Shown in pieces: positions 1 to 64,000 of a stretch of 64,000 nt of DNA. The stretch covers positions 186,001-250,000 of IMG/VR virus record IMGVR_UViG_3300044701_002789; one strand, written 5' to 3'. The notes below the pieces were generated by a model. That model had not been told where the DNA came from. It made no database searches and was given only the letters and a program-made list of their open reading frames with translations. Made by a program: the position numbers and the translations under genes. Position 1 is the first letter of the stretch; each line of letters begins with the position of its first letter.

Positions 1-150
1 AATATCATGAGAAGATTGTATCGCATTATGAGTTTGATACCAGGTCATCAATTCTTCATAAAGTGTTGGAGGTTTGTTTTCTTCAAAGTATTCATCCATT
101 ACACGGAGAATATCTTTCAATCTCTTGTCGTTTTCTTCTTCAGAAATCAT
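1..150 (-). CDS. hypothetical protein, runs off window start
   Basis: Hand translation MISEEENDKRLKDILRVMDEYFEENKPP..., open to position 1; overlaps the upstream gene end. Confidence 0.55.
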   Translation of the reverse strand, partial: MISEEENDKRLKDILRVMDEYFEENKPPTLYEELMTWYQTHNAIQSSHDI

Positions 151-334
151 TATTTACTTTCCCCTGTAACATCTCATTAACTTTGGTGCATTCTTCTGGA
201 GACAAATTGTATTTTCCATTTTCACTCCAAAACTCATTACTTCCATCATAAGAGTACATACCGTAAATGCAATGAACAAGATAAGAAATTTGATTTTTAT
301 TTAGTGTAAGAGTAAAAGTTTCTTCTTCAGTCAT
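140..334 (-). CDS. hypothetical protein
   Basis: 64-aa ORF coupled to neighbours by ATGA overlap. Confidence 0.65.
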   Translation of the reverse strand: MTEEETFTLTLNKNQISYLVHCIYGMYSYDGSNEFWSENGKYNLSPEECTKVNEMLQGKVNNDF

Positions 335-486
335 TTTTGTTCCTCCAGTTTTTCAATACGAGTTAGAATTTCTTTGAGTAATCCAATAAGACAATCATAG
401 TCAATACTTTCAATATTATTCCCATCTTCCATATCAATATAATTAGAATAACAAAGTTCCTGCTTCAGATTTCGGTCGTCACTCAT
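331..486 (-). CDS. hypothetical protein (51 aa, not in ORF track)
   Basis: Hand translation MSDDRNLKQELCYSNYIDMEDG...EKLEEQK; fills the gap with overlapping start/stop. Confidence 0.6.
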   Translation of the reverse strand: MSDDRNLKQELCYSNYIDMEDGNNIESIDYDCLIGLLKEILTRIEKLEEQK

Positions 487-703
487 TTTTCAAAATCTCC
501 ATAATAACATTTACACAATCAGGACAAGGAACCAATCGTCCTCCATTCATCACACTATAAGTTGCGTGGTCAATATCTTGGAATGGAATATCAAAATTAT
601 GTAGTTTTTCTCCACACCAAGATGTTTTAAGTTTATCTGCGTGAGTGTGTTGAATGCACTTGATGTATTCTGGTCGGTTTTTACTCATTTTTACCACCAT
701 CAA
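479..703 (-). CDS. hypothetical protein, possible Zn-binding (C..H, WC, CPDC)
   Basis: ORF in tightly packed operon; start may be 688. Confidence 0.6.
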   Translation of the reverse strand: MMVVKMSKNRPEYIKCIQHTHADKLKTSWCGEKLHNFDIPFQDIDHATYSVMNGGRLVPCPDCVNVIMEILKNE

Positions 704-866
704 AGTAATTAGTTGCGTTTAGTGTTTCCATTCTTACAATTTCCTCAAATGCTTCTCCAAGAGTATCAGCATATCCAGAGAATAGGTCAATGTGTTCAGG
801 ACCAGTTTGTAAGTTCCACTGAAACCTACCAGTTCCAGTGCAATCTTGTTCTATTTGGATTTTCAT
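681..866 (-). CDS. hypothetical protein
   Basis: 61-aa ORF, coupled. Confidence 0.6.
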   Translation of the reverse strand: MKIQIEQDCTGTGRFQWNLQTGPEHIDLFSGYADTLGEAFEEIVRMETLNATNYFDGGKNE

Positions 867-1141
867 CTATCGCACCACTCTCGTAAATCTATAATGTCCC
901 ACCAATCACAATTCCTATCACCATAAGTCCCACCCTTTACAACATAAGTTTCGTGAGTGGATTTGATTTCTCCTTTGTTTTTACCTTTGGTGTAATAGGT
1001 GTGATGTTGTTTGAATTCTATTTGTTCCTTTGCTTCTTCATAAGTTTCAAAACAGTCAATCCAATCACCAGTGCCTGATGAGGGATAGTAAGCATCTCCC
1101 GCAATAAGCAAAAATGGTTTTCTCATCGTGATTTCTCCCAT
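863..1141 (-). CDS. hypothetical protein
   Basis: 92-aa ORF, coupled; start may be 1126. Confidence 0.65.
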   Translation of the reverse strand: MGEITMRKPFLLIAGDAYYPSSGTGDWIDCFETYEEAKEQIEFKQHHTYYTKGKNKGEIKSTHETYVVKGGTYGDRNCDWWDIIDLREWCDR

Positions 1142-1650
1142 TCACTATATGCAGCAATTAGTTCTTCTGCAAGTTTATCATCTTCAACAAAAGTCAATAC
1201 AGTCCTTTGAATTCTATACCAAAACCTACCAATCAGTGCATAATCTTTACCATCATAAACAAATTTATCCCCCGCAATACAACTAACATAAGTCAGTTTG
1301 GGTTTATGGAATTTTTCGTATTTCTTTAAAATTGCAATTTGTCGTTCGGTTTTATTGCCGAAAGTTTGATTGAATGCATCGTAAAATTCCGCAGCAATTT
1401 CCTCATAGTTTGGTTCAGTCATTTTGGGTTCTTCTGTGGTTTGAATGGACACAACTGTAGGTTGAATGGATACAATATCATATTTGCTTAATTTATCAAT
1501 TAAAATCTCACCACGTCTGGTATAAAAATTATTTTCAAAAATGTAGGGGTAATCTTTAGCATAAGGAGAACGAAATAGTGTTCCAGTTGCAGTAAAACCA
1601 TTTCTAAATCTTACTGTAACTTTACGATTTACAAATTGGTCAAGGTTCAT
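1123..1650 (-). CDS. hypothetical protein
   Basis: 175-aa ORF with GAGGA RBS. Confidence 0.7.
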   Translation of the reverse strand: MNLDQFVNRKVTVRFRNGFTATGTLFRSPYAKDYPYIFENNFYTRRGEILIDKLSKYDIVSIQPTVVSIQTTEEPKMTEPNYEEIAAEFYDAFNQTFGNKTERQIAILKKYEKFHKPKLTYVSCIAGDKFVYDGKDYALIGRFWYRIQRTVLTFVEDDKLAEELIAAYSEWEKSR

Positions 1651-1660
1651 TTTAGTGTCC

Positions 1661-1948
1661 TCAACAATAACTAAAGTGGAATTTTTGTTGAAATGTGAAG
1701 AATGAGGTTTCTTTTTCTTTCATCATTTTCCTAATCTTATAAGGAACATAATCACCATATTTTTCAAGAAATACTTTTTCAGGGAACTCATCAATACCAC
1801 CATAGTAATGTGGAGTTCCTAAAAAGGACTTAAAGTTCTCAAGAATTTCACCTTTGTCCCAATGAGAACTGACCATTATAAAAATGGTTCTACCTTCTCC
1901 AGTCCCAAAATAATCAACAACATAACAAGTGAAATGGTCTTCAGTCAT
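1661..1948 (-). CDS. hypothetical protein
   Basis: 95-aa ORF, coupled. Confidence 0.65.
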   Translation of the reverse strand: MTEDHFTCYVVDYFGTGEGRTIFIMVSSHWDKGEILENFKSFLGTPHYYGGIDEFPEKVFLEKYGDYVPYKIRKMMKEKETSFFTFQQKFHFSYC

Positions 1949-2390
1949 TCACTCTCTCCATTGTTGCTAATTTTTCGGTCCCCCATCGCATAGGTGCATC
2001 ATAATTAACACCTAACATTTTATTCCAATTTCTTGGAGAATTTTCACTCTCAACCACACCTTCTTCCACTGCTCGTTCCCATGAAAGTTTATGTTCAATC
2101 ACTTTATAAAGGTCATAAAGAATTCCATTACTTTCTGGAAGGTCTGGATGACCGATACCCAGTGAAGATGCACTACCGTCAATGTTATCAATCATATGTT
2201 GAGAAAGAATTGAACCAATCAATCTCATATCGTTATGAAATTGTTCATAGTCAATTGGTTTCTTAAGGGGAAGATTATCTTCAATTTCTCTAACCTGACC
2301 TAACTGAATTCTTTGTAAGAGGTTGCAGGCATCCATCAGTGCTTTTGCTTGTTTTTCAGTGATGGTGAGTGTGTATTTTTTAGTCATCAT
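1941..2390 (-). CDS. hypothetical protein
   Basis: 149-aa ORF, coupled. Confidence 0.7.
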   Translation of the reverse strand: MMTKKYTLTITEKQAKALMDACNLLQRIQLGQVREIEDNLPLKKPIDYEQFHNDMRLIGSILSQHMIDNIDGSASSLGIGHPDLPESNGILYDLYKVIEHKLSWERAVEEGVVESENSPRNWNKMLGVNYDAPMRWGTEKLATMERVND

Positions 2391-2641
2391 TTAGGAAAGA
2401 AACGAATAGTGTAACCCTTCAAAGGTGCAGAACAAACGACACCTCTCACTGGAGTTCCATTAGGACTTGTTGCAGTGAAGTTGAGACGATACATATCGTC
2501 TTGACTACAAGCAAAAGGATTAAATCCAGTAATTTCTACATTGGTGTATCCTTGTTCCTCAAGAATTGTGGTTGATGTTGCATTTCCATTGCAAGATGCA
2601 AGAAGAAAACAAAGAGCAATAATAGCAATTAGTTGTTTCAT
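2387..2641 (-). CDS. small lipoprotein
   Basis: MKQ + hydrophobic stretch + lipobox LASC; two further Cys. Confidence 0.75.
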   Translation of the reverse strand: MKQLIAIIALCFLLASCNGNATSTTILEEQGYTNVEITGFNPFACSQDDMYRLNFTATSPNGTPVRGVVCSAPLKGYTIRFFPK

Positions 2642-2895
2642 TGGGAATAATAATCAAGAAGTGAAAGAAGTTGTTCTGTGCCTTTATCAGTGGTAATAAG
2701 ATTTGCAGGAACCTTACCATCCAGATGTTTATTTGGTGTTTGCATCCAGTGGTGCATTAAAACTTCGTCGTGTCCCATTAGATTAGAAAGTTGAGACCAA
2801 ATGAGAAGAAACTTTAAGTCATCATACCACTGAATGAGACCTAATATTTCACCTGCCTTTCCTGCAGATTTTTGTAGAAGGTGTTTGTCGGTCAT
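2638..2895 (-). CDS. Xre/MbcA/ParS-type antitoxin C-terminal (toxin-binding) domain protein
   Basis: LMGHDEVLMHHWMQTPNKHLDGKVPANLITTDKGTEQLLSLL matches the W-x3-PN-x2-L-x-G-x2-P-x2-L-x2-T-x2-G family pattern. Confidence 0.7.
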   Translation of the reverse strand: MTDKHLLQKSAGKAGEILGLIQWYDDLKFLLIWSQLSNLMGHDEVLMHHWMQTPNKHLDGKVPANLITTDKGTEQLLSLLDYYSQ

Positions 2896-3119
2896 TTCCT
2901 ATCCCCCCATAGTTGTTCAAAATACCTACCATTTCTACCACAATACATCTCATATTCTCTAGCATCTTTACACAACTTACCTTTTTTGTCTCCAGTCACC
3001 ATATCACCAGTTATGATTGGGTTGTAACATTTATCAAGTGAGTTGCTCCCAAAAAGATGTCCTAACCAACTTTTCTCATAATAGAGACAATCTTTACATA
3101 GTTTGCGTTGTTCAGTCAT
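2892..3119 (-). CDS. Cys-rich hypothetical protein
   Basis: CKDC..C..C..C; start moved to 3119 because the -10 box lies at 3141-3146. Confidence 0.6.
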   Translation of the reverse strand: MTEQRKLCKDCLYYEKSWLGHLFGSNSLDKCYNPIITGDMVTGDKKGKLCKDAREYEMYCGRNGRYFEQLWGDRK

Positions 3120-3140
3120 AAGTTTTCTTTGATTACTCAT

Positions 3141-3197
3141 ATCATAACACAAAATCCACCACCCCACAAGAGGTAGTGTGACGGTTTCTCAAGTGTC
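3141..3197 (-). promoter_or_regulatory. early promoter module (palindrome + 33 nt + -10 TATGAT)
   Basis: + strand GACGGTT-TCTC-AAGTGTC at 3180-3197; TGtTATGAT on minus. Confidence 0.75.
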
Positions 3198-3647
3198 CTG
3201 TAGTTTAATGTATTTAAAATCTTGGTCATTAGTGCTCCAATGAATTTCTTTAATTGTAGGACAATTGGTAATGATGTAGTTGTAGCAAATTCTACAACAG
3301 AAACTATTTCTCAAATCATTACCACCGTGACCTCCCACCCTACAAATCACAAGTTTATTCCCAGGTTTTTGTGCTTTCAGGATACAATTGATTTCACAAT
3401 GAAGATATGTCTTGAGACGCAAACTCTTGTCCTTATACTTATTTGCCGCCATTACTGCAGCATAAAACTGTTGAGTATGCGTGTTCTCATAAGAATTAAT
3501 GCCCGAAGAAATCAATTTATTTCTTTTATCCAACAAAATTGCACCCATCTTTTTAGGTGCATTAGATGCTTTTGCAACTGCAATGACTTGATTGAGAATA
3601 GAATTCTTCAAATACGAAGGTTGTGCAATCAACGAGGCATCAATCAT
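3189..3647 (-). CDS. Zn-dependent cytidine/dCMP deaminase-fold protein
   Basis: KMGAILLD, LHCEINCI (HxE), FCCRIC (PCxxC variant). Confidence 0.8.
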   Translation of the reverse strand: MIDASLIAQPSYLKNSILNQVIAVAKASNAPKKMGAILLDKRNKLISSGINSYENTHTQQFYAAVMAANKYKDKSLRLKTYLHCEINCILKAQKPGNKLVICRVGGHGGNDLRNSFCCRICYNYIITNCPTIKEIHWSTNDQDFKYIKLQDT

Positions 3648-3671
3648 TATCAAGGAGTTATCAGTGGTATT

Positions 3672-3728
3672 ATTGTATCACAGGTTCCTTGGATACCTCA
3701 AGGTCATTGTGACGGTTTGGAGAGTGTC
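3672..3728 (-). promoter_or_regulatory. early promoter module (-10 TACAAT)
   Basis: GACGGTT-TGGA-GAGTGTC at 3711-3728; 33-nt spacer with CCTTG/CAAGG hairpin. Confidence 0.75.
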
Positions 3729-3964
3729 CGGTAGTAATAAAACATTGCTTTAATTCTTAAAAGTATATTCTCATCACTTGCGGGGTTTTCCCTGATATGT
3801 TGAATGAAAGTTCTTGCGGTTACACTCTTTAGATTTTTAAATGAATAATCTAAAATAATATTCAGTTCTTCTGTTGTAGAAAACATAGAATAACTTTTTT
3901 GATATACATAAGACAACTCACTAAAAGATGGATTTGGATTATTAAAGATTTCGTGTAAGTTCAT
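3704..3964 (-). CDS. LRV/HEAT-like paralog 1
   Basis: NNPNPSFSEL, STTEELNII, ENPASDENILLRIKAM. Confidence 0.7.
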   Translation of the reverse strand: MNLHEIFNNPNPSFSELSYVYQKSYSMFSTTEELNIILDYSFKNLKSVTARTFIQHIRENPASDENILLRIKAMFYYYRTLSKPSQ

Positions 3965-4199
3965 TCACTTTAGTAAGTGCTTTGATTTTTAAAAGTAACT
4001 CCTCATCACTTGCGGGATTTCTTTTGAGGTTTTCTAACAATCCTTCTGTACTAATTAAACCTACTCTTTCATTGGAACCGCAAAAATTTAAAATAAGGTT
4101 TAATTCCTCTAGTGAAGACCCATAACGACTTCTATCTCCAATGAATATTGCTTCTTTAATTGATATGTATTCTTTAAGTAAGATTTCTTTTAAATCCAT
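3942..4199 (-). CDS. LRV/HEAT-like paralog 2
   Basis: SSLEELNLIL, RNPASDEELLLKIKAL. Confidence 0.7.
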   Translation of the reverse strand: MDLKEILLKEYISIKEAIFIGDRSRYGSSLEELNLILNFCGSNERVGLISTEGLLENLKRNPASDEELLLKIKALTKVNELTRNL

Positions 4200-4444
4200 C
4201 CTTCAATATCTCCTCTAATAAGTGATTTAATTTTCAAAAATAATTCTTCATCACATGCAGGATTTTCTTTTATGTTTTGGACAAGTAATGCTCCAAAGTA
4301 ACTCCATAATTTATCCGTAAAACAATAATCCACAAGAATATTAAGTTCTTCCAACGAAGACATTACGGAACTACTTTTGTCTAAAATATAAAGAAGTTCA
4401 TTTTCACTTGGATAAGGAATAGATATAATTTCTTGTAAATTCAT
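4190..4444 (-). CDS. LRV/HEAT-like paralog 3
   Basis: SSLEELNILV, ENPACDEELFLKIKSL. Confidence 0.7.
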   Translation of the reverse strand: MNLQEIISIPYPSENELLYILDKSSSVMSSLEELNILVDYCFTDKLWSYFGALLVQNIKENPACDEELFLKIKSLIRGDIEGWI

Positions 4445-4856
4445 ATGCTTTAATCAATAAGGCAAGGTCTTCGGTGCAGTTAGGATGTTGGAGAATTCTA
4501 TTCTTAATAAGTAGTCTATCAACATTCCAATACACATCACTAATTTTAAATATAATATTTTCCAAGACTTTTACATTAGTGTTTCTATTGTTTGCAATCA
4601 AATAATACAAATGTGGGTCTGTATTAAGTTCATAAATTTCCTCTATGATTTTAGAAGATGCATTAGGATGCCTTGCAATAGAACTACGAATGTAAGATAA
4701 GTGATTTAATCTACTGAAGATTACTTCCAATTCTTTCGTTGATGAATTGGGATTGTGCGTAATGTCTAATGGACTTTTTAAGGAATAAGTAAAACCATAA
4801 TCATAATACCACAAGAACCAATAACACTGTTTAAGAAACTTGAGTATCTTATTCAT
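4404..4856 (-). CDS. LRV/HEAT-like paralog 4 (multi-repeat)
   Basis: HNPNSS, IARHPNAS, IANNRNTN, ILQHPNCTEDLALLIKAYEF; start at MNKILK with GGAG RBS. Confidence 0.75.
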   Translation of the reverse strand: MNKILKFLKQCYWFLWYYDYGFTYSLKSPLDITHNPNSSTKELEVIFSRLNHLSYIRSSIARHPNASSKIIEEIYELNTDPHLYYLIANNRNTNVKVLENIIFKISDVYWNVDRLLIKNRILQHPNCTEDLALLIKAYEFTRNYIYSLSK

Positions 4857-5002
4857 AAGGTCTCCACAAAATCCATTGCTTTTGTTCTTAAATAAACAGT
4901 TTCTTCTAAATCCGGATAACAATAAGAGAAATGTATTGCACGATTTCTATCATAGAAATTTTTAGAATATGCAAGTTTCAAAATCAATTCTTTAATAGTC
5001 AT
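4853..5002 (-). CDS. LRV/HEAT-like paralog 5 (49 aa, not in ORF track)
   Basis: Hand translation MTIKELILKLAYSKNFYDRNRAIHFSYCYPDLEETVYLRTKAMDFVETL. Confidence 0.7.
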   Translation of the reverse strand: MTIKELILKLAYSKNFYDRNRAIHFSYCYPDLEETVYLRTKAMDFVETL

Positions 5003-5210
5003 CTTCTATTACTAATTGAGACCTATATGAATAACTATCTACCCACCTCTTTGCCTTTACTGTTAATATGATTTCTTCTGTTGAATGTGGGTGGTTTTCT
5101 GCAATTTTCCTATTCAAATAAGAACTGGAGGTAGCAAGTTGCATCAACCATTTTCTTGTGCGTTCAAGTTTAACATAAGGAATTAAACTCTTAAACAAAT
5201 AGTAGGTCAT
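4992..5210 (-). CDS. LRV/HEAT-like paralog 6
   Basis: LATSSSYLNRKIAENHPHSTEEIILTVKAKRW. Confidence 0.7.
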   Translation of the reverse strand: MTYYLFKSLIPYVKLERTRKWLMQLATSSSYLNRKIAENHPHSTEEIILTVKAKRWVDSYSYRSQLVIEDDY

Positions 5211-5368
5211 AAACTCTCCAAGAAGTTCATTGCTTTTGCTAGTAAAATGATTTCTTCTGTTGATGCATAATGATGTAGTGCATAATGTCTAAAATATGAG
5301 TTTTTAGATAAAGCACAATTTATTAAATCACTTTTTAACTTTATCCAATACAAGATTTCATTTTCCAT
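5207..5368 (-). CDS. LRV/HEAT-like paralog 7 (53 aa, not in ORF track)
   Basis: Hand translation MENEILYWIKLKSDLINCALSKNSYFRHYALHHYASTEEIILLAKAMNFLESL. Confidence 0.7.
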   Translation of the reverse strand: MENEILYWIKLKSDLINCALSKNSYFRHYALHHYASTEEIILLAKAMNFLESL

Positions 5369-5520
5369 TATCTCACCAGACCTTCAATAAAATCCATTGC
5401 TTTTGCAGTGAGAACGATTTCTTCTGTTGATTTATAATGATGCTGTGCATAATACCTATAAAAATAGTGCTCACTTACAGCAAAACGAAGTAATAATATT
5501 AATTCTTCTGTATCTTCCAT
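5368..5520 (-). CDS. LRV/HEAT-like paralog 8 (50 aa, not in ORF track)
   Basis: Hand translation MEDTEELILLLRFAVSEHYFYRYYAQHHYKSTEEIVLTAKAMDFIEGLVR. Confidence 0.7.
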   Translation of the reverse strand: MEDTEELILLLRFAVSEHYFYRYYAQHHYKSTEEIVLTAKAMDFIEGLVR

Positions 5521-6380
5521 CACCCAACAACAGAAGAAATCAGTTCCTCTACCTCTTTGCGTTCTTCAACTGGAATTGAAGAGTTACCAATTCCCACGCA
5601 CTGTTTCACCTGAACCTGACCTTTCTTGAGTGCATTGTAGTCCAACTCAAAGGTATAGGTTGGTTTGTTCTCCTTCTCAATCAGGAAGATTGCACTGCGT
5701 TCTCCAAGGATTTTATCCTCATAAGATGCAACACAATTCCGCACTCTCTTACCCCAGAGTGTGAGTTCCAGAGTATCGTTAGGTTCATAGATTTTATAAG
5801 AGTTCTTCTCAATCGGTAGAGGAATGAACTCTTTCTTATGTTCCTTATTGGTTGTGGTAGAGACAATATAAAGATGAGACATATGGTCGTGGAACTCTTC
5901 CAACCTCCAACGACGAGGACGAGTGATGGTTTCTTTACGAGAAACCAGTTGAACCATCTGTTTGAAAGTATCTGCAATTATATTGTCTGTCTTCTGGAGA
6001 CCTTCCTTATCATAATAAGTTTGAACCATATGCAGGAAAGTCGTAGAGGTCATCTGGTCTTTCATCCAGTCCCTTACTTCTGGTTTTACACAGTTGTAGA
6101 GTTCATAAATTTCCAGGATTTTTTCGTAGGTCTGGAAATAATCTACTGGAACATCATTCCACACTTGATTTACAAATGCAATGTTATTGATATAATTGAC
6201 TGAAGTATAGAACGGCACAAGTTCATTGATTTTCTTGGAACCAAAATACTTCTTGAATGAAGGAGTGTTGAAAAAGTCCTGAATTTTATCAGTAATAGGT
6301 TCTTTTACATAAGTAAGAATTGCATCCAGATTGGTGTTAAAATCAACAGAAAGTTCAACAGGGGATTTAGGTGCGGTCAT
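5520..6380 (-). CDS. PcfJ-like domain protein
   Basis: C-terminal LTLWGKRVRNCVASY...AIFLIE...TFEL...KQCVGIGN pattern. Confidence 0.7.
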   Translation of the reverse strand: MTAPKSPVELSVDFNTNLDAILTYVKEPITDKIQDFFNTPSFKKYFGSKKINELVPFYTSVNYINNIAFVNQVWNDVPVDYFQTYEKILEIYELYNCVKPEVRDWMKDQMTSTTFLHMVQTYYDKEGLQKTDNIIADTFKQMVQLVSRKETITRPRRWRLEEFHDHMSHLYIVSTTTNKEHKKEFIPLPIEKNSYKIYEPNDTLELTLWGKRVRNCVASYEDKILGERSAIFLIEKENKPTYTFELDYNALKKGQVQVKQCVGIGNSSIPVEERKEVEELISSVVG

Positions 6381-6402
6381 AATAGTTGAATTACTTGGTA
6401 GT

Positions 6403-6459
6403 AGTTTAACAGAAAATCAGTGAGAAAGGGAAGGGTCTTGTGACGGTTTGGAAAGTGTC
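6403..6459 (-). promoter_or_regulatory. early promoter module (-10 TAAACT)
   Basis: GACGGTT-TGGA-AAGTGTC at 6442-6459; 33-nt spacer. Confidence 0.75.
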
Positions 6460-6471
6460 TTATCGTCTAAA

Positions 6472-6858
6472 TCAACTGGGTTCTTCAAATGGATTCTTTA
6501 AGTAATCAAATGATGATTTTTTAGATAATTGCAAGCAATTCAAAAAATAAAAAGTATTTGGTAATAAGTTAGTAACACCATAATCATTTCTTGAAATAAA
6601 GGTCTCTGCTTTACGCAAGAGATGCAAATAATCTTTCTGTTCTTCTGTTGCGACAGTTTTTGCAATAATAAAATTAATTAGATTAGAATAACTGCAATCA
6701 TAATAATAAAAATTAAACTCATCTTCATCTCTGTAAGAATTTTTTGGTGAGTAATTAAATTTACCCAAATTATCAATGACCCACTGTATGTCTTTTGGGT
6801 CTTGGGTTTTATGCACTAATTTGAAGATGTTTTCAATTTTATGATTGGGATACAACAT
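6472..6858 (-). CDS. hypothetical protein, remote member of the KA-helix family
   Basis: TEEQKDYLHLLRKAETF. Confidence 0.6.
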   Translation of the reverse strand: MLYPNHKIENIFKLVHKTQDPKDIQWVIDNLGKFNYSPKNSYRDEDEFNFYYYDCSYSNLINFIIAKTVATEEQKDYLHLLRKAETFISRNDYGVTNLLPNTFYFLNCLQLSKKSSFDYLKNPFEEPS

Positions 6859-7141
6859 TGCAAAAATGATAAGATTTAAGAATTAGATGCATTTTGTCTT
6901 TAGTTTTGACTGATAGTTTCTCATATTGGTGGAGAGGTATAGAGTAAATAATACCCCTAATTAAATCCTTTTGAATGTATTGAAATATAAGATATGAAAA
7001 ACTAATGGAATAAAAGTCATTCTCATCTTCTTCAAATTCATCAATATGCTCCATAATTTCTTCTACTGCTTCTTTTAGACGAAATGTAGGGCATTGATTA
7101 AGAAGTTGAAACACCTCTTTGATTGTGGTGGGTTCAGTCAT
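6839..7141 (-). CDS. hypothetical protein, remote member of the KA-helix family
   Basis: TIKEV N-terminus like 7134-7526; MHLILKSYHF C-terminus. Confidence 0.55.
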   Translation of the reverse strand: MTEPTTIKEVFQLLNQCPTFRLKEAVEEIMEHIDEFEEDENDFYSISFSYLIFQYIQKDLIRGIIYSIPLHQYEKLSVKTKDKMHLILKSYHFCNVVSQS

Positions 7142-7526
7142 TGCGAGTGTCTCCTATCCAGGAGTTAAATGATTTGGTTGTTCTATTCATCCATTTCATT
7201 GCTTTAATTGTCACCAAATCATCTTCCTTTGTATTTGGGTTTTTCCACACTTTAGACCTTACCATTGAAGTGTTGTCTGTGGATAACCGTTGAAGAATTC
7301 CTGAAGGACAATTAGGATTTTCTGCAACTACAGCACGAACAAAACAATCATTATCAAATGAGATTAAATTTAATGTCGTTTGAGACACATTTAGATGTTC
7401 TGCAATGTTTGCAAGAACAATCCAATCCTTAAATGCCCAATAGATTAGGTGAAGGTCTTCTGCAGATGTAGTTGGGTCTTCAGTGAGTTCCTTAAGTTCT
7501 TTAATTGTAAGTTCTTCAGGGTTCAT
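7134..7526 (-). CDS. leucine-rich-repeat-variant (LRV/HEAT-like) protein
   Basis: LANIAEHLN, VRAVVAENPNCP, VRSKVWKNPNTKEDDLVTIKAMKW. Confidence 0.8.
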   Translation of the reverse strand: MNPEELTIKELKELTEDPTTSAEDLHLIYWAFKDWIVLANIAEHLNVSQTTLNLISFDNDCFVRAVVAENPNCPSGILQRLSTDNTSMVRSKVWKNPNTKEDDLVTIKAMKWMNRTTKSFNSWIGDTRND

Positions 7527-7547
7527 TGCAAGTTCTTCAGTTGCATC

Positions 7548-7603
7548 ATTCTACCACAGAAACTTCATCAGTTGGGAAACTCAAAGTCAGTTGCGAAAGT
7601 GTC
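7548..7603 (-). promoter_or_regulatory. early promoter module (-10 TGgTAGAAT)
   Basis: GTCAGTT-GCGA-AAGTGTC at 7586-7603, inside the 3' end of the upstream ORF; 32-nt spacer. Confidence 0.7.
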
Positions 7604-7831
7604 CTTTACCCAGTTGTGATTGAGGATTTCAATACAGAAACAGATTTTCCAACAAGAAATCATAATGTCTATGATACTATTAAGACCAAGATAAAGAATT
7701 AAAGAAGGTCCTGTTGGGTAATCATTCCAACTGAAAGAGAGTTGAAGTAATGACCTTTCTTTGAACTGAATAATTGCGAGGCAGTATTCAGTGCCGAAAT
7801 CCTCACGAATAAAAAAATCCAAGATTTTCAT
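7568..7831 (-). CDS. hypothetical protein
   Basis: 87-aa ORF, coupled. Confidence 0.65.
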   Translation of the reverse strand: MKILDFFIREDFGTEYCLAIIQFKERSLLQLSFSWNDYPTGPSLILYLGLNSIIDIMISCWKICFCIEILNHNWVKDTFATDFEFPN

Positions 7832-8025
7832 GAAGTTAGTTCCTCTGCTAATTGGAGTAAGTCATTTTGGTCTAAGACAATAATACCGTTCTGAGCATTA
7901 TAAAATTTAACTTTAGAAGGAAGCAACTTAAGAATTTCAGCAACTAATTGTTCTTCTGTTTCTGCTCCATTGTTTCTTGCTTCCCATATGGAGTTCATAA
8001 AATCTTTTGTTCTTTCAGTCATCAT
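7828..8025 (-). CDS. hypothetical protein
   Basis: 65-aa ORF, coupled. Confidence 0.65.
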   Translation of the reverse strand: MMTERTKDFMNSIWEARNNGAETEEQLVAEILKLLPSKVKFYNAQNGIIVLDQNDLLQLAEELTS

Positions 8026-8462
8026 TCACTCACATATTTTTTAAATGTAATCCCGTCCAAATGATCAATTTCGTGTAATATGCATCTAGCAATTATTCCG
8101 GTATGAGTTTCAAGAATGGGATGACCAGACAAATTTCTATACTTCACCGTAACTTGCTTTGCCCTCGGAATCTCATAAAACTGCCCAGCAAATGAAAGAC
8201 AACCTTCTTCTTCTGTTACTTTTTCTTCACTCTCAAAGATAATTTCTGGATTAATCATTACCTTTGGGGTTTCATTTACTAAAACAATAATAATTCGTCT
8301 CAGGATTCCAACCTGATTTCCTGCTAATCCTACACCATTATTCTGTAGCATTACTTCAATCATACTTGCAGCAATGTTACGAACTGTATCATCTATTTTG
8401 GCAATACGTTTCGATTTTTGGCGAAGAGGTTTTTCACCATCCTGCAGTATAGTTAATGTCAT
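8022..8462 (-). CDS. def: peptide deformylase (C-terminally short phage type)
   Basis: GVGLAGNQVG, EGCLSF and HEIDHLDG motifs. Confidence 0.95.
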   Translation of the reverse strand: MTLTILQDGEKPLRQKSKRIAKIDDTVRNIAASMIEVMLQNNGVGLAGNQVGILRRIIIVLVNETPKVMINPEIIFESEEKVTEEEGCLSFAGQFYEIPRAKQVTVKYRNLSGHPILETHTGIIARCILHEIDHLDGITFKKYVSE

Positions 8463-8734
8463 GTGTTAAAATTCCTTTTGAATTCTTCTAGTTTTTCTGG
8501 TTCATTGATGACAGTCATTAGTCCGTACTGAGCGATGAAGGAATCTAGTGCCGGATCTTGAATGGTTTCTTCCAAGTACAAACCACTTACCTTGTCGTAG
8601 AATTTCTCAACGTCTTCGGAAACGTAAGAACCCACATCACTGTCAAGTCCTGATCTTGCGTAAGAGTAGAGAGCGTCGCTGAGAATTTCTAATTCTTGCT
8701 CAGAGAGTTGGAAAGTTACTTTATACTGGGACAT
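8459..8734 (-). CDS. hypothetical protein
   Basis: 91-aa ORF. Confidence 0.65.
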   Translation of the reverse strand: MSQYKVTFQLSEQELEILSDALYSYARSGLDSDVGSYVSEDVEKFYDKVSGLYLEETIQDPALDSFIAQYGLMTVINEPEKLEEFKRNFNT

Positions 8735-8739
8735 TTTGG

Positions 8740-8940
8740 TTAACTTTTTTCTTTATTTAGATAAAAATCCTTTAAAGTGTTTGTGTCAATCGTCAAATGG
8801 TTAGTATTTGAATCATATTCAACTCCACTACCTTTTTCAGTGGAAAGTTGAGAAAGTCCAGCGAAAAGTATATATTGATGCACTTTCCAACCAAGAGCAA
8901 ATCCAATAGCAAAAGCAATAATAAGAAATAGTTGAATCAT
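8740..8940 (-). CDS. small membrane protein
   Basis: N-terminal hydrophobic helix. Confidence 0.6.
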   Translation of the reverse strand: MIQLFLIIAFAIGFALGWKVHQYILFAGLSQLSTEKGSGVEYDSNTNHLTIDTNTLKDFYLNKEKS

Positions 8941-9170
8941 TCTTCTTTACGTTTAGGTTTGTCGCAATTGTTGCAGTAATAACTGAATCCGTGTTTGAAA
9001 TTTTTCACTTTCTGGAAGTTATCCAGACTGAGTGATTTAGTTTCCTTACACTTGGAGCAAGTTCGTTCAGCGGGGGCAAATGATGACTTCTTTTGCTCCT
9101 TGCTCTTTGACGAGCGATTCCCAATAAAAAGCATCTTCAATTTTAAGAAATGTAGCAGTTTCTTTAGCAT
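8937..9170 (-). CDS. Zn-finger protein
   Basis: CSKC...CNNC. Confidence 0.65.
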   Translation of the reverse strand: MLKKLLHFLKLKMLFIGNRSSKSKEQKKSSFAPAERTCSKCKETKSLSLDNFQKVKNFKHGFSYYCNNCDKPKRKEE

Positions 9171-9209
9171 AACCTTTCTTTTTAGGTTTAAGGTAAGTGA
9201 CTTCGTACT

Positions 9210-9395
9210 TCATTTTTCGCTTTGTTTAAAAAGTTCAATTTTACTATAATCTTTCTGGTAGACAAGTATGCACACATTTCTGCGCTTTTCTTCCGAAAAT
9301 AATCTAACACAAATGGTAACATAATTACTACCAACAAATGTAATAGGTCCGATATAGTTTTCATATCGGACCATTACTCCTTCAGCAAACATCAT
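9210..9395 (-). CDS. hypothetical protein
   Basis: 61-aa ORF. Confidence 0.6.
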   Translation of the reverse strand: MMFAEGVMVRYENYIGPITFVGSNYVTICVRLFSEEKRRNVCILVYQKDYSKIELFKQSEK

Positions 9396-10080
9396 GGAAC
9401 TTCTTGAGAACTTTATTATTTACATCATAAAGCCCAAGAGCACCTCCATTAGAACCACACTCCGGATCAAGGACGATAGAATTTTCACTGATAGCAGTGA
9501 CATGGTAGTGACCAGAAACCATAACATAATCATGATTTCGGTTGTTATTCCACCACTCAACTCTACCCTTGGTTTCCCTATCAATCGGACCGTAGAGCAT
9601 AATAGACTTTGCTGCCTTACTTAGATCATCCTCATAAAGAAGACAATGATCTTCGTACTCCGGAACATTAACGCGACTTGAAAAATAAGCGTGAGAAACA
9701 CGGTATTCTTTTTGATTCTTATCCCGGAACACAACACCATACGGCATGGCGCACAGAAAATCATAAACTTCTTGAAGACTAATTCCGGCATTTTGGAAGT
9801 CATCAAGAGTCTTTTGAAGATCTTCACCAACGAAGACCTTATTTCCTTTGATGTACCGAATCAGTTTGTTTTGATGATTGGATTGGATGCAGATTGCAGA
9901 ATTGTTTTCAACCTGCTCTCGCACCTGAAGGTAAACTGATGCAGAATCCGAATGGTCTACCCGAGAGTCAAACAAATCCCCAAGAAATATCGGAGTCAAA
10001 TTATGATTGATGCAGTATTCAATTGCTTGTTGTAGCAAATGTGCTTGAGAATGCACATCACTGATAAAGGCGAAATTCAT
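9382..10080 (-). CDS. calcineurin-like metallophosphoesterase (PrpA/Pnkp phosphatase-like)
   Basis: SDVH, LGDLFD, SNHQ, VSHA, SGHYH, DPECGSNG motifs. Confidence 0.85.
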   Translation of the reverse strand: MNFAFISDVHSQAHLLQQAIEYCINHNLTPIFLGDLFDSRVDHSDSASVYLQVREQVENNSAICIQSNHQNKLIRYIKGNKVFVGEDLQKTLDDFQNAGISLQEVYDFLCAMPYGVVFRDKNQKEYRVSHAYFSSRVNVPEYEDHCLLYEDDLSKAAKSIMLYGPIDRETKGRVEWWNNNRNHDYVMVSGHYHVTAISENSIVLDPECGSNGGALGLYDVNNKVLKKFHDVC

Positions 10081-10104
10081 GGAGAGGTTCCGTGTCATGC
10101 ATTA

Positions 10105-10160
10105 ATTATACCAGTATGGAGGGGTTCTGGGAACTCCCGATGGTCGGTTTCTAAAGTGTC
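10105..10160 (-). promoter_or_regulatory. early promoter module (-10 TGgTATAAT)
   Basis: GTCGGTT-TCTA-AAGTGTC at 10143-10160; 32-nt spacer with GGGGTTC/GAACTCC hairpin. Confidence 0.8.
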
Positions 10161-10171
10161 CCTATATCAAT

Positions 10172-10645
10172 TCAGTTACCACGCTCAATGGTCTCAAAGT
10201 CTTCCGAGTTGTTCGGAACCTCAAATGAATGATACATTGAGGTCAGAACACTTTCGGGAATAACTTTACCTGGACGATGCTTGTTACGTTCGAGTGCTTC
10301 TTTGAGAGGAATCACGAAGTAAACAGCACGTTTACGATACATATCGGCAGGTACTTTGGAAGTTTTATTCTTCCGGGACTTCCGAGTTAGATTAGTCTGA
10401 TCAATGATGATGTCTTTTCCATCACGAATCGCCAACTTCAGTTGCAAATCCATATGACTCGTTGCCTTTGAGATAGTGCTCTTAAAGACATCATCATAGG
10501 TTTTATTCTGTTCTTCCGCAACCCTTTGGATATAATTGTCAGTGGAGATTACCACTGCATTTTCCCAATAGGGCATTGCAAGTAGAGTTTTAACATAGGT
10601 GGATTTTCCAGAAGTAGGAATACCACACAGCATAATCAATTCCAT
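10172..10645 (-). CDS. P-loop polynucleotide kinase (AAA_33-type, kinase domain only)
   Basis: MLCGIPTSGKST Walker A, IIIDQTNLTR, ALERNKHR lid. Confidence 0.85.
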   Translation of the reverse strand: MELIMLCGIPTSGKSTYVKTLLAMPYWENAVVISTDNYIQRVAEEQNKTYDDVFKSTISKATSHMDLQLKLAIRDGKDIIIDQTNLTRKSRKNKTSKVPADMYRKRAVYFVIPLKEALERNKHRPGKVIPESVLTSMYHSFEVPNNSEDFETIERGN

Positions 10646-11847
10646 TTGAGATTCCCCCACATCCAACGGTTTTCGTTTACTTTGGTTTGAGTATTGATAG
10701 AAGTTTTAATCTTTTCCACCAGCAAATTTTTGATGGGAACTCCATTACGAAGAGAGAACATAAAACTTTGGTGAGTTTTGGGAATATGGGAGTTTACAAG
10801 GATTGCAAACTCTTTTTGGCTCTGACCCCTTTCAAACTGCTTGTACAGATCATAAATGTCAGTTCCAACATCCTCCAAAGATGCCCAGAACGCAGTCTGG
10901 AACTTCTTGAGACGATCTACATCTTCTTCCGTAAGAAGAGGAATAAGATCATCTACATCATCATTAACAATGGTAGCAATTACATTTTTTTCCTGATTAA
11001 TCGCTTCCTTGGACTTATGGCGAAGAACATATTGATTCGCCTTAATTTTTACCATGTGACCATTTTCAAAGCGCAGAACGATTCCTTCAGAATCCTCCCA
11101 TTCGCGGATCTGATCCACAAACAAATGGATATTCTGAATTGCCAAACCATCTACTGCCTTAACAACAGGAATGTTCCAAGCAGTCGCATAACTAACCATA
11201 GTCTTATAGTTGACATAAGACCCATTGTAATTATAACGAATAGCCGTAAGAATCAGTTGATCTTCAGGATAATCCAGAACAATTCGGTTTTTGCGAGAGC
11301 ACCATTCAAAAATAGGAGTGGTTCCTTTTTGAATACACTTCATAATAAAAGTATGGTATGGTTTATGTCGTTCATTAGTAGGAATCCACTTATCAGAAAT
11401 AAACTTTTCTGCCTGCTCTGAAATTTCGGTTACACCCGCTTTCGTGCCAAGAAGAAAACCATCACCATAAGGAATCGGACGAATCATAGACCCATCCAAT
11501 TTCTCAAGAACCACATGAGGTTCATAGAGATTAATCTTATTAGTTTGAGTTTCCAGTTTTTCACCTACGTTGAAAAACTTGTGATACGGACGAGAAATGA
11601 GTTTTCCATTAGCATCAAAAATCAGACCACGGCACTCGCGTCGGATAGCATACTGTAGAGTACGCTCAGCACGCATTTTCGCAGAACCACCAGAACACTT
11701 TACCTCAGGAAAAGTATCCTCCAGATTTACTGCATAATTAATTACAGTGTACCAACCTTTATTAATAACAAGAAATTCTTCTCTATCTTTGATGTGAGGA
11801 AGAACATCATCAATGGTTTCAATTTGTGGGAAAGAGTAATTAAACAT
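10636..11847 (-). CDS. rnlA: T4 Rnl1-family RNA ligase
   Basis: HKFFNVGE, EKLDGSMI (motif I KxDG), EGIV, MVKIK. Confidence 0.9.
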   Translation of the reverse strand: MFNYSFPQIETIDDVLPHIKDREEFLVINKGWYTVINYAVNLEDTFPEVKCSGGSAKMRAERTLQYAIRRECRGLIFDANGKLISRPYHKFFNVGEKLETQTNKINLYEPHVVLEKLDGSMIRPIPYGDGFLLGTKAGVTEISEQAEKFISDKWIPTNERHKPYHTFIMKCIQKGTTPIFEWCSRKNRIVLDYPEDQLILTAIRYNYNGSYVNYKTMVSYATAWNIPVVKAVDGLAIQNIHLFVDQIREWEDSEGIVLRFENGHMVKIKANQYVLRHKSKEAINQEKNVIATIVNDDVDDLIPLLTEEDVDRLKKFQTAFWASLEDVGTDIYDLYKQFERGQSQKEFAILVNSHIPKTHQSFMFSLRNGVPIKNLLVEKIKTSINTQTKVNENRWMWGNLKWN

Positions 11848-11868
11848 AATCAAATCTCGTACATAACT

Positions 11869-11925
11869 ATCATACAACAAAAAAAGGGGGCGTGGATGCC
11901 CCCTTGTGCCAGTTCAGGGATTGGG
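11869..11925 (-). promoter_or_regulatory. early promoter module (-10 TATGAT) for the RNA ligase operon
   Basis: GCCAGTT-CAGG-GATTGGG at 11908-11925; 33-nt spacer that contains the terminator. Confidence 0.65.
11879..11903 (-). terminator. intrinsic terminator
   Basis: GGGGC-ATCCAC-GCCCC followed by T8 on minus, just after the 11914 stop. Confidence 0.8.
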
Positions 11926-12279
11926 TTTTCTTGTCATAAGTTTTTTCGCAACATTGACTGTAGATTTGCCCAATTTATATGTTCCCTTTATTGCCTTTTT
12001 AGCATTTTTTGCATTTGCAGATATTTTCTGTCTAGTAAGTTGACTTTGTTGCGCTCTTCTAGCATTCAGTTTTTCAGTTCTTTGCTTTTGTTCAGAACTT
12101 CTTTTTTGTGCTGCTTGTTTTGCCGAAAGAGTTTTTTGTTTATTTTTAGTGACAAATTGTTTAGTTATCTGTTTTCTATTAGAAGATTCCTTACGAGCAT
12201 TTGCTACCCTTTCAAGTCTTTTTTGTCTTTGTTCATCACTGAGACTTGCTTCTTCACAAAATTGCTTAAAGGATTTCAT
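11914..12279 (-). CDS. basic putative internal head protein
   Basis: N-terminal MKSFKQFCEEA resembles the T4 capsid-targeting sequence; Lys/Arg/Gln-rich; late promoter upstream. Confidence 0.6.
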   Translation of the reverse strand: MKSFKQFCEEASLSDEQRQKRLERVANARKESSNRKQITKQFVTKNKQKTLSAKQAAQKRSSEQKQRTEKLNARRAQQSQLTRQKISANAKNAKKAIKGTYKLGKSTVNVAKKLMTRKPNP

Positions 12280-12302
12280 AAACGGAAAAGATATTTTTCT
12301 AA

Positions 12303-12309
12303 TATTTAT
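12303..12309 (-). promoter_or_regulatory. T4-type late promoter
   Basis: ATAAATA 24 nt upstream of the 12279 start. Confidence 0.65.
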
Positions 12310-12506
12310 GAAATATCTTCATGAAAGGGCATAAAAATGTAGTTATCAGGATCTGGTTCTTCCCCATCAACTACAAACTCTTCAAATATAGAATGAGCGT
12401 CTTCAAAATGCTCATTTTCAACTAAAAATTTCATTCTGGAACAATAAAATTCTTCTATATGATAGATGTTCCATTCCTTTGGAGAAAGATCCATTAACAT
12501 CCTCAT
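12306..12506 (-). CDS. hypothetical protein
   Basis: 66-aa acidic ORF. Confidence 0.6.
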   Translation of the reverse strand: MRMLMDLSPKEWNIYHIEEFYCSRMKFLVENEHFEDAHSIFEEFVVDGEEPDPDNYIFMPFHEDIS

Positions 12507-12640
12507 ACGTCATAAATTTTGTTGTGTGTTTCTTTGAGAAGTTTAATTTCTTCTTCCAGTTCTTCAATAGTAACAAGTAACTGCTGCAAAGTTTCTTTTG
12601 CAATTTTAAGATCACTAAAATTTTCCAAATTAAGTTCCAT
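12503..12640 (-). CDS. small coiled-coil protein (45 aa, not in ORF track)
   Basis: Hand translation MELNLENFSDLKIAKETLQQLLVTIEELEEEIKLLKETHNKIYDV; coupled on both sides. Confidence 0.6.
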   Translation of the reverse strand: MELNLENFSDLKIAKETLQQLLVTIEELEEEIKLLKETHNKIYDV

Positions 12641-12870
12641 CAGGGTACGAAAGCCTCCACTACACCAGATTCTTCATCTTCCAATAGAGCAAATCTAGGT
12701 GCTCTTTGAATATTCTCACGCAGTTTAGTGTAATATTCCGGCCATGACTCATTATCCCACTGGACAATAATATCAAAGCATTCATCTTCACTTTCAGCGA
12801 TGACGTTCAAAAGACCGCCATCGGATGTTGTAACGAAATAATCCACTACAAAAAAATATTTTTGAGTCAT
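12640..12870 (-). CDS. hypothetical protein
   Basis: 76-aa ORF with AAGGAG RBS. Confidence 0.7.
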   Translation of the reverse strand: MTQKYFFVVDYFVTTSDGGLLNVIAESEDECFDIIVQWDNESWPEYYTKLRENIQRAPRFALLEDEESGVVEAFVP

Positions 12871-12893
12871 TGTTGTTTCTGAACTACTCCTTG

Positions 12894-12922
12894 AGTTTAG
12901 GACGGATCTTTGGATTTGTCAA
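12894..12922 (-). promoter_or_regulatory. sigma70-type promoter
   Basis: TTGACA-17 nt-TAAACT. Confidence 0.8.
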
Positions 12923-13022
12923 TAGGAGCAGAGTTCTTGCCGCTCCCGGCGCGAATTAAATTTCCAACAAACACTGCGATAGGAATGCTAAGAATAAACC
13001 ACCAGATAAAAAATGTGATCAT
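12897..13022 (-). CDS. small membrane protein (41 aa, not in ORF track)
   Basis: MITFFIWWFILSIPIAVFVGNLIRAGSGKNSAPIDKSKDPS. Confidence 0.5.
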   Translation of the reverse strand: MITFFIWWFILSIPIAVFVGNLIRAGSGKNSAPIDKSKDPS

Positions 13023-13195
13023 TAATAGTCTCCGCAGTTAAATGAGTCTGCAATTTCTGCAACTCTATTGTATTCTGTTAACAATTTAGTTATATGCACA
13101 TGAATAGTCTTCAATTCATCGTCAGTTTTACCGACGATTGCTTCGTGAATCCGTTCAAATGCAGCAGCAGTTTGTAAGGTAAGTTTCTTTTCCAT
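13022..13195 (-). CDS. hypothetical protein (57 aa, not in ORF track)
   Basis: MEKKLTLQTAAAFERIHEAIVG...FNCGDY. Confidence 0.6.
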   Translation of the reverse strand: MEKKLTLQTAAAFERIHEAIVGKTDDELKTIHVHITKLLTEYNRVAEIADSFNCGDY

Positions 13196-13211
13196 AAATT
13201 TGAATTGATAA

Positions 13212-13712
13212 TTATTTTTGACGGACTTGTTCTACTTGAGATTGTTTTCCGTCTAGATTATATTCTTTATTCAGTTCAGAATTCCAAATAGTTCCATGAA
13301 TAAATCCGGCACCACCAAGAAGAATCGCAGATGCCATAATAATTGCACCCTTTTTCACCTCATCTTCCGTTGGATCTTCATTATCCGCAAAATCTGAAAC
13401 AGTGACACCAGTAAATTTTTGTGCCAACCAAGTTCCACCAGATCCATAAATCAACATAAGAACCCAAGGAGTAAAATAAAGGAAAAGAGCTGCTACGCCA
13501 AGAAGTCCTACAAACCAAGTTCCACCCCCAGAGGGCATAGAAATACCATCTCCACTACCAGATCCACGAATTTGACGAAGATTGCGAATGTTCATTGGGG
13601 AATAAATGTGTTGAATATTCCCTTTTGCTTCACCAACTGAACCTCCTTCCACAGTAACAGTAAAATAATTACCAGGATTGTTCAGAAGAATTTCTGCTTG
13701 CCAGGTTGCCAT
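13212..13712 (-). CDS. membrane protein
   Basis: Start MATWQAE downstream of the promoter module; 2-3 hydrophobic segments. Confidence 0.7.
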   Translation of the reverse strand: MATWQAEILLNNPGNYFTVTVEGGSVGEAKGNIQHIYSPMNIRNLRQIRGSGSGDGISMPSGGGTWFVGLLGVAALFLYFTPWVLMLIYGSGGTWLAQKFTGVTVSDFADNEDPTEDEVKKGAIIMASAILLGGAGFIHGTIWNSELNKEYNLDGKQSQVEQVRQK

Positions 13713-13739
13713 GATCAATTTATGTTGAATTACCAATAT

Positions 13740-13795
13740 ATCATACAGCAAAATGGGCGCATGTGGTGACTTTTTGTGCCAGTTTTTGAACTGGA
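13740..13795 (-). promoter_or_regulatory. early promoter module (-10 TATGAT)
   Basis: GCCAGTT-TTTG-AACTGGA at 13778-13795; 32-nt spacer. Confidence 0.75.
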
Positions 13796-13960
13796 TCAAC
13801 CACCCCTTTGCTGAAGAGAACGAACCATGAGATCCGAAAACCTTTCCATTTTAGTATAATGAACGGACGCTGGATCGTCATTAATAGCATTTTTAAGTGC
13901 AACTAATTCTTCCCACTCTTCTTTTGATAGATTTCCTGTCTTTGTTTTCGTTAAGGTCAT
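13796..13960 (-). CDS. hypothetical protein (54 aa, not in ORF track)
   Basis: MTLTKTKTGNLSKEEWEELVALKNAINDDPASVH...; resembles small cyanomyovirus ORFs as I recall them. Confidence 0.65.
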   Translation of the reverse strand: MTLTKTKTGNLSKEEWEELVALKNAINDDPASVHYTKMERFSDLMVRSLQQRGG

Positions 13961-14052
13961 AAGTTACTTACAATTAAATTGTCTCACTAATATGTAGTTA
14001 ATTGTGTGGTTTTGCTGACAATTGATTAAAATATCTTCACAAAAATCAAGTG

Positions 14053-14271
14053 TCACTGAAGAAAAGTTCCAAACATACCAGAATCCCCAAACTTACGAGA
14101 TTCAAGTTTATCCATAAGATCTTCAGTTTTTTGAATCATATCTACAGCAAAAAGAAGTTCTGAAATTTGTTTGCAAACTGCAGTTTTTTCATTGACCGCA
14201 GCACTCTTGAGAGCATTGCGAAGATGACTTTGCGCTTCAAGAAGTTCTTCTTTTACTTTATCGGATAGCAT
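14053..14271 (-). CDS. hypothetical protein
   Basis: MLSDKVKEELLEAQSHLRNALKSAA with GGAGG RBS. Confidence 0.7.
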   Translation of the reverse strand: MLSDKVKEELLEAQSHLRNALKSAAVNEKTAVCKQISELLFAVDMIQKTEDLMDKLESRKFGDSGMFGTFLQ

Positions 14272-14282
14272 TAGTTTTCCTC

Positions 14283-14468
14283 CTAACTTTGGATTAGTTC
14301 TTGGTATTTTTCTTCGGGTAGCAAACAGAGTACACAAGAAGCAATCTCATAAATGTCTTCTTCTTCAAGACCATCTAGTGTCATTAGAGGTCCATCACCG
14401 AAAGAAATTGAAAATGAATATCCATCGGTGGGATTATACCCACCGCATGTTTGAATTCTACTTGCCAT
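14283..14468 (-). CDS. hypothetical protein
   Basis: 61-aa ORF. Confidence 0.55.
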   Translation of the reverse strand: MASRIQTCGGYNPTDGYSFSISFGDGPLMTLDGLEEEDIYEIASCVLCLLPEEKYQELIQS

Positions 14469-15057
14469 TTACTTTTTTAAGTATAAAGGTGCCATCATTA
14501 TTATCAATCCAATCCACAGTATCACCCTCTTTTAGGTTTGCTTCTTTCAGCAATTCATCAGGAAACTGGATGAAATACTCACCATTTGTGCTGTCAACTT
14601 CTACTGGAATGACCCAACTTTTTTTATCAGTATTAATCATATCGGTAAGATCATTTCCTGCCGGATCAATCAAATCATTATTTTCTACCCAAAAATTGTA
14701 GTGATCAGGTTCAAATTGATTATCAGGAAAATTAGTGATTCTATCTAGAGTCAAATAGTCATTTGCCAGGTATTCTAGATCACTATGTCCCCAAGGAGGC
14801 ATAAAGTCATCCTTGTTTTGATTTCCTAATTCAACTACAGTTTTATTCCAAGCATCTTTAAATTTTTCATCAAATTCATCCAAATAATATTTAAGAAATT
14901 CATCAGCAGCATACATCAATTTTTCTGCCTTTTCTCTGTTTCCAGATCCTAGGGCATCAATTGCAGAATCTAGAATATCCCGAGCGGTACTCACTTTACA
15001 GACAGTGAGTTCCAGTTCGTTCATTACTTCCCAAACTTTTTCATAATTAAGAGTCAT
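14458..15057 (-). CDS. coiled-coil + AbrB/MazE-like domain protein
   Basis: C-terminal IQFPDELLKEANLKEGDTVDWIDNNDGTFILKK. Confidence 0.7.
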   Translation of the reverse strand: MTLNYEKVWEVMNELELTVCKVSTARDILDSAIDALGSGNREKAEKLMYAADEFLKYYLDEFDEKFKDAWNKTVVELGNQNKDDFMPPWGHSDLEYLANDYLTLDRITNFPDNQFEPDHYNFWVENNDLIDPAGNDLTDMINTDKKSWVIPVEVDSTNGEYFIQFPDELLKEANLKEGDTVDWIDNNDGTFILKKVNGK

Positions 15058-15244
15058 GCTTTTCTCCATAAAGAATGTCAATACGATTGTCTACTGCTTC
15101 AATAGAAGACTGAAGAGTTTTGATAGATTGGGAAATTTCTTCCAATCTTGTTTGCATCATAAAAAATTCGATCCGATTTTCAATATAAGTAGGATCTTTT
15201 ATTTCCCGCGAAGAAGAAAATAAATTTTTAAAAAACTTCATCAT
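15047..15244 (-). CDS. hypothetical coiled-coil protein
   Basis: 65-aa ORF. Confidence 0.55.
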   Translation of the reverse strand: MMKFFKNLFSSSREIKDPTYIENRIEFFMMQTRLEEISQSIKTLQSSIEAVDNRIDILYGEKHDS

Positions 15245-15533
15245 TTGGAACAGAAATTTGTCTAAAAGGAATGTTTAGAGTGTCCGCATAAGATGCTGGA
15301 CAACCCTCAGTAGATCCATGAGCAGGAACCCAAGATCTCAAAAGTTTAGCGGCGCATTTTCCGCGATAAGAAAACGCTTCCGATCGTTTATTGAAGTATT
15401 CTTGGGATTTGAACGGAAAATTTTCTGCTTCTAGGAGAAGAGAGTATTCCGTTTGATTTACATATTTGAGGTATCTTTCCCGATTTTCGTCGGTAGGATT
15501 TTCAACGAGTGTTTTGATAATTTCCTCAATCAT
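15228..15533 (-). CDS. hypothetical protein
   Basis: 101-aa ORF directly after the promoter module. Confidence 0.7.
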   Translation of the reverse strand: MIEEIIKTLVENPTDENRERYLKYVNQTEYSLLLEAENFPFKSQEYFNKRSEAFSYRGKCAAKLLRSWVPAHGSTEGCPASYADTLNIPFRQISVPNDEVF

Positions 15534-15553
15534 GGTTTTTTGTTAACAGATCA

Positions 15554-15609
15554 ATAATAGCAGAAACCCTCCGACCATTCAGCAGAGGGTGGACAGTTTT
15601 TGTATTGTC
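15554..15609 (-). promoter_or_regulatory. early promoter module (-10 TGcTATTAT)
   Basis: GACAGTT-TTTG-TATTGTC at 15592-15609; 32-nt spacer with ACCCTC/GAGGGT hairpin. Confidence 0.8.
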
Positions 15610-15615
15610 ACACAA

Positions 15616-15909
15616 TTAACTTTTTTCATCCTTCTTTTGTGTTGGAAAGAGTTTATAAGAACCTTTTTTTAAGTTATATCTTTTGATATAGGATTCGCAA
15701 TGTTCTTTACACATAAAAAAACATCTCTTAAAATCTTTACCATCCATGTGTTCCAAAGTTATTGGAAAGGACTCATGAAATGTATCAGATGGAATAATTG
15801 CATTTCCTGGAGATTTAGGTGTTGGGATCTGCGATTTCTTTTTAATATTTGAAGAATTTTTTCTTTTTGTTCCTGTAGGTTTTTTCCCTGTTGGTTTCTT
15901 ATTAGTCAT
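15616..15909 (-). CDS. hypothetical protein, basic N-terminus
   Basis: 97-aa ORF. Confidence 0.65.
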   Translation of the reverse strand: MTNKKPTGKKPTGTKRKNSSNIKKKSQIPTPKSPGNAIIPSDTFHESFPITLEHMDGKDFKRCFFMCKEHCESYIKRYNLKKGSYKLFPTQKKDEKS

Positions 15910-16091
15910 TCTTTGAAATTTAATTTATAATATTTGTTATATCTCAAATAAGAAGACACTGAGGGTTTAAATCCTAACGAATAACAACTTTCACAATATA
16001 AATTAAAATTATACCAAGGTGTTGTGTTGTCTAGTGTCGGGAACTTGTTTTGTTTCGTGTAACTTTTTAAGTGCTTCCAAAACTTCAGCAT
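15906..16091 (-). CDS. hypothetical protein
   Basis: TTPWY..YCESC..LG.KPS; start uncertain. Confidence 0.55.
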   Translation of the reverse strand: MLKFWKHLKSYTKQNKFPTLDNTTPWYNFNLYCESCYSLGFKPSVSSYLRYNKYYKLNFKE

Positions 16092-16146
16092 TTTCTTCCC
16101 AAGTCCATTCGTTATCGTTCTTATCTTTGTAATTTTTTTTAGTCAT
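16009..16146 (-). CDS. hypothetical protein (45 aa, not in ORF track)
   Basis: MTKKNYKDKNDNEWTWEENAEVLEALKKLHETKQ...; ATGA-coupled to the upstream gene. Confidence 0.55.
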   Translation of the reverse strand: MTKKNYKDKNDNEWTWEENAEVLEALKKLHETKQVPDTRQHNTLV

Positions 16147-16370
16147 AGTTTACCACCTACAGTAGATTCATAAGTTTTAATAACTTCAACAAAACCTTCT
16201 TGTTTCATTTTGAGATATGATCTAGTAGCATTAATACATTCATCTTCAGTAAGAGAAGTTATAATACATTTACCTTCTAAATCGTAAGATCTCCAAGTAC
16301 CCCATCTTTGCTGAGAAACCGTAAAGCACTCATCATAGATGTTTTTCGTTTCCAATTCTTGCGTCATCAA
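16143..16370 (-). CDS. hypothetical protein
   Basis: 75-aa ORF. Confidence 0.65.
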   Translation of the reverse strand: MMTQELETKNIYDECFTVSQQRWGTWRSYDLEGKCIITSLTEDECINATRSYLKMKQEGFVEVIKTYESTVGGKL

Positions 16371-16593
16371 ATTCCTTTTGAAGTTCTGTTGCTATCTTAG
16401 CATACTCCCATCTTTTAATCAAATTGGTAATTGGATTTCTGGGATGAAATTTTACCATCCAAAAAAACCGCTCAATATTTAATCTGGTCATTTTAAGGAC
16501 TAAGGTTAAATATTCTGAAACATTTGGATCTACTATCATCATAAACCCAACCACACCAAAAATAATTAAAAGTGTTGCTTGTATGGGAGTCAT
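16333..16593 (-). CDS. small membrane protein
   Basis: N-terminal TM helix. Confidence 0.65.
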   Translation of the reverse strand: MTPIQATLLIIFGVVGFMMIVDPNVSEYLTLVLKMTRLNIERFFWMVKFHPRNPITNLIKRWEYAKIATELQKEFDDARIGNEKHL

Positions 16594-16594
16594 T

Positions 16595-16984
16595 TTATTC
16601 TTCCAGGATTTTAGTATTTAGATCATCCAGTTCAACATCTTCAACAAGATTTTTTATTCTATCCATAAAAGATTCATCTAAAGGAATGACTTTTTCTTTC
16701 CCGGTTTTTATGTCGTGAGACATTTGTAGAAGACTATCTAAGAAGTATTTTGGGCAAATATCATCTTCTAAACTATCCCAAAAATACAGAATACACTGTT
16801 CTAAAGGATCATCTGTTTTTAGTAGAGCGTAATTCTCATAGTTATTTCCCATGAGATCCCCCCAATTCTTAAAAGAGTACCAGCAATTGTGCCATCCTTG
16901 TATGATACAAGAATACCAAATATATTCTAACCAACTTAATTTTACTTTATCGGTATTTGTTCCTAAGATGGGTTTTGAGAACAT
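16595..16984 (-). CDS. hypothetical protein
   Basis: 129-aa ORF. Confidence 0.7.
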   Translation of the reverse strand: MFSKPILGTNTDKVKLSWLEYIWYSCIIQGWHNCWYSFKNWGDLMGNNYENYALLKTDDPLEQCILYFWDSLEDDICPKYFLDSLLQMSHDIKTGKEKVIPLDESFMDRIKNLVEDVELDDLNTKILEE

Positions 16985-17154
16985 TATTTTTTTACCTCAG
17001 ATTGAATACGAACTGGACAAGATGGAACCACTTCTCCAAGTTCTTTCATTATAGACACTTTTTGTTCTCTTGTCAATCCCACCACAGATTGAATTCTATC
17101 TCCAATTCCAATAACATCATTACAATTTAATAGTGTTATCAGAAAAATATTCAT
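16984..17154 (-). CDS. hypothetical protein (56 aa, not in ORF track)
   Basis: MNIFLITLLNCNDVIGIGDRIQSVVGLTREQKVSIMKELGEVVPSCPVRIQSEVKK; coupled on both sides. Confidence 0.6.
   Translation of the reverse strand: MNIFLITLLNCNDVIGIGDRIQSVVGLTREQKVSIMKELGEVVPSCPVRIQSEVKK
17048..17076 (-). promoter_or_regulatory. perfect-consensus sigma70 promoter
   Basis: TTGACA-17 nt-TATAAT inside the 16984-17154 ORF. Confidence 0.8.
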
Positions 17155-17477
17155 TAGTCTCTACGCCTCCACTCTCCATTATCATTATTATCCCTACGAA
17201 ACCAGTCTGCAATTTCATCTGGACTATTGAACCCAGTTTTGTGATTGCTGGGATCAGGATCTCCCAAATCAAGTGCGTTGAGAAACCCATCTGTACTATT
17301 TTGATCCATTTCTGGATTCATAGATTTTCTTCGCGCCTGACGAATCATTGTAGCAGCACTAGCATTTACTTTTGCAAGTTTTTCTGCCCAAATCATTTCG
17401 TCTAAACTTACTTCTTCATGGGATACAATTTTTTCACAAATAGACTGAAGTTTTAGACGATAATTAGTGCTCAGCAT
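17154..17477 (-). CDS. hypothetical protein
   Basis: 107-aa ORF with AAGGAG RBS and a late promoter. Confidence 0.75.
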   Translation of the reverse strand: MLSTNYRLKLQSICEKIVSHEEVSLDEMIWAEKLAKVNASAATMIRQARRKSMNPEMDQNSTDGFLNALDLGDPDPSNHKTGFNSPDEIADWFRRDNNDNGEWRRRD

Positions 17478-17498
17478 GAATTCTCTCCTTAGTAGTAG

Positions 17499-17505
17499 TA
17501 TTTAG
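17499..17505 (-). promoter_or_regulatory. late promoter
   Basis: CTAAATA 22 nt upstream of the 17477 start. Confidence 0.55.
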
Positions 17506-17507
17506 AA

Positions 17508-18308
17508 TTAAATTTCAATCCCAAAATCAGCATTGAAATTAAGATTAAGTCCATGATTGTTGTATCCATTGTAATAACCCCTAGGATTGCAAATGATTCT
17601 ACATTCCCCAATAGTGTAGTCAAAACTCTCATGAGTATGACCATGACTCCAATATTTAATCTGAGGATGATCTAAAATGAGATCGTCAAGATCACTGACA
17701 TAGGCACCGTTTGCAATTCCACTATTTCGGTATTTTTCATGAACAGACTGATAGGAAGGTGCATGGTGAGTGAGAACCCAGATTTTATCATTTTTAAATT
17801 CTTCTAGTTTCTCTAGAAGATATTGCTTGGATTTTTTATGAAATCCTAGAGTATCATCAGGATTCATCTTACGAAACTTTGGAGTAATACGAATGATTTT
17901 ATAGTCATTCATACACTGAGAAGCTTCCATCATTTCCAGAGCATTCTCATTCCGAAAATCAGTCCAAAAAGTTGAACCAATAAAAATCCAGTCTTTAATT
18001 TTCACATAATCATTCTCAAGAAGGTGAACACCAACTGGCATCTGTTCTCTAAGAACATTCCAAGATCCTTCATAATTGTATCCGTATGCTTCATGATTGC
18101 CTGCAATATACAGGACATGCTCAAAGTTGTCGGAACACTTCTTTAGAAAGTCATCGTAGACCTTATGGAGTTTTCCATTGGTTTTAAAGTGGCGAGCACA
18201 AAGAATGTCACCACCAAGAATCAGAACGTCACCTTCACCTAGGTCTGGGACTCCATGACCATATTCACACATTTCCAGGTGAAGATCACTAACAACTTTA
18301 ACTTTCAT
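17508..18308 (-). CDS. calcineurin-like metallophosphoesterase
   Basis: SDLHLE, GGDI, AGNHEAY, THHAPS, HGHTH, NPRGY. Confidence 0.9.
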   Translation of the reverse strand: MKVKVVSDLHLEMCEYGHGVPDLGEGDVLILGGDILCARHFKTNGKLHKVYDDFLKKCSDNFEHVLYIAGNHEAYGYNYEGSWNVLREQMPVGVHLLENDYVKIKDWIFIGSTFWTDFRNENALEMMEASQCMNDYKIIRITPKFRKMNPDDTLGFHKKSKQYLLEKLEEFKNDKIWVLTHHAPSYQSVHEKYRNSGIANGAYVSDLDDLILDHPQIKYWSHGHTHESFDYTIGECRIICNPRGYYNGYNNHGLNLNFNADFGIEI

Positions 18309-18499
18309 TTCTCAACCTTCCAGTGTTCATTTCCTTCTTTTTGAATCCAAAAAAAGTATTTGCGATTTATGGACGCCAAGAAAAACATAGTTTCAGTTTC
18401 TTGTTCCACTTCGCAAGCATGAAAAGAATTCATTATATTTGCAAATCTATTCTTTGCTTTTGAACTTAGTGGAATCACATTAACAATCTTTCTTTTCAC
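18305..18499 (-). CDS. hypothetical protein
   Basis: GTG start (MKRKIVNV) inferred because the -10 box lies at 18529-18534. Confidence 0.6.
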   Translation of the reverse strand: MKRKIVNVIPLSSKAKNRFANIMNSFHACEVEQETETMFFLASINRKYFFWIQKEGNEHWKVEK

Positions 18500-18528
18500 T
18501 TTACCAAGTTTCAGTGGTGTACTAGTGC

Positions 18529-18584
18529 AGTTTAGCATGATCTCATCCCCATCAGAGGAACTGAGTGACACCTTGCCCACTGTC
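18529..18584 (-). promoter_or_regulatory. early promoter module (-10 TGcTAAACT)
   Basis: GACACCT-TGCC-CACTGTC at 18567-18584; 32-nt spacer. Confidence 0.65.
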
Positions 18585-18734
18585 CTCCCTGTGTGATTTG
18601 ATGAACGCATTTGCTTCATGAACAGTTCTAACATCCCCGATTTGCTGACCTCTATGGATAATCACAAGTCTCTTTCCCCAAGGAACTGCCATGTATCCAT
18701 CTGGAGTTTCAAACCCATCACTTTTTCTGGGCAT
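18552..18734 (-). CDS. hypothetical protein
   Basis: 60-aa ORF. Confidence 0.6.
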   Translation of the reverse strand: MPRKSDGFETPDGYMAVPWGKRLVIIHRGQQIGDVRTVHEANAFIKSHREDSGQGVTQFL

Positions 18735-19302
18735 AATATTCTAAATCTTCATTATATCTTTGTATAATCATGAGGCAAATGTTATCAAAATTTATAATAT
18801 TTTTTTCCAACTGCTCCAAAGAAGAATCAAAATTATTTGTCATTGATTCTATTAAATCAAAAGAAGGAATGCATGATGACAATAACGCCAGTGCAGATAT
18901 GATATAAGCAGCAGTATGATGACCAGGAGAAATATCTGGCATTTTAATAATCTGCTCAAAAGGATTTACTGGAGCGTCTTCATATAGTGGATGATTTTCC
19001 GAATACCAATAGATTGCCGCCAAACCACAAAGATACACACAGTCTTTGATTAAAAAATCTTTAGATTGAACATCCATTTTATCCAAATCTTCTTTACTAG
19101 GCATCATTCCATTTTTCAGTGCCGAAGATACTTCTTCTGGAACATCGCCAAATTCTTGATCTTCATCCATAACCCTAAAAAGATCATGCCGATTTGCCAA
19201 ACATTCCAAATATCTTAAAGCAAACTCTGTAGTTTGTTCGGTCTGCTCTTTTACTTCACTGATTCGTGTCTGTAGTGCTTTGATGTTAAATTTATCTTCC
19301 AT
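18718..19302 (-). CDS. hypothetical alpha-helical protein
   Basis: 194-aa ORF, TAATG-coupled to the upstream gene. Confidence 0.7.
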   Translation of the reverse strand: MEDKFNIKALQTRISEVKEQTEQTTEFALRYLECLANRHDLFRVMDEDQEFGDVPEEVSSALKNGMMPSKEDLDKMDVQSKDFLIKDCVYLCGLAAIYWYSENHPLYEDAPVNPFEQIIKMPDISPGHHTAAYIISALALLSSCIPSFDLIESMTNNFDSSLEQLEKNIINFDNICLMIIQRYNEDLEYYAQKK

Positions 19303-19871
19303 TATTCTACCAAAAATTGTTTTTCATAGTCCAAAATTTCTTGAGGAGTTTCAATATAATTACTCACATAATCTGTTGGAGTATTATACCAGTTTCTTCC
19401 GTAATTTCTTCTGAGCAATCTAATGTCAAGATGCTGATACTTTTTATCAGTGGGCACATATATCTTAAAATCGCCCGCCTTATTGGACGTTAATAAAGAA
19501 AGTCTTCGGTTTTCATCCGAAGTAATGTCTATGGTGGTACACGCTATGAGAAAAATCTCTTTGAACTTATCGTAGTCTGTCAGGTATATATCTGGATTAT
19601 CCATGATCATCCTAGCAATAAACTGAGGAGAGTAGCAGTGGTCTTTACAGATCGTCCATTTTGGGTTGCTTCTCTTCTCCAGTAAAGCGTTTTCTGTGAT
19701 GTACCCCGAGGGCATTGAGAGAGCGTGTACTAGGTCGTAGTACGGTCTCGTAACCCCTCGGAGCACATCCTTATCATTCGGTTTGGACTGCCATAGATCT
19801 AAACATGCTCGTAAGCAGTGAAAAGCAATTAAACAATAAATATCAATTCTGTATTGAGTTGTTAGTTTCAT
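19302..19871 (-). CDS. hypothetical protein, possible His-Me finger nuclease
   Basis: KDHCYSP ... TIDITSDENRRL resembles an (E/D)H..P ... IT..EN..L betabetaalpha pattern. Confidence 0.45.
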   Translation of the reverse strand: MKLTTQYRIDIYCLIAFHCLRACLDLWQSKPNDKDVLRGVTRPYYDLVHALSMPSGYITENALLEKRSNPKWTICKDHCYSPQFIARMIMDNPDIYLTDYDKFKEIFLIACTTIDITSDENRRLSLLTSNKAGDFKIYVPTDKKYQHLDIRLLRRNYGRNWYNTPTDYVSNYIETPQEILDYEKQFLVE

Positions 19872-19907
19872 TCAATAAAATAAAATAATTTGCAACCTAA
19901 TTTTATA

Positions 19908-20468
19908 TTAGGATCTACCAAGTCTCCACCCATCCCCAGGACACTCTACACTCATAGTTGTTTTTTGTCCATCTGTCCACCACACTTTTCCTTTTGTTGG
20001 ACTAGATTTTCCTTTTCTAGTTCTACTCATCTTTTGTCTAGCTTCAAAACTATGATTTTTTCCCGACCAATAATCACATTTTTTTCTATATTCGTCATTC
20101 ATTTTTTTACCTTTATTCCAAACATCATAACTTAAAGGTTTATTTTTTCTGGATTCTGAAAGTTTTCTTTTAGTTTCCAATGATCTTTTTCTGCCCAAAT
20201 GATTTGGTGGATGATCGCCACCATTAGTCATATTAATAAGAATTCCTGTGCCCAAATCTTTTCTTCCAAATAAAGAAATCATGTATATTTCATGATTAAA
20301 AGCATGTATTTCATCCTTAAAATATTTTAAAATAATTATATTTTTGGGATTATTTGGTCGTATATCCAAAGATCCTCTTTTATGTGATTGATATGCTCTA
20401 TTTTTAGATCCTTTTCCAATATAATAAGGAGTTTTATCTTCTCGCAGATATGCGTAGGTATAATACAT
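19908..20468 (-). mobile_element. free-standing GIY-YIG homing endonuclease with NUMOD3-like motifs
   Basis: YYTYAYLREDKTPYYIGKG..R, HEIYMI, LINMTNGG; GRKRSLETKRKLSES and GKNHSFEARQKMS. Confidence 0.85.
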
Positions 20469-20470
20469 TT

Positions 20471-20531
20471 ATGTCTGGGGATAACTGCTGATATTTATAT
20501 GGGACTTACACAATTATATCTCCCCAGACAT
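20471..20531 (-). promoter_or_regulatory. late promoter inside a translation-sequestering hairpin
   Basis: 11-bp inverted repeat (20471-20481/20521-20531) encloses TATAAATA (20492-20499) and abuts the ATG. Confidence 0.8.
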
Positions 20532-20559
20532 TAATTGATGCCCACATCAATAATTTAGA

Positions 20560-21789
20560 TCATTTAATTACATCAGCAACAATATTTCCCCTAACGAACA
20601 CCTCATCAACAACATTTTCAACTCTTTTAGCAGTTGCAACACCTACTTTATTATTGTAAACTGGAATAACTATTTTACCAAAAGGTTTTAGATAATTATC
20701 AAAATCACCAGGAATAAGTTCGCCAGATTTGATACGAAGAGTATCTACAGGGTGAACTCTGATACAACGACCAATACTTTGAACAGTTGAAACAAAATTT
20801 TGCTGCCGCAAAAAAATGCATGATTGAATACCAGGAACGCTGATTCCCTCAGTCAAAATCCCAATATGAAGAACAACAAATTTTCTATTAGGATCAGAAC
20901 CATAATTATTCAGGGTTTCTAAAAATTCTCTACGCGAAACTTTACGATTATTAATGTGAGCTCCCCAACGGCTAGTAATATGCATAACATCATAACCATT
21001 CTCTCGCATTTCTTCCAGGAAGGAAGTCATGGCAAACATTGCCATCATAACCCTGGTACTGGGAGCGACAATCAGAACTTTATCCATTTGTTCTTCATTG
21101 AAGATAGTATCACAGAGAGTATAGAAGTCTCGCTCAGCAGCATTGTTCTTGTCACGATAAGATCCAATTTCCATAACAGAAGTCTTCGGAGGAAGAATGC
21201 TACCGTTCTTGAGAAGTTCTGGTGCGCTAACATTATGAATCTTGCTACCAAACACTTCAGCATCGTTGTTTCCGGGTTTGGAAGCAACCTGACTGAACTT
21301 AGGAGTTGCAGTCATAGAATAGAAGTGATTGGACATCGCACTGAGATCCTTGACAGAATCAAAGAACCGACGATTAACAGCATTGTGACACTCATCAAGA
21401 TACACAGTATCAATCTCAATCTCTGCCTTGACGATTTTATCAAGAGAGTGGTAAGTAGTGAAGATAAGTTTGTTACCTTCTGTAGTCTCATGCCAATAGG
21501 CAAGTTCTAGAAAATCTTTGATGCGAGTGTGCTTGGTTTCACCACTATGTACATGAGCAACGTGAACACCACTAATGAGCGTCTCAAACTCATGAGACAG
21601 TTGTTGACAAAGAAGAATCTTCGGTGCAACAACTACAATGGTTTTGTTCTGACCTTGCTCAAAGCGATACTTCGCATCAGCAATCATCATGATGGTCTTA
21701 CCCGCACTCGTAGGAGCGACTGTAAGCATCATGGAATGCTCACGCATCAGAGAAAAAACTTCTTCTTGTTGGGGACGGAGTTCAATCAT
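20560..21789 (-). CDS. superfamily 2 (DExH/ResIII-like) helicase
   Basis: APTSAGKT, YLDECH, MTATP, ILTEGISVP, QSIGRCIR. Confidence 0.9.
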   Translation of the reverse strand: MIELRPQQEEVFSLMREHSMMLTVAPTSAGKTIMMIADAKYRFEQGQNKTIVVVAPKILLCQQLSHEFETLISGVHVAHVHSGETKHTRIKDFLELAYWHETTEGNKLIFTTYHSLDKIVKAEIEIDTVYLDECHNAVNRRFFDSVKDLSAMSNHFYSMTATPKFSQVASKPGNNDAEVFGSKIHNVSAPELLKNGSILPPKTSVMEIGSYRDKNNAAERDFYTLCDTIFNEEQMDKVLIVAPSTRVMMAMFAMTSFLEEMRENGYDVMHITSRWGAHINNRKVSRREFLETLNNYGSDPNRKFVVLHIGILTEGISVPGIQSCIFLRQQNFVSTVQSIGRCIRVHPVDTLRIKSGELIPGDFDNYLKPFGKIVIPVYNNKVGVATAKRVENVVDEVFVRGNIVADVIK

Positions 21790-21812
21790 GGCGAATGGTT
21801 TTCTATGAGGTT

Positions 21813-21868
21813 ATTGTACAGCAAAAAAAGCCTCTACAAGAACCAGAGTGGACAGTCTTTAAAGTGTC
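21813..21868 (-). promoter_or_regulatory. early promoter module (-10 TACAAT)
   Basis: GACAGTC-TTTA-AAGTGTC at 21851-21868; 32-nt spacer with T7 run. Confidence 0.8.
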
Positions 21869-21929
21869 CTGATTCTTATAGAAGCTTATAACTTGTCTTG
21901 AAGCGGCACAAACCTATCCTAGGTATGTT

Positions 21930-22361
21930 TTAGATTCTTGTCAAGCCCTTGTGTTTTAGGTAATCTTGGTATAGGATTGACTCAAAATAATGTGCCTCAA
22001 TCTCATGAGGTTGTTCCCAATAATCCAAATCATCAACACACTCCCCATCAAAATATCTTTTGGATGATCGGTATTTCATCTCCCCTTTCACCCATTGATA
22101 CATATGCCAGAGTTCATGGCAAAGAACCTTAATGTAATCTTTTTTACTTAGGTAAGTGTTTATTTCAATTAAAAAACTTCTTGGTCTATAGGTTTCTCCG
22201 GATATGTCACAATATCCGATTACTTTTTCTTTATTGAGACCACGATGGAGAACTTCAATCTCTAACTTATATCTTGGGAGGTATTCGGACACGAACCAAC
22301 AAACAACATCTTTACATAGACGCTTTGAGTATCCGTATCCAGTTGTTTCAAGGATGATCAT
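21930..22361 (-). CDS. SprT-like/zincin metallopeptidase-domain protein
   Basis: VLCHELWHMYQ (HExxH) and PHEIEA. Confidence 0.75.
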   Translation of the reverse strand: MIILETTGYGYSKRLCKDVVCWFVSEYLPRYKLEIEVLHRGLNKEKVIGYCDISGETYRPRSFLIEINTYLSKKDYIKVLCHELWHMYQWVKGEMKYRSSKRYFDGECVDDLDYWEQPHEIEAHYFESILYQDYLKHKGLTRI

Positions 22362-22393
22362 TGGAGGTCATATGGGCACTAGGATGCCTTCAT

Positions 22394-22450
22394 AGCATAA
22401 GGCACCTCACAGGCGCTCCTGGAGGTGCCTCAGACGGTTTCTGATCCGTC
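22394..22450 (-). promoter_or_regulatory. early promoter module (-10 TATGCT)
   Basis: GACGGTT-TCTG-ATCCGTC at 22433-22450; 33-nt spacer with 9-bp AGGCACCTC/GAGGTGCCT hairpin. Confidence 0.75.
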
Positions 22451-22452
22451 CT

Positions 22453-23934
22453 TCAGTCGGTGTCAAAGAAAAACATTTGCCATAGTCGTCCATTGTCCAT
22501 AACTGTCCCAAAGTATTGAGAAGCACTATGAATACAACTTGCATCAAAGATAACCAGACGATTATAAACATTTCCTAGAACATCAACAGGTTCAAATGGG
22601 GTTCCATCTAAATGACACCCTCCAGGAACATCAATCCACGCATCATTCCATCCTTCCTCATAATAAGTTCTTGCTTTTGTTTTCTTGTTAGCGTATAATG
22701 TGGTTCCACACTGATATGGTGCATTCGGTGTGAGGTACAACATACCACCCCACTTTTGATCGTCGCAATGATAAACTAAAGGTTCACCAGACCACGCAAC
22801 TTGAAATCTCCCATTCATCCCATGTTCTTCCCACTTTGTTATTTTTCTTCCCATGATTTCTTCAAATTTTTCTTTGAGTCCAGGAAATAAAAATTGTTGA
22901 TGAGTTCTTCTTCCAATGAATCCCCTACCCAAACCACCTTCAAGATAGTCTTGTTTTAATGCAAACTCTCTTACTTCATCTGGGTTCTCATAAAAGTTAT
23001 CTATAATCCAAGAAGTTGATTTGGAGTTAATATTAATATTAAATAGATTTTCTTGTTTAGGAAGCAAGAAATTTCTTACATTTGGCAAATTGAAGATAAT
23101 TTGTGGTAACAGATTAACTGGATAATTTTTTTGACTTAGTTTACTAGTTTGTTCTACTTCAATAATATCTTTCATAGATTCTGAACTTAAAGTATTAAGG
23201 TTGGAAAGATTATCGGATAAAACAGTAGTTTTTGCTTTATATTTTCTTAAAGTTTCATCTCCCATCCAAGTAAAATGCCACCCACAGTCTTCAATTATTT
23301 TTCCATTTTCAGTAATCCAAACCGGATCCAATGGACTACCATATTGTCCCCTGAATTTTGTCGGAGATCCTCCATTTGATAATTGTCTTTTAGTACACAA
23401 AAGAAGAGATTGACTCCAATCTGCCGGCACATCTCCCTCATAAAGTCTTTTATTCGCTTGACCTTCTAAAAGAACTAAAGGAACTTTAATGATATTGTTT
23501 GGAATATTTCTACAACATGTTGAAAAATATAGAATAAATTCTGGATTGATTATTTCATCACAATCACTTACGATAAAAACATCATCATCATCGTATTCAT
23601 CTATTACAGACATTAGAGCATCTCTTTGTAATCTTTCTCTAGTCCAATTTTTAACTTGAGTTGATTTTGCTTCTAATGAATAGACATAATCAGATTCATC
23701 TGGAATTAAATCTTCACTATCCGGCACAATAGTTTCAATAACCTGAATTTTATCCTTTGGTAAATTAAGATCTTCTATTAGTTTTTTACAAATAAAATCT
23801 TTATCATCTCCATTATGTGTTTTATTTGATTCAGAGATAATAAACTTATCCACATGATCTTTTAGTAGATTAATTCTAAGTTCTAATAATTCTTTTTCAA
23901 TGAAAAAAGTAAAATAATCAATAATCTTTTTCAT
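22453..23934 (-). CDS. GT17-like glycosyltransferase fused to a 2OG-Fe(II) oxygenase (DUF6445-like)
   Basis: ELLELRINLL, QRDAL, SDCDEI, GWHFTWMG; then IIDNFYENPD, HCD, YNRLVIFD..IHSA. Confidence 0.8.
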   Translation of the reverse strand: MKKIIDYFTFFIEKELLELRINLLKDHVDKFIISESNKTHNGDDKDFICKKLIEDLNLPKDKIQVIETIVPDSEDLIPDESDYVYSLEAKSTQVKNWTRERLQRDALMSVIDEYDDDDVFIVSDCDEIINPEFILYFSTCCRNIPNNIIKVPLVLLEGQANKRLYEGDVPADWSQSLLLCTKRQLSNGGSPTKFRGQYGSPLDPVWITENGKIIEDCGWHFTWMGDETLRKYKAKTTVLSDNLSNLNTLSSESMKDIIEVEQTSKLSQKNYPVNLLPQIIFNLPNVRNFLLPKQENLFNININSKSTSWIIDNFYENPDEVREFALKQDYLEGGLGRGFIGRRTHQQFLFPGLKEKFEEIMGRKITKWEEHGMNGRFQVAWSGEPLVYHCDDQKWGGMLYLTPNAPYQCGTTLYANKKTKARTYYEEGWNDAWIDVPGGCHLDGTPFEPVDVLGNVYNRLVIFDASCIHSASQYFGTVMDNGRLWQMFFFDTD

Positions 23935-24549
23935 TTAATACCACTCTGTAAATTTAATTCTATTTTCCGAAAATACTTTTTTGTAATTTTCTATTTTATT
24001 TCTATAAACAACTAAATCATCAAAAAAATGTGGATGAAATTCAATGTAAATTTCATTAATGTATTTAATTGTGCCAGATGATATTAATTTATCTATAATA
24101 TCAAATTCGCTTCCTTCAACATCTAATTTTACAACAATAAAATCATTAATACTAGAAAATGTTTCTATAATATTTGAAAAATCTAATACCCTTACTATCT
24201 CTGTTTCTGAATTATATTTAATTGGATTCTCTTGTAATTTTTGTGGGGGATTTAATAATATATTAGAAGACTGCCCAGTAAATGTACCAACTTCAGTTCC
24301 ATCCCAAATAGTAGATTCGGATAGGTTTAAATTTACATAATCATTTTTATTAGATACACCAGCATTAAAATGAATAATATTCAATCCATCATCTAATAAT
24401 TTTAAATAATTTTCTTTTGAACTAATATATGTTTTTGGATTTGGTTCAAAACAATAACATTCCCAACTAGAATCTATACCATAGATTTTAGATATTTCGT
24501 TGAACCCCTGAAACAAGTGTGTTCCGCAGTCAAAGAATTTTTTTTTTTT
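23935..24549 (-). CDS. FkbM-family methyltransferase domain, 5' end frameshifted at the A12 tract
   Basis: KFFDCGTHLFQG (motif I) upstream of the called TTG; YCFEPN, VKLDVEGSE; no in-frame ATG. Confidence 0.7.
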   Translation of the reverse strand, partial: KKKKFFDCGTHLFQGFNEISKIYGIDSSWECYCFEPNPKTYISSKENYLKLLDDGLNIIHFNAGVSNKNDYVNLNLSESTIWDGTEVGTFTGQSSNILLNPPQKLQENPIKYNSETEIVRVLDFSNIIETFSSINDFIVVKLDVEGSEFDIIDKLISSGTIKYINEIYIEFHPHFFDDLVVYRNKIENYKKVFSENRIKFTEWY

Positions 24550-25844
24550 AAATTTTTATTAGTACTCTGAATTTCATTATTAATATAAACCATAAATTCA
24601 CAATTATAAGTGTCAATAAAAGTATCATCAAATATTTTATCAGTTATGTCTAGTGATTTTCCCCAAGAAATATTTTGTCTGGTGCAAGACATTACCTTGT
24701 AATCGTTGAACTTAGTTAAATATGTATCTCTGAATTTTTTGAATTTTTCTCTGAAATTATAACCTTTGAGGTGAATTTCTATTGATATAAATTTAACATT
24801 ATTGAATATAAAATCTATATTTTCTTCGGTAAAAATATTATATTCACCACCTTCACAGTCAACTTTCATATAATCAATATGATTAATTGAATATGTTGAT
24901 ATAAGTTCTTTAAAAGTAATGGGAATAAAACTCTTATCATTCCCAAAAACATTAATTTCATCAGTATTATTACTTACTATTCCATTATTAATATAAGTTA
25001 TTGATGTATTAAAGTTATTGAATAATTTTTCGGAACAGTTTTTAACCAATGTTTTTAGTAAATTTTTAGATGGTTCAACACAATATACTTTTTTTGGTTT
25101 TTGATCTAAAATTGATATAGTATATGCACCAACACTTGCACCAATATCCAAAACAATATCATTTTCTTTTACATCTTTCCAAAATCTATAAACATTTTCA
25201 TGTATCACTTCTCTTTCTATTGTAACAATGTCTTCTTCCGTTAGGTCTGCCCAATCAAAGTTGTTTGGATAATTAAATGTTTGACCGATTGAATTTTTTC
25301 CTAATCTAATTAAGTTTTGATTTATACTATTTTTGTGTAATTCATCAAAATTATCCCAGTAATTTTTTGTAAGAAGATCAAATAGATTTCTACTTTCATC
25401 ACCTTTACCCCACCACCAAGCTGCAACTGCTTTTTGGAATAACAATAAATGTTTTCCACTATACTCAGGAATGTTAATACTTTCTATTTCATTATTATGA
25501 CATTGTAGACCAAGATTTGCATAGGTATAACAACTTTGCCATTCTTGGTTCTTTTCATACAATAGAGATAAGAAATAATATGCCTCTGGTCTTTGTGGCA
25601 ATAAGTTTAAGGCATTTTCTAATGTTACTTTTTCAGTATTATCTCTTGAACCTTGTAATTTATAACAAAACGCTGATTTTAGTAAACATTCATAAGCAAG
25701 TAAATCATTTTTAGATCTTTCCGCAGTTCTTAGATAATAAGTGTGTGCGGGTGCATACTGACCTTGTTTTTCATACCATTTCGCGAGATTATAATTATTT
25801 TCTGGATTTTCGGTATCTAGTGAAAATTTAATAAGCTCATTCAT
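24474..25844 (-). CDS. TPR + FkbM-family methyltransferase
   Basis: Helical repeats (NYNLAKWYE, PEAYYFLS); VLDIGASVG, YCVEPS, MKVDCEGGE. Confidence 0.8.
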   Translation of the reverse strand: MNELIKFSLDTENPENNYNLAKWYEKQGQYAPAHTYYLRTAERSKNDLLAYECLLKSAFCYKLQGSRDNTEKVTLENALNLLPQRPEAYYFLSLLYEKNQEWQSCYTYANLGLQCHNNEIESINIPEYSGKHLLLFQKAVAAWWWGKGDESRNLFDLLTKNYWDNFDELHKNSINQNLIRLGKNSIGQTFNYPNNFDWADLTEEDIVTIEREVIHENVYRFWKDVKENDIVLDIGASVGAYTISILDQKPKKVYCVEPSKNLLKTLVKNCSEKLFNNFNTSITYINNGIVSNNTDEINVFGNDKSFIPITFKELISTYSINHIDYMKVDCEGGEYNIFTEENIDFIFNNVKFISIEIHLKGYNFREKFKKFRDTYLTKFNDYKVMSCTRQNISWGKSLDITDKIFDDTFIDTYNCEFMVYINNEIQSTNKNLKKKNSLTAEHTCFRGSTKYLKSMV

Positions 25845-26814
25845 TAATAAAGTCCTCAACTACTGATTTTGAAATTCTGAGTATATACGCTGCGTTGTCT
25901 TGCGTTCCAAATGTAATTAGAAAATCATCATTATATTCGGCCATGCCACAAGAAAATTCAATTTTAAAATTTAAAAATGAAAATAACTTTGATACTTTTT
26001 GAAGTTTAAAATTCTTATCCCATATAACAAACCGATGACGATAAGTTGCATCTTTTCTACCTTGTTCTGAATTATAAAGTTCTGTTTCATGGAGAAGAGA
26101 AAGATATCCATTTTGATATGGAATAACTTGTGAACCACCTCTTAAATCATTTTTTAATTCTGTAGTGTAAGGACTTGTTTCAATTATTGTGGAATCTTTT
26201 CCTGTAATATCAAATTTCAATAATGCAGTTGGATTAGTCCATTTTAAAAGATGAAAAGGTTTATCTTCAATTGGAGTACAATTTTTCATACAATATTCAT
26301 CATCTGGTGGAGGACCTGGAATTCTATATCTAGAAACTTCTTTAACTTCAGAACCATTGAACCTCAATTCAGAAAGTTCCATTCTTCCAGTTCCAATAGT
26401 GTCTACATCTCTGCGTACACCTATAGCGTAAATCTTACCGTTCCATTGAATCAAACGAACATCTTCCAACCCAACAAATTCCCATTGTGGTTGATAAGTA
26501 TCAAAATTTGATGTATCTATTTTTGAGTAATGGAGTATATTTAAATCTTCATCTAATTCTGCAATATGATTTGCAGTTCTGAGGTGCATATCATTCTCTG
26601 GGTGTATGTAGGATAATGGTCCCCACATATGTTCAAATTTATTTAATTCCGAATGATATAATGTGTAATTTACATTTCTGATATTGACTAATATTCTTCC
26701 ATCAACTACTAAAACTGATGGATTTGTGAGAGAAGGTCCACAGAGATCTTCGGGATTTATGAGAAGTGGTTTAATAATGCCACCATTATCTAATGCAAGT
26801 TTTACAAAATTCAT
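25837..26814 (-). CDS. five-bladed propeller glycosidase/phosphorylase-like protein (GH130/GH43-like)
   Basis: TNPSV, GLEDVRL, KNCTP, LRGGSQ, YRHRFV, IEFSCG. Confidence 0.65.
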   Translation of the reverse strand: MNFVKLALDNGGIIKPLLINPEDLCGPSLTNPSVLVVDGRILVNIRNVNYTLYHSELNKFEHMWGPLSYIHPENDMHLRTANHIAELDEDLNILHYSKIDTSNFDTYQPQWEFVGLEDVRLIQWNGKIYAIGVRRDVDTIGTGRMELSELRFNGSEVKEVSRYRIPGPPPDDEYCMKNCTPIEDKPFHLLKWTNPTALLKFDITGKDSTIIETSPYTTELKNDLRGGSQVIPYQNGYLSLLHETELYNSEQGRKDATYRHRFVIWDKNFKLQKVSKLFSFLNFKIEFSCGMAEYNDDFLITFGTQDNAAYILRISKSVVEDFINE

Positions 26815-26838
26815 AATACTATAACGAGTTCTTGAATG

Positions 26839-26845
26839 TATTTAT
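26839..26845 (-). promoter_or_regulatory. late promoter
   Basis: ATAAATA overlapping the upstream stop, 25 nt before the 26814 start. Confidence 0.65.
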
Positions 26846-27192
26846 TCTGGTTTAATGGGCCAAATAATTTCTCTAGGAAATTTTGATTGTTGAGGAATAT
26901 CTAAAAGTAATTGTCTATATTCAGTCCAATTGTCTTTTTCTTCTTGAGTAAAAGAATTCCAACGAATAACATTTATTGTATCAATGTAAATTGAAAGATA
27001 CTTATTTCTTCGGATTCTTTGTTTTTGGCACCATTCCTCATAGGTCATCCATCCATTTTCATTCCAAAACCATCCAATTTCTCCGTCGTTTTGTGGAGTA
27101 GAAATAAGTTCTTCTGTATCAGTCCAAGATTGGTCGTATAGAATATCTACACATTCTCTTGTATTCTTATTAATGACACATATTTTATTCAT
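26842..27192 (-). CDS. tail fibre assembly chaperone-like protein
   Basis: RIRRNKYL...W..YRQLLLDIPQQSKFP..IIWPIKP. Confidence 0.8.
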   Translation of the reverse strand: MNKICVINKNTRECVDILYDQSWTDTEELISTPQNDGEIGWFWNENGWMTYEEWCQKQRIRRNKYLSIYIDTINVIRWNSFTQEEKDNWTEYRQLLLDIPQQSKFPREIIWPIKPE

Positions 27193-27204
27193 TTATTTTA
27201 CTCC

Positions 27205-28659
27205 TTATAGTTTTAAATATTCTACTATTAAAATTGTACCCGCAGCTCCGGTTCCACCAACAACACCTGTAAGTAAATTTATATTTACTGCACCAGAACC
27301 TCCTGCACCGGGTTGTGTTGCGTTTATTCCAGCATTTGAACCTGCAGTAAATCTTACTGGTCCGTTTGCTCCGCCGCCCCAATATGATGCACCACCGTTC
27401 CCCGCAGTAACCGTATTGTTACCCACACCCAAACCGGGCAAACCATCGAGTCCAGTATGAAGAATGTCACCTCCAGTAGGAATTCCACCATTTCCACCAT
27501 TAAATGCCGATGTGTTGGCTGCATAAGCACTTCCAGTTCCAAATCCACCTTCTCCACCAGTTCCGACTAAAACAATGGAATCAATTCCAGTACAGGTAAA
27601 AATTGAGTTAGATCCATTTCCACCATTTCCGCCAAGAACAGTACCTGCAGCACCTCCACCTCCAACAGTATAGGTGGCGGTTGTCCCCAATTGTGCGGCA
27701 GTTAACCATTTAATTGATGTTCCTCCTCCTCCTCCGCCTCCAGAGCAACTACCAGATGAACCATCGGAGTCGGATCCTCCTCCTCCACCACCTCCACCAG
27801 TGACGAATACTTGAGCAATTATTGTTTTTGGATCTCTAGTAAAAGTTCCTGAACCTACTGAATTATATCTGGTTATTTTTACTGATGATATTCCTACGCT
27901 TCCATCTACTTCCACACTCCCATCCACTTTTACATTTCCAGCAACATGGAGTTTTGAATTTAATTGTGGATTCAATGTTCCTATACTAATAGAACCATCT
28001 AGAAATAAATTACTTGTACTCGGATTAAAACTGAATGGGGGTGATGTTGTTCTTATACTTGGCGTCTGATTTCCAGTTCCTGCAACAAACACTGGATAAA
28101 ATGTCGAATTGGTAGTAGTATCAAATGCTGAAATGACATTAGATGGTCCATTTAATCCTTGAATTCCTTGAGATCCTGTAGTTCCTTGAATTGATATTCC
28201 CTGAGTTCCTTGAATACCAAAATTACCTTGAATACCTTGAATTCCTTGAGATCCTGTAGTTCCTTGAATTGATATTCCCTGAGTTCCTTGAATACCAAAA
28301 TTACCTTGAATACCTTGAATTCCTTGAGATCCTGTAGTTCCTTGAATTGATATTCCCTGAGTTCCTTGAATACCAAAATTACCTTGAATACCTTGAATTC
28401 CTTGAGATCCTGTAGTTCCTTGACGACCTTGAATACCTTGAGTTCCTTGAGATCCTGTAGATCCTTGAGTACCTTGAATACCTTGAGTTCCTTGAGATCC
28501 TGTAGATCCTTGAGTACCTTGAATACCTTGAGTTCCTTGAGATCCTGTAGTTCCTTGACGACCTTGAATACCCTGAGTTCCTTGAGATCCTGTAGATCCT
28601 TGAATTCCCTGAGTGCCCCTAAAACTTGAATCTAAAAATGCGGAAAGATTTACTGGCAT
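27205..28659 (-). CDS. collagen-like fibre protein with Gly-rich C-terminal domain
   Basis: GTQ/GIQ/GSQ triplets; VGIGT-type fibre motif; poly-Gly loops. Confidence 0.85.
   Translation of the reverse strand: MPVNLSAFLDSSFRGTQGIQGSTGSQGTQGIQGRQGTTGSQGTQGIQGTQGSTGSQGTQGIQGTQGSTGSQGTQGIQGRQGTTGSQGIQGIQGNFGIQGTQGISIQGTTGSQGIQGIQGNFGIQGTQGISIQGTTGSQGIQGIQGNFGIQGTQGISIQGTTGSQGIQGLNGPSNVISAFDTTTNSTFYPVFVAGTGNQTPSIRTTSPPFSFNPSTSNLFLDGSISIGTLNPQLNSKLHVAGNVKVDGSVEVDGSVGISSVKITRYNSVGSGTFTRDPKTIIAQVFVTGGGGGGGGSDSDGSSGSCSGGGGGGGTSIKWLTAAQLGTTATYTVGGGGAAGTVLGGNGGNGSNSIFTCTGIDSIVLVGTGGEGGFGTGSAYAANTSAFNGGNGGIPTGGDILHTGLDGLPGLGVGNNTVTAGNGGASYWGGGANGPVRFTAGSNAGINATQPGAGGSGAVNINLLTGVVGGTGAAGTILIVEYLKL
28150..28620. 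repeat. 9-bp-period collagen-coding repeat with a 78-bp unit x3
   Basis: GSQGIQGIQGNFGIQGTQGISIQGTT repeated three times. Confidence 0.9.
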
Positions 28660-28737
28660 ATTAAAATATTTTTAACTGTTTATTTTTTATATTATATCCC
28701 TGAACCACAAGATTTTTATGTATTATATGCGTTAAAA

Positions 28738-28744
28738 TATTTAT
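28738..28744 (-). promoter_or_regulatory. late promoter
   Basis: ATAAATA upstream of the collagen gene. Confidence 0.55.
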
Positions 28745-29100
28745 GTGTATATTTTTATTTCTTTATAAAGAGAATTATGTGTCTCGTTAATTTCTCTTTT
28801 TATTCTTGCTCTTTCATCATTAGTAATATAAACACCTCTCGCAAGTTCTATAAATTTCTCATCAAACACTTGAGATTTTTCCATCACTCTTAATTCATCT
28901 TCAATTTTCCAGAGTTTACGATTGATTGTAAGTAATTTTGAAACATAAGATGCATCATAAACCTTATGTTCTTGTGCAATTTGAATAAGTTCTTGAAGTT
29001 CCTTCTTTACATATTCATTAGAAGTGTGTTGTGACTTAATGGAAAGTATAGAAATTTTATCTAAAAGTTCACCGACTGATACTGGAATTTCAATTCTCAT
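28741..29100 (-). CDS. DUF6165-like protein
   Basis: IPVSVGELLDKISILSIK...NRKLWKIED...ARGVYITNDERARIKREIN. Confidence 0.8.
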   Translation of the reverse strand: MRIEIPVSVGELLDKISILSIKSQHTSNEYVKKELQELIQIAQEHKVYDASYVSKLLTINRKLWKIEDELRVMEKSQVFDEKFIELARGVYITNDERARIKREINETHNSLYKEIKIYT

Positions 29101-30646
29101 TTGTAGTATTATAAAGATTTAAAATTGCATCAGTTCTTTCTTTGAGATTTATTGTTTCTTGTGAAAATCCAGATGCAAATATAATGATATTTGGATTTTG
29201 TGTGAGTTTTCCAATGTTTAATAGATGAGTAAATGCCTTACCCATTAAATGACCACCAAGGTTCATTGCTTCACTTAATGCGTGAAATGCATAATTAGAT
29301 GCTCTTGAAATATCTTGAAGTTGTATGAGACAAATACTCGTCATAATAAACACATCAACTCTTGTCGGGTCAAAATAAGGTTTAGACATATTCAAATATT
29401 CTTGACCCAATTCAACTGCTTTTTGAATGTTTTGAACTTGATAATAATGTTTAAATATAAACCAGAGATAATAAATGTTTTGATACTGTTCATACTCTCT
29501 TTCACAAATTGAAAGATAGAATAATTCCTTATCTATTGTATTATGAATATTTTTTGTAATCTTAATTGTGGTATCTACTGCAACTTCATTTAGATAATCT
29601 TTTGTTGGAATAAACATTGGAGTTTCATGAACTGAATTCACCCAGGTATAATTCTTGGTTCGGTGAAAGCGAATATGTGAAGTTTGACCCAAGGTTGGTT
29701 CATTGTCTCCTTCTTTATCATATCGTTCGTGTCTAAATGCAGTGAATTCATTTGAGATTACTTCAAGACCTTCTGGAAAGAAATCATCTAAATCTTCATT
29801 AAAATCCAATGAAAATGCCCAGTCAGTTTTTACATAAGATAATGCTTGATTTCTTGCGATTGAGAAATCAAACTCTTCTCTGGTTTGTGAGTGTTGATGA
29901 ACTTCAATTCCCGCTTCTTGCAGTAGTTCTACTGTTTTATCAGTACTTCCGGTATCAACTACAACAGTGTGAGTGAATTTCTTTGAGTTCTCAATGAACT
30001 TTTGAATATTCTTTTCTTCGTTTTTGCAAATTGCATATAATGTAATTTCCATTTTATCTCCTTGTTTTTGATGTAACCAAACTTTACTTAATGTACAATC
30101 TCCACGATTAAGAAGAACTACAGATTTACCTGTAAAATATTCATTAACTGCTTGAATAACTCCATTCCAACTAATTACATAATCATCGCCGGTAATAAAA
30201 CCTCCCGGTTTGACCTTTGGATACCATGCAATAATGTCTGCAAGAACATTTTCATAATCGTGAGATGCATCAATATGAACAAAATCAAGACTATTATCTT
30301 CAAACTGTTTTGCTGCCTCAATACTTGTGGTTTGTAATGGTATTACATAATTACTTACACCACATTGTTCAAGATTATATTTAAATGCATCAAATAAAGT
30401 AAAATTCTGTGTCTTTAATCTATTTAATGCTTCTTTATGAGCATCTTCATCACTACCTTCCCAAGTATCTACTGCATAAAACTTGATGTTTTTATTTGAG
30501 TTCTTAATCTGTTCTCCCATATAACAAGTTGATTGCCCCATCCAAGAACCCACTTCTACGAAAGTTGAGTTATCTGGGCAGTATTTGATTGCTAAATCAT
30601 AAAGATTAGTATAAGAAAAATAACCCTCAATGTCTTTCCAATTCAT
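29090..30646 (-). CDS. class I SAM methyltransferase + GT2 glycosyltransferase + TPR fusion
   Basis: FVEVGSWMG, VHIDASHDY, PGGFITGDDY; YAICKNEEKNI, VVVDTGSTD, FSIARNQAL, SLDFNE. Confidence 0.85.
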   Translation of the reverse strand: MNWKDIEGYFSYTNLYDLAIKYCPDNSTFVEVGSWMGQSTCYMGEQIKNSNKNIKFYAVDTWEGSDEDAHKEALNRLKTQNFTLFDAFKYNLEQCGVSNYVIPLQTTSIEAAKQFEDNSLDFVHIDASHDYENVLADIIAWYPKVKPGGFITGDDYVISWNGVIQAVNEYFTGKSVVLLNRGDCTLSKVWLHQKQGDKMEITLYAICKNEEKNIQKFIENSKKFTHTVVVDTGSTDKTVELLQEAGIEVHQHSQTREEFDFSIARNQALSYVKTDWAFSLDFNEDLDDFFPEGLEVISNEFTAFRHERYDKEGDNEPTLGQTSHIRFHRTKNYTWVNSVHETPMFIPTKDYLNEVAVDTTIKITKNIHNTIDKELFYLSICEREYEQYQNIYYLWFIFKHYYQVQNIQKAVELGQEYLNMSKPYFDPTRVDVFIMTSICLIQLQDISRASNYAFHALSEAMNLGGHLMGKAFTHLLNIGKLTQNPNIIIFASGFSQETINLKERTDAILNLYNTTNEN

Positions 30647-31341
30647 AAGTATTTTTTCCAATCAATACAAGGTGATAAGAGGTCTGCTTCGCAATGTGTA
30701 GAATAACCAGGAATGGAAGATATTAATACTCTTCCATTTTGTGATAGTTCTATAAATTTTGAATGGTCTGTTGATGGTTCTACATCTGTTGAATGTTTGA
30801 TATGAGTATCAAAATCATTCATTAAAGTTGAATATTCAACCGCAAAAGTATTTGTAGTTGAAGGGGTCGCCATCCAATGAGATGAGTTGGTATGAAGAAC
30901 CTTGGTTCTAAAATCTCTGTAGAACTCCATGTATTTATCTCTATGGTCATATAGGGTTACATAATCTGCATAAAGTTCAAAACCCTCTAAAAGAATTTTA
31001 TCCCAACCTGGACGATGAATATAGTCATCTTCTAAAAAGTAAATGATTTCTCCTTTACGATGAACAGTATTTTTAACAAGATTTAGAGTTTCAATAAAAC
31101 TCTTTGCTTCTCCACCAGAGTTAATAATATGAACTTTTTCTTCTTGGGATAAAAAGGTGTCTTCAATCTTACCGTAATATTCATCATACACAATAGTGTA
31201 ATTGGTGGTTTCTGGATTTAAAGTGTTCTTAAAATTTTGAAAAACCTTTTCTTTACTCCACCACTTTGGTCTTTGTTTTCCGGGAGTTTCTTGTATTTTA
31301 GACTGATAACAGTGTCTTAAATAAACATTAATTTTTTTCAT
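30643..31341 (-). CDS. GT-A-like glycosyltransferase
   Basis: IIYFLEDDYIH (DxD-like), STTNTFA. Confidence 0.65.
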   Translation of the reverse strand: MKKINVYLRHCYQSKIQETPGKQRPKWWSKEKVFQNFKNTLNPETTNYTIVYDEYYGKIEDTFLSQEEKVHIINSGGEAKSFIETLNLVKNTVHRKGEIIYFLEDDYIHRPGWDKILLEGFELYADYVTLYDHRDKYMEFYRDFRTKVLHTNSSHWMATPSTTNTFAVEYSTLMNDFDTHIKHSTDVEPSTDHSKFIELSQNGRVLISSIPGYSTHCEADLLSPCIDWKKYL

Positions 31342-32131
31342 TGAGTTTCTCCAAATCATATTCATTCCACCAGGATTTCCAATCAATAAAGAAATCTTTA
31401 TCCCAATCTGTTTGCATATGTAATGCTAACGATGGAATTGGATTAAAACAGTAGTATCCTCTTTCATAATAAATTCGGTCAATACTTTCCATTTCCATTA
31501 CTGGTGAGACTTCACTGGTTCCCATCTTGTAGAATAAATCCCAGTTCTTTTCTATTATACTCACATGGGTCATTAAAGTAAATGCAGGATGAATATTTGT
31601 TCTCCAGTATCTGTCTTTGCCGACAACGATGTTACAAGGTACTGCAGTGTTTTGTGGGTCGTGATATTCTGCAGGTTTGTTAAAAGGAAAGATACTTGCA
31701 GGAGCACCTAAATTACAACTGAATTGATTGATTGCGTGTATCATCAGTTCAATTGAATTCTTTTGATGAAGAAAATCATCTTGAACAAAATAAACCCAAT
31801 CTCTTCCAAATGATTTTCCATACTCATAACATCTCAAAATAGAAGGCATAATACCATAAGTTTCAAGATGTGTTAGGTTAATCTTGAATTTTGCAATATT
31901 GATTAATTTTTGAAGAATATCTAAGAATTCTTGAGATGAATGGTCATCAAAAATTTGCAGTTGTATTTCATAATCAGGATATTTTTCTTGAGCAAAATTC
32001 AAACTATCAATTAAAGAAAATACACAATGAGATGATACTTCTATCTTTGGTGCATTGCAGTATCTTGTTTGACTATCATCCCGATTTCCTTTTGAGTGAG
32101 TTTGCAAAACAACTAACAAATGAGTTTTCAT
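31328..32131 (-). CDS. GT-A-like glycosyltransferase
   Basis: IFDDHSS, VYFVQDDFLH, PIPSLALHMQ. Confidence 0.65.
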   Translation of the reverse strand: MKTHLLVVLQTHSKGNRDDSQTRYCNAPKIEVSSHCVFSLIDSLNFAQEKYPDYEIQLQIFDDHSSQEFLDILQKLINIAKFKINLTHLETYGIMPSILRCYEYGKSFGRDWVYFVQDDFLHQKNSIELMIHAINQFSCNLGAPASIFPFNKPAEYHDPQNTAVPCNIVVGKDRYWRTNIHPAFTLMTHVSIIEKNWDLFYKMGTSEVSPVMEMESIDRIYYERGYYCFNPIPSLALHMQTDWDKDFFIDWKSWWNEYDLEKLNEKN

Positions 32132-32910
32132 ATATCAAATTTGGAATATAGTTTCATATTTTCTTCTCCTATAATTTCTATAGGGTCTTGTGAGATTTTA
32201 GAAAGATTTGGACGAATAGTGTGAAGGTCTTTCAGTCCCCATGCCTCATCTTTTTCTTCTCCACAAGCATTTTCAATATTGTGAAAAGTATTTGTGTGAG
32301 ATGTAACTTCTAAAAACTCATAGATTTTATTGAGTTCTTGTTGTGGATTGTTTAGTAGTTGATTGTATTCTACCAGATGAACCCACTCCGGATATTTATT
32401 CAGTCCATAAATCATACTCTCATAAGAAGGAGAAACATAATATCTCCAAATGTATTCTGCACGATTGTTATTTGTAATGGAAAGATTATCTTTTTTTAAG
32501 TGATTATCAATAAAGTTATCTTGATGTCCTGTTCTTTCTATGAGGGAGATATAGGAAGTAAGAACTTCTGGAATGGGACGATAAGTTGCGACAATCTTGG
32601 GTTTGTTTGATAAGAACATTTGTACTGTATCAAGGTTCTTGCCCCAAAATCTATGTTTGTCTAATATGATTGATTTTGGAATATGATTATAGAAATTTGC
32701 AAGAACTGACTTATAGACATTATAAGAGATTGATTTGCGGTCAAAGGTGAATTGTTGGTCTATACGATTAAAAGATTTCTCAATATCAGTCACTACATCT
32801 CCTAATGGTGATGTAGGAGATACATAAATTTCTGGATGTTGATTGAGAATTGAACCTAATAATGTTGAACCACTTCTTGGAAGTCCTCCAAGAAAATATA
32901 AAGTTTTCAT
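32128..32910 (-). CDS. sulfotransferase
   Basis: GGLPRSGSTLL (5'-PSB loop), LDKHR, YRPIPEVLTS, LVEYNQL. Confidence 0.85.
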   Translation of the reverse strand: MKTLYFLGGLPRSGSTLLGSILNQHPEIYVSPTSPLGDVVTDIEKSFNRIDQQFTFDRKSISYNVYKSVLANFYNHIPKSIILDKHRFWGKNLDTVQMFLSNKPKIVATYRPIPEVLTSYISLIERTGHQDNFIDNHLKKDNLSITNNNRAEYIWRYYVSPSYESMIYGLNKYPEWVHLVEYNQLLNNPQQELNKIYEFLEVTSHTNTFHNIENACGEEKDEAWGLKDLHTIRPNLSKISQDPIEIIGEENMKLYSKFDI

Positions 32911-32918
32911 AGTTGTTT

Positions 32919-34109
32919 TTATAATGTTGGGTCGTTGTATGTGAGTGCTACCGTATGAGTAGCTCCACCATTCACTTGTTTCCAATTAGTTCCACCGGCA
33001 AATGTAGTGATTGGAGTACTTCTGTTTCCTGTAGTTGCTCCATTTCCAAGTCGTCCACTATCTCCACTACCCCAAATCCAAAGGGTTCCATCGGTCTTGA
33101 TTGCTACTATGTGATCACTTCCAGCATTCACCTGTTTCCAGGTGGTTCCTCCAGCAAATGTGGTGACTGGAGTACTTATATTTCCAGTAGTTACTCCATT
33201 TCCAAGTTCTCCAGTACTTCCAAAACCCCAAGTCCATAGAGTTCCATCAGTCTTGATTGCTGCTGTGTTTGCTCTACTAACACTCACTTGTTTCCAATTG
33301 GTTCCGCCAGCAAATGTGGTGACTGGAGTACTTCTGTCTGTGGTTGAGGCATTCCCAAGATTTCCATATTGATTTCTACCCCAAGTCCATAGAGTTCCAT
33401 CGGTTTTGATTGCTGCTGTGTGAGGGGCGGCGGTGCCGCTGACAGCACTTACTTGTTTCCAATTCTTGCCACCGGCAAATGTGGTGACTGGAGTGCTTCT
33501 ATTTGTAGTTTGTGCATTTCCAAGTGATCCATTACCATTAAACCCCCAAGTCCAAAGGGTTCCATCGGTTTTGATTGCTGATATGTAATCACCACCAGCA
33601 CTCACTTGTTTCCAGTTAGTTCCACCAGCAAATGTGGTGACTGGAGTGCTTCTATCTGTAGTATTTGCATTTCCAAGTTGTCCATTAGTTCCATATCCCC
33701 AAGTCCAAAGAGTTCCATCAGTTTTGATTGCTGCCGTATTCCTACCACCAACACTCACTTGTTTCCAATTGGTTCCTCCAGCAAATGTGGTGATTGGAGT
33801 ACTAAAGGTTCCAGTAGTTGCTCCATTTCCAAGTTGTCCGTATCTCCCATAACCCCAAGTCCAAAGAGTTCCATCGGTTTTGATTGCTGCTACGATAGAA
33901 TTTCCGCAACTTACTTGTTTCCAATTAGTTCCACCAGCAAATGTAGTAACTGGAGTGCTTCTATTTGTAGTTTGTGCATTTCCAAGTCTTCCATTACTTC
34001 CAAAACCCCACACCCATAAGTTTCCATCACGAAATAAATCCGCAGGAATAAAGACATCATCAAAAGAATAATCAACTCCGTCTTGTCTAAAGTTGTAAAA
34101 TGTGGGCAT
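32919..34109 (-). CDS. RCC1-repeat protein, 7 blades
   Basis: 7 copies of TPVTTFAGGTNWKQVS.G..TAAIKTDGTLWTWG.G..G.LGN. Confidence 0.9.
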   Translation of the reverse strand: MPTFYNFRQDGVDYSFDDVFIPADLFRDGNLWVWGFGSNGRLGNAQTTNRSTPVTTFAGGTNWKQVSCGNSIVAAIKTDGTLWTWGYGRYGQLGNGATTGTFSTPITTFAGGTNWKQVSVGGRNTAAIKTDGTLWTWGYGTNGQLGNANTTDRSTPVTTFAGGTNWKQVSAGGDYISAIKTDGTLWTWGFNGNGSLGNAQTTNRSTPVTTFAGGKNWKQVSAVSGTAAPHTAAIKTDGTLWTWGRNQYGNLGNASTTDRSTPVTTFAGGTNWKQVSVSRANTAAIKTDGTLWTWGFGSTGELGNGVTTGNISTPVTTFAGGTTWKQVNAGSDHIVAIKTDGTLWIWGSGDSGRLGNGATTGNRSTPITTFAGGTNWKQVNGGATHTVALTYNDPTL

Positions 34110-34125
34110 TTTGGAAATCCTTAAG

Positions 34126-34479
34126 TTACTCTACAAATATTACTGAAGTATTCATCTTATCACCCCAATTTTGAAGATACTTTTTAACATCAGGGTTCAT
34201 CTTCATATTATTTATTGCAAGTGCCTTTAAGTATTGTCCGTTCTCATTATTTTCCACAGAAACCAGTACATCACACTTATCAGGTCTCATTTCTTCAGGA
34301 AGTAGATGTTGAGACCATGCACACTGATAATTTCTACAAACCTCTGGTCGTGCCTTATGAACTCCACAACCTCCCTCTTCAAGAAACTTACATGACTTTC
34401 CGCATCCAAAGTTCCAACCAAATGCATCACCAACCAACCAAGAACAACACGCAGTGCATTCTCCACATTCACGAAACAT
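34126..34479 (-). CDS. YkgJ-like Cys-cluster (Fe-S/Zn) protein
   Basis: CGECTACC, CKFL..GGC.VH..RP.VCRNYQC.W. Confidence 0.75.
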   Translation of the reverse strand: MFRECGECTACCSWLVGDAFGWNFGCGKSCKFLEEGGCGVHKARPEVCRNYQCAWSQHLLPEEMRPDKCDVLVSVENNENGQYLKALAINNMKMNPDVKKYLQNWGDKMNTSVIFVE

Positions 34480-35122
34480 AATTCACCTCTCTATAAAAGT
34501 ATGTATAAGGTTCGTGGTCTTCTGGTTGATATAATGACTTGAATTTACCTTCACCACTACCAATCCAAAATTCACGGTCTAATCTAAAATCACTTTTCAA
34601 AAACTCATCATTTAATCTATTTACATAAGATGCATTTGCCCACCAAAAGTTTCCAACAAAGTGTTGAGTTCCTGCTTTCTCCCAAGATTGTCTCCCATCA
34701 CTCCAAGTAGTCGGTCCTAAAATCTTAAGATTACTTCCCACTGCATCATAATTCTCCAAATACTTCACACACTCCTTCCATCTATCAATGACGAAATACT
34801 CCATCATCAATCTCCAACTCTCTGCATTCATACTTTCTTTTGATACTCCTTTTGTATGAAAGTAAAGAACTCTATAATCTGGATTTTCTTTACAAAAATC
34901 TCTTAAGGAAATTAGAGTATCTGTTTCTTCCTTATGATTTTGATTATAGGTCACAATGGTTTTTTCTGGAATATTAAAGAGTTCCTTATTTCCATTTACT
35001 CCAAAGTGTATATGAAATGCCTCTTGTATTAATCCTGAAGTATATAATCTATGAACCTGTTGTTGGTAAATAAATGCACCCAAATTACATTGAAAAATAT
35101 GGTAAAAGATTGCAAGTTTCAT
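34469..35122 (-). CDS. putative glycosyltransferase-like protein
   Basis: VLYFHTKG, HFVGNFWWAN, EFWIG; glycan-island context. Confidence 0.55.
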   Translation of the reverse strand: MKLAIFYHIFQCNLGAFIYQQQVHRLYTSGLIQEAFHIHFGVNGNKELFNIPEKTIVTYNQNHKEETDTLISLRDFCKENPDYRVLYFHTKGVSKESMNAESWRLMMEYFVIDRWKECVKYLENYDAVGSNLKILGPTTWSDGRQSWEKAGTQHFVGNFWWANASYVNRLNDEFLKSDFRLDREFWIGSGEGKFKSLYQPEDHEPYTYFYREVNYVS

Positions 35123-35898
35123 ATTTTGTAACTGTCTCCCTCCATTCCTTTAATTGTAGTCAATCCAAGATTAGGAATACTAATCACATTTTTTTGATTT
35201 AAGAACCGATATAAAGAGTGTTCTACATCAGTACCTGCAGTGTATTGCATCATCTTTTCAAGATAAGTAAAAGTTTTTTCAAGAGAACTTACAATCTCAT
35301 TAAAGAGTATTCGGTCAAAAGACCAAAGACCAGTCACCATCATTCCTTTTGCACCATAAAGATATGCATAGACATTCTCAAGTTCTTTTTCATCATAATT
35401 TTCTGCCTCTTGAGAAAGGTAATCATATTTTTTAATTACATATCGTTCTTCAAGAAACTTTGATTTATAATCATTAATATCAAAGTATTCATTTAATAAG
35501 TATCTTCCAGTAAGTTTAAAAACTCTTTGACTATCTGGAAAAAGATTATGAGTTTTTATGTAATATAAAGTATTCAATAGTCCTCTGGTTTCTAATAAAG
35601 ATTTACCATAAGTAATCAGTTCTGGTCTTTTTTCAAGATTGGAATAGATTTGTTGAAGAACTGGTTCATTTGAAAAATCTAAAAACAAGTCACATTTATT
35701 TCTTAAAATATTCTTATATTCTTCCGCAAGTGTTTGATGAGAACATTCAAATAAAATAATATAAGAAGTTGGTACTTTTTCTCTTACACATTCAATTGTT
35801 TTAAGTGTCTGTTCAAATCGTTGTTCTTCTGTAAATGCACTAAAGTTATTTTCCTGAAAATGTTTGAGTGCAGAACCAATTAGGAATAAAAATTTCAT
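35119..35898 (-). CDS. hypothetical protein, putative glycan-modifying enzyme
   Basis: RFEQTLKTIE, VFKLTGRY; context. Confidence 0.5.
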   Translation of the reverse strand: MKFLFLIGSALKHFQENNFSAFTEEQRFEQTLKTIECVREKVPTSYIILFECSHQTLAEEYKNILRNKCDLFLDFSNEPVLQQIYSNLEKRPELITYGKSLLETRGLLNTLYYIKTHNLFPDSQRVFKLTGRYLLNEYFDINDYKSKFLEERYVIKKYDYLSQEAENYDEKELENVYAYLYGAKGMMVTGLWSFDRILFNEIVSSLEKTFTYLEKMMQYTAGTDVEHSLYRFLNQKNVISIPNLGLTTIKGMEGDSYKI

Positions 35899-36353
35899 AG
35901 GTAATCTGTATTAAAACTAATAATTATTCTTTCTTCTGTTTCTTCTTCAGTATAATGAATTAAATCACTTGAGAAAATAACCAAAAGACCTGGATAGGGT
36001 GCAATAGATTTATTTGGAAATATCAATGGTGTCTTTCCTGAAATATAAAATGCACCACTGATGATACTTTCTTCGTGTTTATGTGCCTTGAGTTTATTTC
36101 CTGGTTGTGATATATTGAACCAACTGTTGATAATCTTAAGTGATGGAATGTGATATTTATTGCAATATGTATGAATATATTTTTCTATGATGACTTTTAA
36201 TCCATTTAACTCTGGATACATTAAAATCGGCATTCCATAATTATAAGTAGAAACTCCATTTGTTACAAGACCGTGAGTACTGGTTTTGATTTGTAGAAGT
36301 TTATTTTTAATAGAATTTAGATTGAGAAAAGAAAGATTATATTCCTCTATCAT
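35895..36353 (-). CDS. 2OG-Fe(II) oxygenase-like protein
   Basis: SWFNI..PG...AHKH, SGAFYI, PGLLVIF.S.L.H, RIIISFN. Confidence 0.8.
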   Translation of the reverse strand: MIEEYNLSFLNLNSIKNKLLQIKTSTHGLVTNGVSTYNYGMPILMYPELNGLKVIIEKYIHTYCNKYHIPSLKIINSWFNISQPGNKLKAHKHEESIISGAFYISGKTPLIFPNKSIAPYPGLLVIFSSDLIHYTEEETEERIIISFNTDYL

Positions 36354-37677
36354 TCAAAAACTCCTTTAGTTGTTTGAGGGGTTCATTCCAGTTTCTGGGT
36401 TTCTTTTGTTTAAAAAGATGAACATTATTTCCATACCACCAAGATTTATTTGTAGAACTTGTCCAAACATAGTATTCCATAATGGGAACAAAGACACAAA
36501 CTTCTTTACCTTGTGATGCTGCGATGTGTGCAATGGAAGTACAGGAAGTAATCACCAAGTCCATTTGAGATACCAGTGAGAATGTATCTGTAAAATCACG
36601 ATTTTGAATATCAAAGGTTTTGATATCATAACCTTCTGGTGGTGTTTGGTCTGGTAGTTGAAGTGAATATAGGGATGCTGAGGTTTTTGAAAGAACATCA
36701 AATAATGGTTCGGGTTCAATGGAACGAAAATGTGCCTGTTCAAATCCAGAACCAGAATTCCAGAACACTCCAATCTTATATTTTTGGTCTTCTTTTAGGT
36801 ATGAATATTGTTGTTCTTTTTCTGGAAGTGGTTGAAGATAGGGTTCTTGACCTAAATCTTGAACTGTGAGATTGAGATAATAAGGTAATGCAAGAGCATA
36901 AACCCAAACTGAATTTTCTGGAAAAGTGATTTTATCATAGACACAAACTGAAGTAAACCCGTTATAATTGAAGAGTTTCACCATTTCTTTTCTGGTAGAA
37001 GTCCAGATTGGTTTCATTCCAAGTTCTTTTAGGTGTTTCATAAACCGAATGTGAATAATCTCGTCTCCTGCACCACATTGACTGTCTATGATGATTGTTT
37101 GACCTGGTGTTACGGTTCCGTCCCACTTTTTGAAAGGTGGGAGTTTCTTATTCTTATATGCTTCTACTTCTCCTGCTTTGAGAAAGTGTTGAAGACCTAT
37201 ATGTAAGTCATCTTTACGAAAATAATGTCCTGAAAGATTATGATATGCTTTTCGTTCTATTTCAGGTGAAAGTGATTTTTGAAGTAATTGAAACAAAAGT
37301 TTCTCTGACTTTTCTTTTTGATTAAGTGCAGAATAAGAAAATGTTTCTTCTAAAAGAAGTTCAATATCTTGTGAGTTTTTTGATTTAATCTTTGAGATTT
37401 GAGTGAGTGCCTTATCTGGGTAATTGTTTTGATTGTATGCGTTGATGAGGTTTTTTGTGGTGATATAATTTTCTTCTTTGGTTTTTGTGAGTTTTAATGC
37501 TTTTTCGCCATAGGTAATTGCATTGGAGAAGTCTTTGATTTCAAAGAATATCTTTGCAACATCATTGTATTGTTCAAATGTTTCTGCTCTTTTTCCAAAT
37601 GCAAGGAGAACTTGTGTTGTAAGTTCCTTTTCTTCAAAGGAATGCAGGGTTTTTGTGACCAACTCAAGGGGGTTCAT
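36337..37677 (-). CDS. TPR + GT9-like (GT-B) glycosyltransferase
   Basis: TPR N-terminus; QCGAGDEII.IRF, DFTDTFSLVSQMDLVITSCTSIAHIA. Confidence 0.8.
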   Translation of the reverse strand: MNPLELVTKTLHSFEEKELTTQVLLAFGKRAETFEQYNDVAKIFFEIKDFSNAITYGEKALKLTKTKEENYITTKNLINAYNQNNYPDKALTQISKIKSKNSQDIELLLEETFSYSALNQKEKSEKLLFQLLQKSLSPEIERKAYHNLSGHYFRKDDLHIGLQHFLKAGEVEAYKNKKLPPFKKWDGTVTPGQTIIIDSQCGAGDEIIHIRFMKHLKELGMKPIWTSTRKEMVKLFNYNGFTSVCVYDKITFPENSVWVYALALPYYLNLTVQDLGQEPYLQPLPEKEQQYSYLKEDQKYKIGVFWNSGSGFEQAHFRSIEPEPLFDVLSKTSASLYSLQLPDQTPPEGYDIKTFDIQNRDFTDTFSLVSQMDLVITSCTSIAHIAASQGKEVCVFVPIMEYYVWTSSTNKSWWYGNNVHLFKQKKPRNWNEPLKQLKEFLNDRGI

Positions 37678-37701
37678 TGTGTGATTATAGTGTATCTTGA
37701 G

Positions 37702-37708
37702 TATTTAG
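37702..37708 (-). promoter_or_regulatory. late promoter
   Basis: CTAAATA 25 nt upstream of the 37677 start. Confidence 0.6.
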
Positions 37709-40083
37709 AATGATACAAAATCTACTGATTGGATTGCTGTTGTGTGAGCATTTCCAGCACTCACTTGTTTCCAATTATTCCCTCCAGCAAATGTAGTGAC
37801 TGGAGTGATTCTACTTATATTATTTGCATTTCCAAGTCTACCATTAGTTCCCTCACCCCAAGTCCAAAGGGTTCCATCGGTTTTGATTGCTGCTGTGTGA
37901 AAACCTCCAGCACTCACTTGTTTCCAATTCGTTCCTCCAGAAAATGTGGTGACTGGAGTACTTATGTTTGTAGTTTGTGCATTTCCAAGATTTCCATTAT
38001 TTCCAAAACCCCAAGTCCAAAGAGTTCCATCGGTTTTGACTACTGATGTATGTTGATTTCCTGCACTCACTTGTTTCCAATTCGTTCCTCCAGCGAATGT
38101 TGTGACTGGAGTGCTTCTATTTGTAATATCATTAGTTCCAAGTCTTCCGTTATTTCCATAACCCCAAGTCCAAAGGGTTCCATCGGTTTTGATTGCTGCT
38201 GTATGTTCATTTCCAGCACTCACTTGTTTCCAATTAGTTCCTCCCGCAAATGTTTCATTTGGAACCCAATCAATACTATCAAGTCCTGATCCAAGTTGAC
38301 CGTTAAGATTTATACCGAACAAATAAAGCTCTTTATTTACACCATCATCATATAAAGAAATTGTATGATCTCTACCACAACTTACTTGTTTCCAATTCGT
38401 TCCTCCAGCGAATGTTGTGACTGGAGTGCTTCTATTTGTAATATCATTAGTTCCAAGTCTTCCGTTATTTCCATAACCCCAAGTCCAAAGGGTTCCATCG
38501 GTTTTGATTGCTGCTGTGTGAAAACCTCCAGCACTCACTTGTTTCCAATTCGTTCCTCCGGCAAATGTTGTGACTGGAGTGCTTCTATTTGTAGTTTGTG
38601 CATTTCCAAGTTGTCCAAAACCTCCATAACCCCAAGTCCAAAGGGTTCCATCGGTTTTGATTGCTGCGGTAAAACTACCTCCAGCACTCACTTGTTTCCA
38701 ATTCGTTCCTCCAGCGAATGTTGTGACTGGAGTGCTTCTATTTGTAGTTTGTGCATTTCCAAGTTGTCCAAATGGACTACTAAAAAGACTATTTGACCCC
38801 CAAGTCCAAAGAGTTCCATCGGTTTTGATTGCTGCCGTATGAGTGGAAAAATTACTCGCCGATATTGCTGTTCCACAACTTACTTGTTTCCAATTGGTTC
38901 CTCCAGCAAAGGTGGTAACTGGAGTACTAAAGGTTCCTGTAGTTGCTCCATTTCCAAGTCTTCCATTACTACCAAGACCCCAAGTCCAAAGAGTACCATC
39001 TGTTTTAATTGCTGCTGTGTAATTAACTCCAGCACTCACTTGTTTCCAATTGGTTCCTCCAGAAAATGTGGTGACTGGAGTGCTTCTATTTGTAGTTTGT
39101 GCATTTCCAAGTTGTCCAAAACCTCCATAACCCCAAGTCCAAAGGGTTCCATCGGTTTTGACTACTGCTGTATAATAACCTCCAGCACTTACTTGTTTCC
39201 AGTTAGTTCCTCCAGCAAAGGTGGTAACTGGAGTACTAAAGGTTCCTGTAGTTGCTCCATTTCCAAGTCTTCCGTTATTTCCATAACCCCAAGTCCAAAG
39301 AGTTCCATCGGTTTTGATTGCTGCTGTGTGAAAACCTCCAGCACTTATTGTATATAAATCTTCTGGTTCTGATGAAGGTACATCTTTCCAATTTATTCCT
39401 CCAGCGAATGTAGTTACAGGAGTAACTTTATTGGTTCCTATAGCAAATCTTCCAAGCCTTCCATTACCTCCATAACCCCAAGTCCAAAGGGTTCCATCGG
39501 TTTTGATTGCCGTTACATGAATAGTTCCTAAACTCACTTGTTTCCAATTCGTTCCTCCAGCAAATGTTGTGACTGGAGTGCTTCTATTTGTAATATCATT
39601 AGCTCCAAGTTTTCCATTATCACCATAACCCCAAGTCCAAAGAGTACCATCTGTTTTAATTGCTGCTGTGTAATTAACTCCAGCACTCACTTGTTTCCAA
39701 TTGGTTCCTCCAGAAAATGTGGTGACTGGAGTACTTGTATCAGTAATAGTTGCATTTCCAAGTCGTCCACCACTTCCACTACCCCAAACCCAAAGGGTTC
39801 CATCGGTTTTGATTGCTGCTGTGTGAAAACCTCCAGCACTCACTTGTTTCCAATTCGTTCCTCCAGCAAATGTGGTAACTGGAGTAATTCTATCTGTAAT
39901 TGCTGAATTTCCAAGATTTCCATTATTTCCAAAACCCCAACACCAAAGTTCTGGAGGAATACCAATCTGTTGTCCAATAGAAGGATAAACACTCAACAAA
40001 TAATCCTTACGAACTAACTTACTTCCCAAATCAACTCCATTACTATCTTTAAAATTGGTAGTGATATTTTGATTAGAACTCAT
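37705..40083 (-). CDS. RCC1-repeat protein, 14 blades (probable double propeller)
   Basis: 14 repeats counted, with loop insertions in repeats 4, 7 and 8. Confidence 0.9.
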   Translation of the reverse strand: MSSNQNITTNFKDSNGVDLGSKLVRKDYLLSVYPSIGQQIGIPPELWCWGFGNNGNLGNSAITDRITPVTTFAGGTNWKQVSAGGFHTAAIKTDGTLWVWGSGSGGRLGNATITDTSTPVTTFSGGTNWKQVSAGVNYTAAIKTDGTLWTWGYGDNGKLGANDITNRSTPVTTFAGGTNWKQVSLGTIHVTAIKTDGTLWTWGYGGNGRLGRFAIGTNKVTPVTTFAGGINWKDVPSSEPEDLYTISAGGFHTAAIKTDGTLWTWGYGNNGRLGNGATTGTFSTPVTTFAGGTNWKQVSAGGYYTAVVKTDGTLWTWGYGGFGQLGNAQTTNRSTPVTTFSGGTNWKQVSAGVNYTAAIKTDGTLWTWGLGSNGRLGNGATTGTFSTPVTTFAGGTNWKQVSCGTAISASNFSTHTAAIKTDGTLWTWGSNSLFSSPFGQLGNAQTTNRSTPVTTFAGGTNWKQVSAGGSFTAAIKTDGTLWTWGYGGFGQLGNAQTTNRSTPVTTFAGGTNWKQVSAGGFHTAAIKTDGTLWTWGYGNNGRLGTNDITNRSTPVTTFAGGTNWKQVSCGRDHTISLYDDGVNKELYLFGINLNGQLGSGLDSIDWVPNETFAGGTNWKQVSAGNEHTAAIKTDGTLWTWGYGNNGRLGTNDITNRSTPVTTFAGGTNWKQVSAGNQHTSVVKTDGTLWTWGFGNNGNLGNAQTTNISTPVTTFSGGTNWKQVSAGGFHTAAIKTDGTLWTWGEGTNGRLGNANNISRITPVTTFAGGNNWKQVSAGNAHTTAIQSVDFVSF

Positions 40084-40757
40084 TCCAGTCCTCCTAAGAA
40101 ATCAAAAGGTCTTTCTGGTTGTTCACGAACCACTACATTATAAACATCATCAATGGTCGCACACGCATCAATTTCCTGAAGTTTTGAGAGTTCCCAGTCA
40201 AATGCCTCTTGAACTTTTAAGTCAACCTGATGAATAATATATTGAAGTTCTTCAGTGGTAATCTCCAACCAAGTGTTTTTAAACTTAAAGTTATGAGGAC
40301 CAGGAGATGCAGAAAGTTTTGCTGCTAATAAAATTCTTTCTTCTCTTGAGGTTGATACTTCTACTTCAGTTTCATTTACTGTGAGTGTAATTGTAGTATT
40401 TTCTTTTTCTCTTCTATAAGGTGCAACTTCTTGTTTGCGACGTTCTTTGACTTCTTCAAGGGTTTTATCAGTAACTGGATAAGTCAATAAAACCTTAATA
40501 GGAACATTGTTCTCTTCAACAATTGACCAAGTAAAATTACCAATATTTTGATACTTGGGGTCGTGTGATGGAATATCTTTTTCTATTTGTAAAAGATGTG
40601 TAAGACCATCACTAAAATGAATTGGAATTTCTGTGTAACTTGAAGGATTGAGAGTTTCTTCTACTTCAAGGTCTTCTAATTCAGCATTCATCATTCGGAC
40701 ATTGTAACCAATCGGTCCTAAAATCAATGAGTTGTTATGAATAAGTGCGAGTTCCAT
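40080..40757 (-). CDS. DUF4376-like fibre-associated protein
   Basis: TLEEVKERRKQEVAPYRREKE...VQEAFDWE...IDA; sits between fibre/propeller genes. Confidence 0.6.
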   Translation of the reverse strand: MELALIHNNSLILGPIGYNVRMMNAELEDLEVEETLNPSSYTEIPIHFSDGLTHLLQIEKDIPSHDPKYQNIGNFTWSIVEENNVPIKVLLTYPVTDKTLEEVKERRKQEVAPYRREKENTTITLTVNETEVEVSTSREERILLAAKLSASPGPHNFKFKNTWLEITTEELQYIIHQVDLKVQEAFDWELSKLQEIDACATIDDVYNVVVREQPERPFDFLGGLE

Positions 40758-40770
40758 TGGTCTTTATGAG

Positions 40771-40777
40771 TATTTAT
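40771..40777 (-). promoter_or_regulatory. late promoter
   Basis: ATAAATA 14 nt upstream of the 40757 start. Confidence 0.6.
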
Positions 40778-41955
40778 GAGAGTGGAAGGTCTGCTGGGAT
40801 ACCTGCGGTGACTGCTGCTGTGTTAGAAATCTGTTTCCAGTTAGTTCCACCAGCAAATGTAGTGACTGGAGTACTTCTATCAGTATTATTTGCATTTCCG
40901 AGTTTTCCACTAACTCCAGAGCCCCAAATCCACAAGGTTCCATCAGTCTTAATTGCTGTTATGTAATTAACTCCACAACTAACTTGTTTCCAATTAGTCC
41001 CCCCAGCAAATGTAGTGACTGGAGTACTTCTATCAGTATTATTTGCATTTCCAAGTTGTCCAGAAGTCCCAGTACCCCAAGTCCACAAGGTTCCATCAGT
41101 CTTAATTGCTGTTGTGTGATAAAATCCACAACTTACTTGTTTCCAATTAGTCCCCCCAGCAAATGTAGTGACTGGAGTACTTCTATCAGTATTATTTGCA
41201 TTTCCAAGTTGTCCAGCATACCCATAACCCCAAGTCCAAAGAGTTCCATCGGTTTTGACTGCTGCTGTATGACTATATCCACAACTCACTTGTTTCCAGT
41301 TCGTCCCTCCGGCAAATGTGGTGACCGGAGTACTCGTGTTTCCAGTAACTATCCCGTTTCCAAGTTCTCCAAAAGACTCACTACCCCAAAGCCAAAGAGT
41401 TCCATCGGTTTTGATTGCTGCTGTACAATAACCTACAGAACTCACTTGTTTCCAGTTCGTCCCCCCGGCAAAAGTGGTAATGGGGGTGCTTCTATTTGTA
41501 GCATTTGCATTTCCAAGTTGTCCAGAATACCCACGACCCCAGGTCCAAAGAGTTCCATCTGTTTTAATTGCTGTTGTGTGATAACTTCCAAATCCCGAAC
41601 TCACTTGTTTCCAGTTGGTTCCTCCTGCAAATGTGGTAACCGGGGTACTTCTTACTGTATAACCTGCATTTCCAAGTTGTCCACTATCTCCACTACCCCA
41701 AGTCCAAAGCGTACCATCAGTTTTAATTGCTGTTGTGTGAACACTTCCAGCACTCACTTGTTTCCAATTAGTCCCCCCAGCAAATGTAGTGAGGGGGGTA
41801 CTAAAGTTTCCAGTAGTTGCTCCATTTCCAAGTCTTCCATTATCACCATAACCCCAAGTCCAAAGTTCATCACCAATATATTGGTCAATTAACCAATATT
41901 CACTCACATAATAATTCTCAATGTCTCCTTCTGGGGATAAGAACTGATTAGGCAT
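40774..41955 (-). CDS. RCC1-repeat protein, 7 blades
   Basis: 7 repeats of the same consensus. Confidence 0.9.
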   Translation of the reverse strand: MPNQFLSPEGDIENYYVSEYWLIDQYIGDELWTWGYGDNGRLGNGATTGNFSTPLTTFAGGTNWKQVSAGSVHTTAIKTDGTLWTWGSGDSGQLGNAGYTVRSTPVTTFAGGTNWKQVSSGFGSYHTTAIKTDGTLWTWGRGYSGQLGNANATNRSTPITTFAGGTNWKQVSSVGYCTAAIKTDGTLWLWGSESFGELGNGIVTGNTSTPVTTFAGGTNWKQVSCGYSHTAAVKTDGTLWTWGYGYAGQLGNANNTDRSTPVTTFAGGTNWKQVSCGFYHTTAIKTDGTLWTWGTGTSGQLGNANNTDRSTPVTTFAGGTNWKQVSCGVNYITAIKTDGTLWIWGSGVSGKLGNANNTDRSTPVTTFAGGTNWKQISNTAAVTAGIPADLPLS

Positions 41956-44900
41956 TTATCTTATCCTCCAATTCTTCAATGCGAATTTGTTGTTCCTTAA
42001 TTGCTTCAATTAATACTGCAACAATGTTTCCGTAAGAAACTGTTTTCAATCCTTTTGCATTTGTAGTTACAACTTCAGGTAATACCTTTTCAATTTCTTG
42101 TGCAATCACACCGATAGATGATTTATTATGTCCATCAATCCAATCATAATAAACACCATCAATTCGTTTTACCAATTCCACTGCATTCTCAATGGGTCTT
42201 ATATTTTCTTTCTGGGTTTGGTCAGATAGTGATGTGAATACAGTTGCATAAAGAGTTCCAGTGCTTGGTTGGAATTCTAATTTATTGTCTGATGCATATG
42301 TTGCGGTAGGTGTTCCGGTTGCAACATCCGAGAATGTTGGGAAGAAAATGTTTGAAGATGCAGTTTCGTTAGTGATGCTACCACTTCCACCGGAGGTTCC
42401 TTGAATACCTTGAATTGAAGTTCCTTGAGTACCTTGAATACCTGTGGTTCCTTGAATACCTTGTGTTCCTTGAGATCCTGTGGTTCCTTGGCGACCCTGT
42501 ATACCTTGAGTACCTTGAGATCCTGTGATACCTTGTGTTCCTTGAGATCCTGAACCTGTAATTCCTTGAGTACCTTGAATACCTTGGATACCTTGTGATC
42601 CTGTGATACCTTGTGTTCCTTGAGATCCTGAACCTGTAATTCCTTGGCGACCTTGAATACCTTGTGATCCCGTGGTTCCCTGGATACCTTGTGTTCCTTG
42701 TGATCCCGTGGTTCCCTGGATACCTTGTGTTCCTTGAGATCCTGTAGTTCCTTGAATACCTTGTGTTCCTTGAGATCCTGTGGTTCCTTGGATACCTTGT
42801 GTTCCTTGAGATCCTGTGGTTCCTTGGCGACCCTGTATACCTTGAGTACCTTGAGATCCTGTGGTTCCTTGGATACCTTGAGTTCCTTGAGAACCAGTAG
42901 TTCCTTGAATACCTTGAGTTCCTTGAGATCCTGTGGTTCCTTGGAGACCCTGTATACCTTGAGTTCCTCCAGATGACCAACTTACTCCAATTCCAGTAGA
43001 AATTAATATCGAACCTGCAGTACCTACCTGATTATTACTATCATAAAGACCATTGCGAATTCTAATATTTCCAACTATATCTAATTTTTGTGATGGATTG
43101 GTAGTTCCCAAACCAATGTTCCCATCAAAAGGTGCAAGTTGTATAGTTCCATTTGCATCCACATCAATACTTGGAATACCGGAAACATCGTTAACACTAA
43201 AGATAGAACCACTTGTAAGATTATTTGTAATGCTGAATAATTGTCCAGCAGACGCTTCAAATGATAGTGTCCCAGAATTGAGAGTATCATAATGAATAAT
43301 ATCAATAATAGTTCCAATACCAACTGTACCAATACCAGATGATGGTCCACTATAAGTTAAACTTGTACTTCCAGTTGGGTTATTAGATGCATCTTTATAA
43401 ACAATTTGATTTGCAGAACCAGCAACAGGACCTGTTATTCCTTGAATACCTTGAGTTCCTTGAGATCCTGTGGTTCCCTGAATACCTTGAGTTCCTTGAG
43501 ATCCTGTGGTTCCCTGAATACCTTGAGTACCTTGAGATCCTGTGGTTCCTTGAGATCCTGTGGTTCCCTGAATACCTTGAGTACCTTGAGAACCAGTGGT
43601 TCCTTGAATACCTTGAGTTCCTTGAGATCCTGTGGTTCCTTGACGACCTTGAATACCTTGAGAACCAGTGGTTCCTTGAATACCTTGAGTTCCTTGAGAT
43701 CCTGTGGTTCCCTGAATACCTTGAGTACCTTGAGATCCTGTGGTTCCCTGGATACCTTGAGTTCCTTGAGATCCTGTGGTTCCTTGAATTCCTTGAGTAC
43801 CTTGAGATCCTGTGGTTCCTTGAGATCCTGTGGTTCCCTGAATACCTTGTGTTCCCTGGATACCTTGTGTTCCTTGAGAACCTGTGGTTCCCTGAGAACC
43901 TGTGGTTCCTTGAATTCCTTGAGTACCTTGAGATCCTGTGGTTCCTTGAGATCCTGTGGTTCCCTGGATACCTTGTGTTCCTTGAGAACCAGTTGTTCCT
44001 TGACGACCTTGAATACCTTGAGATCCTGTGGTTCCTTGAATTCCTTGTGTTCCCTGGATACCTTGTGTTCCTTGAGATCCTGTGGTTCCCTGAGAACCTG
44101 TGGTTCCTTGAATTCCTTGAGTACCTTGAGATCCTGTGGTTCCCTGGATACCTTGTGTTCCTTGAGATCCTGTGGTTCCCTGGATACCTTGTGTTCCTTG
44201 AGATCCTGTGGTTCCTTGACGACCTTGAATACCTTGAGAACCTGTGGTTCCTTGAATACCTTGAGTTCCTTGAGATCCTGTGGTTCCCTGAATACCTTGA
44301 GTACCTTGAGATCCTGTGGTTCCTTGGATACCCTGAACACCTTGCAGTGCAGCACTTTGAATAGTATCTTTCTTTAACTGACCATCAGTTACATCATAGA
44401 ATAAAATAAAATCATTACTTGCTGCGGCAGTTTGAGTTCTATCATTAATTAATCCAGGATTTGCACTTCTAATATTGGAAATTGTTACTCCAGTACCTAA
44501 AGTAGTAGAAGATAAAACCTCAGTACCCCCAATTTCATATACTTTTCCAACTTCAAGATTAACATTATCACTAAATTTTAATGCGGAATTAGTGTTATCC
44601 CAGGTAATTGTTTTTCTTATATTTGTAGAACCAATACCAATTCCTGCACCATCAAGGAGTATATTTGTTCCAATAGTAGATGCAACTCCAATTTGATAAT
44701 CTGCAAGTTCAATAGTTGTAGAATTTACTTGTGTAGTTGTTCCGTCAACATACAAATCACCTTTAATTCTTACAAGTCCAGTATTATCTCCTATTGTAGT
44801 TGGGTCAATAATAAGTTCAGTTGGACCATTAATTTGATTTACATACAGTGATGTTCCATCAAAAGTTAAATTTGGAGAACCAGTTGGATTATTTGAACCA

Positions 44901-45943
44901 TCTTTATATACTACTTGATTTGCAGAACCAGCAACAGGACCTGTTGTTCCTTGAATTCCTTGAGTACCTTGAGATCCTGTGGTTCCTTGAATTCCTTGAG
45001 TACCTTGAGATCCTGTGGTTCCTTGAGATCCTGTGGTTCCTTGGATTCCTTGAGTTCCTTGAGATCCTGTGGTTCCCTGGATACCTTGAGTTCCTTGAGA
45101 TCCTGTGGTTCCTTGACGACCTTGAATACCTTGAGATCCTGTGGTTCCTTGACGACCTTGAATACCTTGAGATCCTGTGGTTCCTTGAATACCTTGTGTT
45201 CCTTGAGATCCTGTGGTTCCCTGAGAACCTGTGGTTCCCTGAATACCTTGAGTTCCTTGAGAACCTGTGGTTCCCTGAATACCTTGAGTTCCTTGAGATC
45301 CTGTGGTTCCCTGGATACCTTGAGTTCCTTGAGATCCTGTGGTTCCCTGGATACCTTGAGTACCTTGAGTACCTTGAGTACCTTGAGATCCTGTAGTTCC
45401 TTGAGATCCTGTGGTTCCTTGAATACCTTGTGTTCCTTGAGATCCTGTGGTTCCTTGAGAACCTGTGGTTCCCTGAATACCTTGAGTTCCTTGAGATCCT
45501 GTGGTTCCTTGAATACCTTGAGTACCTTGAGTACCTTGAGAACCTGTGGTTCCTTGACGACCTTGAATACCTTGAGAACCTGTGGTTCCCTGGATACCTT
45601 GAGTACCTTGAGTACCTTGAGATCCTGTAGTTCCTTGGATTCCTTGAGTACCTTGTGATCCTGTGGTTCCTTGAACTCCTTGCAATGCAGCAGTTGATAT
45701 TGATTCCCACTTAATACCAGAACCAGTGGATAATAGAACTGATGTTGCAGCACCCACTTGATCAAAACTATCATAAATTCCACCACGAATTCTTACATCT
45801 CCCGCAACATCTAATTCTTGTGTTGCATTCGTGGTTCCAATACCAACCTTACCAGTAACCTCAAGTACTATTTGATTTTCAGTATAAGAAGTAATACCGA
45901 TTCTGAGATTTCTTTGACGATTACTAATATATCCTTTAGGCAT
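41948..45943 (-). CDS. long collagen-like tail fibre with C-terminal peptidase S74 intramolecular chaperone
   Basis: Three G-X-Y blocks; VGIGTTN fibre motifs; SLSD..QKENI...IGVIAQE.E.VLPEVV...VSYGNIVAVLIEAIKE. Confidence 0.9.
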   Translation of the reverse strand: MPKGYISNRQRNLRIGITSYTENQIVLEVTGKVGIGTTNATQELDVAGDVRIRGGIYDSFDQVGAATSVLLSTGSGIKWESISTAALQGVQGTTGSQGTQGIQGTTGSQGTQGTQGIQGTTGSQGIQGRQGTTGSQGTQGTQGIQGTTGSQGTQGIQGTTGSQGTTGSQGTQGIQGTTGSQGTTGSQGTQGTQGTQGIQGTTGSQGTQGIQGTTGSQGTQGIQGTTGSQGTQGIQGTTGSQGTTGSQGTQGIQGTTGSQGIQGRQGTTGSQGIQGRQGTTGSQGTQGIQGTTGSQGTQGIQGTTGSQGTTGSQGTQGIQGTTGSQGTQGIQGTTGPVAGSANQVVYKDGSNNPTGSPNLTFDGTSLYVNQINGPTELIIDPTTIGDNTGLVRIKGDLYVDGTTTQVNSTTIELADYQIGVASTIGTNILLDGAGIGIGSTNIRKTITWDNTNSALKFSDNVNLEVGKVYEIGGTEVLSSTTLGTGVTISNIRSANPGLINDRTQTAAASNDFILFYDVTDGQLKKDTIQSAALQGVQGIQGTTGSQGTQGIQGTTGSQGTQGIQGTTGSQGIQGRQGTTGSQGTQGIQGTTGSQGTQGIQGTTGSQGTQGIQGTTGSQGTTGSQGTQGIQGTQGIQGTTGSQGIQGRQGTTGSQGTQGIQGTTGSQGTTGSQGTQGIQGTTGSQGTTGSQGTQGIQGTQGIQGTTGSQGTTGSQGTQGIQGTTGSQGTQGIQGTTGSQGTQGIQGTTGSQGTQGIQGTTGSQGIQGRQGTTGSQGTQGIQGTTGSQGTQGIQGTTGSQGTTGSQGTQGIQGTTGSQGTQGIQGTTGSQGTQGIQGITGPVAGSANQIVYKDASNNPTGSTSLTYSGPSSGIGTVGIGTIIDIIHYDTLNSGTLSFEASAGQLFSITNNLTSGSIFSVNDVSGIPSIDVDANGTIQLAPFDGNIGLGTTNPSQKLDIVGNIRIRNGLYDSNNQVGTAGSILISTGIGVSWSSGGTQGIQGLQGTTGSQGTQGIQGTTGSQGTQGIQGTTGSQGTQGIQGRQGTTGSQGTQGIQGTTGSQGTQGIQGTTGSQGTQGIQGTTGSQGTQGIQGTTGSQGIQGRQGITGSGSQGTQGITGSQGIQGIQGTQGITGSGSQGTQGITGSQGTQGIQGRQGTTGSQGTQGIQGTTGIQGTQGTSIQGIQGTSGGSGSITNETASSNIFFPTFSDVATGTPTATYASDNKLEFQPSTGTLYATVFTSLSDQTQKENIRPIENAVELVKRIDGVYYDWIDGHNKSSIGVIAQEIEKVLPEVVTTNAKGLKTVSYGNIVAVLIEAIKEQQIRIEELEDKINA
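42395..45680. repeat. three blocks of 9-bp-period collagen-coding repeats
   Basis: About 42395-42970, 43435-44345 and 44940-45680; units ccttgagtt/ccttgaata/cctgtggtt/ccttgagat. Confidence 0.95.
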
Positions 45944-45952
45944 TGTTCTTAA

Positions 45953-46282
45953 TTAGTTGAGGGTTTCTAAAATACTTGCGATAAATTTCAAGTTGGTCCC
46001 ATTACTACCCGATAGAACTAATCTATCACCACTTTCTAATACTAACTTTCCCGGAAGAAGATTTGCAGTATCATTACCAGAAATTGGAAATTGTTTCAAT
46101 ATTTCCGTATCAGTAGAACTTCTACGATGCGTAAAAGATATATCTTGAGAAGTTGACCCAATATTCGTGACTTGCGCAAGAAGAACTACTCCAGTATAAC
46201 CAACTGGTGCAGTATAAATTGAAGTTGTTGCGACACCAACAACTGCAGTGACTGTTTTAAAAACATTAAGTGCTAACGCCAT
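45953..46282 (-). CDS. small virion structural protein
   Basis: Beta-rich 109-aa ORF inside the fibre operon. Confidence 0.65.
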   Translation of the reverse strand: MALALNVFKTVTAVVGVATTSIYTAPVGYTGVVLLAQVTNIGSTSQDISFTHRRSSTDTEILKQFPISGNDTANLLPGKLVLESGDRLVLSGSNGTNLKFIASILETLN

Positions 46283-46286
46283 CTTA

Positions 46287-48644
46287 TTAATCTCCTCCTA
46301 ATGCAAGAATGAATGGGGTTACTGTTGAGAACAAACTCTTTGAATAAAATGTTCCACTAATGGTTCCAGTTTGTTGATTGATTACAACACCATCACCAAT
46401 TCGGAAGTTACCAGATTGGTCTGTGGTTGTAAAAACAACAATACCTCCATTATTTGTGACTGTTTCATTTTCCTGAATTGGAACACCACCAGCAGCAGGA
46501 AGTGCAGTTGCAATATTTGTTCCAGAACCAATATATTCAAGTGAATGTCCTGATGCTAATACACGACTTTGTTTAAAGAAAGGAACCTCCATTCCCGCAG
46601 TGACTGCATAAGGAACATTATCAGTAAAGGTAATCGTACAAATACCTGCAGAAACTGGAGTACATTTTTCAATGATATAATAAGTTGGGATCATATTTAC
46701 ACTTCCAGTTGCAGTATTAATTCCTACATCTGGTGTGTTGAATGTAACTCTTGGAGTTGTTGTATATCCTCTTCCGTTTGAAATCATTTCAACAGAAACT
46801 ACAGAACCGTTTTTAACCTCTGCAACTGCAGTTGCTGGAATTCCCCAAGGTGTTTCTGGGTCTTCTATAGTAAGTTCTGCAGTTCCCGTATATCCAGTTC
46901 CACCAGAACCAACCGTAACTCCACCAATACTATAATAAAGTTTATCAAAATAAACTACCTGACCATCAAAAGGTCTGATGATATTAATTTTTGCGGTTCC
47001 GCCTGAATCATAAGTATGGGAAAGTGTAGATACTCCCACATAAACACTGAATGTTGTACTTGCAGCAGATACTGTGGGAAGTGCATTTCCGCCATTAATA
47101 TTTCCAGCATCCAAACGAGTTGTAATAATTCCTACAAGATTATCAATAAAGGATTGAACATCCGCACAAGAATTTACACTTGTATTTGAACCAGTTGCAG
47201 GGTCGGGTGCAATTGTTAAGTCCTTATTGGTTAGATTATTTGTAATTGCAAGTTTCATCAAATCTCTTGCAGATGTAAACCCTACAATTGTTTGTGGAAC
47301 TTCCCCATCTACACCATTTGTAAGTATAGTTCCATCTATCTTAAAATATGCTTTGGTTGCTTCTAAAGTATTTCTTGATGTGAAATCTCGTACATCAAGA
47401 GATACTGCATCCACAATAAATCCTAAGTCTCTTTTACATTTATCGGGACTTGGATTTGAGAACGAAGGATATGCAATTCCAATGGCATCATATGCATCAT
47501 CAATGATTTCTTGACGATTTGCTTGAATAAGATTATAAGAATCTACATATCTTCCGGGCGCAACAGTGACCGTTTCAAATATATACCCTTTATTCCCGGA
47601 TGGGTAAGTTACAATTCCTGGACCAGAAGAACAAGTAAATGCAAGTCCTGCAAGTGAAATTCCCATTCCCACTGAAAAATTATGTGCAGAATTCGTAGTT
47701 GCAGTAAGAATTCCAGTTACATTATCATATTTTGCAGAAGTGATATTTAAAGTTGGAGTATTTAAATCAACAACAAATTCAAATGCATTTGGTTCTTCGG
47801 TACTTGTAATAATTCCAGTGTATTTTCTTGGTCCAACTCCATCAGCAACCAATCCAAAATTACCAAATGAAGAGTTTGAGTTTGTTAAATCACACGCAGC
47901 ACCACTACCGCAGAAGATTGCAGTATCATTACAGATTGTAAAAATTGAAACTAACTGTGCGTATCCTTCATTGGTAATGGAAACTCCAATACCACCTTGA
48001 TTGTATTGAGTATAACTATCAACAACCATTGACTTTAATGGTCCAATTGCCTTGGAACCATCAATTTTCATTCCAATACTATTTGGAATAAAATTGGTGC
48101 AGTTCTGCACATAAGGTGATTGATTGAAGTATCCAATTTGATTTGGATTAAATGCAAAAATTGCCTTACCTGAATTTAAAGTTCCAGTGTAAGACATCTC
48201 CGCAATATAGTTTCCATTTGAAACATAAAACAAGTCCTGATTTGCATTTAATGGTTGAACAGATACCTCTCTTAAACTATCTCCAACAATTGAAACTTGT
48301 TCTGGAATAACTAATGGATTGTTTTCTAAATAAGATCCAGCACTAACTTTAATAACTGTTCCTGTTGTTGCTGCTGTGAGTGCTGCTCCGATTGTTGCCT
48401 TTGCGTCTCCAAGTTTTTTTCCGGTGTTGTTGTTGCTTCCGTCTTTTGTGACATATAGGATATTAGTAACTGTTGCTCCGGCACCAATTCTTATAATATC
48501 GGTGCCTATTCCTACTCTTTCTCTGCGGGCAAAGAGTTCTGCGTCGTATGTATTAAGACCAAGTTCCCCTAACGGTAATTGTTCTATTGATGGTATCTTG
48601 CCGGGAACCGCCGACCTTTTAATTCTTATATTTGGATTACTCAT
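46287..48644 (-). CDS. tail fibre/spike protein with beta-helix-like region
   Basis: IKRSAVPGKIP N-terminus, YVTKDGSNNN.G, SIVGDSLR, SPYVQNCT. Confidence 0.75.
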   Translation of the reverse strand: MSNPNIRIKRSAVPGKIPSIEQLPLGELGLNTYDAELFARRERVGIGTDIIRIGAGATVTNILYVTKDGSNNNTGKKLGDAKATIGAALTAATTGTVIKVSAGSYLENNPLVIPEQVSIVGDSLREVSVQPLNANQDLFYVSNGNYIAEMSYTGTLNSGKAIFAFNPNQIGYFNQSPYVQNCTNFIPNSIGMKIDGSKAIGPLKSMVVDSYTQYNQGGIGVSITNEGYAQLVSIFTICNDTAIFCGSGAACDLTNSNSSFGNFGLVADGVGPRKYTGIITSTEEPNAFEFVVDLNTPTLNITSAKYDNVTGILTATTNSAHNFSVGMGISLAGLAFTCSSGPGIVTYPSGNKGYIFETVTVAPGRYVDSYNLIQANRQEIIDDAYDAIGIAYPSFSNPSPDKCKRDLGFIVDAVSLDVRDFTSRNTLEATKAYFKIDGTILTNGVDGEVPQTIVGFTSARDLMKLAITNNLTNKDLTIAPDPATGSNTSVNSCADVQSFIDNLVGIITTRLDAGNINGGNALPTVSAASTTFSVYVGVSTLSHTYDSGGTAKINIIRPFDGQVVYFDKLYYSIGGVTVGSGGTGYTGTAELTIEDPETPWGIPATAVAEVKNGSVVSVEMISNGRGYTTTPRVTFNTPDVGINTATGSVNMIPTYYIIEKCTPVSAGICTITFTDNVPYAVTAGMEVPFFKQSRVLASGHSLEYIGSGTNIATALPAAGGVPIQENETVTNNGGIVVFTTTDQSGNFRIGDGVVINQQTGTISGTFYSKSLFSTVTPFILALGGD

Positions 48645-48696
48645 TTAATTAAGAATGGTATTTACCGCAGAACTCCTTATATAAGAAGTTATTAGT

Positions 48697-48704
48697 TATT
48701 TATA
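48697..48704 (-). promoter_or_regulatory. late promoter
   Basis: TATAAATA. Confidence 0.75.
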
Positions 48705-48736
48705 GTTTTTTATAATCCAAAATGAGATTGAATTTA

Positions 48737-51586
48737 TTATGCCTGTGCCTCAGACCAAGAAATTCTTGCATTGATAGTAGTTGCAGCAGCACCTACATTT
48801 CTTGCTGCCACAATAATTAAATCTGGACCATCTGGATATATATTGCTAACAGTAGTTGGTGCAGTTAATGTTGTTCCTCCTCCCAATATACCATTACCCA
48901 AATCTCTAACTAGATTCAATTCTCTGACAATAATACCATTGTTAACAAAAAAGGAATACACAGTTTCGCCACCTGTAATAGTTGTTCCCGCTGCATGAAC
49001 ACATATTTGGGAAAGAGATGATCCACCGGCTGCTGCATATGTTCCTGCAGAAACACGTCCATTTAGTATTAAACTGATTAGAAAATTTCCACCAGAAAGA
49101 ATTCCAACCTCACGAAGAGTTAATTGCATTCGGTTAATGAGTTCCCTCGCACCAAGAGTTCCAGTAAGTCCAGAATCAACACTAGGAGCAAGACGAAGAG
49201 AAAGAAGTGCATTAGTAGCCCCAGCATTCACAGATAATGCAGTAACCATACCTGAAGTAAATACAAAAGATCTATCATCATCATATCTACCATCCATAAT
49301 AATTGATGAACCCCAGTGACCAACATTTAATGCAGTTTGTGGGGAATGCAATTCTACTGAAATTGGAGCAGTTGCGGAAAAAGTAAATGTTCCTCCGCCA
49401 GCAGTTGAAGTTCCTCCACCTCCAGTTAATCCACCAGGACCAGTTAAAGATGTTACTGCTCTAGTTAGTCCAGTAAATGATGTGGTGGTTTTTCCAGTAT
49501 AATTTACATATTCAACAACAGCACCAGTATTTCCAGCAGCACGAATACACAAAGTTCCAGAAGATGGAAATTCACTTGTACTAGCAACGTTCACTGTAGT
49601 TGCAGCATTTGCTAAAGTTGATGTTATATAGGTAATTGGTGGAATTGTATTACATTCATATCTTGCTGGCAAATTACCAGATCTCATATATGCTTCAGTT
49701 CTATAGTTCGCATTAGGAATTCTATGCGCATGAATCACTTCACCTCTTTGATTTTTAAAACCGTAACGAATTGCACCAGCACCATACCAGGAATAATCAA
49801 TATAAATCATCTGCATCTTAGTAAGATCGAGATTGAATCCCGAAGGACCAGTTCCATCACACTTATCAATATTCCATTCAGATTGTGGTACTCTTTGTTG
49901 TGTTCTTTTTGTAACAATAACTGCACCACTAGAAATTGTAGTTCCTCTATATTCTGGAGAAACAATCATTTGAGTATCACTTGTAATAGAAAGAACAAGA
50001 TATGACATTCCACGAATGGTAACATAATCACCGGGTTTCAATTGAGATGAGAAGAAAGTCTGAAAGTTTCCACTCGCATTTCCTGTAATCACAGGAGAAC
50101 CATTTGTAACAGAAACTCCTCCAGAGATTTGATCTGTGCTCGATCTTCTTACTGCATATAAAGTTTGTCCATCATATTCATAGAAAAATCCATTTTGTTC
50201 ATCAAACATTCCAATTCTAATTCTAGATCCATACCAATTTCCTGGTGAAATAGTAATCGGAAATCCAGTTGCCGGAGAAGATGAAGGAGTACTCAATGCA
50301 GTATATGTGAATGTCAAATCTGTTGGTACAGTTGCAACTGTAAAAGTGCCATTATATGCAGTCTGATCTGCACCAGAAACAATTACAGTTGCACCTGGAC
50401 CCAAATTATGTGGGAATTTTGTTCTTACGGTTACTGTAGTTCCAGATGATGTAACTGCGTCAACTTGCAATGCTGCCTTTAAATTAGTTCCAGTACTAAA
50501 CTGAATACCTTTACCGGATTGATAACGAAAATATCTTCTTGTCTGTCTTATTAATTGATTTCCATGATATGGGCTTCCTGCTGAGAAATTAACACCACCA
50601 TCAAAAGGTCTATGAATGGATGAAGTATAAGGTCTTGCATAGAGATTTTGTGACCCTCCATTTGCAGTAATTGTACCAGTTGGTGCTATGTCAACATCAA
50701 AAGTAAATGTATTTGATGTTGGAACTGTCTTTACAAAAAATGCTCCATTTGGAGGATTGCCAGCTGCGGTTGTGTTTCTTACAAAAATACCATCACCCAC
50801 CGTTAATCCATGAGCATTTGTTGTAGTGCAAGTAACTGTAGTTCCACTATTAGTAAATGCAGCACCTGCAGTAGCACTTACTGTAATTTGAGATCCAGTA
50901 AAGAAACTTCCACCAAATACATAAGTTTTTGATGCATCAAAGATCTGTCCATTAAATACGTTTGCTCGTGCGACATAAGTAAATGATGACGCTGAACTTG
51001 TTTCGGTTAACTGCCATCCATTTGCAATTGGATCTTCTGTATCCTGGACAAAAATAGGTACACCAACACCAGGGTTTGTTGTTGAGGTTACAGTAACAGT
51101 TCTAGTACCATTTCCTGTTATATTAGTAACATTATAGGGTAAAACTGGATCATAAAATACTGATGGCCTATTGTTAAGTAGTGTAGTAGTTTCCCATTTT
51201 GTTTGTTGAGTACCATATTCAAAGTCAGTATCAATTAATGCCTGTGGCGTAGACACACGCATCTTACCAACGGGATCCATCAGTTCTTCAGATGGTTCTA
51301 TTTTCTGTGCAGGATCATCTACAATAATCTGTAGTTTATCACCTGAACTCATTCCTGTGGTACTGTAATTTAATACTACCGTTGTTGTATCTGTAGTTCC
51401 ATTTATTGTATATGAGGTTGCTCTTAAATTTGAATCTGCAAAATTATAAATTACTACATTCGTTGTTACATTTGTAATTAATATTAATCTTTCTCTAGGT
51501 ATTGCTCTAGGTAAGACAACATTACCTATACCACTTTCTCCAGGTGTAAATGTATATCCACTTTCCAATATTACTTTTCTTGCCAT
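48737..51586 (-). CDS. large virion structural protein
   Basis: Thr/Gly-rich beta protein; repeated T.SGTTVT..T...H.L motifs; late promoter. Confidence 0.75.
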   Translation of the reverse strand: MARKVILESGYTFTPGESGIGNVVLPRAIPRERLILITNVTTNVVIYNFADSNLRATSYTINGTTDTTTVVLNYSTTGMSSGDKLQIIVDDPAQKIEPSEELMDPVGKMRVSTPQALIDTDFEYGTQQTKWETTTLLNNRPSVFYDPVLPYNVTNITGNGTRTVTVTSTTNPGVGVPIFVQDTEDPIANGWQLTETSSASSFTYVARANVFNGQIFDASKTYVFGGSFFTGSQITVSATAGAAFTNSGTTVTCTTTNAHGLTVGDGIFVRNTTAAGNPPNGAFFVKTVPTSNTFTFDVDIAPTGTITANGGSQNLYARPYTSSIHRPFDGGVNFSAGSPYHGNQLIRQTRRYFRYQSGKGIQFSTGTNLKAALQVDAVTSSGTTVTVRTKFPHNLGPGATVIVSGADQTAYNGTFTVATVPTDLTFTYTALSTPSSSPATGFPITISPGNWYGSRIRIGMFDEQNGFFYEYDGQTLYAVRRSSTDQISGGVSVTNGSPVITGNASGNFQTFFSSQLKPGDYVTIRGMSYLVLSITSDTQMIVSPEYRGTTISSGAVIVTKRTQQRVPQSEWNIDKCDGTGPSGFNLDLTKMQMIYIDYSWYGAGAIRYGFKNQRGEVIHAHRIPNANYRTEAYMRSGNLPARYECNTIPPITYITSTLANAATTVNVASTSEFPSSGTLCIRAAGNTGAVVEYVNYTGKTTTSFTGLTRAVTSLTGPGGLTGGGGTSTAGGGTFTFSATAPISVELHSPQTALNVGHWGSSIIMDGRYDDDRSFVFTSGMVTALSVNAGATNALLSLRLAPSVDSGLTGTLGARELINRMQLTLREVGILSGGNFLISLILNGRVSAGTYAAAGGSSLSQICVHAAGTTITGGETVYSFFVNNGIIVRELNLVRDLGNGILGGGTTLTAPTTVSNIYPDGPDLIIVAARNVGAAATTINARISWSEAQA

Positions 51587-51615
51587 AATTTTGGTAATTT
51601 TTTATTAGTTATTAA

Positions 51616-51623
51616 TATTTATA
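51616..51623 (-). promoter_or_regulatory. late promoter
   Basis: TATAAATA. Confidence 0.75.
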
Positions 51624-52377
51624 AATTAAATCTACCTTTACTTGAGTTGTAATTTATAATTATTTCTTCAGTAGTAAGTGATCTATTATAAATCGATAAA
51701 AAAGCAAGAGACATAGGCATTTCATAACCAAAAAACCTTTGCCAAGATGCAATTCTTCCACTTCCATTATTAAAATTTCTATTTGAACTATTTTCTGTAC
51801 CCTGTTGTTGAGATAAAGTTTGTTCTACTGTATTAATATACATTTTATTATTTGTATAAGAAACATCACTTCTCATTTCAAAAACATAATGTTTCCAATT
51901 ATTCACAAGACCTAAAGAAGATACAGTTCCTGAAGATATTCCATAGAGATCATTATTTGATGTATTAAATCCAAATGATCCATTTCCTCCCCAAATAGTA
52001 TAAGAACCAAATCCAAACAAGGTATTATTTGTATAATTTGATCCAATATTTGCCCAAATTTCAATCGTAGTAGTAGTGTTTAAATTTGATACAGTAATAT
52101 CTAAATAATTTCCTATTCCATTAAAAGTTATGATTCCTCCATTTGAGGAACTATATGATGGTAAAGATGTTGATGGTGAATTTGGAATAATATAATCGGC
52201 AACTTCTAAATCATAAACTTTATAAAAAGTATCCTTTACGGATAGTTCAGTATTTGTTTGATTGATTGGATTTGTAACAGTTGTTCCAGAACCAGAATAC
52301 GATTTTGTATTCCCAATATCTATTACTAATCCAAAATTACTTGATCCTGAATTTTTTGGTCCAGCATAAGCACCCAC
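51619..52377 (-). CDS. LamG/concanavalin-A-like lectin domain protein
   Basis: KSYSGSGTT, FNGIGNY, WKHYV, KMYIN, IYNRSLT.EEI. Confidence 0.75.
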   Translation of the reverse strand: MGAYAGPKNSGSSNFGLVIDIGNTKSYSGSGTTVTNPINQTNTELSVKDTFYKVYDLEVADYIIPNSPSTSLPSYSSSNGGIITFNGIGNYLDITVSNLNTTTTIEIWANIGSNYTNNTLFGFGSYTIWGGNGSFGFNTSNNDLYGISSGTVSSLGLVNNWKHYVFEMRSDVSYTNNKMYINTVEQTLSQQQGTENSSNRNFNNGSGRIASWQRFFGYEMPMSLAFLSIYNRSLTTEEIIINYNSSKGRFNL

Positions 52378-52378
52378 C

Positions 52379-52633
52379 TTACTCTTCCTCCATCGGTGAA
52401 GACCATTCGGAAGTACTCAAAATACTCAACATTTCTTCATAAGTATAATAACCAACAATAGATGTGAGTGCTTGTACTGATGGTGGTGGAGTTTCTCCGT
52501 CCCATTTTACAAAAGTCAAATCACCCGATGTAGAAACTCTTACAGTCTCTGCAGAAGTTTCCAGGACTTCTTCAAAGTTGATTTGGTTGAGTTCTGATGT
52601 TGCAAAGATTGCGAACTGTCTGTTTTCGTACAT
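52379..52633 (-). CDS. small structural/hypothetical protein
   Basis: 84-aa ORF with a late promoter. Confidence 0.7.
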   Translation of the reverse strand: MYENRQFAIFATSELNQINFEEVLETSAETVRVSTSGDLTFVKWDGETPPPSVQALTSIVGYYTYEEMLSILSTSEWSSPMEEE

Positions 52634-52645
52634 AGTTTTTTTAGT

Positions 52646-52652
52646 TATTTAT
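52646..52652 (-). promoter_or_regulatory. late promoter
   Basis: ATAAATA 13 nt upstream of the 52633 start. Confidence 0.6.
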
Positions 52653-53437
52653 TAGAAGTATCTGGATTTAGTTGCATTAAAGTTTTGTTGGATTTCTGAT
52701 GCTGTGAGGACACGGTTATATATAGAATAGGATGCAATATTGAGATTTGTTTTCGCAAGCTCTCCTGAAATTACATCTAGATTTGTGCTAATTCTAGAGG
52801 TATTTTGAAAATTTATTGGATAAAGACTATCTGACCAATTTTGAGATCCAATTGAGATACCATTAACATAAACGGTGATAGTGTGGGTTATTCCAGAAAA
52901 TTCATGAACCATGTCTGCTCTATACCATTGTTCCGGTTCTAGAGTTGCTTCCGCATTTTCAAAAGAAATAGATCCATACCCCTGCGTTACTCCTGGTGTT
53001 CCATTTAAATTTCTAACTCCGCATCTAAGAGTAGCCCTTGTCCAAAATCCGTCTACACCATCTAAGTACGCCAAATTGATTCCATATGATGGATTATATG
53101 AACCTTTCTGTAAAAGTCCGCATATTCGCGGACCCCTAGGAGGGAAAGGTAAGTTGTATCTAAATGTGACCGAAAAGGTGAAAGAAGAACTATTTCCTAT
53201 GTTGTTAACAGGTGTTAAGTTGGTTGTGAACTGTATTGAGTCATCAGCATTATCCAATACAATATTTTCCGGACCAGAACTACTATAGGTTGGACCATTT
53301 ACAAGAGACGCATTAATGTTATTACCACTCAAATCAGTCCAAGTGGTTCCACTACCAGGATAAGATTTTGGATTTGCTGCGTCAAGACACAAAACCAATC
53401 CATCAGTAACCACCCGACTATTGTATGCTACTCCCAT
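52652..53437 (-). CDS. LamG/concanavalin-A-like lectin domain protein
   Basis: CLDAANPKSYPGSGTTWTDLSG, QWY, VYVNG, IYNRVLTASEIQQNF. Confidence 0.8.
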   Translation of the reverse strand: MGVAYNSRVVTDGLVLCLDAANPKSYPGSGTTWTDLSGNNINASLVNGPTYSSSGPENIVLDNADDSIQFTTNLTPVNNIGNSSSFTFSVTFRYNLPFPPRGPRICGLLQKGSYNPSYGINLAYLDGVDGFWTRATLRCGVRNLNGTPGVTQGYGSISFENAEATLEPEQWYRADMVHEFSGITHTITVYVNGISIGSQNWSDSLYPINFQNTSRISTNLDVISGELAKTNLNIASYSIYNRVLTASEIQQNFNATKSRYF

Positions 53438-53463
53438 ATTCTCTCAGTGCCTCTTCGTTTTTG

Positions 53464-53470
53464 TATTTAG
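53464..53470 (-). promoter_or_regulatory. late promoter
   Basis: CTAAATA. Confidence 0.6.
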
Positions 53471-53471
53471 G

Positions 53472-54194
53472 TTATTGGTAACGGGACTTGAGTGCATTGT
53501 AGTTTTGTTGGATTTCTGATGCGGTGAGTGCTCTGTTGTATATGGATACTTGTGCGATGTTTCCTTTAAGTAATCTATCAGTATTTGATATCTCCCCCCT
53601 ACCAATTATCCATCTTGCACTTGTTCCACTTACGGGAGTTCTAAAGTTTCCAGTAAAAGAAACTTGATTACTCAAAGTACCATTAATATAAATTGATGCA
53701 GTTGAACCATTATAAGTTCCAACTAAATTGTAATAAGTGGATTCTAAGGTAGTTGTAATACCGGAGACAAATGTTACAATACCAGATGTATTAACTAATT
53801 CAAAATGAGGAAAACTATCAGAAAAACCATTTATACATAATCTAATTGGTTCATTATTATTAACATTAATTTGGTCTTCCCACATTACAAGATTTTGAAA
53901 AGATATTCCAATACCAGTCGTTCTCCCCCAACAAGAAACTGTTACCTGTGAAGTTCCTGCAAAATATAATCCATTGGTTGATGGTACAGTTACATAGTCA
54001 TTAGTTGCATCAAAACTCAAAGAACCTAAATTACCACTACTATAAGTAGGTCCATTCACAAGAGTTCCATTGTTCCCACGACCACTCAAATCAGTCCAAG
54101 TGGTTCCACTACCAGGATAAGACTTTGGATTTGCTGCGTCTAAACAAAGGACTAAATTTTGAAGCACTATCTGCGGACTGTGAGACAAAGACAT
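53472..54194 (-). CDS. LamG/concanavalin-A-like lectin domain protein
   Basis: CLDAANPKSYPGSGTTWTDLSG, YYNLVGTYNGS..SIYING, IYNRALTASEIQQNY. Confidence 0.85.
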   Translation of the reverse strand: MSLSHSPQIVLQNLVLCLDAANPKSYPGSGTTWTDLSGRGNNGTLVNGPTYSSGNLGSLSFDATNDYVTVPSTNGLYFAGTSQVTVSCWGRTTGIGISFQNLVMWEDQINVNNNEPIRLCINGFSDSFPHFELVNTSGIVTFVSGITTTLESTYYNLVGTYNGSTASIYINGTLSNQVSFTGNFRTPVSGTSARWIIGRGEISNTDRLLKGNIAQVSIYNRALTASEIQQNYNALKSRYQ

Positions 54195-54403
54195 TATTCA
54201 AACTCTCCTTCTACCTTTGTGCCTCTTTTGGGTTTTTTGAGTTTTTCAATTTCTTCATTAAGTTCTATTACTTTCTTATTCAATGCCTCAATAAGTTGAT
54301 TTGAATTCATTAGTCGTGCTTCTAATGCAATCGTTTGTGCAGTTAAATCACTTACTCTTTGTTGATATACTGTAAGAAGATTTTTAATTTCTTGTTCGTT
54401 CAT
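54194..54403 (-). CDS. small coiled-coil protein
   Basis: Heptad pattern. Confidence 0.7.
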   Translation of the reverse strand: MNEQEIKNLLTVYQQRVSDLTAQTIALEARLMNSNQLIEALNKKVIELNEEIEKLKKPKRGTKVEGEFE

Positions 54404-54423
54404 TTCAATTCATTCTACTGTCT

Positions 54424-54430
54424 TATTTAG
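54424..54430 (-). promoter_or_regulatory. late promoter
   Basis: CTAAATA. Confidence 0.6.
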
Positions 54431-54432
54431 AA

Positions 54433-54462
54433 TAAAAAAGGAGTGAGATAAATCTCACTCCT
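54433..54462 (-). terminator. intrinsic terminator
   Basis: AGGAGTGAGAT/ATCTCACTCCT 11-bp stem followed by a T-run on minus. Confidence 0.85.
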
Positions 54463-54487
54463 ATTGAATAAGATTAAAAATTAATTA

Positions 54488-56131
54488 TCAGACAAAAAAC
54501 CCACCATCAATAACAACATTAGAAAGTGCAAGTTCATTGTTTACACAAGAGATAACTGTATCAGTACCACCTGTGCAAGTATTATTAATTTCTAAACCAC
54601 CAGCAAGAACTGTTGCATAAGCAGATGCAGTGAGAACACCGTTAGACTCACTAACTTCACTTGCGAAAGTAATTCTTGAAGTACTTTCATCCCAGTAAAC
54701 CGCTGCTTTCTTAGCTGCAGTATCATAATAATGGAATACTACACCGATATCAACTGTAGTATCAGTTGAAGGAGCAATAAGGTTGCCACTGCCATCGTCA
54801 ACAAGACCAACTTCAATTAGGGAGTCCTTAACAAGAAGAGTCTCTGTTTCAATAGTGGTTGTAGAACCATTAACAGTGAGGTTTCCTGCAATGGTAACAC
54901 TACTTGCAAATGAAACATTACCGGTTGTATCGGCAATAGTGATAGCAGCAGCACCATTAGAAGCCTTAACTGCACCAGTCTCAACAGTTGAAACATCAAG
55001 AGTATTTGATGATGGATTATAAGAAATTCCAGCATCTACACGAATTGTTTCACTTTGAGTTGAAGAACTATTTGTAACAAATGGAATATAGAAAGATGCA
55101 TCAGTTGATGTTGCAGTAGTATCAACTTGAGTTGAACGAGTTGCAGTTGAAATAGTACCAGTTAGAGTACCGAGGAATGTAGCATTAGCGTTAACAGTAA
55201 GAGTATCTCCACTGTCACTACCAAGAGTTACATTACCATTCGCAGTAACGGCACCAGTAAATGTGGAAACACCAGTTACGCCAAGATCATTATTTAGAGT
55301 TGTTTGACCGGTTACATCTAATCCAGCATTAGCGTCAAGAAGACCACCGATAGTGCTGATTCCAGCGACATTGAGAGTATCAAAGTCGTTAGGATCTAAT
55401 GAAAGTAAATCTTCAAAAGTTGCCTTGGTTGTTGCATCAAGTGTTGCAATTCCAGAAAGTGCAACTAAACCACCTTCAGTGGAAAGAACTTTAGTAGATC
55501 CAACATAAAGTGAACCTACAGTAGAAATACCAGAGGTTGTTGAATTATTATAAGCAAGTTCAGTGAAAGTACCTGCAGCAGCAGAAGATGCACCGATTAC
55601 AGTACCATCAATGTTACCACCGTTGATATCGGTACTTGTAATAGTACCTACACCAGTTACATTGATGTTATCAAAAGTTGAACCACCGGTTACATCAATA
55701 CCACCATTTGCATCAATAAGACCACTGAAAGTTGAAATTCCACTAAAAGTTGAATTGCTAATGGTAACATTATCAAATGAAGCGCCAGAAGTTACTGATG
55801 CCCATTCAAGAACACCAGAGTTACCTAATTTGAGGAAGTGACCTGTTGTACCGCCACCCTGAGGTAGAGTATAAGTTACAGGAGTAGTTACTGTTGCTGG
55901 AGCGCGAAGTGAAACGCTATTAGTACCATCTTTATCTACAAGATTTAACTTGAGAGATTCGTCAGTACCATTTTCTTTGGTCCAATAACGGTGTGATCCG
56001 AAAAACTTGTTTCCGCCTACACCACCTACATAAAAATCGTTTTTGTCTGTTGTAAATCCTGGTTCGCCTGCACGAAGTTCAGGAAGATTTACAAACAGAC
56101 CTCTTTTAAACTGAAGTGTTGGAGATGCCAT
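54488..56131 (-). CDS. tail fibre-like protein
   Basis: MASPTLQFKRG N-terminus, GEPGFTTD, repeated GISTF/GVSTF motifs. Confidence 0.75.
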   Translation of the reverse strand: MASPTLQFKRGLFVNLPELRAGEPGFTTDKNDFYVGGVGGNKFFGSHRYWTKENGTDESLKLNLVDKDGTNSVSLRAPATVTTPVTYTLPQGGGTTGHFLKLGNSGVLEWASVTSGASFDNVTISNSTFSGISTFSGLIDANGGIDVTGGSTFDNINVTGVGTITSTDINGGNIDGTVIGASSAAAGTFTELAYNNSTTSGISTVGSLYVGSTKVLSTEGGLVALSGIATLDATTKATFEDLLSLDPNDFDTLNVAGISTIGGLLDANAGLDVTGQTTLNNDLGVTGVSTFTGAVTANGNVTLGSDSGDTLTVNANATFLGTLTGTISTATRSTQVDTTATSTDASFYIPFVTNSSSTQSETIRVDAGISYNPSSNTLDVSTVETGAVKASNGAAAITIADTTGNVSFASSVTIAGNLTVNGSTTTIETETLLVKDSLIEVGLVDDGSGNLIAPSTDTTVDIGVVFHYYDTAAKKAAVYWDESTSRITFASEVSESNGVLTASAYATVLAGGLEINNTCTGGTDTVISCVNNELALSNVVIDGGFFV

Positions 56132-56219
56132 ATTTGATTTGTCCTAAATTGTTAATTTGACTACTAGTAGTACAAAATCAAATCAAAAGATAATACTATG
56201 TAAAACTAAAATTCCATTA

Positions 56220-56233
56220 TATTTATTTATTTA
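56220..56233 (-). promoter_or_regulatory. stacked late promoter boxes
   Basis: TAAATAAATAAATA. Confidence 0.55.
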
Positions 56234-56243
56234 AAATTAAAAA

Positions 56244-56522
56244 TTAAAAATCTCCACCATCAAAATTAACCCTATCATCAAGATCTTCATCAAGTTTGTT
56301 AATAAAATCTTCAGGTAAAAAGTTATCTGCAACCGATTTACTTAGTATTGTATCAGGATCTGAAAATTCATATTTTTTATCTTCATCGTTATACATTAAA
56401 ACATAACCATCTTGAACGTTGGAAATATCTATATCGTCAAGAACAGTTATGGTATCTGGTATTACAATCTGAGTTTTGACTTTTATTTGAGGCGTTCTTG
56501 AGAGTTTGATTTGAATTGCCAT
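56244..56522 (-). CDS. structural protein, paralog of the 56522-57100 C-terminus
   Basis: DIDISNVQDGYVLMY...DPDTILSKSV.DN.LP.DFI.KLDE. Confidence 0.7.
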   Translation of the reverse strand: MAIQIKLSRTPQIKVKTQIVIPDTITVLDDIDISNVQDGYVLMYNDEDKKYEFSDPDTILSKSVADNFLPEDFINKLDEDLDDRVNFDGGDF

Positions 56523-57100
56523 TAGAATTCTCCAGAATCTGCAAAATTTCCGGCATCTAGATCAATCTTATCATCCAAAATTTCATCAAGTTTACCAATG
56601 AAATCACTAGGAAGAGAATTATCTTCTACAGACTTACTTAAGATTGTATCTGGATCAACAAAAACATACTTTCTTCTTTCTGCATCATACATGAGAACAT
56701 ATCCATCTTGAATATTAGTAATATCAATGTTTCCAAGACCATCTAGATTATCACTAATTGCTGAACCTAGAGTTGCACTCTCATTTACAATAATATTTCC
56801 TTCAATGACTTTTTTAATTTTACCATTCCTATCAATAAGAAACATATCATAATAATTTCTACCACTTGTAAGACCAGAAGTTTGGTCACTATCTAGTGAT
56901 ATTTTTATTCTTCCTTGTTCTCTATTAATAAAAGTAATTGTAAAAGATTTGTGTTTTGGTGATGTTGGATATTTTCTTATTTTTGCAGAACAAGTGTAAT
57001 CCGAAAGATTTAGTGGAGATCCATCATCTTCGGTAAGATTTAATTCTGTCTCAAAATCAGTTCCTTTATCTAAGATATAATTGACGGCGTATACTGCCAT
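56522..57100 (-). CDS. baseplate/fibre-attachment-like structural protein
   Basis: LDKGTDF...DGSPLNLSDYTCSAKIRK...GRNYYD...KVIEG. Confidence 0.7.
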   Translation of the reverse strand: MAVYAVNYILDKGTDFETELNLTEDDGSPLNLSDYTCSAKIRKYPTSPKHKSFTITFINREQGRIKISLDSDQTSGLTSGRNYYDMFLIDRNGKIKKVIEGNIIVNESATLGSAISDNLDGLGNIDITNIQDGYVLMYDAERRKYVFVDPDTILSKSVEDNSLPSDFIGKLDEILDDKIDLDAGNFADSGEF

Positions 57101-57122
57101 TTGAGTATTTGTGTCTTTTAAT

Positions 57123-57130
57123 TATTTATA
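57123..57130 (-). promoter_or_regulatory. late promoter
   Basis: TATAAATA. Confidence 0.75.
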
Positions 57131-57136
57131 GTTTTT

Positions 57137-58030
57137 TTATAGATCTCCGGTATTTGTGGATGGGTATTCTCTTTGCAATCCCCATATGATTCTTACTGCA
57201 CCATCCGCACCATCTGCACTATCATGACCTGCAGTAATATCTCCACCACCTCCTCCGCCACCATAAAGACCACCATTACCAGCACGAGAATTGATATTGC
57301 CGGGATCTCCATTATTACCACCACTTCCAGATCCTCCACCAGCAGCATCATTAATTCCAGCAGAACCAGTAGAACCAAATTGTATTATTCCTACTCCACC
57401 ACCTCCACCACCTGATTGACCTCCTCCGGCACCACCTCCACCTGAACCCGAATTAGTTGTTCCAGGATTTCCACTATTTGTTCCTCCAGCACCTCCATTC
57501 CCAAAATATCCACCAGCGCCTCCTCCACCACCAGCATTTCCGTTTAATAATTGTCCATCTCCACCTTTCCCACCATTTCCGCCACCAATATTTCCTCCAA
57601 TTGTAGATCCTCCGCCACCAAGACCCCCAGCATCATCTACTCCAGATTTTCCACCATCTGCAAATAGTAATTTAATCACACCTCTAGATAATGATGATTC
57701 TCCACCATCTGTTCCATTTATTGTATTTATTGTATTATCAGCAAGTCCACCAGTTCCTCCATAACCAACTACAACGGTTAATGTTTCTCCTGGAACTACA
57801 TCTAAATCTTTAATCCATCGCAATCCTCCTCCACCACCACCCGAACCATCATTTACATCAGAACCTCCACCAGCACTGGATCCAGTATCTCCACCTCCAC
57901 CACCACCAACACAAACTGCAGATATTCTAAAAACATTTTGAGGTACTGTAAAACTATAAGTTCCCTTTTCTGTAAATGCGGATTGTCCTATAGACACATT
58001 TGATGCAAAAAAAGATTGTATGATTGTCAT
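57137..58030 (-). CDS. glycine-rich (polyglycine-loop) fibre-associated protein
   Basis: FTVPQNV..ISAVCVGGGGGG, multiple Gly tracts, GAVRIIWG. Confidence 0.8.
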   Translation of the reverse strand: MTIIQSFFASNVSIGQSAFTEKGTYSFTVPQNVFRISAVCVGGGGGGDTGSSAGGGSDVNDGSGGGGGGLRWIKDLDVVPGETLTVVVGYGGTGGLADNTINTINGTDGGESSLSRGVIKLLFADGGKSGVDDAGGLGGGGSTIGGNIGGGNGGKGGDGQLLNGNAGGGGGAGGYFGNGGAGGTNSGNPGTTNSGSGGGGAGGGQSGGGGGGVGIIQFGSTGSAGINDAAGGGSGSGGNNGDPGNINSRAGNGGLYGGGGGGGDITAGHDSADGADGAVRIIWGLQREYPSTNTGDL

Positions 58031-58032
58031 AA

Positions 58033-59724
58033 TTATACTATAACTCCAGCGATAACGAATGTGGAAATACCTGCATTAGAACTTACGCAAAGAATGTTTG
58101 CAATTCCATAAGCTAAAATTGTTCTATTTCCGGTCAATGTAGTTCCAGAAAAACGAAGAGTCACATTACTTCCTTGAGTAATTGTCTGTCCTGTAGCAGA
58201 GTCATTGTAAATTGTAATTGCATCGCCAGGATTAAATATCCCAGCAGGAACTGTAACTCCACCACTAGTAATTGAAATATGTTTTCCTGCATCAGATATC
58301 TGTAAAGTATATGATGTTGTTTGTGAGTTTTGTGGAATATCTCTAAGATTTCCTGAAGTATCTGAAACTATTCCAGAGAAGTTTCCGTTGTTTACATTAA
58401 TAAGATTTCTAGAAGAATCAATTACCTGATTAGAACCCACATAAAAACTGTTCGCAGTTACAATACCACTAAAGTTTGCTCCAACGACATTAATAAGATT
58501 TCTGGTATTATTAATTACTTGATTTGCATCAACATAAAAACTGTTTGCAGTTACAATGCCACTAAAGTTACCACCAACGACATTAATAAGATTTCTAGAA
58601 GAATCAATTACCTGATTAGAACCCACATAAAAACTGTTTGCAGTTACAACACCACTAGAATTTAGTGAGGTTACTGATATATTTCCTACAGAAAATCCTC
58701 CATTACTTCTTGCAACTATAGTATTTCCAGTAGTATCTGAACTTTCTGCATTTAATCCCAACGTAACCGATGATGATCCATTATAAGATGAACCAGTAAA
58801 ATATGTTCCGAAAGTTAATGTATTTAAATCACTGCCTAATCCAACTCCAGAAATAGTAGAATTCTCAAGTTGTCCATTTGTAATTGCTGCACCAACCGCA
58901 ATATCACTACTTGTAATTGAATTTGTGAGATTTAACTTACTATATGATATTGCCGCATTTGTAGAAACATCTGAATTAGTAATTCCGGAACCATCTACAG
59001 AATCAAATGATAATTTACCATAAGTAATGCCTGCACCAACTTCAATATCTTCTGATTTGATTGTACCATTGGCAATCATTCCAGTTGTAATTACACCCAC
59101 TGACTGCGGTGTAATTAATGTAGCGATTCCAGAAACTGAAGGTAAAACAAGAACTCCAGATGCAGTAGGTGAAACAGTTAATGTTACTATTCCGCTTGAA
59201 GAACCTTCAAACAAAAGTCCCGATCCTATGCCACTTATAATTGGAGATGTTAGTTGTTTATTTGTTAATGTCTGATTGTCGGTGGTTCCTACTATATCAC
59301 CAGATGGTGCCGATTTACCTTCAAGAAAAGAAACATTTAAATTTCCTACTTGCGCAGTAGAATTTACTGAAAATGGTGGAAGTGAAGACTCTTCAGAAAT
59401 AAATCTTGCGGATTTTACAGTTCCAGATACTTCTAATTTTTCTGAAGGAATAGAGGTTCCAATACCAACATTTCCAGTTGGACGGTAAATATCACTTCCG
59501 GATTCTTGCCAACGATCTAAAGTTGGATTAACTAATGGTGTTCCATTTAAAGTAAATGATTCTGCGTTTATATTCCCTAAAACATCTAATTTATATTGGG
59601 GATTCGTAGTACCAATTCCAACATAAGGAAGTTCTCCTGATGTAATCGCAATTTCCTGCGAAGAATTCTCCACATAGATGAAGGAACCAAATTGCGAAAG
59701 TTCTCGGTTTCTTATGATAGACAT
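58033..59724 (-). CDS. tail fibre-like protein with 3 tandem 31-aa repeats
   Basis: VGIGTT motifs; SG(I/V)VTANSFYV..NQVI...RNLINV x3. Confidence 0.75.
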   Translation of the reverse strand: MSIIRNRELSQFGSFIYVENSSQEIAITSGELPYVGIGTTNPQYKLDVLGNINAESFTLNGTPLVNPTLDRWQESGSDIYRPTGNVGIGTSIPSEKLEVSGTVKSARFISEESSLPPFSVNSTAQVGNLNVSFLEGKSAPSGDIVGTTDNQTLTNKQLTSPIISGIGSGLLFEGSSSGIVTLTVSPTASGVLVLPSVSGIATLITPQSVGVITTGMIANGTIKSEDIEVGAGITYGKLSFDSVDGSGITNSDVSTNAAISYSKLNLTNSITSSDIAVGAAITNGQLENSTISGVGLGSDLNTLTFGTYFTGSSYNGSSSVTLGLNAESSDTTGNTIVARSNGGFSVGNISVTSLNSSGVVTANSFYVGSNQVIDSSRNLINVVGGNFSGIVTANSFYVDANQVINNTRNLINVVGANFSGIVTANSFYVGSNQVIDSSRNLINVNNGNFSGIVSDTSGNLRDIPQNSQTTSYTLQISDAGKHISITSGGVTVPAGIFNPGDAITIYNDSATGQTITQGSNVTLRFSGTTLTGNRTILAYGIANILCVSSNAGISTFVIAGVIV

Positions 59725-59745
59725 TTAAAATCTTCCTTATGAATA

Positions 59746-59752
59746 TATTTAG
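59746..59752 (-). promoter_or_regulatory. late promoter
   Basis: CTAAATA. Confidence 0.6.
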
Positions 59753-60372
59753 AATAATGTAAATGATGTACTACCTATTCCAGACACGGAAATGGTAATT
59801 ACATTATTGGAATAAGAAATATTAATTGGTGCCGAACTTTCTACATTAAAATATCCACCAAAATAATTTTCATCAGAATTTATAGATATAATTTCTACAG
59901 TTTCTCCACCAAAACATGAATCATTTAAAATGATACTTTCGCCATCTGATGCGTCATATTCATTGGATGAAAGTTTAACACCATTTATGAAAACATCCAT
60001 TAAATTTGGAGTATATGGTGTTAAAAATGTAGTTTGTAATTCTGATGCAGTAAATGTAACTGAGGTTCTTTCCGTCACATTACTTTTCCAAGTAACACCT
60101 GTACCAGTTGAAACCAAATATTGACCAGCAGATCCTAATGAACTTCCTGCACTTAACCTCCCATCAATTCTTATGTTATTGACTGTAGAGACGCCAGCAA
60201 CAATTGAATTTCTGGTTATGTTTAAATCAGTAGCACCAATTCCCCCATTTACATCTAATCTATAAAGTGGATTGGTTGTTCCTACACCAACTCTATTATC
60301 AAAATCTCTTGCGAAGATTAAATTTTCATTGACTTCAAGACCGTTTTTTACAACAAAATTTTTATTTGCCAT
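59749..60372 (-). CDS. tail fibre-like structural protein
   Basis: MANKNFVVKNGL, VGVGTTNP, MDVFINGVKL. Confidence 0.75.
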   Translation of the reverse strand: MANKNFVVKNGLEVNENLIFARDFDNRVGVGTTNPLYRLDVNGGIGATDLNITRNSIVAGVSTVNNIRIDGRLSAGSSLGSAGQYLVSTGTGVTWKSNVTERTSVTFTASELQTTFLTPYTPNLMDVFINGVKLSSNEYDASDGESIILNDSCFGGETVEIISINSDENYFGGYFNVESSAPINISYSNNVITISVSGIGSTSFTLF

Positions 60373-60401
60373 TCGGTTTCACTCTCCACCGATTTTTATA
60401 C

Positions 60402-60419
60402 TATTTATAAATCTAAATA
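60402..60419. promoter_or_regulatory. back-to-back late promoters
   Basis: TATAAATA on minus (60402-60409); CTAAATA on plus (60413-60419). Confidence 0.65.
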
Positions 60420-60444
60420 GTAAAAAGAAATATTGAAGATAAAA

Positions 60445-61086
60445 ATGACAACACAAGTATTAACTGGATATTTTGCCAGAACTGGAGATTTAAATCTTTA
60501 TACTAATAATACTGGACAAAATGTGAGAGTAATATTTAATTATCTGTCCATTGAAGGTACTGGAACAAATGAGATGCGTATTGTTACTCCAGCACAAACA
60601 AACCAAACACCAGCGTTTGATGAACTTGGTAGGGCGATAACTCAACAAACATCCGTACCATCCACTTATGTGCAATTACCAAATCTTCCCGATGTTGATA
60701 ATGATTGGATTGAAGGCATTATTGGAAATAAATTAACTTCTTCTGGAATAAATTATGATTGGTATTGGAGAAGATGGTGGGGATTTAGTAGATATAGACA
60801 AGGTGGTGGAGATAATGCTTATGGTTATATATTTTTAACCTCAAGAGAAGATGTTGTTGGAACTAAGTATAAATTTTTTGGATTTGATTATAATTGGTGG
60901 AGAAAATATAGAAGATCTATGGAGATTCCTTTTCCAGTAGAAGTATTTTTAACTCCAAACCAATCTATTGTTTTTGTTTCCAGAAAGCAATTAGCCATAG
61001 ATGAAAGAAATAGAGCTACAATTCCTGTGGCACCACAACAAATCACATATAATGTATTAGTGATGCCAGAAGGAGGTTGTGCTTAA
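60445..61086 (+). CDS. hypothetical protein (only plus-strand gene), Trp/Arg-rich patches
   Basis: 213-aa ORF filling the gap between two minus-strand genes; own late promoter. Confidence 0.7.
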   Translation: MTTQVLTGYFARTGDLNLYTNNTGQNVRVIFNYLSIEGTGTNEMRIVTPAQTNQTPAFDELGRAITQQTSVPSTYVQLPNLPDVDNDWIEGIIGNKLTSSGINYDWYWRRWWGFSRYRQGGGDNAYGYIFLTSREDVVGTKYKFFGFDYNWWRKYRRSMEIPFPVEVFLTPNQSIVFVSRKQLAIDERNRATIPVAPQQITYNVLVMPEGGCA

Positions 61087-63998
61087 ATAGGAAGTGCAAA
61101 TCCTCGGGTATTGAATGGGGAGAAGTTTGAAGTGACTGTAACCTTATAATCAATTTTATCAGTAATGTCATTATATTCAATAGTCATTCCACAAACTACT
61201 CCCAGTTTGTTTATAATTGCTCTAGCAACTCTATCTTCCCTAAAGTATAGATTTGTATTACCTTCAGGAAGATCATCGGTTGTAGAGAGACTTAAGAAAG
61301 ACTTAATTGAAGTCCAACCAAGAACACCAGGAGATACTGAATAAAGTATACTATTTGCAGCACCAACTACATTTGGAAGTGTCCAAATTAGATTTGTATT
61401 TAATGATGGTACTTGGAATCCTGCATAATTTGATCTGGATGAATTATAAATTCTTATTTGTCCAGTAACTGCAGTATTTCCAATTACATCTAATGCAATT
61501 CCGGAAAGAACAGTCAAAGTATTAATTCCAACATTACCATTTACATCAATTATAAATGGTGTAGTGTCCCCAACTGTATTATCAATTCTTACTATATTTT
61601 CAATCGGGGCGCCAGCAGAAGAACGAATGCGAAGACCTGGCTGATCAACAACTTGCACATCAAGTTTTGCTTGCGGAACTGCAATACCAACACCGATTGA
61701 TCCATTATTAGTAATTACAAATGGCGACGCATCGTTTGCCTCGTCTTCAATTAAGACAGCATTTCCGGTTCCAGTTTGTGTTACTCTTATTGCAGAAGAT
61801 TCTGTTGTCACTGCCACATTAACAGTGGAAACAAGATTAACTATATTATCAACAGTATCATAAGATGAACCAGTTACTCCAGCGAACAGTAATCCATCTT
61901 TATTATATTGAAGTTCTCCGATAGCACCGCCCACTGGTGGAATATCTGGAAGTTCATCCAATGATAACCCATCCATTGTAATAGTTGCAATTCCCGTAGT
62001 TGGATCAAACGCAGATGTGATTGTTATTCCAACACCAACAAAGTTTAACTGAGTTGCCATACCAACATAGTTGTTGGTAACATTTCTAGAAACCCCGATT
62101 CTATTTGCGCCAGTGATAGTAAGAGTCGTGATTCCTACTTCATCATTATTTTCTCCAGTAATATTAATATCACCTAAAGTCTTGAAGTCTATTAATGTGC
62201 AGATTCCAACAAAATTATTATTTGTTGAAATGCCAATTCTATTAGATGGACTTCTTTGCTGTTCACCAATAATTCCAAACTTTTCCCAAATATTATTGGT
62301 AGTGTAAACCCAACCATAATGTTTTCCACTTTCAGGGAATGCATTAATTACAACATCTCCTGGGTTTCCAGATTCTATGGGAGTAGAAATTCCAACAGTG
62401 GTTTTTCTGGAAACAGTGGCGTCACCTTGCAGATAAAGTGAAGATGCTTCTATACCCTTAGGAGAAGTTGATGTAATCTTGTTATTGAAAATTACTGGGC
62501 CATCAAATTGTGAAACTAATTTTCCATTTTCTCCACCTTCAACACGAATGGATCTATTGACATTTATTTCCAGAGGAGTAATAACATCAAATCCAATATT
62601 TACAATACTAGAATTTAAATCTTCTCCAGTTACTGTGGGAATAGGTGCATCAAATATTTCTTCTTGTCCGGTAGTTGAATTTATTTTCTTATTACCAGTG
62701 TAGAAATCTCCATCACTATTCATACCAGTAAAGATACTTACCCCACCATCAATTTTTGTTGACTGTGAAAGTAATTCTTCTTGACCCGAAATTACACGAT
62801 CTTGTCTTTCTGGTAATGCTGTGGAATAATTACCGGGACCAAATCCCATATATTCAAAGGTATGTCCAGATGCACGAATAATAGAATTTCTTCTAAATTC
62901 AATCGGAAGAACTTTTATCTTCTTAACAACTGAATTATCTAAGTGTACTTGTTTTTGAGTTCCGAGAACTGCACGGAAACATCTTACACTATTACTTACA
63001 ACAGATTCTTTGATTCTGAAAATTTCATTATCAATTTGTAAGTAATCACCAATTTTTAGTCCAAGTTGAACAGCATTTTCTATTTGCAGAGGATCATCAT
63101 CTGTTGCAGTTATATCAATTAATGCAGTTGAAATAGTAGTTACACCATCATAATATGTAATCAAACGAGAAGAAGTTATTTCATTGTCTCTCGCAATGCT
63201 ACCACCATAGGATGATGCACCAAAAGGATAAACCGTAATATCTCCACCTGTTACAATTGTATTATCTTTAATTCCTAGATCAATAGTAATTGAAGTAGTT
63301 GCAGTTCCTCCTGGGCCAAATGTAGATTTAATAATAAAATCGCGGTTGAATGAACTATTTTCGGCACCAGCAATACGAATCTTATCATTGACCTTAAGAC
63401 CATGGGCAGAATTAAAGACAATAGTAGAAATGCCAGTGTTGGAATTATAAAAAGAAGTTGTAATTCCTAGAGTCTTTCCAACCAAAATTACATTTGATTT
63501 TTCTGTAGCAAAACTTCCAAGACCAACAGTGGATGGGTTTTCTACTATAGTTGAAGATTCAATTTCAATTTGTTTGGAATTTCCGGTTGTAATTCCTACA
63601 ATTTTATAAAGAGTATCATAATCTTTAGATATTCCGGAAATACTTAAACAGTCTCCAATATTTTGTTGAATATTTTCTACACGAACAACCGCATCAAAAG
63701 AACCAAAGTTTCTTGGTACATCTTTAATTGCAAGAGTATTTCCGATACCATAAGCACTACCACCATCCATTATAACAACATTACTAATGGTTCCTGCAGC
63801 ACTTACTGTTACTCTTGCAGTTGCACTATTACCTCCTACTGATTCACTTATCAGAGGAACATTATAATATATTCCAGTGACATAAGTTGATCCTCCACCA
63901 ACAATACTTAAGTTGGTGATTGATAATAATCCATGATCTTCATTTGTAAATATTGTGTGCGCCGTTCCGGTTGGATTGGATACAATATCAGTAACACC
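61083..63998 (-). CDS. large tail fibre/structural protein, 5' end beyond the window
   Basis: Frame stays open from the 63770 ATG to the window end; RASGHTFEY.G.GPGNYSTALP and GIST motifs. Confidence 0.8.
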   Translation of the reverse strand, partial: GVTDIVSNPTGTAHTIFTNEDHGLLSITNLSIVGGGSTYVTGIYYNVPLISESVGGNSATARVTVSAAGTISNVVIMDGGSAYGIGNTLAIKDVPRNFGSFDAVVRVENIQQNIGDCLSISGISKDYDTLYKIVGITTGNSKQIEIESSTIVENPSTVGLGSFATEKSNVILVGKTLGITTSFYNSNTGISTIVFNSAHGLKVNDKIRIAGAENSSFNRDFIIKSTFGPGGTATTSITIDLGIKDNTIVTGGDITVYPFGASSYGGSIARDNEITSSRLITYYDGVTTISTALIDITATDDDPLQIENAVQLGLKIGDYLQIDNEIFRIKESVVSNSVRCFRAVLGTQKQVHLDNSVVKKIKVLPIEFRRNSIIRASGHTFEYMGFGPGNYSTALPERQDRVISGQEELLSQSTKIDGGVSIFTGMNSDGDFYTGNKKINSTTGQEEIFDAPIPTVTGEDLNSSIVNIGFDVITPLEINVNRSIRVEGGENGKLVSQFDGPVIFNNKITSTSPKGIEASSLYLQGDATVSRKTTVGISTPIESGNPGDVVINAFPESGKHYGWVYTTNNIWEKFGIIGEQQRSPSNRIGISTNNNFVGICTLIDFKTLGDINITGENNDEVGITTLTITGANRIGVSRNVTNNYVGMATQLNFVGVGITITSAFDPTTGIATITMDGLSLDELPDIPPVGGAIGELQYNKDGLLFAGVTGSSYDTVDNIVNLVSTVNVAVTTESSAIRVTQTGTGNAVLIEDEANDASPFVITNNGSIGVGIAVPQAKLDVQVVDQPGLRIRSSAGAPIENIVRIDNTVGDTTPFIIDVNGNVGINTLTVLSGIALDVIGNTAVTGQIRIYNSSRSNYAGFQVPSLNTNLIWTLPNVVGAANSILYSVSPGVLGWTSIKSFLSLSTTDDLPEGNTNLYFREDRVARAIINKLGVVCGMTIEYNDITDKIDYKVTVTSNFSPFNTRGFALPI

Positions 63999-64000
63999 AA

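What the first reader, a model, noticed from the sequence alone, without database searches (positions are those of the whole stretch)
3704..7526. Tandem expansion of about 11 LRV/HEAT-like mini-proteins sharing a C-terminal 'EE-x-L-x-x-KA' helix
Seen: eight contiguous, translationally coupled ORFs (3704-5520; three of 49-53 aa are missing from the ORF track) plus three more at 6472-7526. Their C-terminal motifs align: ENILLRIKAM, EELLLKIKAL, EELFLKIKSL, EDLALLIKAY, EETVYLRTKAM, EEIILTVKAK, EEIILLAKAM, EEIVLTAKAM, KDYLHLLRKAE, KDKMHLILKSY, EDDLVTIKAM. Most have an (N/H)P-x-S/C turn typical of leucine-rich-repeat-variant units. Repeat number varies from about 1 to 4 and the N-termini are highly divergent. 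Both clusters follow early promoter modules. Inference: a diversifying adaptor family with a shared docking helix and variable recognition ends. They could co-assemble on one partner (possibly the PcfJ-like protein) or act as decoys/inhibitors of host defence or host HEAT-repeat partners. I know no described phage system with this layout; it is the best candidate for a new system in this window.
Basis: partly seen in the sequence, partly recalled or inferred. Interest (0 to 1): 0.78.

Follow-up and report, generated by a model that had tools for sequence, protein, structure and literature searches.

The report
Phage LRV mini-protein array beside PcfJ
An uncultured T4-like cyanophage carries nine small helical-repeat (LRV) genes, eight of them in one operon behind a PcfJ-like gene of unknown function, and because this pairing recurs in several distant phage lineages the two probably work together, though what they do is untested.

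Summary
Eight overlapping minus-strand genes (3704-5520) plus the 130-aa gene at 7134-7526 form one protein family. The ORFs at 6472-6858 and 6839-7141 share the upstream operon but show no detectable homology, so the count is 9, not 11.

- **Family type.** The shared C-terminal motif is the last unit of a leucine-rich-repeat-variant (LRV) solenoid plus a family-specific cap. Profile cross-searches, hhalign, an exhaustive HMMER search and AlphaFold2 models all point to LRV.
- **Real genes.** The 49-53 aa ORFs are called and conserved in related metagenomic phages. dN/dS is 0.09-0.69.
- **Turnover.** Across relatives, copy number runs 4-7 for the short type and 3-4 for the 85-aa type. Subtypes are present patchily and chimeras occur.
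- **Link to PcfJ.** LRV genes lie within 9 kb of 5 of 7 short-form PcfJ genes, of which three carry this cap, and of 0 of 35 long-form ones. One phage has 19-21 capped LRV genes around PcfJ, and one PcfJ-like protein has LRV-like repeats inserted.

Best reading: interchangeable protein-binding modules that work with PcfJ in a host-takeover region. Docking, targets and timing are untested. No positive selection was detected. I found no published description.

The parts
7588..7604 (-). Promoter-like module (17-nt motif, then 34 nt, then an extended -10 TAGAAT) upstream of the 7134 gene
   Evidence: One of 6 coding-strand copies in the window; shuffles give a mean of 1.1
7134..7526 (-). m11: 130-aa protein with four LRV repeats ending in the family cap
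   Evidence: Pfam LRV 22.5 bits (cutoff 21.6). Orthologues at 81-89% identity. Cap HMM 36.5 bits
6839..7141 (-). m10: 100-aa acidic protein in the same unit as m11; not a detectable family member
   Evidence: HMM E 0.9-3.9. hhalign below 1%. Conserved in L002, L004 and L013. dN/dS 0.30-0.69
6472..6858 (-). m09: 128-aa protein with a conserved N-terminus and divergent C-terminus; not a detectable family member
   Evidence: No HMM hit. hhalign 0.2%. Orthologue alignment. dN/dS 0.22-0.39
6444..6460 (-). Promoter-like module upstream of PcfJ, heading the nine-gene unit
   Evidence: About 75 nt upstream of PcfJ is conserved in five relatives, including L011 where the upstream gene differs
5520..6380 (-). 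Short-form PcfJ-like protein (286 aa), the conserved anchor gene
   Evidence: Pfam PcfJ 47 bits (cutoff 25). dN/dS 0.07-0.17. Short and long forms compared
5368..5520 (-). m08: short-type (B) LRV mini-protein, 50 aa; its start overlaps the PcfJ stop (TGATG)
5207..5368 (-). m07: B-type mini-protein, 53 aa
   Evidence: AlphaFold2 model with three helices, pLDDT 97. Atlas match to a viral LRV cluster, TM 0.76, rmsd 1.1 A
4992..5210 (-). m06: B-type mini-protein, 72 aa
   Evidence: Orthologues in L002 and L016
4853..5002 (-). m05: B-type mini-protein, 49 aa
   Evidence: Orthologues in L016 and L017 at 86% identity, dN/dS 0.31
4404..4856 (-). m04: 150-aa protein with about four LRV-like repeats and the cap
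   Evidence: HMM links to m11 (E 1e-5 to 1e-6) and to the B type (5.6e-6). Orthologue alignment
4190..4444 (-). m03: 85-aa-type (A) protein, 84 aa
   Evidence: AlphaFold2 model with five helices, pLDDT 89.7. Atlas matches to LRV clusters. VIA-align matches to HEAT/ARM solenoids at Z about 7
3942..4199 (-). m02: A-type protein, 85 aa
3704..3964 (-). m01: A-type protein, 86 aa, last gene of the unit
3713..3729 (-). Next promoter-like module, inside the 3' end of m01; it heads the dCMP-deaminase unit and marks the end of the array

Best explanation
The locus is a lineage-specific expansion of small leucine-rich-repeat-variant (LRV) solenoid proteins in an uncultured T4-like cyanomyovirus of about 258 kb.

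**Members.** There are nine: two four-repeat proteins (130 and 150 aa), three of about 85 aa (five helices) and four of 49-72 aa (three helices, about 1.5 repeats). All end in the same capped terminal repeat. That repeat reads roughly R..A..(N/H)P.(A/S/C)(T/D)EE-hh-L..KA-h-.F.

**Transcription.** Eight members are co-transcribed and translationally coupled behind a short-form PcfJ-like gene. The ninth heads the neighbouring unit.

**Proposed function (inferred).** The minis are interchangeable protein-binding modules. Their variable N-terminal helices or repeats contact different host or phage proteins. Their constant C-terminal helix engages a common partner, most probably the PcfJ-like protein. 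This would happen in the host-takeover and counter-defence part of the infection programme.

**Shown:** family membership, LRV fold (predicted), purifying selection, copy-number turnover and the PcfJ linkage.

**Inferred:** binding, docking on PcfJ and the role in takeover.
For: **Family and fold**
- Cross-group HMM hits rank first among 925 six-frame pieces. The cap HMM scores members at 36-66 bits against at most 8.4 for background.
- hhalign gives 93% between the short type and the Pfam-LRV-positive m11.
- An exhaustive HMMER search of 1.84 billion representatives with the short-type profile found, beyond the family itself, mostly Pfam LRV/HEAT repeat proteins. One is a 139-aa canonical LRV protein with the same cap.
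- AlphaFold2 models have pLDDT 97 and 89.7. Their best ESM-Atlas shape matches are LRV clusters, mostly viral: TM 0.76 and rmsd 1.1 A over 44 residues.

**Real genes**
- dN/dS is 0.09-0.69, and gene calls are conserved in relatives.

**Turnover**
- The short type has 4, 5, 5 and 7 copies. The 85-aa type has 3-4 copies.
- Subtypes form orthogroups that are patchily present.
- 87-aa genes in L015, L016 and L017 combine the N-terminal body of one 85-aa subtype with the C-terminal tail of another.

**PcfJ link**
- Short-form PcfJ genes (252-311 aa) have LRV-family genes within 9 kb in 5 of 7 IMG/VR lineages; three of those five carry this cap.
- All 35 long-form loci (552-623 aa, about 600 kb of DNA) have none.
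- Contigs L025 (PcfJ 57% identical) and L012 (45%) add two more cases.
- L026/L033 (44%) holds 19-21 capped LRV genes around PcfJ.
- L073 has LRV-like repeats inserted in a 416-aa PcfJ-like protein.
- Atlas lists PcfJ+Sel1-repeat fusions. A DGR survey lists PcfJ-like domains upstream of hypervariable regions (PMC5758913).

**The cap is held at protein level**
- Between subgroups, third-codon-position identity is 0.37, which argues against gene conversion.
- Paralogues within a lineage share one cap, and different lineages have different caps.

**Context**
- Nearby are T4 Rnl1-type RNA ligase, a kinase, a phosphatase, peptide deformylase, dCMP deaminase and a lone Xre/MbcA/ParS antitoxin domain.
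Against: - There is no physical evidence of any interaction, and no multimer prediction could be run.
- PcfJ has no known function.
- Part of the cap conservation is just the LRV signature (R, P, L and A positions), so a purely structural capping role is possible.
- Two short-form PcfJ lineages (L034, L062) have no LRV gene within 9 kb.
- L031/L032 has only one LRV neighbour, and it has no detectable cap.
- The lineages are not phylogenetically independent, so the Fisher p of 2.7e-5 overstates the support. That test also counted L073 as a sixth positive among eight non-long-form lineages.
- Whole-gene dN/dS below 1 gives no sign of an arms race.
- PADLOC gave no hits.
- Expression timing is unknown and the host is not cultured.
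Confidence: 0.5

Rival explanations
1. The minis are independent small LRV binders, for example host-takeover or anti-defence factors. They share only a structural capping repeat. PcfJ is merely a neighbour in a hypervariable accessory island.
For: The R, P, L and A positions of the cap are the generic LRV signature. LRV proteins are common in phages without reference to PcfJ: an Atlas cluster of 235 members is 98% viral, and a Moorella phage has LRV proteins. L034 and L062 have short PcfJ without LRV neighbours.
Against: The genes are in the same operon with 1-4 nt start/stop overlaps. Synteny persists down to about 35% PcfJ identity. L073 has a PcfJ-LRV fusion. No LRV hits occur near any of the 35 long-form PcfJ genes. 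All paralogues in a lineage share a lineage-specific cap.
Confidence: 0.25
2. The minis are decoys or dominant-negative mimics of host LRV/HEAT sensor domains. The targets would be, for example, NACHT/STAND NTPases with LRV repeats, whose assembly or recognition the minis would block.
For: The short-type profile hits NACHT+LRV/HEAT proteins in the exhaustive search (P0125 and P0127). The neighbourhood holds counter-defence-type genes. The repertoire is variable.
Against: Those hits reflect the repeat signature only, at E 6e-4 to 9e-4. Neither host nor target is known. PADLOC gave no hits. dN/dS is below 1. This reading does not explain the PcfJ link.
Confidence: 0.1
3. The array is the decaying remnant of one or more long LRV-repeat genes broken by stops, and the small ORFs are not functional proteins.
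For: Each mini corresponds to 1.5-2.5 repeat units of longer LRV proteins found in relatives.
Against: Every unit has its own ATG with a coupled stop/start junction. Lengths and boundaries are conserved across at least six related phages. dN/dS is 0.09-0.69. The AlphaFold2 monomer models are confident.
Confidence: 0.03
4. The ORFs at 6472-6858 and 6839-7141 are highly divergent members of the same family.
For: Both have a K-[AS] helix in register with the cap (direct reading). They sit between an LRV gene and PcfJ in four phages.
Against: HMM E is at least 0.87 or there is no hit. hhalign probabilities are 0.06-0.7%. The m09 match needs a 4-residue gap, and its orthologues lose the motif.
Confidence: 0.15

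Closest known systems
Leucine-rich repeat variant (LRV) proteins, Pfam PF01816 / PF25591, in the ARM/HEAT-like helical-repeat group (the grouping is from my own knowledge, not tested here)
   Same: The repeat signature is the same: R..A..NP.tP.e.L..La. m11 passes the Pfam cutoff. The predicted fold of the minis superposes on LRV clusters. Related phages carry canonical multi-repeat versions.
   Different: Most members are cut down to 1.5-2.5 repeats (46-87 aa). All carry a family-specific C-terminal cap. They are organised as tandem, translationally coupled arrays tied to PcfJ. None has a known function.
Lineage-specific expansions and multigene families in large viruses. Examples are the roughly 35-copy zinc-ribbon family of Bacillus phage G (PMC7824862) and, from my own knowledge, poxvirus ankyrin and ASFV MGF families.
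   Same: These too are tandem paralogues of a small protein-binding domain, with copy-number and repertoire differences between close relatives and chimeras produced by unequal crossover.
   Different: This is a different fold in a phage setting. The arrays have a conserved non-paralogous anchor gene (PcfJ) and a cap shared by all paralogues.
PcfJ-like proteins (PF14284), including long-form phage versions (S-EIVl, B3/B23) and DGR targets with a PcfJ-like domain
   Same: The anchor gene is a clear member at 47 bits. In some DGR target proteins a PcfJ-like domain sits upstream of the diversified region (PMC5758913). That parallels a constant PcfJ paired with variable binders.
   Different: The gene here is a short form that lacks the roughly 300-aa N-terminal half. 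The variable part is encoded as separate germline paralogues. No DGR component was seen in the array, but I did not search the window for a reverse transcriptase.
Anti-defence (anti-CRISPR-type) accessory loci anchored by a conserved marker gene (my own knowledge)
   Same: Both have small proteins, a variable repertoire between relatives, a conserved adjacent anchor and counter-defence-type neighbours.
   Different: The proteins here are homologous to one another rather than unrelated. No inhibitory activity or target is known, and there is no HTH-type regulator.

Membership tests
LRV repeat (Pfam PF01816 / PF25591) | Score at or above the Pfam gathering threshold | tested here: met
   m11 meets it: LRV 22.5 bits against a cutoff of 21.6 (LRV_2 23.4 against 27). 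The other eight members do not reach it individually (m04 LRV_2 E 0.26). Their membership rests on profile links to m11 and to canonical LRV proteins.
LRV repeat (Pfam PF01816 / PF25591) | Repeat of about 24 residues with the signature R..A..NP.tP.e.L..La, aligned in register | tested here: met
   hhalign of the short type against the last repeat of m11 gives 93% probability, E 2.7e-7. The short-type profile hits multi-repeat Pfam-LRV proteins in 2-7 stretches. P0126 joins canonical repeats to the same cap. For the 85-aa type the link is weaker, at E about 6e-4.
LRV repeat (Pfam PF01816 / PF25591) | Right-handed superhelix of alternating alpha and 3-10 helices | tested here: inconclusive
   AlphaFold2 models are all-helical hairpins. 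They superpose on LRV clusters at TM 0.76 with rmsd 1.1 A, and TM 0.55-0.66 for the 85-aa type. Foldseek against PDB and AFDB gave nothing significant. The helix type (3-10 or alpha) could not be read from the output. These are predictions only.
HEAT/ARM repeats | Two- or three-helix repeats of 37-47 residues matching HEAT/ARM profiles | tested here: not met
   No HEAT or ARM Pfam hit for any window protein. VIA-align lists HEAT/ARM solenoids only at a flat Z of about 6-7, which the tool notes is within the range of common helical arrangements. The proteins are HEAT-like in architecture, not members.
PcfJ-like (PF14284) | Score above the Pfam gathering threshold over the domain | tested here: met
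   47 bits against a cutoff of 25, covering residues 159-277. All top Atlas feature hits are PcfJ clusters.
Tandem multigene family with copy-number turnover ('genomic accordion' type) | Adjacent paralogues whose number and repertoire differ between close relatives, with recombinant copies | tested here: met
   The short type has 4, 5, 5 and 7 copies and the 85-aa type 3-4. Orthogroups are patchily present. Chimeric 87-aa genes and a near-identical duplicate in L019 occur.
Tandem multigene family with copy-number turnover ('genomic accordion' type) | Amplification driven by selection from a host factor | not testable with these tools
   This needs infection experiments. Whole-gene dN/dS is below 1.
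Anti-defence locus | Demonstrated inhibition of a defence system, or homology to a known inhibitor | tested here: inconclusive
   No hits in PADLOC, which holds defence rather than anti-defence models. PHROGs gave nothing for the minis. No anti-defence library was available, and activity is not testable here.

The most novel reading that the evidence does not exclude
Short-form PcfJ is a constant effector or scaffold. It is retargeted by a genome-encoded library of swappable LRV adaptors that dock through their common C-terminal cap. This would be a 'germline' counterpart of DGR-diversified PcfJ fusion proteins. It would let a phage address many host proteins with one activity, with repertoire turnover (3 to 21 adaptors) tracking host variation.
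Probability: 0.2. Interest if true: 0.8.

Novelty: new variant of a known kind. Interest (0 to 1): 0.58.

Why it matters
PcfJ-like proteins are widespread in phages, plasmids and some DGR targets, yet nothing is known of their function. This locus gives a concrete, testable partner hypothesis. The evidence is that short PcfJ genes tend to travel with capped LRV proteins, are sometimes fused to LRV repeats, and sit in the same operon. It also defines a compact family of 46-87-aa proteins with confident predicted folds. Those proteins are easy to express and screen for binding partners. Finally, it documents a repeat-protein expansion (up to about 10 kb and 19-21 genes in one relative) in T4-like cyanophage relatives, a group otherwise known for metabolic accessory genes.

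Tried and rejected
- **Phage genome searches.** Near-DNA and protein searches of 50,697 deposited phage genomes found no close relative and no copy of the family. They returned only generic LRV proteins in a Moorella phage and long-form PcfJ in S-EIVl and B3/B23. The neighbourhoods of those PcfJ genes hold no family member, although B3 has seven unrelated 41-52-aa ORFs upstream of its PcfJ.
- **Domain libraries.** PHROGs and PADLOC gave nothing for the minis.
- **Solved structures.** PDB sequence-profile searches gave nothing.
- **Structure searches.** Foldseek against PDB and AFDB clusters gave no significant match. VIA-align gave only a flat list of solenoids.
- **Atlas feature search.** The search for m03 gave only sub-threshold leads.
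- **Sigma-70 scan.** It found fewer sites than shuffles did (18 against 25.7). The promoter claim therefore rests on the phage-specific motif instead.
- **Literature.** Searches on PcfJ, and on LRV or HEAT in phages, found no description.
- **Rejected: pseudogene fragments.** dN/dS and conserved gene boundaries argue against it.
- **Rejected: gene conversion as the cause of the shared cap across subgroups.** Third-position identity between subgroups is only 0.37.
- **Rejected: membership of m09 and m10.** Searches show no detectable homology.

Full report
**Anatomy.**
- All genes in the region are on the minus strand.
- From 7526 down to 3704 they run m11 (130 aa), m10 (100), m09 (128), a 91-nt gap, PcfJ-like (286 aa; Pfam PcfJ 47 bits), m08 (50), m07 (53), m06 (72), m05 (49), m04 (150 aa from the ATG at 4856), m03 (84), m02 (85) and m01 (86).
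- From PcfJ to m01 there is no intergenic space. Starts overlap the preceding stop by 1-41 nt (TGATG, TAATG, ATGA and longer overlaps), and Shine-Dalgarno-like GGAG/GAAGG sequences lie in the preceding gene's tail.
- A 17-nt motif followed after 34-35 nt by an extended -10 occurs six times in the 64-kb window, always on the coding strand and 60-80 nt before a start codon. Shuffles give 1.1.
- Copies precede m11, PcfJ and the dCMP-deaminase gene downstream of m01. This gives two transcription units: m11-m10-m09, and PcfJ plus eight minis.
- The roughly 75 nt before PcfJ is conserved in five relatives, even where the upstream gene differs.
- The generic sigma-70 scan was not enriched.

**Is the family real?**
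- All-against-all BLASTP shows two tight groups. The A group (m01-m03) is 34-48% identical. The B group (m05-m08) shows BLASTP links of 24-56% identity. m04 and m11 bridge the two groups.
- HMMs built from each group, using orthologues from two related contigs, were searched against all 925 six-frame pieces of the window. The other groups came back as the top non-self hits, with E from 1e-6 to 0.09.
- An HMM of the shared 42-residue C-terminal unit separates nine members (36-66 bits) from everything else (at most 8.4 bits).
- hhalign gives B against m11 93% probability, E 2.7e-7 over 43 columns. A against m11 and A against B give E about 6e-4 over about 30 columns.
- m09 and m10 are never recovered, and hhalign probability is below 1%. 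I therefore count nine members, not eleven. m09 and m10 are conserved co-transcribed genes of unknown kind.

**What the motif is.**
- m11 passes the Pfam LRV threshold.
- The B consensus is about 1.5 LRV units. The invariant R, L and A are the LRV signature, while E-E, K and F are family-specific.
- An exhaustive HMMER search of 1.84 billion representative proteins with the B profile returned only 22 hits at E of 1e-3 or better.
  - Thirteen are the family itself.
  - Of the other nine, six are Pfam LRV/HEAT repeat proteins matched in one to seven stretches. They include NACHT/STAND proteins and a 139-aa canonical LRV protein that ends in the same cap.
- AlphaFold2 gives confident all-helical models: B has three helices at pLDDT 97, and A has five helices at pLDDT 89.7.
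- Foldseek against PDB and AFDB found nothing significant. VIA-align found only a flat list of HEAT/ARM solenoids at Z about 7.
- The ESM-Atlas shape search put LRV clusters first or near the top.
  - For B, the first match has TM 0.76 and rmsd 1.1 A over 44 residues, to a cluster that is 99% LRV and 98% viral.
  - For A, LRV clusters rank 2, 3 and 8.
'HEAT-like' holds only as architecture.

**Are the small ORFs genes?**
- The window is part of a roughly 258-kb IMG/VR viral genome. A virion protein is about 45% identical to those of T4-like Synechococcus phages.
- m11 has orthologues at 81-89% identity.
- Syntenic contigs L002, L004, L011, L013/14 and L015-L019 carry the same architecture, with the small ORFs called independently.
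- Word-indexed searches of 5.8 billion proteins found 61 (B) and 44 (A) clusters. All are unnamed and all come from short metagenome contigs.
- Pairwise dN/dS to orthologues is 0.09-0.69 for the minis. PcfJ gives 0.07-0.17 and the deaminase 0.10-0.14. This indicates purifying but relaxed selection, with no whole-gene sign of positive selection. Gene overlaps and short lengths make these estimates rough.

**Turnover.**
- B copy number is 4 in the window, 5 in L002, 5 in L011 and 7 in L013/14. A copy number is 3 or 4.
- Trees group paralogues by subtype across phages: about six A subtypes and at least nine B subtypes. The subtypes therefore predate the split of these phages and are patchily retained and reordered.
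- L015, L016 and L017 carry an 87-aa gene that joins one A subtype's body to another's tail at the conserved motif. L019 has a near-identical B duplicate.
- In the cap codons, third-position identity is 0.67 within groups but 0.37 between groups. The cap is therefore kept at protein level across groups, not by recent gene conversion.
- In several relatives the tail of one A gene and the N-terminus of the next are the same nucleotides read in two frames.

**Link to PcfJ.**
- The distant B-profile hits led to two further phage contigs.
  - L025 (PcfJ 57% identical) has PcfJ followed by minis of 73, 82, 63, 66, 132 and 95 aa with the cap. After a 76-aa ORF comes the same Xre/MbcA/ParS antitoxin-domain gene that lies about 800 nt downstream of the array in the window, after the dCMP-deaminase and a 91-aa ORF.
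  - L023/L026 (PcfJ 44%) has PcfJ inside a roughly 10.8-kb block of 19-21 capped LRV genes of 61-166 aa, with a ClpS gene among them.
- A scan of IMG/VR with a PcfJ alignment gave 47 loci.
- LRV-family ORFs occur within 9 kb, always on the PcfJ strand, in the window's phage (9), L031/32 (1), L033 (21), L035 (5), L036 (4) and L073 (5). They are absent from the other 36 loci, about 650 kb of DNA.
- The split follows PcfJ length.
  - Short forms of 252-311 aa have LRV neighbours in 5 of 7 lineages.
  - Long forms of 552-623 aa have none in any of 35 loci.
- L073's 416-aa PcfJ-like protein has two LRV-like repeats inserted between its conserved halves (Pfam LRV 20.1 bits, just under the cutoff).
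- Counting L073 with the seven short-form lineages gives 6 of 8 against 1 of 36, Fisher p 2.7e-5. That p value is not corrected for phylogeny.
- In L035/36 and L073 all LRV paralogues share a different, lineage-specific C-terminal cap.
- Atlas also lists bacterial PcfJ+Sel1-repeat fusions. A DGR survey lists PcfJ-like domains upstream of diversified regions (PMC5758913).

**Interpretation.**
- *Shown:* a nine-member LRV family; real genes; an operon with PcfJ; rapid repertoire turnover; and a repeated evolutionary association, plus one fusion, with short-form PcfJ.
- *Inferred:* the minis are protein-binding modules with variable N-terminal surfaces and a constant C-terminal helix that engages a common partner, most plausibly PcfJ.
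  - The cap helix is hydrophobic on nearly every face. This is my helical-wheel reading of the consensus. It fits an interface better than a solvent-exposed terminal helix.
  - Lineage-specific caps shared by all paralogues fit co-evolution with one partner.
- The neighbourhood suggests host takeover or counter-defence. It contains T4 Rnl1-type ligase, a kinase and a phosphatase at 9382-11880, peptide deformylase, dCMP deaminase and a lone antitoxin domain. Nothing tests this. PADLOC was blank.
- PcfJ's activity is unknown, so the mechanism stops at 'adaptor plus unknown core'.

**Novelty.** LRV repeats are a known fold, and viral LRV clusters already exist in sequence and structure collections. 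Lineage-specific expansions are known in jumbo phages (PMC7824862). I found no description of capped LRV mini-protein arrays or of a PcfJ-LRV module. None of the 50,697 deposited phage genomes contains the family. I rate it a new variant of a known kind, of moderate interest. It is worth a multimer prediction and a pull-down.

Noticed in passing
window 21853-21869, 10145-10161, 7588-7604, 6444-6460, 3713-3729, 3182-3198 (all minus strand): A phage-specific promoter-like module: a 17-nt motif (consensus near GGACACTTTCNAAACCG), then 34-35 nt, then TGnTAnAAT. Each copy lies 60-80 nt upstream of a gene start. There are six copies against 1.1 expected. The upstream element sits far from the -10, which suggests an activator or alternative-sigma site.
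   Followed up: partly
window 2638-2895 (-); also L013 12524-12790, L016 2571-2837, L025 6541-6792: A stand-alone Xre/MbcA/ParS C-terminal antitoxin domain (Pfam 38.9 bits). It is conserved downstream of the LRV array even in the relative with 57%-identical PcfJ. It is a candidate neutraliser of host RES-type toxins.
   Followed up: partly
window 9382-11880 (-): A T4 Rnl1-type RNA ligase (414 aa), an AAA_33/KTI12-like kinase (164 aa) and a metallophosphatase (238 aa) in a row. This looks like a tRNA-repair module of the kind used against anticodon nucleases. A peptide deformylase lies at 8022-8462.
   Followed up: partly
L015 705-968, L016 1724-1987, L017 1835-2098: 87-aa chimeric A-type genes. 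The body comes from one subtype and the tail from another, joined at the conserved cap. This is direct evidence of unequal crossover within the array.
   Followed up: partly
L002 6431-6456 and 6666-6691, L011 6100-6125; in the window, the 41-nt m04/m03 overlap at 4404-4444: Dual coding at gene junctions. The tail of the upstream gene (…EFKRNL…) and the N-terminus of the next gene (MNLKEI…) are the same nucleotides read one frame apart. This may explain why both are conserved.
   Followed up: partly
L026 5745-6041 (L023 11267-11563): A ClpS-like N-degron adaptor gene sits inside the 19-21-gene LRV array of the distant relative. It hints at a link to regulated proteolysis.
   Followed up: no
L073 8290-9540: A 416-aa PcfJ-like protein with two LRV-like repeats inserted between its conserved N- and C-terminal parts, a natural fusion of the two components. 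Canonical LRV genes with their own cap lie nearby.
   Followed up: partly
window 54488-56131 (-): A 547-aa protein with an Mtd_N (major tropism determinant N-terminal) match at 25.9 bits, just under the cutoff of 26.3. I did not check whether a DGR is present.
   Followed up: no
window 37705-40083 and 41948-45943 (-): A 792-aa RCC1-repeat protein (540 bits). Also a 1331-aa collagen-repeat protein with a C-terminal endosialidase-chaperone (Peptidase_S74) domain, presumably a tail fibre.
   Followed up: no
window 3003-3119: The only near-DNA match to any deposited phage: 117 nt at 90.6% to Synechococcus phage S-CREM1, annotated there as a high-potential iron protein and a hypothetical protein. 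It lies inside a Cys-rich 91-aa ORF (2892-3167).
   Followed up: no
window 14458-15081 (-): A 207-aa protein whose C-terminal 32 residues match the MazE antitoxin fold (24.1 bits, cutoff 24.7). This is another possible antitoxin mimic.
   Followed up: no
window 24001-26000: A G+C dip to 0.263, against about 0.34-0.37 around it, over the ORFs at 23935-25859.
   Followed up: no
L021 1934-3131 (Synechococcus phage B3 gp29-gp35): Seven consecutive 41-52-aa ORFs directly upstream of the long-form PcfJ gene of phage B3. They are not related to the LRV minis by HMM.
   Followed up: partly

What the first reader, a model, noticed from the sequence alone, without database searches (positions are those of the whole stretch)
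24474..24560. A12 homopolymer frameshift splits a tandem methyltransferase: possible slippage or phase-variation switch
Seen: 12 T's at 24538-24549 (A12 on the coding strand). The upstream TPR-FkbM ORF reads ...NLKKKN into a 20-aa tail. The -1 frame reads KKKKFFDCGTHLFQG, the SAM-binding motif I of the next FkbM domain, with a TAA just upstream and no ATG. With 13 (or 10) A's the two join into one TPR-MTase-MTase protein. Inference: polymerase slippage, a -1 ribosomal frameshift or phase variation toggling one methylation step. A sequencing or assembly error is equally possible.
Basis: partly seen in the sequence, partly recalled or inferred. Interest (0 to 1): 0.6.

Follow-up and report, generated by a model that had tools for sequence, protein, structure and literature searches.

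The report
Poly-A frameshift splits cyanophage methyltransferase fusion
In an uncultured freshwater cyanophage, a run of 12 A's (the only long single-base run in its 258-kb genome) puts the second methyltransferase domain of a normally fused sugar-modifying enzyme out of frame, so that domain can be made only when a polymerase or ribosome slips; this is a known kind of leaky switch, and nothing here shows that selection keeps it.

Summary
A12 lies on the coding (-) strand at 24538-24549. The zero frame gives a 456-aa TPR-FkbM protein with a 20-aa junk tail. The -1 frame carries an intact FkbM domain (MT2) with no usable start codon.

The tract is very likely real. Three IMG/VR assemblies and Logan contigs of four runs (two samples, 56-82x) all carry A12. 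They are one clone, so they test reproducibility, not conservation.

The fusion is native. The closest diverged relative (L013, 68% identity over the full length) encodes TPR-MT1-MT2 as one 638-aa ORF, with an in-frame A9GA3 Lys4 linker at the same place. Ten other relatives carry MT2 as a stand-alone gene starting MKK[IV]FFDCG. None needs a frameshift.

The window's MT2 keeps all 18 invariant family residues. Four of them lie upstream of the only candidate start codon (TTG).

No RNA structure that could stimulate ribosomal frameshifting was found. This is the only homopolymer of 9 or more in 258 kb.

Best reading: a real one-base-short hypermutable tract, in effect a contingency locus caught in its off or leaky state. 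Full-length protein would come only from transcriptional or ribosomal slippage, or from replication slippage to A13 or A10. Selected ("programmed") recoding is not supported by conservation. Minority tract lengths in reads could not be measured.

The parts
24538..24549 (-). A12 homopolymer (T12 on the + strand). It is the slippery, hypermutable tract in the Lys-rich linker between the MT1 and MT2 domains.
   Evidence: It is the only homopolymer of 9 or more in 258 kb. It is identical in three assemblies and in four Logan contig sets.
24474..25844 (-). Zero-frame ORF as written in the DNA: TPR head plus FkbM methyltransferase 1 (MT1), 456 aa from the ATG at 25844. The ORF listing extends it to the TTG at 25859, giving 461 aa.
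   Evidence: (PF05050 at 36.5 bits, plus weak TPR hits). The ATG overlaps the stop of the upstream gene (ATGAATGA).
24474..24537 (-). Out-of-frame tail of 20 aa after the tract (SLTAEHTCFRGSTKYLKSMV) plus the TAG stop. This is MT2 coding sequence read in the wrong frame.
23935..24555 (-). Open -1 frame encoding FkbM methyltransferase 2 (MT2): K F KKKK FFDCGTHLFQG ... EWY, then the stop. It has no start codon before the TTG at 24516.
   Evidence: PF05050 at 44.8 bits, profile positions 1-161 beginning at residue 7. (all 18 invariant residues kept). (pLDDT 91.9, strand beta1 at residues 3-8). (best PDB match 2py6, an FkbM).
24556..24561 (-). Two consecutive TAA codons that close the MT2 frame just upstream of the tract.
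   Evidence: Read directly.
24514..24516 (-). TTG, the only candidate start codon in the MT2 frame. Starting here would delete invariant residues F5, D7, G9 and H11, that is strand beta1 and the glycine loop.
22453..23934 (-). Next gene, abutting the MT2 stop: a fusion of a GT17-like glycosyltransferase and DUF6445.
   Evidence: It is syntenic in L013.
25837..26814 (-). Upstream gene of the cluster, 325 aa. Its homologues are annotated 'MGP protein' or 'beta-mannosyltransferase' in Synechococcus phages. It has no Pfam or PHROG hit here.
   Evidence: It is syntenic in L013.
26842..28659 (-). Tail-fibre-assembly-like gene (26842-27192) and collagen-like, glycine-rich tail-fibre gene (27205-28659). 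These are structural neighbours and possible substrates of the glycan-modifying cluster.

Best explanation
The A12 tract is a real feature of the DNA of one clonal freshwater T4-like cyanophage. It lies in the lysine-rich linker of a protein that is natively a single chain: TPR, then FkbM-MT1, then FkbM-MT2. The tract is one base short of the in-frame A13 (L-KKKK-F).

The most likely origin is an interrupted A-rich Lys4 linker like the A9GA3 of the nearest relative. That linker became a pure A-run and then lost one A by replication slippage.

Standard decoding therefore gives a 456-aa TPR-MT1 protein with a 20-aa junk tail. The intact MT2 domain is made only in three cases:
(a) RNA polymerase adds one A (or drops two) on the tract;
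(b) ribosomes slide or shift by -1 on the A-run;
(c) DNA replication slips back to A13 or A10 in part of the progeny.

The tract thus acts as a leaky, reversible off switch or attenuator, like a contingency locus, for one methylation step. That step belongs to a glycan-modifying gene cluster next to the tail-fibre genes.

Shown: the tract, the frames, the intact MT2, the fused orthologue and the reproducibility of A12. Inferred: the slippage itself and its efficiency (by analogy, of the order of 10-25% of transcripts), the substrate, and any selective value.
For: - Tract and frames.
- A12 is reproduced in three IMG/VR assemblies. Logan contigs of four runs (two samples, two studies) span it with 0 gaps at word depth 56-82.
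- The fusion is native. L013/L056 has one 638-aa ORF with the junction GTA AAA AAA AAG AAA GTA. The in-silico A13 product aligns to it end to end at 68% identity. MT2-type domains also occur as C-terminal fusion domains in L055 and L007.
- MT2 is undecayed. Its frame runs 206 codons without a stop through DNA of 26% GC. All 18 invariant and 10 near-invariant family residues are present. The fold is confident (pLDDT 91.9), and strand beta1 starts within the tract-encoded lysines.
- Independent initiation is implausible. Two TAA codons close the frame upstream. The only start candidate, a TTG, lies after invariant residues F5, D7, G9 and H11.
- The tract is exceptional: the only homopolymer of 9 or more in 258 kb and longer than any in 518 kb of relatives.
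- Precedents:
  - An A11 tract in C. rodentium tssM1 gives 20-25% transcriptional frameshifting (PMC4256274).
  - RNA polymerase slips on runs of 9 A/T (PMC5009743).
  - Ribosomes slide robustly from A11 (PMC4363877).
  - An A9 tract in the T2 agt gene is a reversible contingency locus (bioRxiv 10.1101/2025.10.21.683753).
Against: - No reads could be laid, only contigs, so neither the true modal tract length in reads nor minority lengths were seen.
- No RNA data were found.
- The three assemblies are one clone. There are no differences over 258 kb outside a collagen-like repeat. They are therefore not independent evolutionary samples.
- None of the 13 nearest loci needs a frameshift, so nothing shows that selection maintains the tract.
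- MT2 is the most diverged module compared with L013 (53% identity against 83% for MT1). That would also fit relaxed constraint.
- Slippage by cyanobacterial RNA polymerase or ribosomes on A12 has not been measured.
Confidence: 0.6

Rival explanations
1. Consensus or assembly artefact. The phage really carries A13 (or A10) and a continuous 636-aa gene, and the length of the long A-run was undercalled systematically.
For: - A13 restores a fusion collinear with L013.
- Long mononucleotide runs are the classic site of library PCR stutter, with a bias towards deletions (general knowledge).
- All holders of the sequence may derive from the same few samples.
Against: - Three assemblies and four Logan contig sets built independently from the reads all give A12 at 56-82x. 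No gap and no alternative contig was reported.
- The two 258-kb assemblies show no indel at any other homopolymer.
- Stutter normally leaves the true length as the mode.
Confidence: 0.12
2. Selected, programmed recoding. The A12 is kept by selection so that transcriptional slippage (or a -1 ribosomal shift) yields a set ratio of short (TPR-MT1) and long (TPR-MT1-MT2) isoforms, as in C. rodentium tssM1 or Thermus dnaX.
For: - This is the only long homopolymer in a genome that otherwise lacks runs of 9 or more.
- It sits exactly at a domain boundary, and MT2 is intact.
- The relative L013 carries an in-frame A9 at the same junction. That tract could give the inverse ratio, as with tssM1 versus tssM3 (PMC4256274).
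Against: - The frameshift-requiring layout is seen in one clone only. None of the 13 closest loci has it: ten have a stand-alone MT2 with its own ATG and two are in-frame fusions.
- No stimulatory RNA structure or Shine-Dalgarno-like element was found.
- There is no expression data.
Confidence: 0.12
3. Plain fresh pseudogenisation. MT2 has just been lost by a slippage mutation in a clonal bloom, and any read-through is noise without biological effect.
For: - It is a single clonal lineage.
- MT2 is an accessory, swappable module. It is absent from many relatives and from all 50,697 isolate phage records.
- MT2 is the most diverged module compared with L013.
Against: - MT2 shows no second lesion and keeps all conserved residues.
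- By published precedent, an A12 tract cannot be silent at the RNA or ribosome level (PMC4256274, PMC4363877).
- At such a tract, reversion by replication slippage should be frequent (bioRxiv 10.1101/2025.10.21.683753).
Confidence: 0.13
4. MT2 is translated on its own, by initiation at the TTG at 24516 or by re-initiation after the upstream stop, as a separate gene like the stand-alone MT2 genes of relatives.
For: - Ten of the 13 relatives have a stand-alone MT2. In L057 it overlaps the end of the upstream TPR-MT1 ORF.
- The TTG at 24516 lies 40 nt upstream of the zero-frame stop codon at 24474-24476.
Against: - Every stand-alone relative starts at ATG-AAA-AAA, upstream of FFDCG. The window has TAA TAA and no start codon there.
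- A TTG start would delete strand beta1 and the Gly loop, including four invariant residues.
Confidence: 0.03

Closest known systems
Citrobacter rodentium tssM1 (A11) and Yersinia pseudotuberculosis tssM3: transcriptional frameshifting on a poly-A run (PMC4256274)
   Same: - An uninterrupted A-run of 11 or more inside a multidomain gene.
- The C-terminal domain sits in another frame.
- The stop codon comes shortly after the tract in the zero frame.
- Orthologues have a single ORF.
- No stimulatory structure is needed.
- The result is a short and a long isoform.
   Different: - There, mRNA heterogeneity, both proteins and a functional need for the ratio were demonstrated. Here nothing is measured.
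- The host is a cyanobacterium and the gene belongs to a phage.
- The state is seen in one clone only.
Phage contingency loci in T2 and T4, for example the A9 tract in the glucosyltransferase gene agt (bioRxiv 10.1101/2025.10.21.683753)
   Same: - A T4-like phage.
- A mononucleotide A-run inside a gene for a sugar-modifying enzyme.
- Reversible +/-1 frameshifts by DNA polymerase slippage create mixed progeny.
   Different: - In T2 the reference state is ON and variants are rare (about 1e-4 to 1e-3 of reads). Here the consensus state is OFF and the tract is longer (12).
- Length variation could not be examined here.
Thermus thermophilus dnaX (slippage on a 9-base A/T run) and IS-element transposases made by transcriptional realignment (PMC5009743)
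   Same: A homopolymer-driven, structure-independent change of frame that yields two products sharing an N-terminus.
   Different: Those sites are conserved among relatives and are clearly selected. This one is not conserved.
Rescue of poly(A) frameshift mutations by polymerase infidelity in the endosymbionts Buchnera and Blochmannia (cited in PMC5009743)
   Same: An accidental indel in a long A-run of an AT-rich genome, tolerated because slippage restores some in-frame product.
   Different: Endosymbionts have many such tracts as a result of drift. This phage genome has exactly one and otherwise avoids runs of 9 or more.
FkbM-family SAM-dependent methyltransferases (Pfam PF05050; PDB 2py6)
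   Same: Both halves pass the Pfam threshold. The MT2 model's only significant PDB match is the FkbM protein 2py6.
   Different: - The relation is very distant (13% identity to 2py6, TM 0.49).
- A profile of MT2 and its relatives finds no sequence match among PDB chains.
- The substrate is unknown.
- The domains are fused to a TPR head and lie in tandem.

Membership tests
FkbM-family methyltransferase (PF05050): MT2 and MT1 | Profile match above Pfam's gathering score | tested here: met
   MT2 scores 44.8 bits and MT1 36.5 bits against a cut-off of 22.7.
FkbM-family methyltransferase (PF05050): MT2 and MT1 | Rossmann-like methyltransferase fold with an N-terminal strand beta1 and glycine loop (motif I) | tested here: met
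   pLDDT 91.9, strand beta1 at residues 3-8 and the loop G9-H11; the only significant PDB match is 2py6, an FkbM (E 1.5e-4, probability 1.00). MT1 was not folded.
FkbM-family methyltransferase (PF05050): MT2 and MT1 | SAM-dependent methyl transfer to a defined, probably sugar, acceptor | not testable with these tools
   Needs a biochemical assay.
Productive transcriptional slippage site (tssM1 or Thermus dnaX type) | Uninterrupted A or T run of 9 or more in the coding strand or template | tested here: met
   A12.
Productive transcriptional slippage site (tssM1 or Thermus dnaX type) | The alternative frame encodes a domain that is contiguous with the upstream part in orthologues | tested here: met
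   L013 carries the single 638-aa ORF.
Productive transcriptional slippage site (tssM1 or Thermus dnaX type) | The frameshift-requiring arrangement is conserved in diverged relatives | tested here: not met
   none of the 13 nearest loci has it. The three contigs that do are one clone.
Productive transcriptional slippage site (tssM1 or Thermus dnaX type) | Heterogeneous mRNA tract lengths and two protein products | not testable with these tools
   One search found no RNA run holding the stretch. Only contigs were laid.
Programmed -1 ribosomal frameshift | Slippery heptamer X XXY YYZ in the zero frame | tested here: met
   A AAA AAA occurs several times within TTA AAA AAA AAA AAT.
Programmed -1 ribosomal frameshift | A stimulatory element: a downstream stem-loop or pseudoknot at 5-9 nt, or an upstream Shine-Dalgarno-like sequence | tested here: not met
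   downstream z -0.28, with only a weak 6-bp hairpin inside conserved coding sequence; upstream z +0.53. No AGGAGG-like sequence is seen.
Contingency locus (phase variation by simple-sequence repeat) | A repeat within an ORF whose +/-1 changes switch the product on and off | tested here: met
   A10 and A13 are ON (635 and 636 aa). A11, A12 and A14 are OFF (437, 456 and 438 aa).
Contingency locus (phase variation by simple-sequence repeat) | Observed length polymorphism within or between populations | tested here: inconclusive
   All three assemblies and four Logan contig sets show A12. Contigs drop rare variants and raw reads were not available.
Contingency locus (phase variation by simple-sequence repeat) | The gene affects a surface or interaction phenotype | not testable with these tools
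   Context only: the cluster of GT17, DUF6445, FkbM and mannosyltransferase-like genes lies beside collagen-like tail-fibre genes.

The most novel reading that the evidence does not exclude
Selection keeps the A12 as a switch or recoding site. Through it, a T4-like cyanophage would produce progeny, or isoform mixtures, with and without one sugar O-methylation on a glycan made by the gene cluster beside the tail fibres. That glycan might sit on the collagen-like fibre itself. The result would be diversified host recognition or evasion of host defences. It would be a bet-hedging contingency locus in an environmental phage, caught in its OFF state.
Probability: 0.15. Interest if true: 0.7.

Novelty: new member of a known kind. 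Interest (0 to 1): 0.35.

Why it matters
If real and functional, this would be a natural example, from an uncultured freshwater cyanophage, of a homopolymer switch or slippage site controlling a glycan-methylating domain next to the tail-fibre genes. Contingency loci in phages have so far been argued only for laboratory coliphages and vibriophages (2025 preprint).

It also matters for annotation. Gene callers will report a 461-aa ORF and a truncated 193-aa MT2 ORF starting at TTG, whereas the biological unit is a 636-aa three-domain protein.

The wider family may be the more general point. It has a conserved TPR head fused to interchangeable enzyme modules: FkbM, FkbM-FkbM, radical SAM, DUF6445 and GT17. 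In some relatives MT2 is instead a separate gene. These phages shuffle glycan-tailoring modules freely, and the junctions are A-rich lysine linkers that are inherently prone to slippage.

Tried and rejected
- **tblastn of MT2 against 50,697 isolate phage records:** no match. MT2 relatives had to be taken from IMG/VR and metagenome contigs instead.
- **RNA folding around the tract:** 108 nt downstream and 91 nt upstream fold no better than shuffled sequence. Classical stimulated -1 PRF was therefore set aside.
- **A stand-alone MT2 gene:** rejected. The frame is closed by TAA TAA and has no start codon upstream of the motif. The TTG at 24516 would remove invariant residues.
- **A recent tandem duplication as the origin of the two methyltransferase domains:** rejected. 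MT1 and MT2 share only motif-level similarity (best BLASTP segment 12/30, E 0.004).
- **Using the three IMG/VR contigs as evolutionary replicates:** rejected. G001 is 100% identical to G000, and G002 differs only within one collagen-like repeat.
- **Read-level tract lengths:** not obtainable. All four holder runs are kept as Logan contigs, and no RNA holder was found.
- **Profile search of MT2 against PDB sequences:** no hit. The fold search was needed to reach 2py6.
- **Large protein searches:** The search for homologous proteins and the search of protein representatives were not used. The locus scans had already answered the architecture question.
no other genetic code was invoked. Read laying was given 2,001 letters.
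Full report
**What the window is.** The window is bases 186,001-250,000 of a 258,362-bp IMG/VR virus contig with terminal repeats, taken from a freshwater metagenome. Its nearest cultured relatives are T4-like cyanomyoviruses of Synechococcus: S-SRM01, S-CRM01, DSL-LC02 (Kyanoviridae) and S-SCSM2R. Genes around the finding lie on the - strand.

**The observation.**
- On the coding strand the sequence reads ...ACT AAT AAA AAT TTA AAA AAA AAA AAT TCT TTG ACT..., with exactly 12 A's at 24549-24538.
- From the ATG at 25844, the zero frame gives a 456-aa protein with a weakly scoring TPR head and an FkbM domain (PF05050, 36.5 bits). It ends ...NLKKKN, then 20 unrelated residues, then TAG at 24474-24476.
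- The -1 frame reads TAA TAA AAA TTT (AAA)x4 TTC TTT GAC TGC GGA..., that is **KF-KKKK-FFDCGTHLFQG. It stays open for 206 codons to the stop at 23935-23937.
- The Pfam FkbM profile matches this frame from profile position 1 at residue 7 (44.8 bits).
- The only start-type codon in this frame is the TTG at 24516, downstream of FFDCGTH.
- In silico, A13 gives a 636-aa product and A10 a 635-aa product, both the full fusion. A11 gives 437 aa and A14 438 aa; both stop after two residues, at the TGA inside TTCTTTGA.

**Is it more than chance?**
- The tract is the only homopolymer of 9 or more in the whole genome. There are 14 runs of A8/T8 and none of 9, 10 or 11.
- Fifth-order Markov simulations of the genome expect about 12 runs of 9 or more and 0.43 of 12 or more.
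- In about 518 kb of related loci, some of them redundant, no run exceeds 9.
- The genome avoids slippery runs, and this one is a clear outlier.

**Is it an assembly error?**
- Two further IMG/VR contigs from other metagenomes carry the same A12.
- Logan's own contigs from four runs (two samples, two studies) cross the tract with 0 mismatches and 0 gaps, at word depths of 56-82.
- The limit of this evidence is that the three contigs are one clone. G001 is 100% identical to G000 over 224,510 bp. G002 differs from G000 only inside a repeat with a 9-bp period in the collagen-like tail-fibre gene.
- This supports the accuracy of the consensus: no other homopolymer differs anywhere in 258 kb. It says nothing about evolutionary maintenance.
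- Raw reads were not available, so minority tract lengths are unknown. I put the artefact explanation at about 12%.

**What the gene should look like.**
- The closest diverged relative is L013, the same contig as L056 (13-kb contigs). Its identity to the window is 67% in the TPR head, 83% in MT1 and 53% in MT2, and the flanking genes are the same.
- L013 encodes TPR-MT1-MT2 as one 638-aa ORF. Its junction is ...NSSV-KKKK-VFIDAGTHLFQG, written GTA AAA AAA AAG AAA GTA.
- The in-silico A13 product of the window aligns with it end to end at 68% identity.
- A single G-to-A change in such an A9GA3 linker would create A13. Loss of one A would then give the window's A12.
- The metagenome scan shows how changeable this junction is:
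  - In ten of the 13 nearest MT2 loci, MT2 is a stand-alone gene of about 200 aa beginning ATG AAA AAA (ATA/GTA) TTC TTT GAT, that is MKK[IV]FFDCGTH.
  - In L057, that gene overlaps the end of an 838-aa GT17-TPR-MT1 ORF.
  - In L055, MT2 is fused directly to the TPR head.
  - In L007, an MT2-like domain forms the C-terminus of a 466-aa fusion.
- Other relatives join the same TPR head to different modules:
  - a second MT1-like domain in L016;
  - a radical-SAM-like module in DSL-LC02 (assigned by eye from its Cys-rich sequence);
  - DUF6445 in L021 and S-SCSM2R.
- None of these loci needs a frameshift.

**State of MT2 in the window.**
- In an alignment of 12 sequences, the window copy keeps all 18 invariant and all 10 near-invariant positions.
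- AlphaFold gives pLDDT 91.9 and pTM 0.89. Strand beta1 lies at residues 3-8 (KKFFDC), so the fold begins inside the lysines encoded by the tract.
- The only significant PDB match is the FkbM protein 2py6.
- Starting at the TTG would delete F5, D7, G9 and H11. MT2 therefore looks functional but cannot be reached by normal initiation.
- MT1 and MT2 are distant paralogues, not a recent duplication.

**Mechanism.**
- No stimulatory RNA structure was found. Downstream z is -0.28 and upstream z is +0.53. No Shine-Dalgarno-like element is visible. Classical programmed -1 frameshifting is therefore unsupported.
- A12 needs no such help. Bacterial RNA polymerases slip efficiently on runs of 9 A/T (PMC5009743).
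- An A11 run in C. rodentium tssM1 gives 20-25% frame-restored product, and both isoforms are used there (PMC4256274).
- E. coli ribosomes slide robustly from A11 upward (PMC4363877).
- At the DNA level, an A9 run in the T2 agt gene reverts about 1000-fold faster than a point mutation. The authors of that preprint propose it as a phage contingency locus (bioRxiv 10.1101/2025.10.21.683753).
- By inference, the window's gene yields mainly the 456-aa TPR-MT1 protein, plus a minority of the 636-aa fusion. Progeny should include A13 and A11 variants.

**Likely role (inferred).** The cluster lies directly downstream of two structural genes: a collagen-like, glycine-rich tail fibre and a tail-fibre-assembly-like gene. 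The cluster itself consists of:
- a mannosyltransferase-like gene;
- the TPR-MT1-MT2 gene;
- the GT17-DUF6445 gene;
- a further gene at 29090-30661 that matches glycosyltransferase and methyltransferase PHROG families.

FkbM-type enzymes are typically O-methyltransferases of sugars or polyketide hydroxyls (my own knowledge). The tract probably sets the dose of one methylation step on a glycan, possibly on the virion. No substrate evidence exists.

**Verdict.** The sequence observation is confirmed, and the tract very probably exists in the DNA. The native architecture is a fusion. The best explanation is a hypermutable tract one base short of in frame, with leaky rescue by slippage: a contingency-like locus seen in its OFF state (0.6). 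The rivals are:
- consensus artefact (0.12);
- selected programmed recoding (0.12);
- plain fresh pseudogene (0.13);
- independent initiation (0.03).

This is a new member of a known kind and of moderate interest.

**Procedural notes.** Read laying was given 2,001 letters. No alternative genetic code was used.

Noticed in passing
window ~28150-28513 (genome 214,150-214,513), inside the collagen-like tail-fibre gene 27205-28659 (-): The only difference between the two 258-kb assemblies (G000 and G002) is a 78-bp length and phase difference in a repeat with a 9-bp period (Gly-X-Y coding). It is either a real length polymorphism of the fibre or an assembly ambiguity in the repeat.
   Followed up: partly
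whole genome G000 (258,362 bp): Homopolymers of 9 or more are strongly depleted. There are 14 runs of A8/T8, none of 9-11 and the single A12. A 5th-order Markov model expects about 12 runs of 9 or more. This suggests selection against slippery runs in this phage.
   Followed up: partly
L013:2363-2371 (the same site in L056): The longest homopolymer in the nearest relative's locus is an in-frame A9 at the orthologous MT1/MT2 junction. At that length RNA polymerase slippage is documented, so the relative might make a minority of truncated TPR-MT1 protein, the inverse ratio to the window.
   Followed up: no
L002 (S-SCSM2R), L003 (DSL-LC02), L016, L021, L046, L055, L057: A conserved TPR 'head' is fused to interchangeable enzyme modules across cyanophage-like contigs: FkbM, FkbM-FkbM, a radical-SAM-like module, DUF6445 and GT17. 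In some relatives MT2 is a separate gene rather than a fused domain. Two GenBank names look misleading: 'cytochrome c-type biogenesis protein CcmH/NrfG' (XQU50108.1), and 'FkbM family methyltransferase' for WJZ48258.1, which by eye is DUF6445-like.
   Followed up: partly
window 24001-26000: GC falls to 26% here against about 35% for the window, across the TPR-MT1-MT2 gene. This fits an accessory module that was acquired or is rich in Lys and Asn.
   Followed up: no
window 22453-23934 (-) and 29090-30661 (-): Two more bifunctional fusions lie in the same cluster. One joins a GT17-like glycosyltransferase to DUF6445; PHROGs labels the DUF6445 part 'minor coat protein'. The other matches a methyltransferase PHROG family and a beta-1,4-glycosyltransferase family.
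   Followed up: no
IMG/VR contigs 3300047510_002187 (G001) and 3300043427_002327 (G002): G001 (224,510 bp, called 'linear' and 100% complete) is an exact reverse-complement sub-sequence of G000. G002 is 99.99% identical to G000. The same phage clone was therefore recovered from at least three metagenomes.
   Followed up: yes
window 23935-24549 (-): This MT2 type of FkbM domain has no tblastn match at E <= 1e-5 in 50,697 isolate phage records. It is common in freshwater and marine metagenome contigs.
   Followed up: partly
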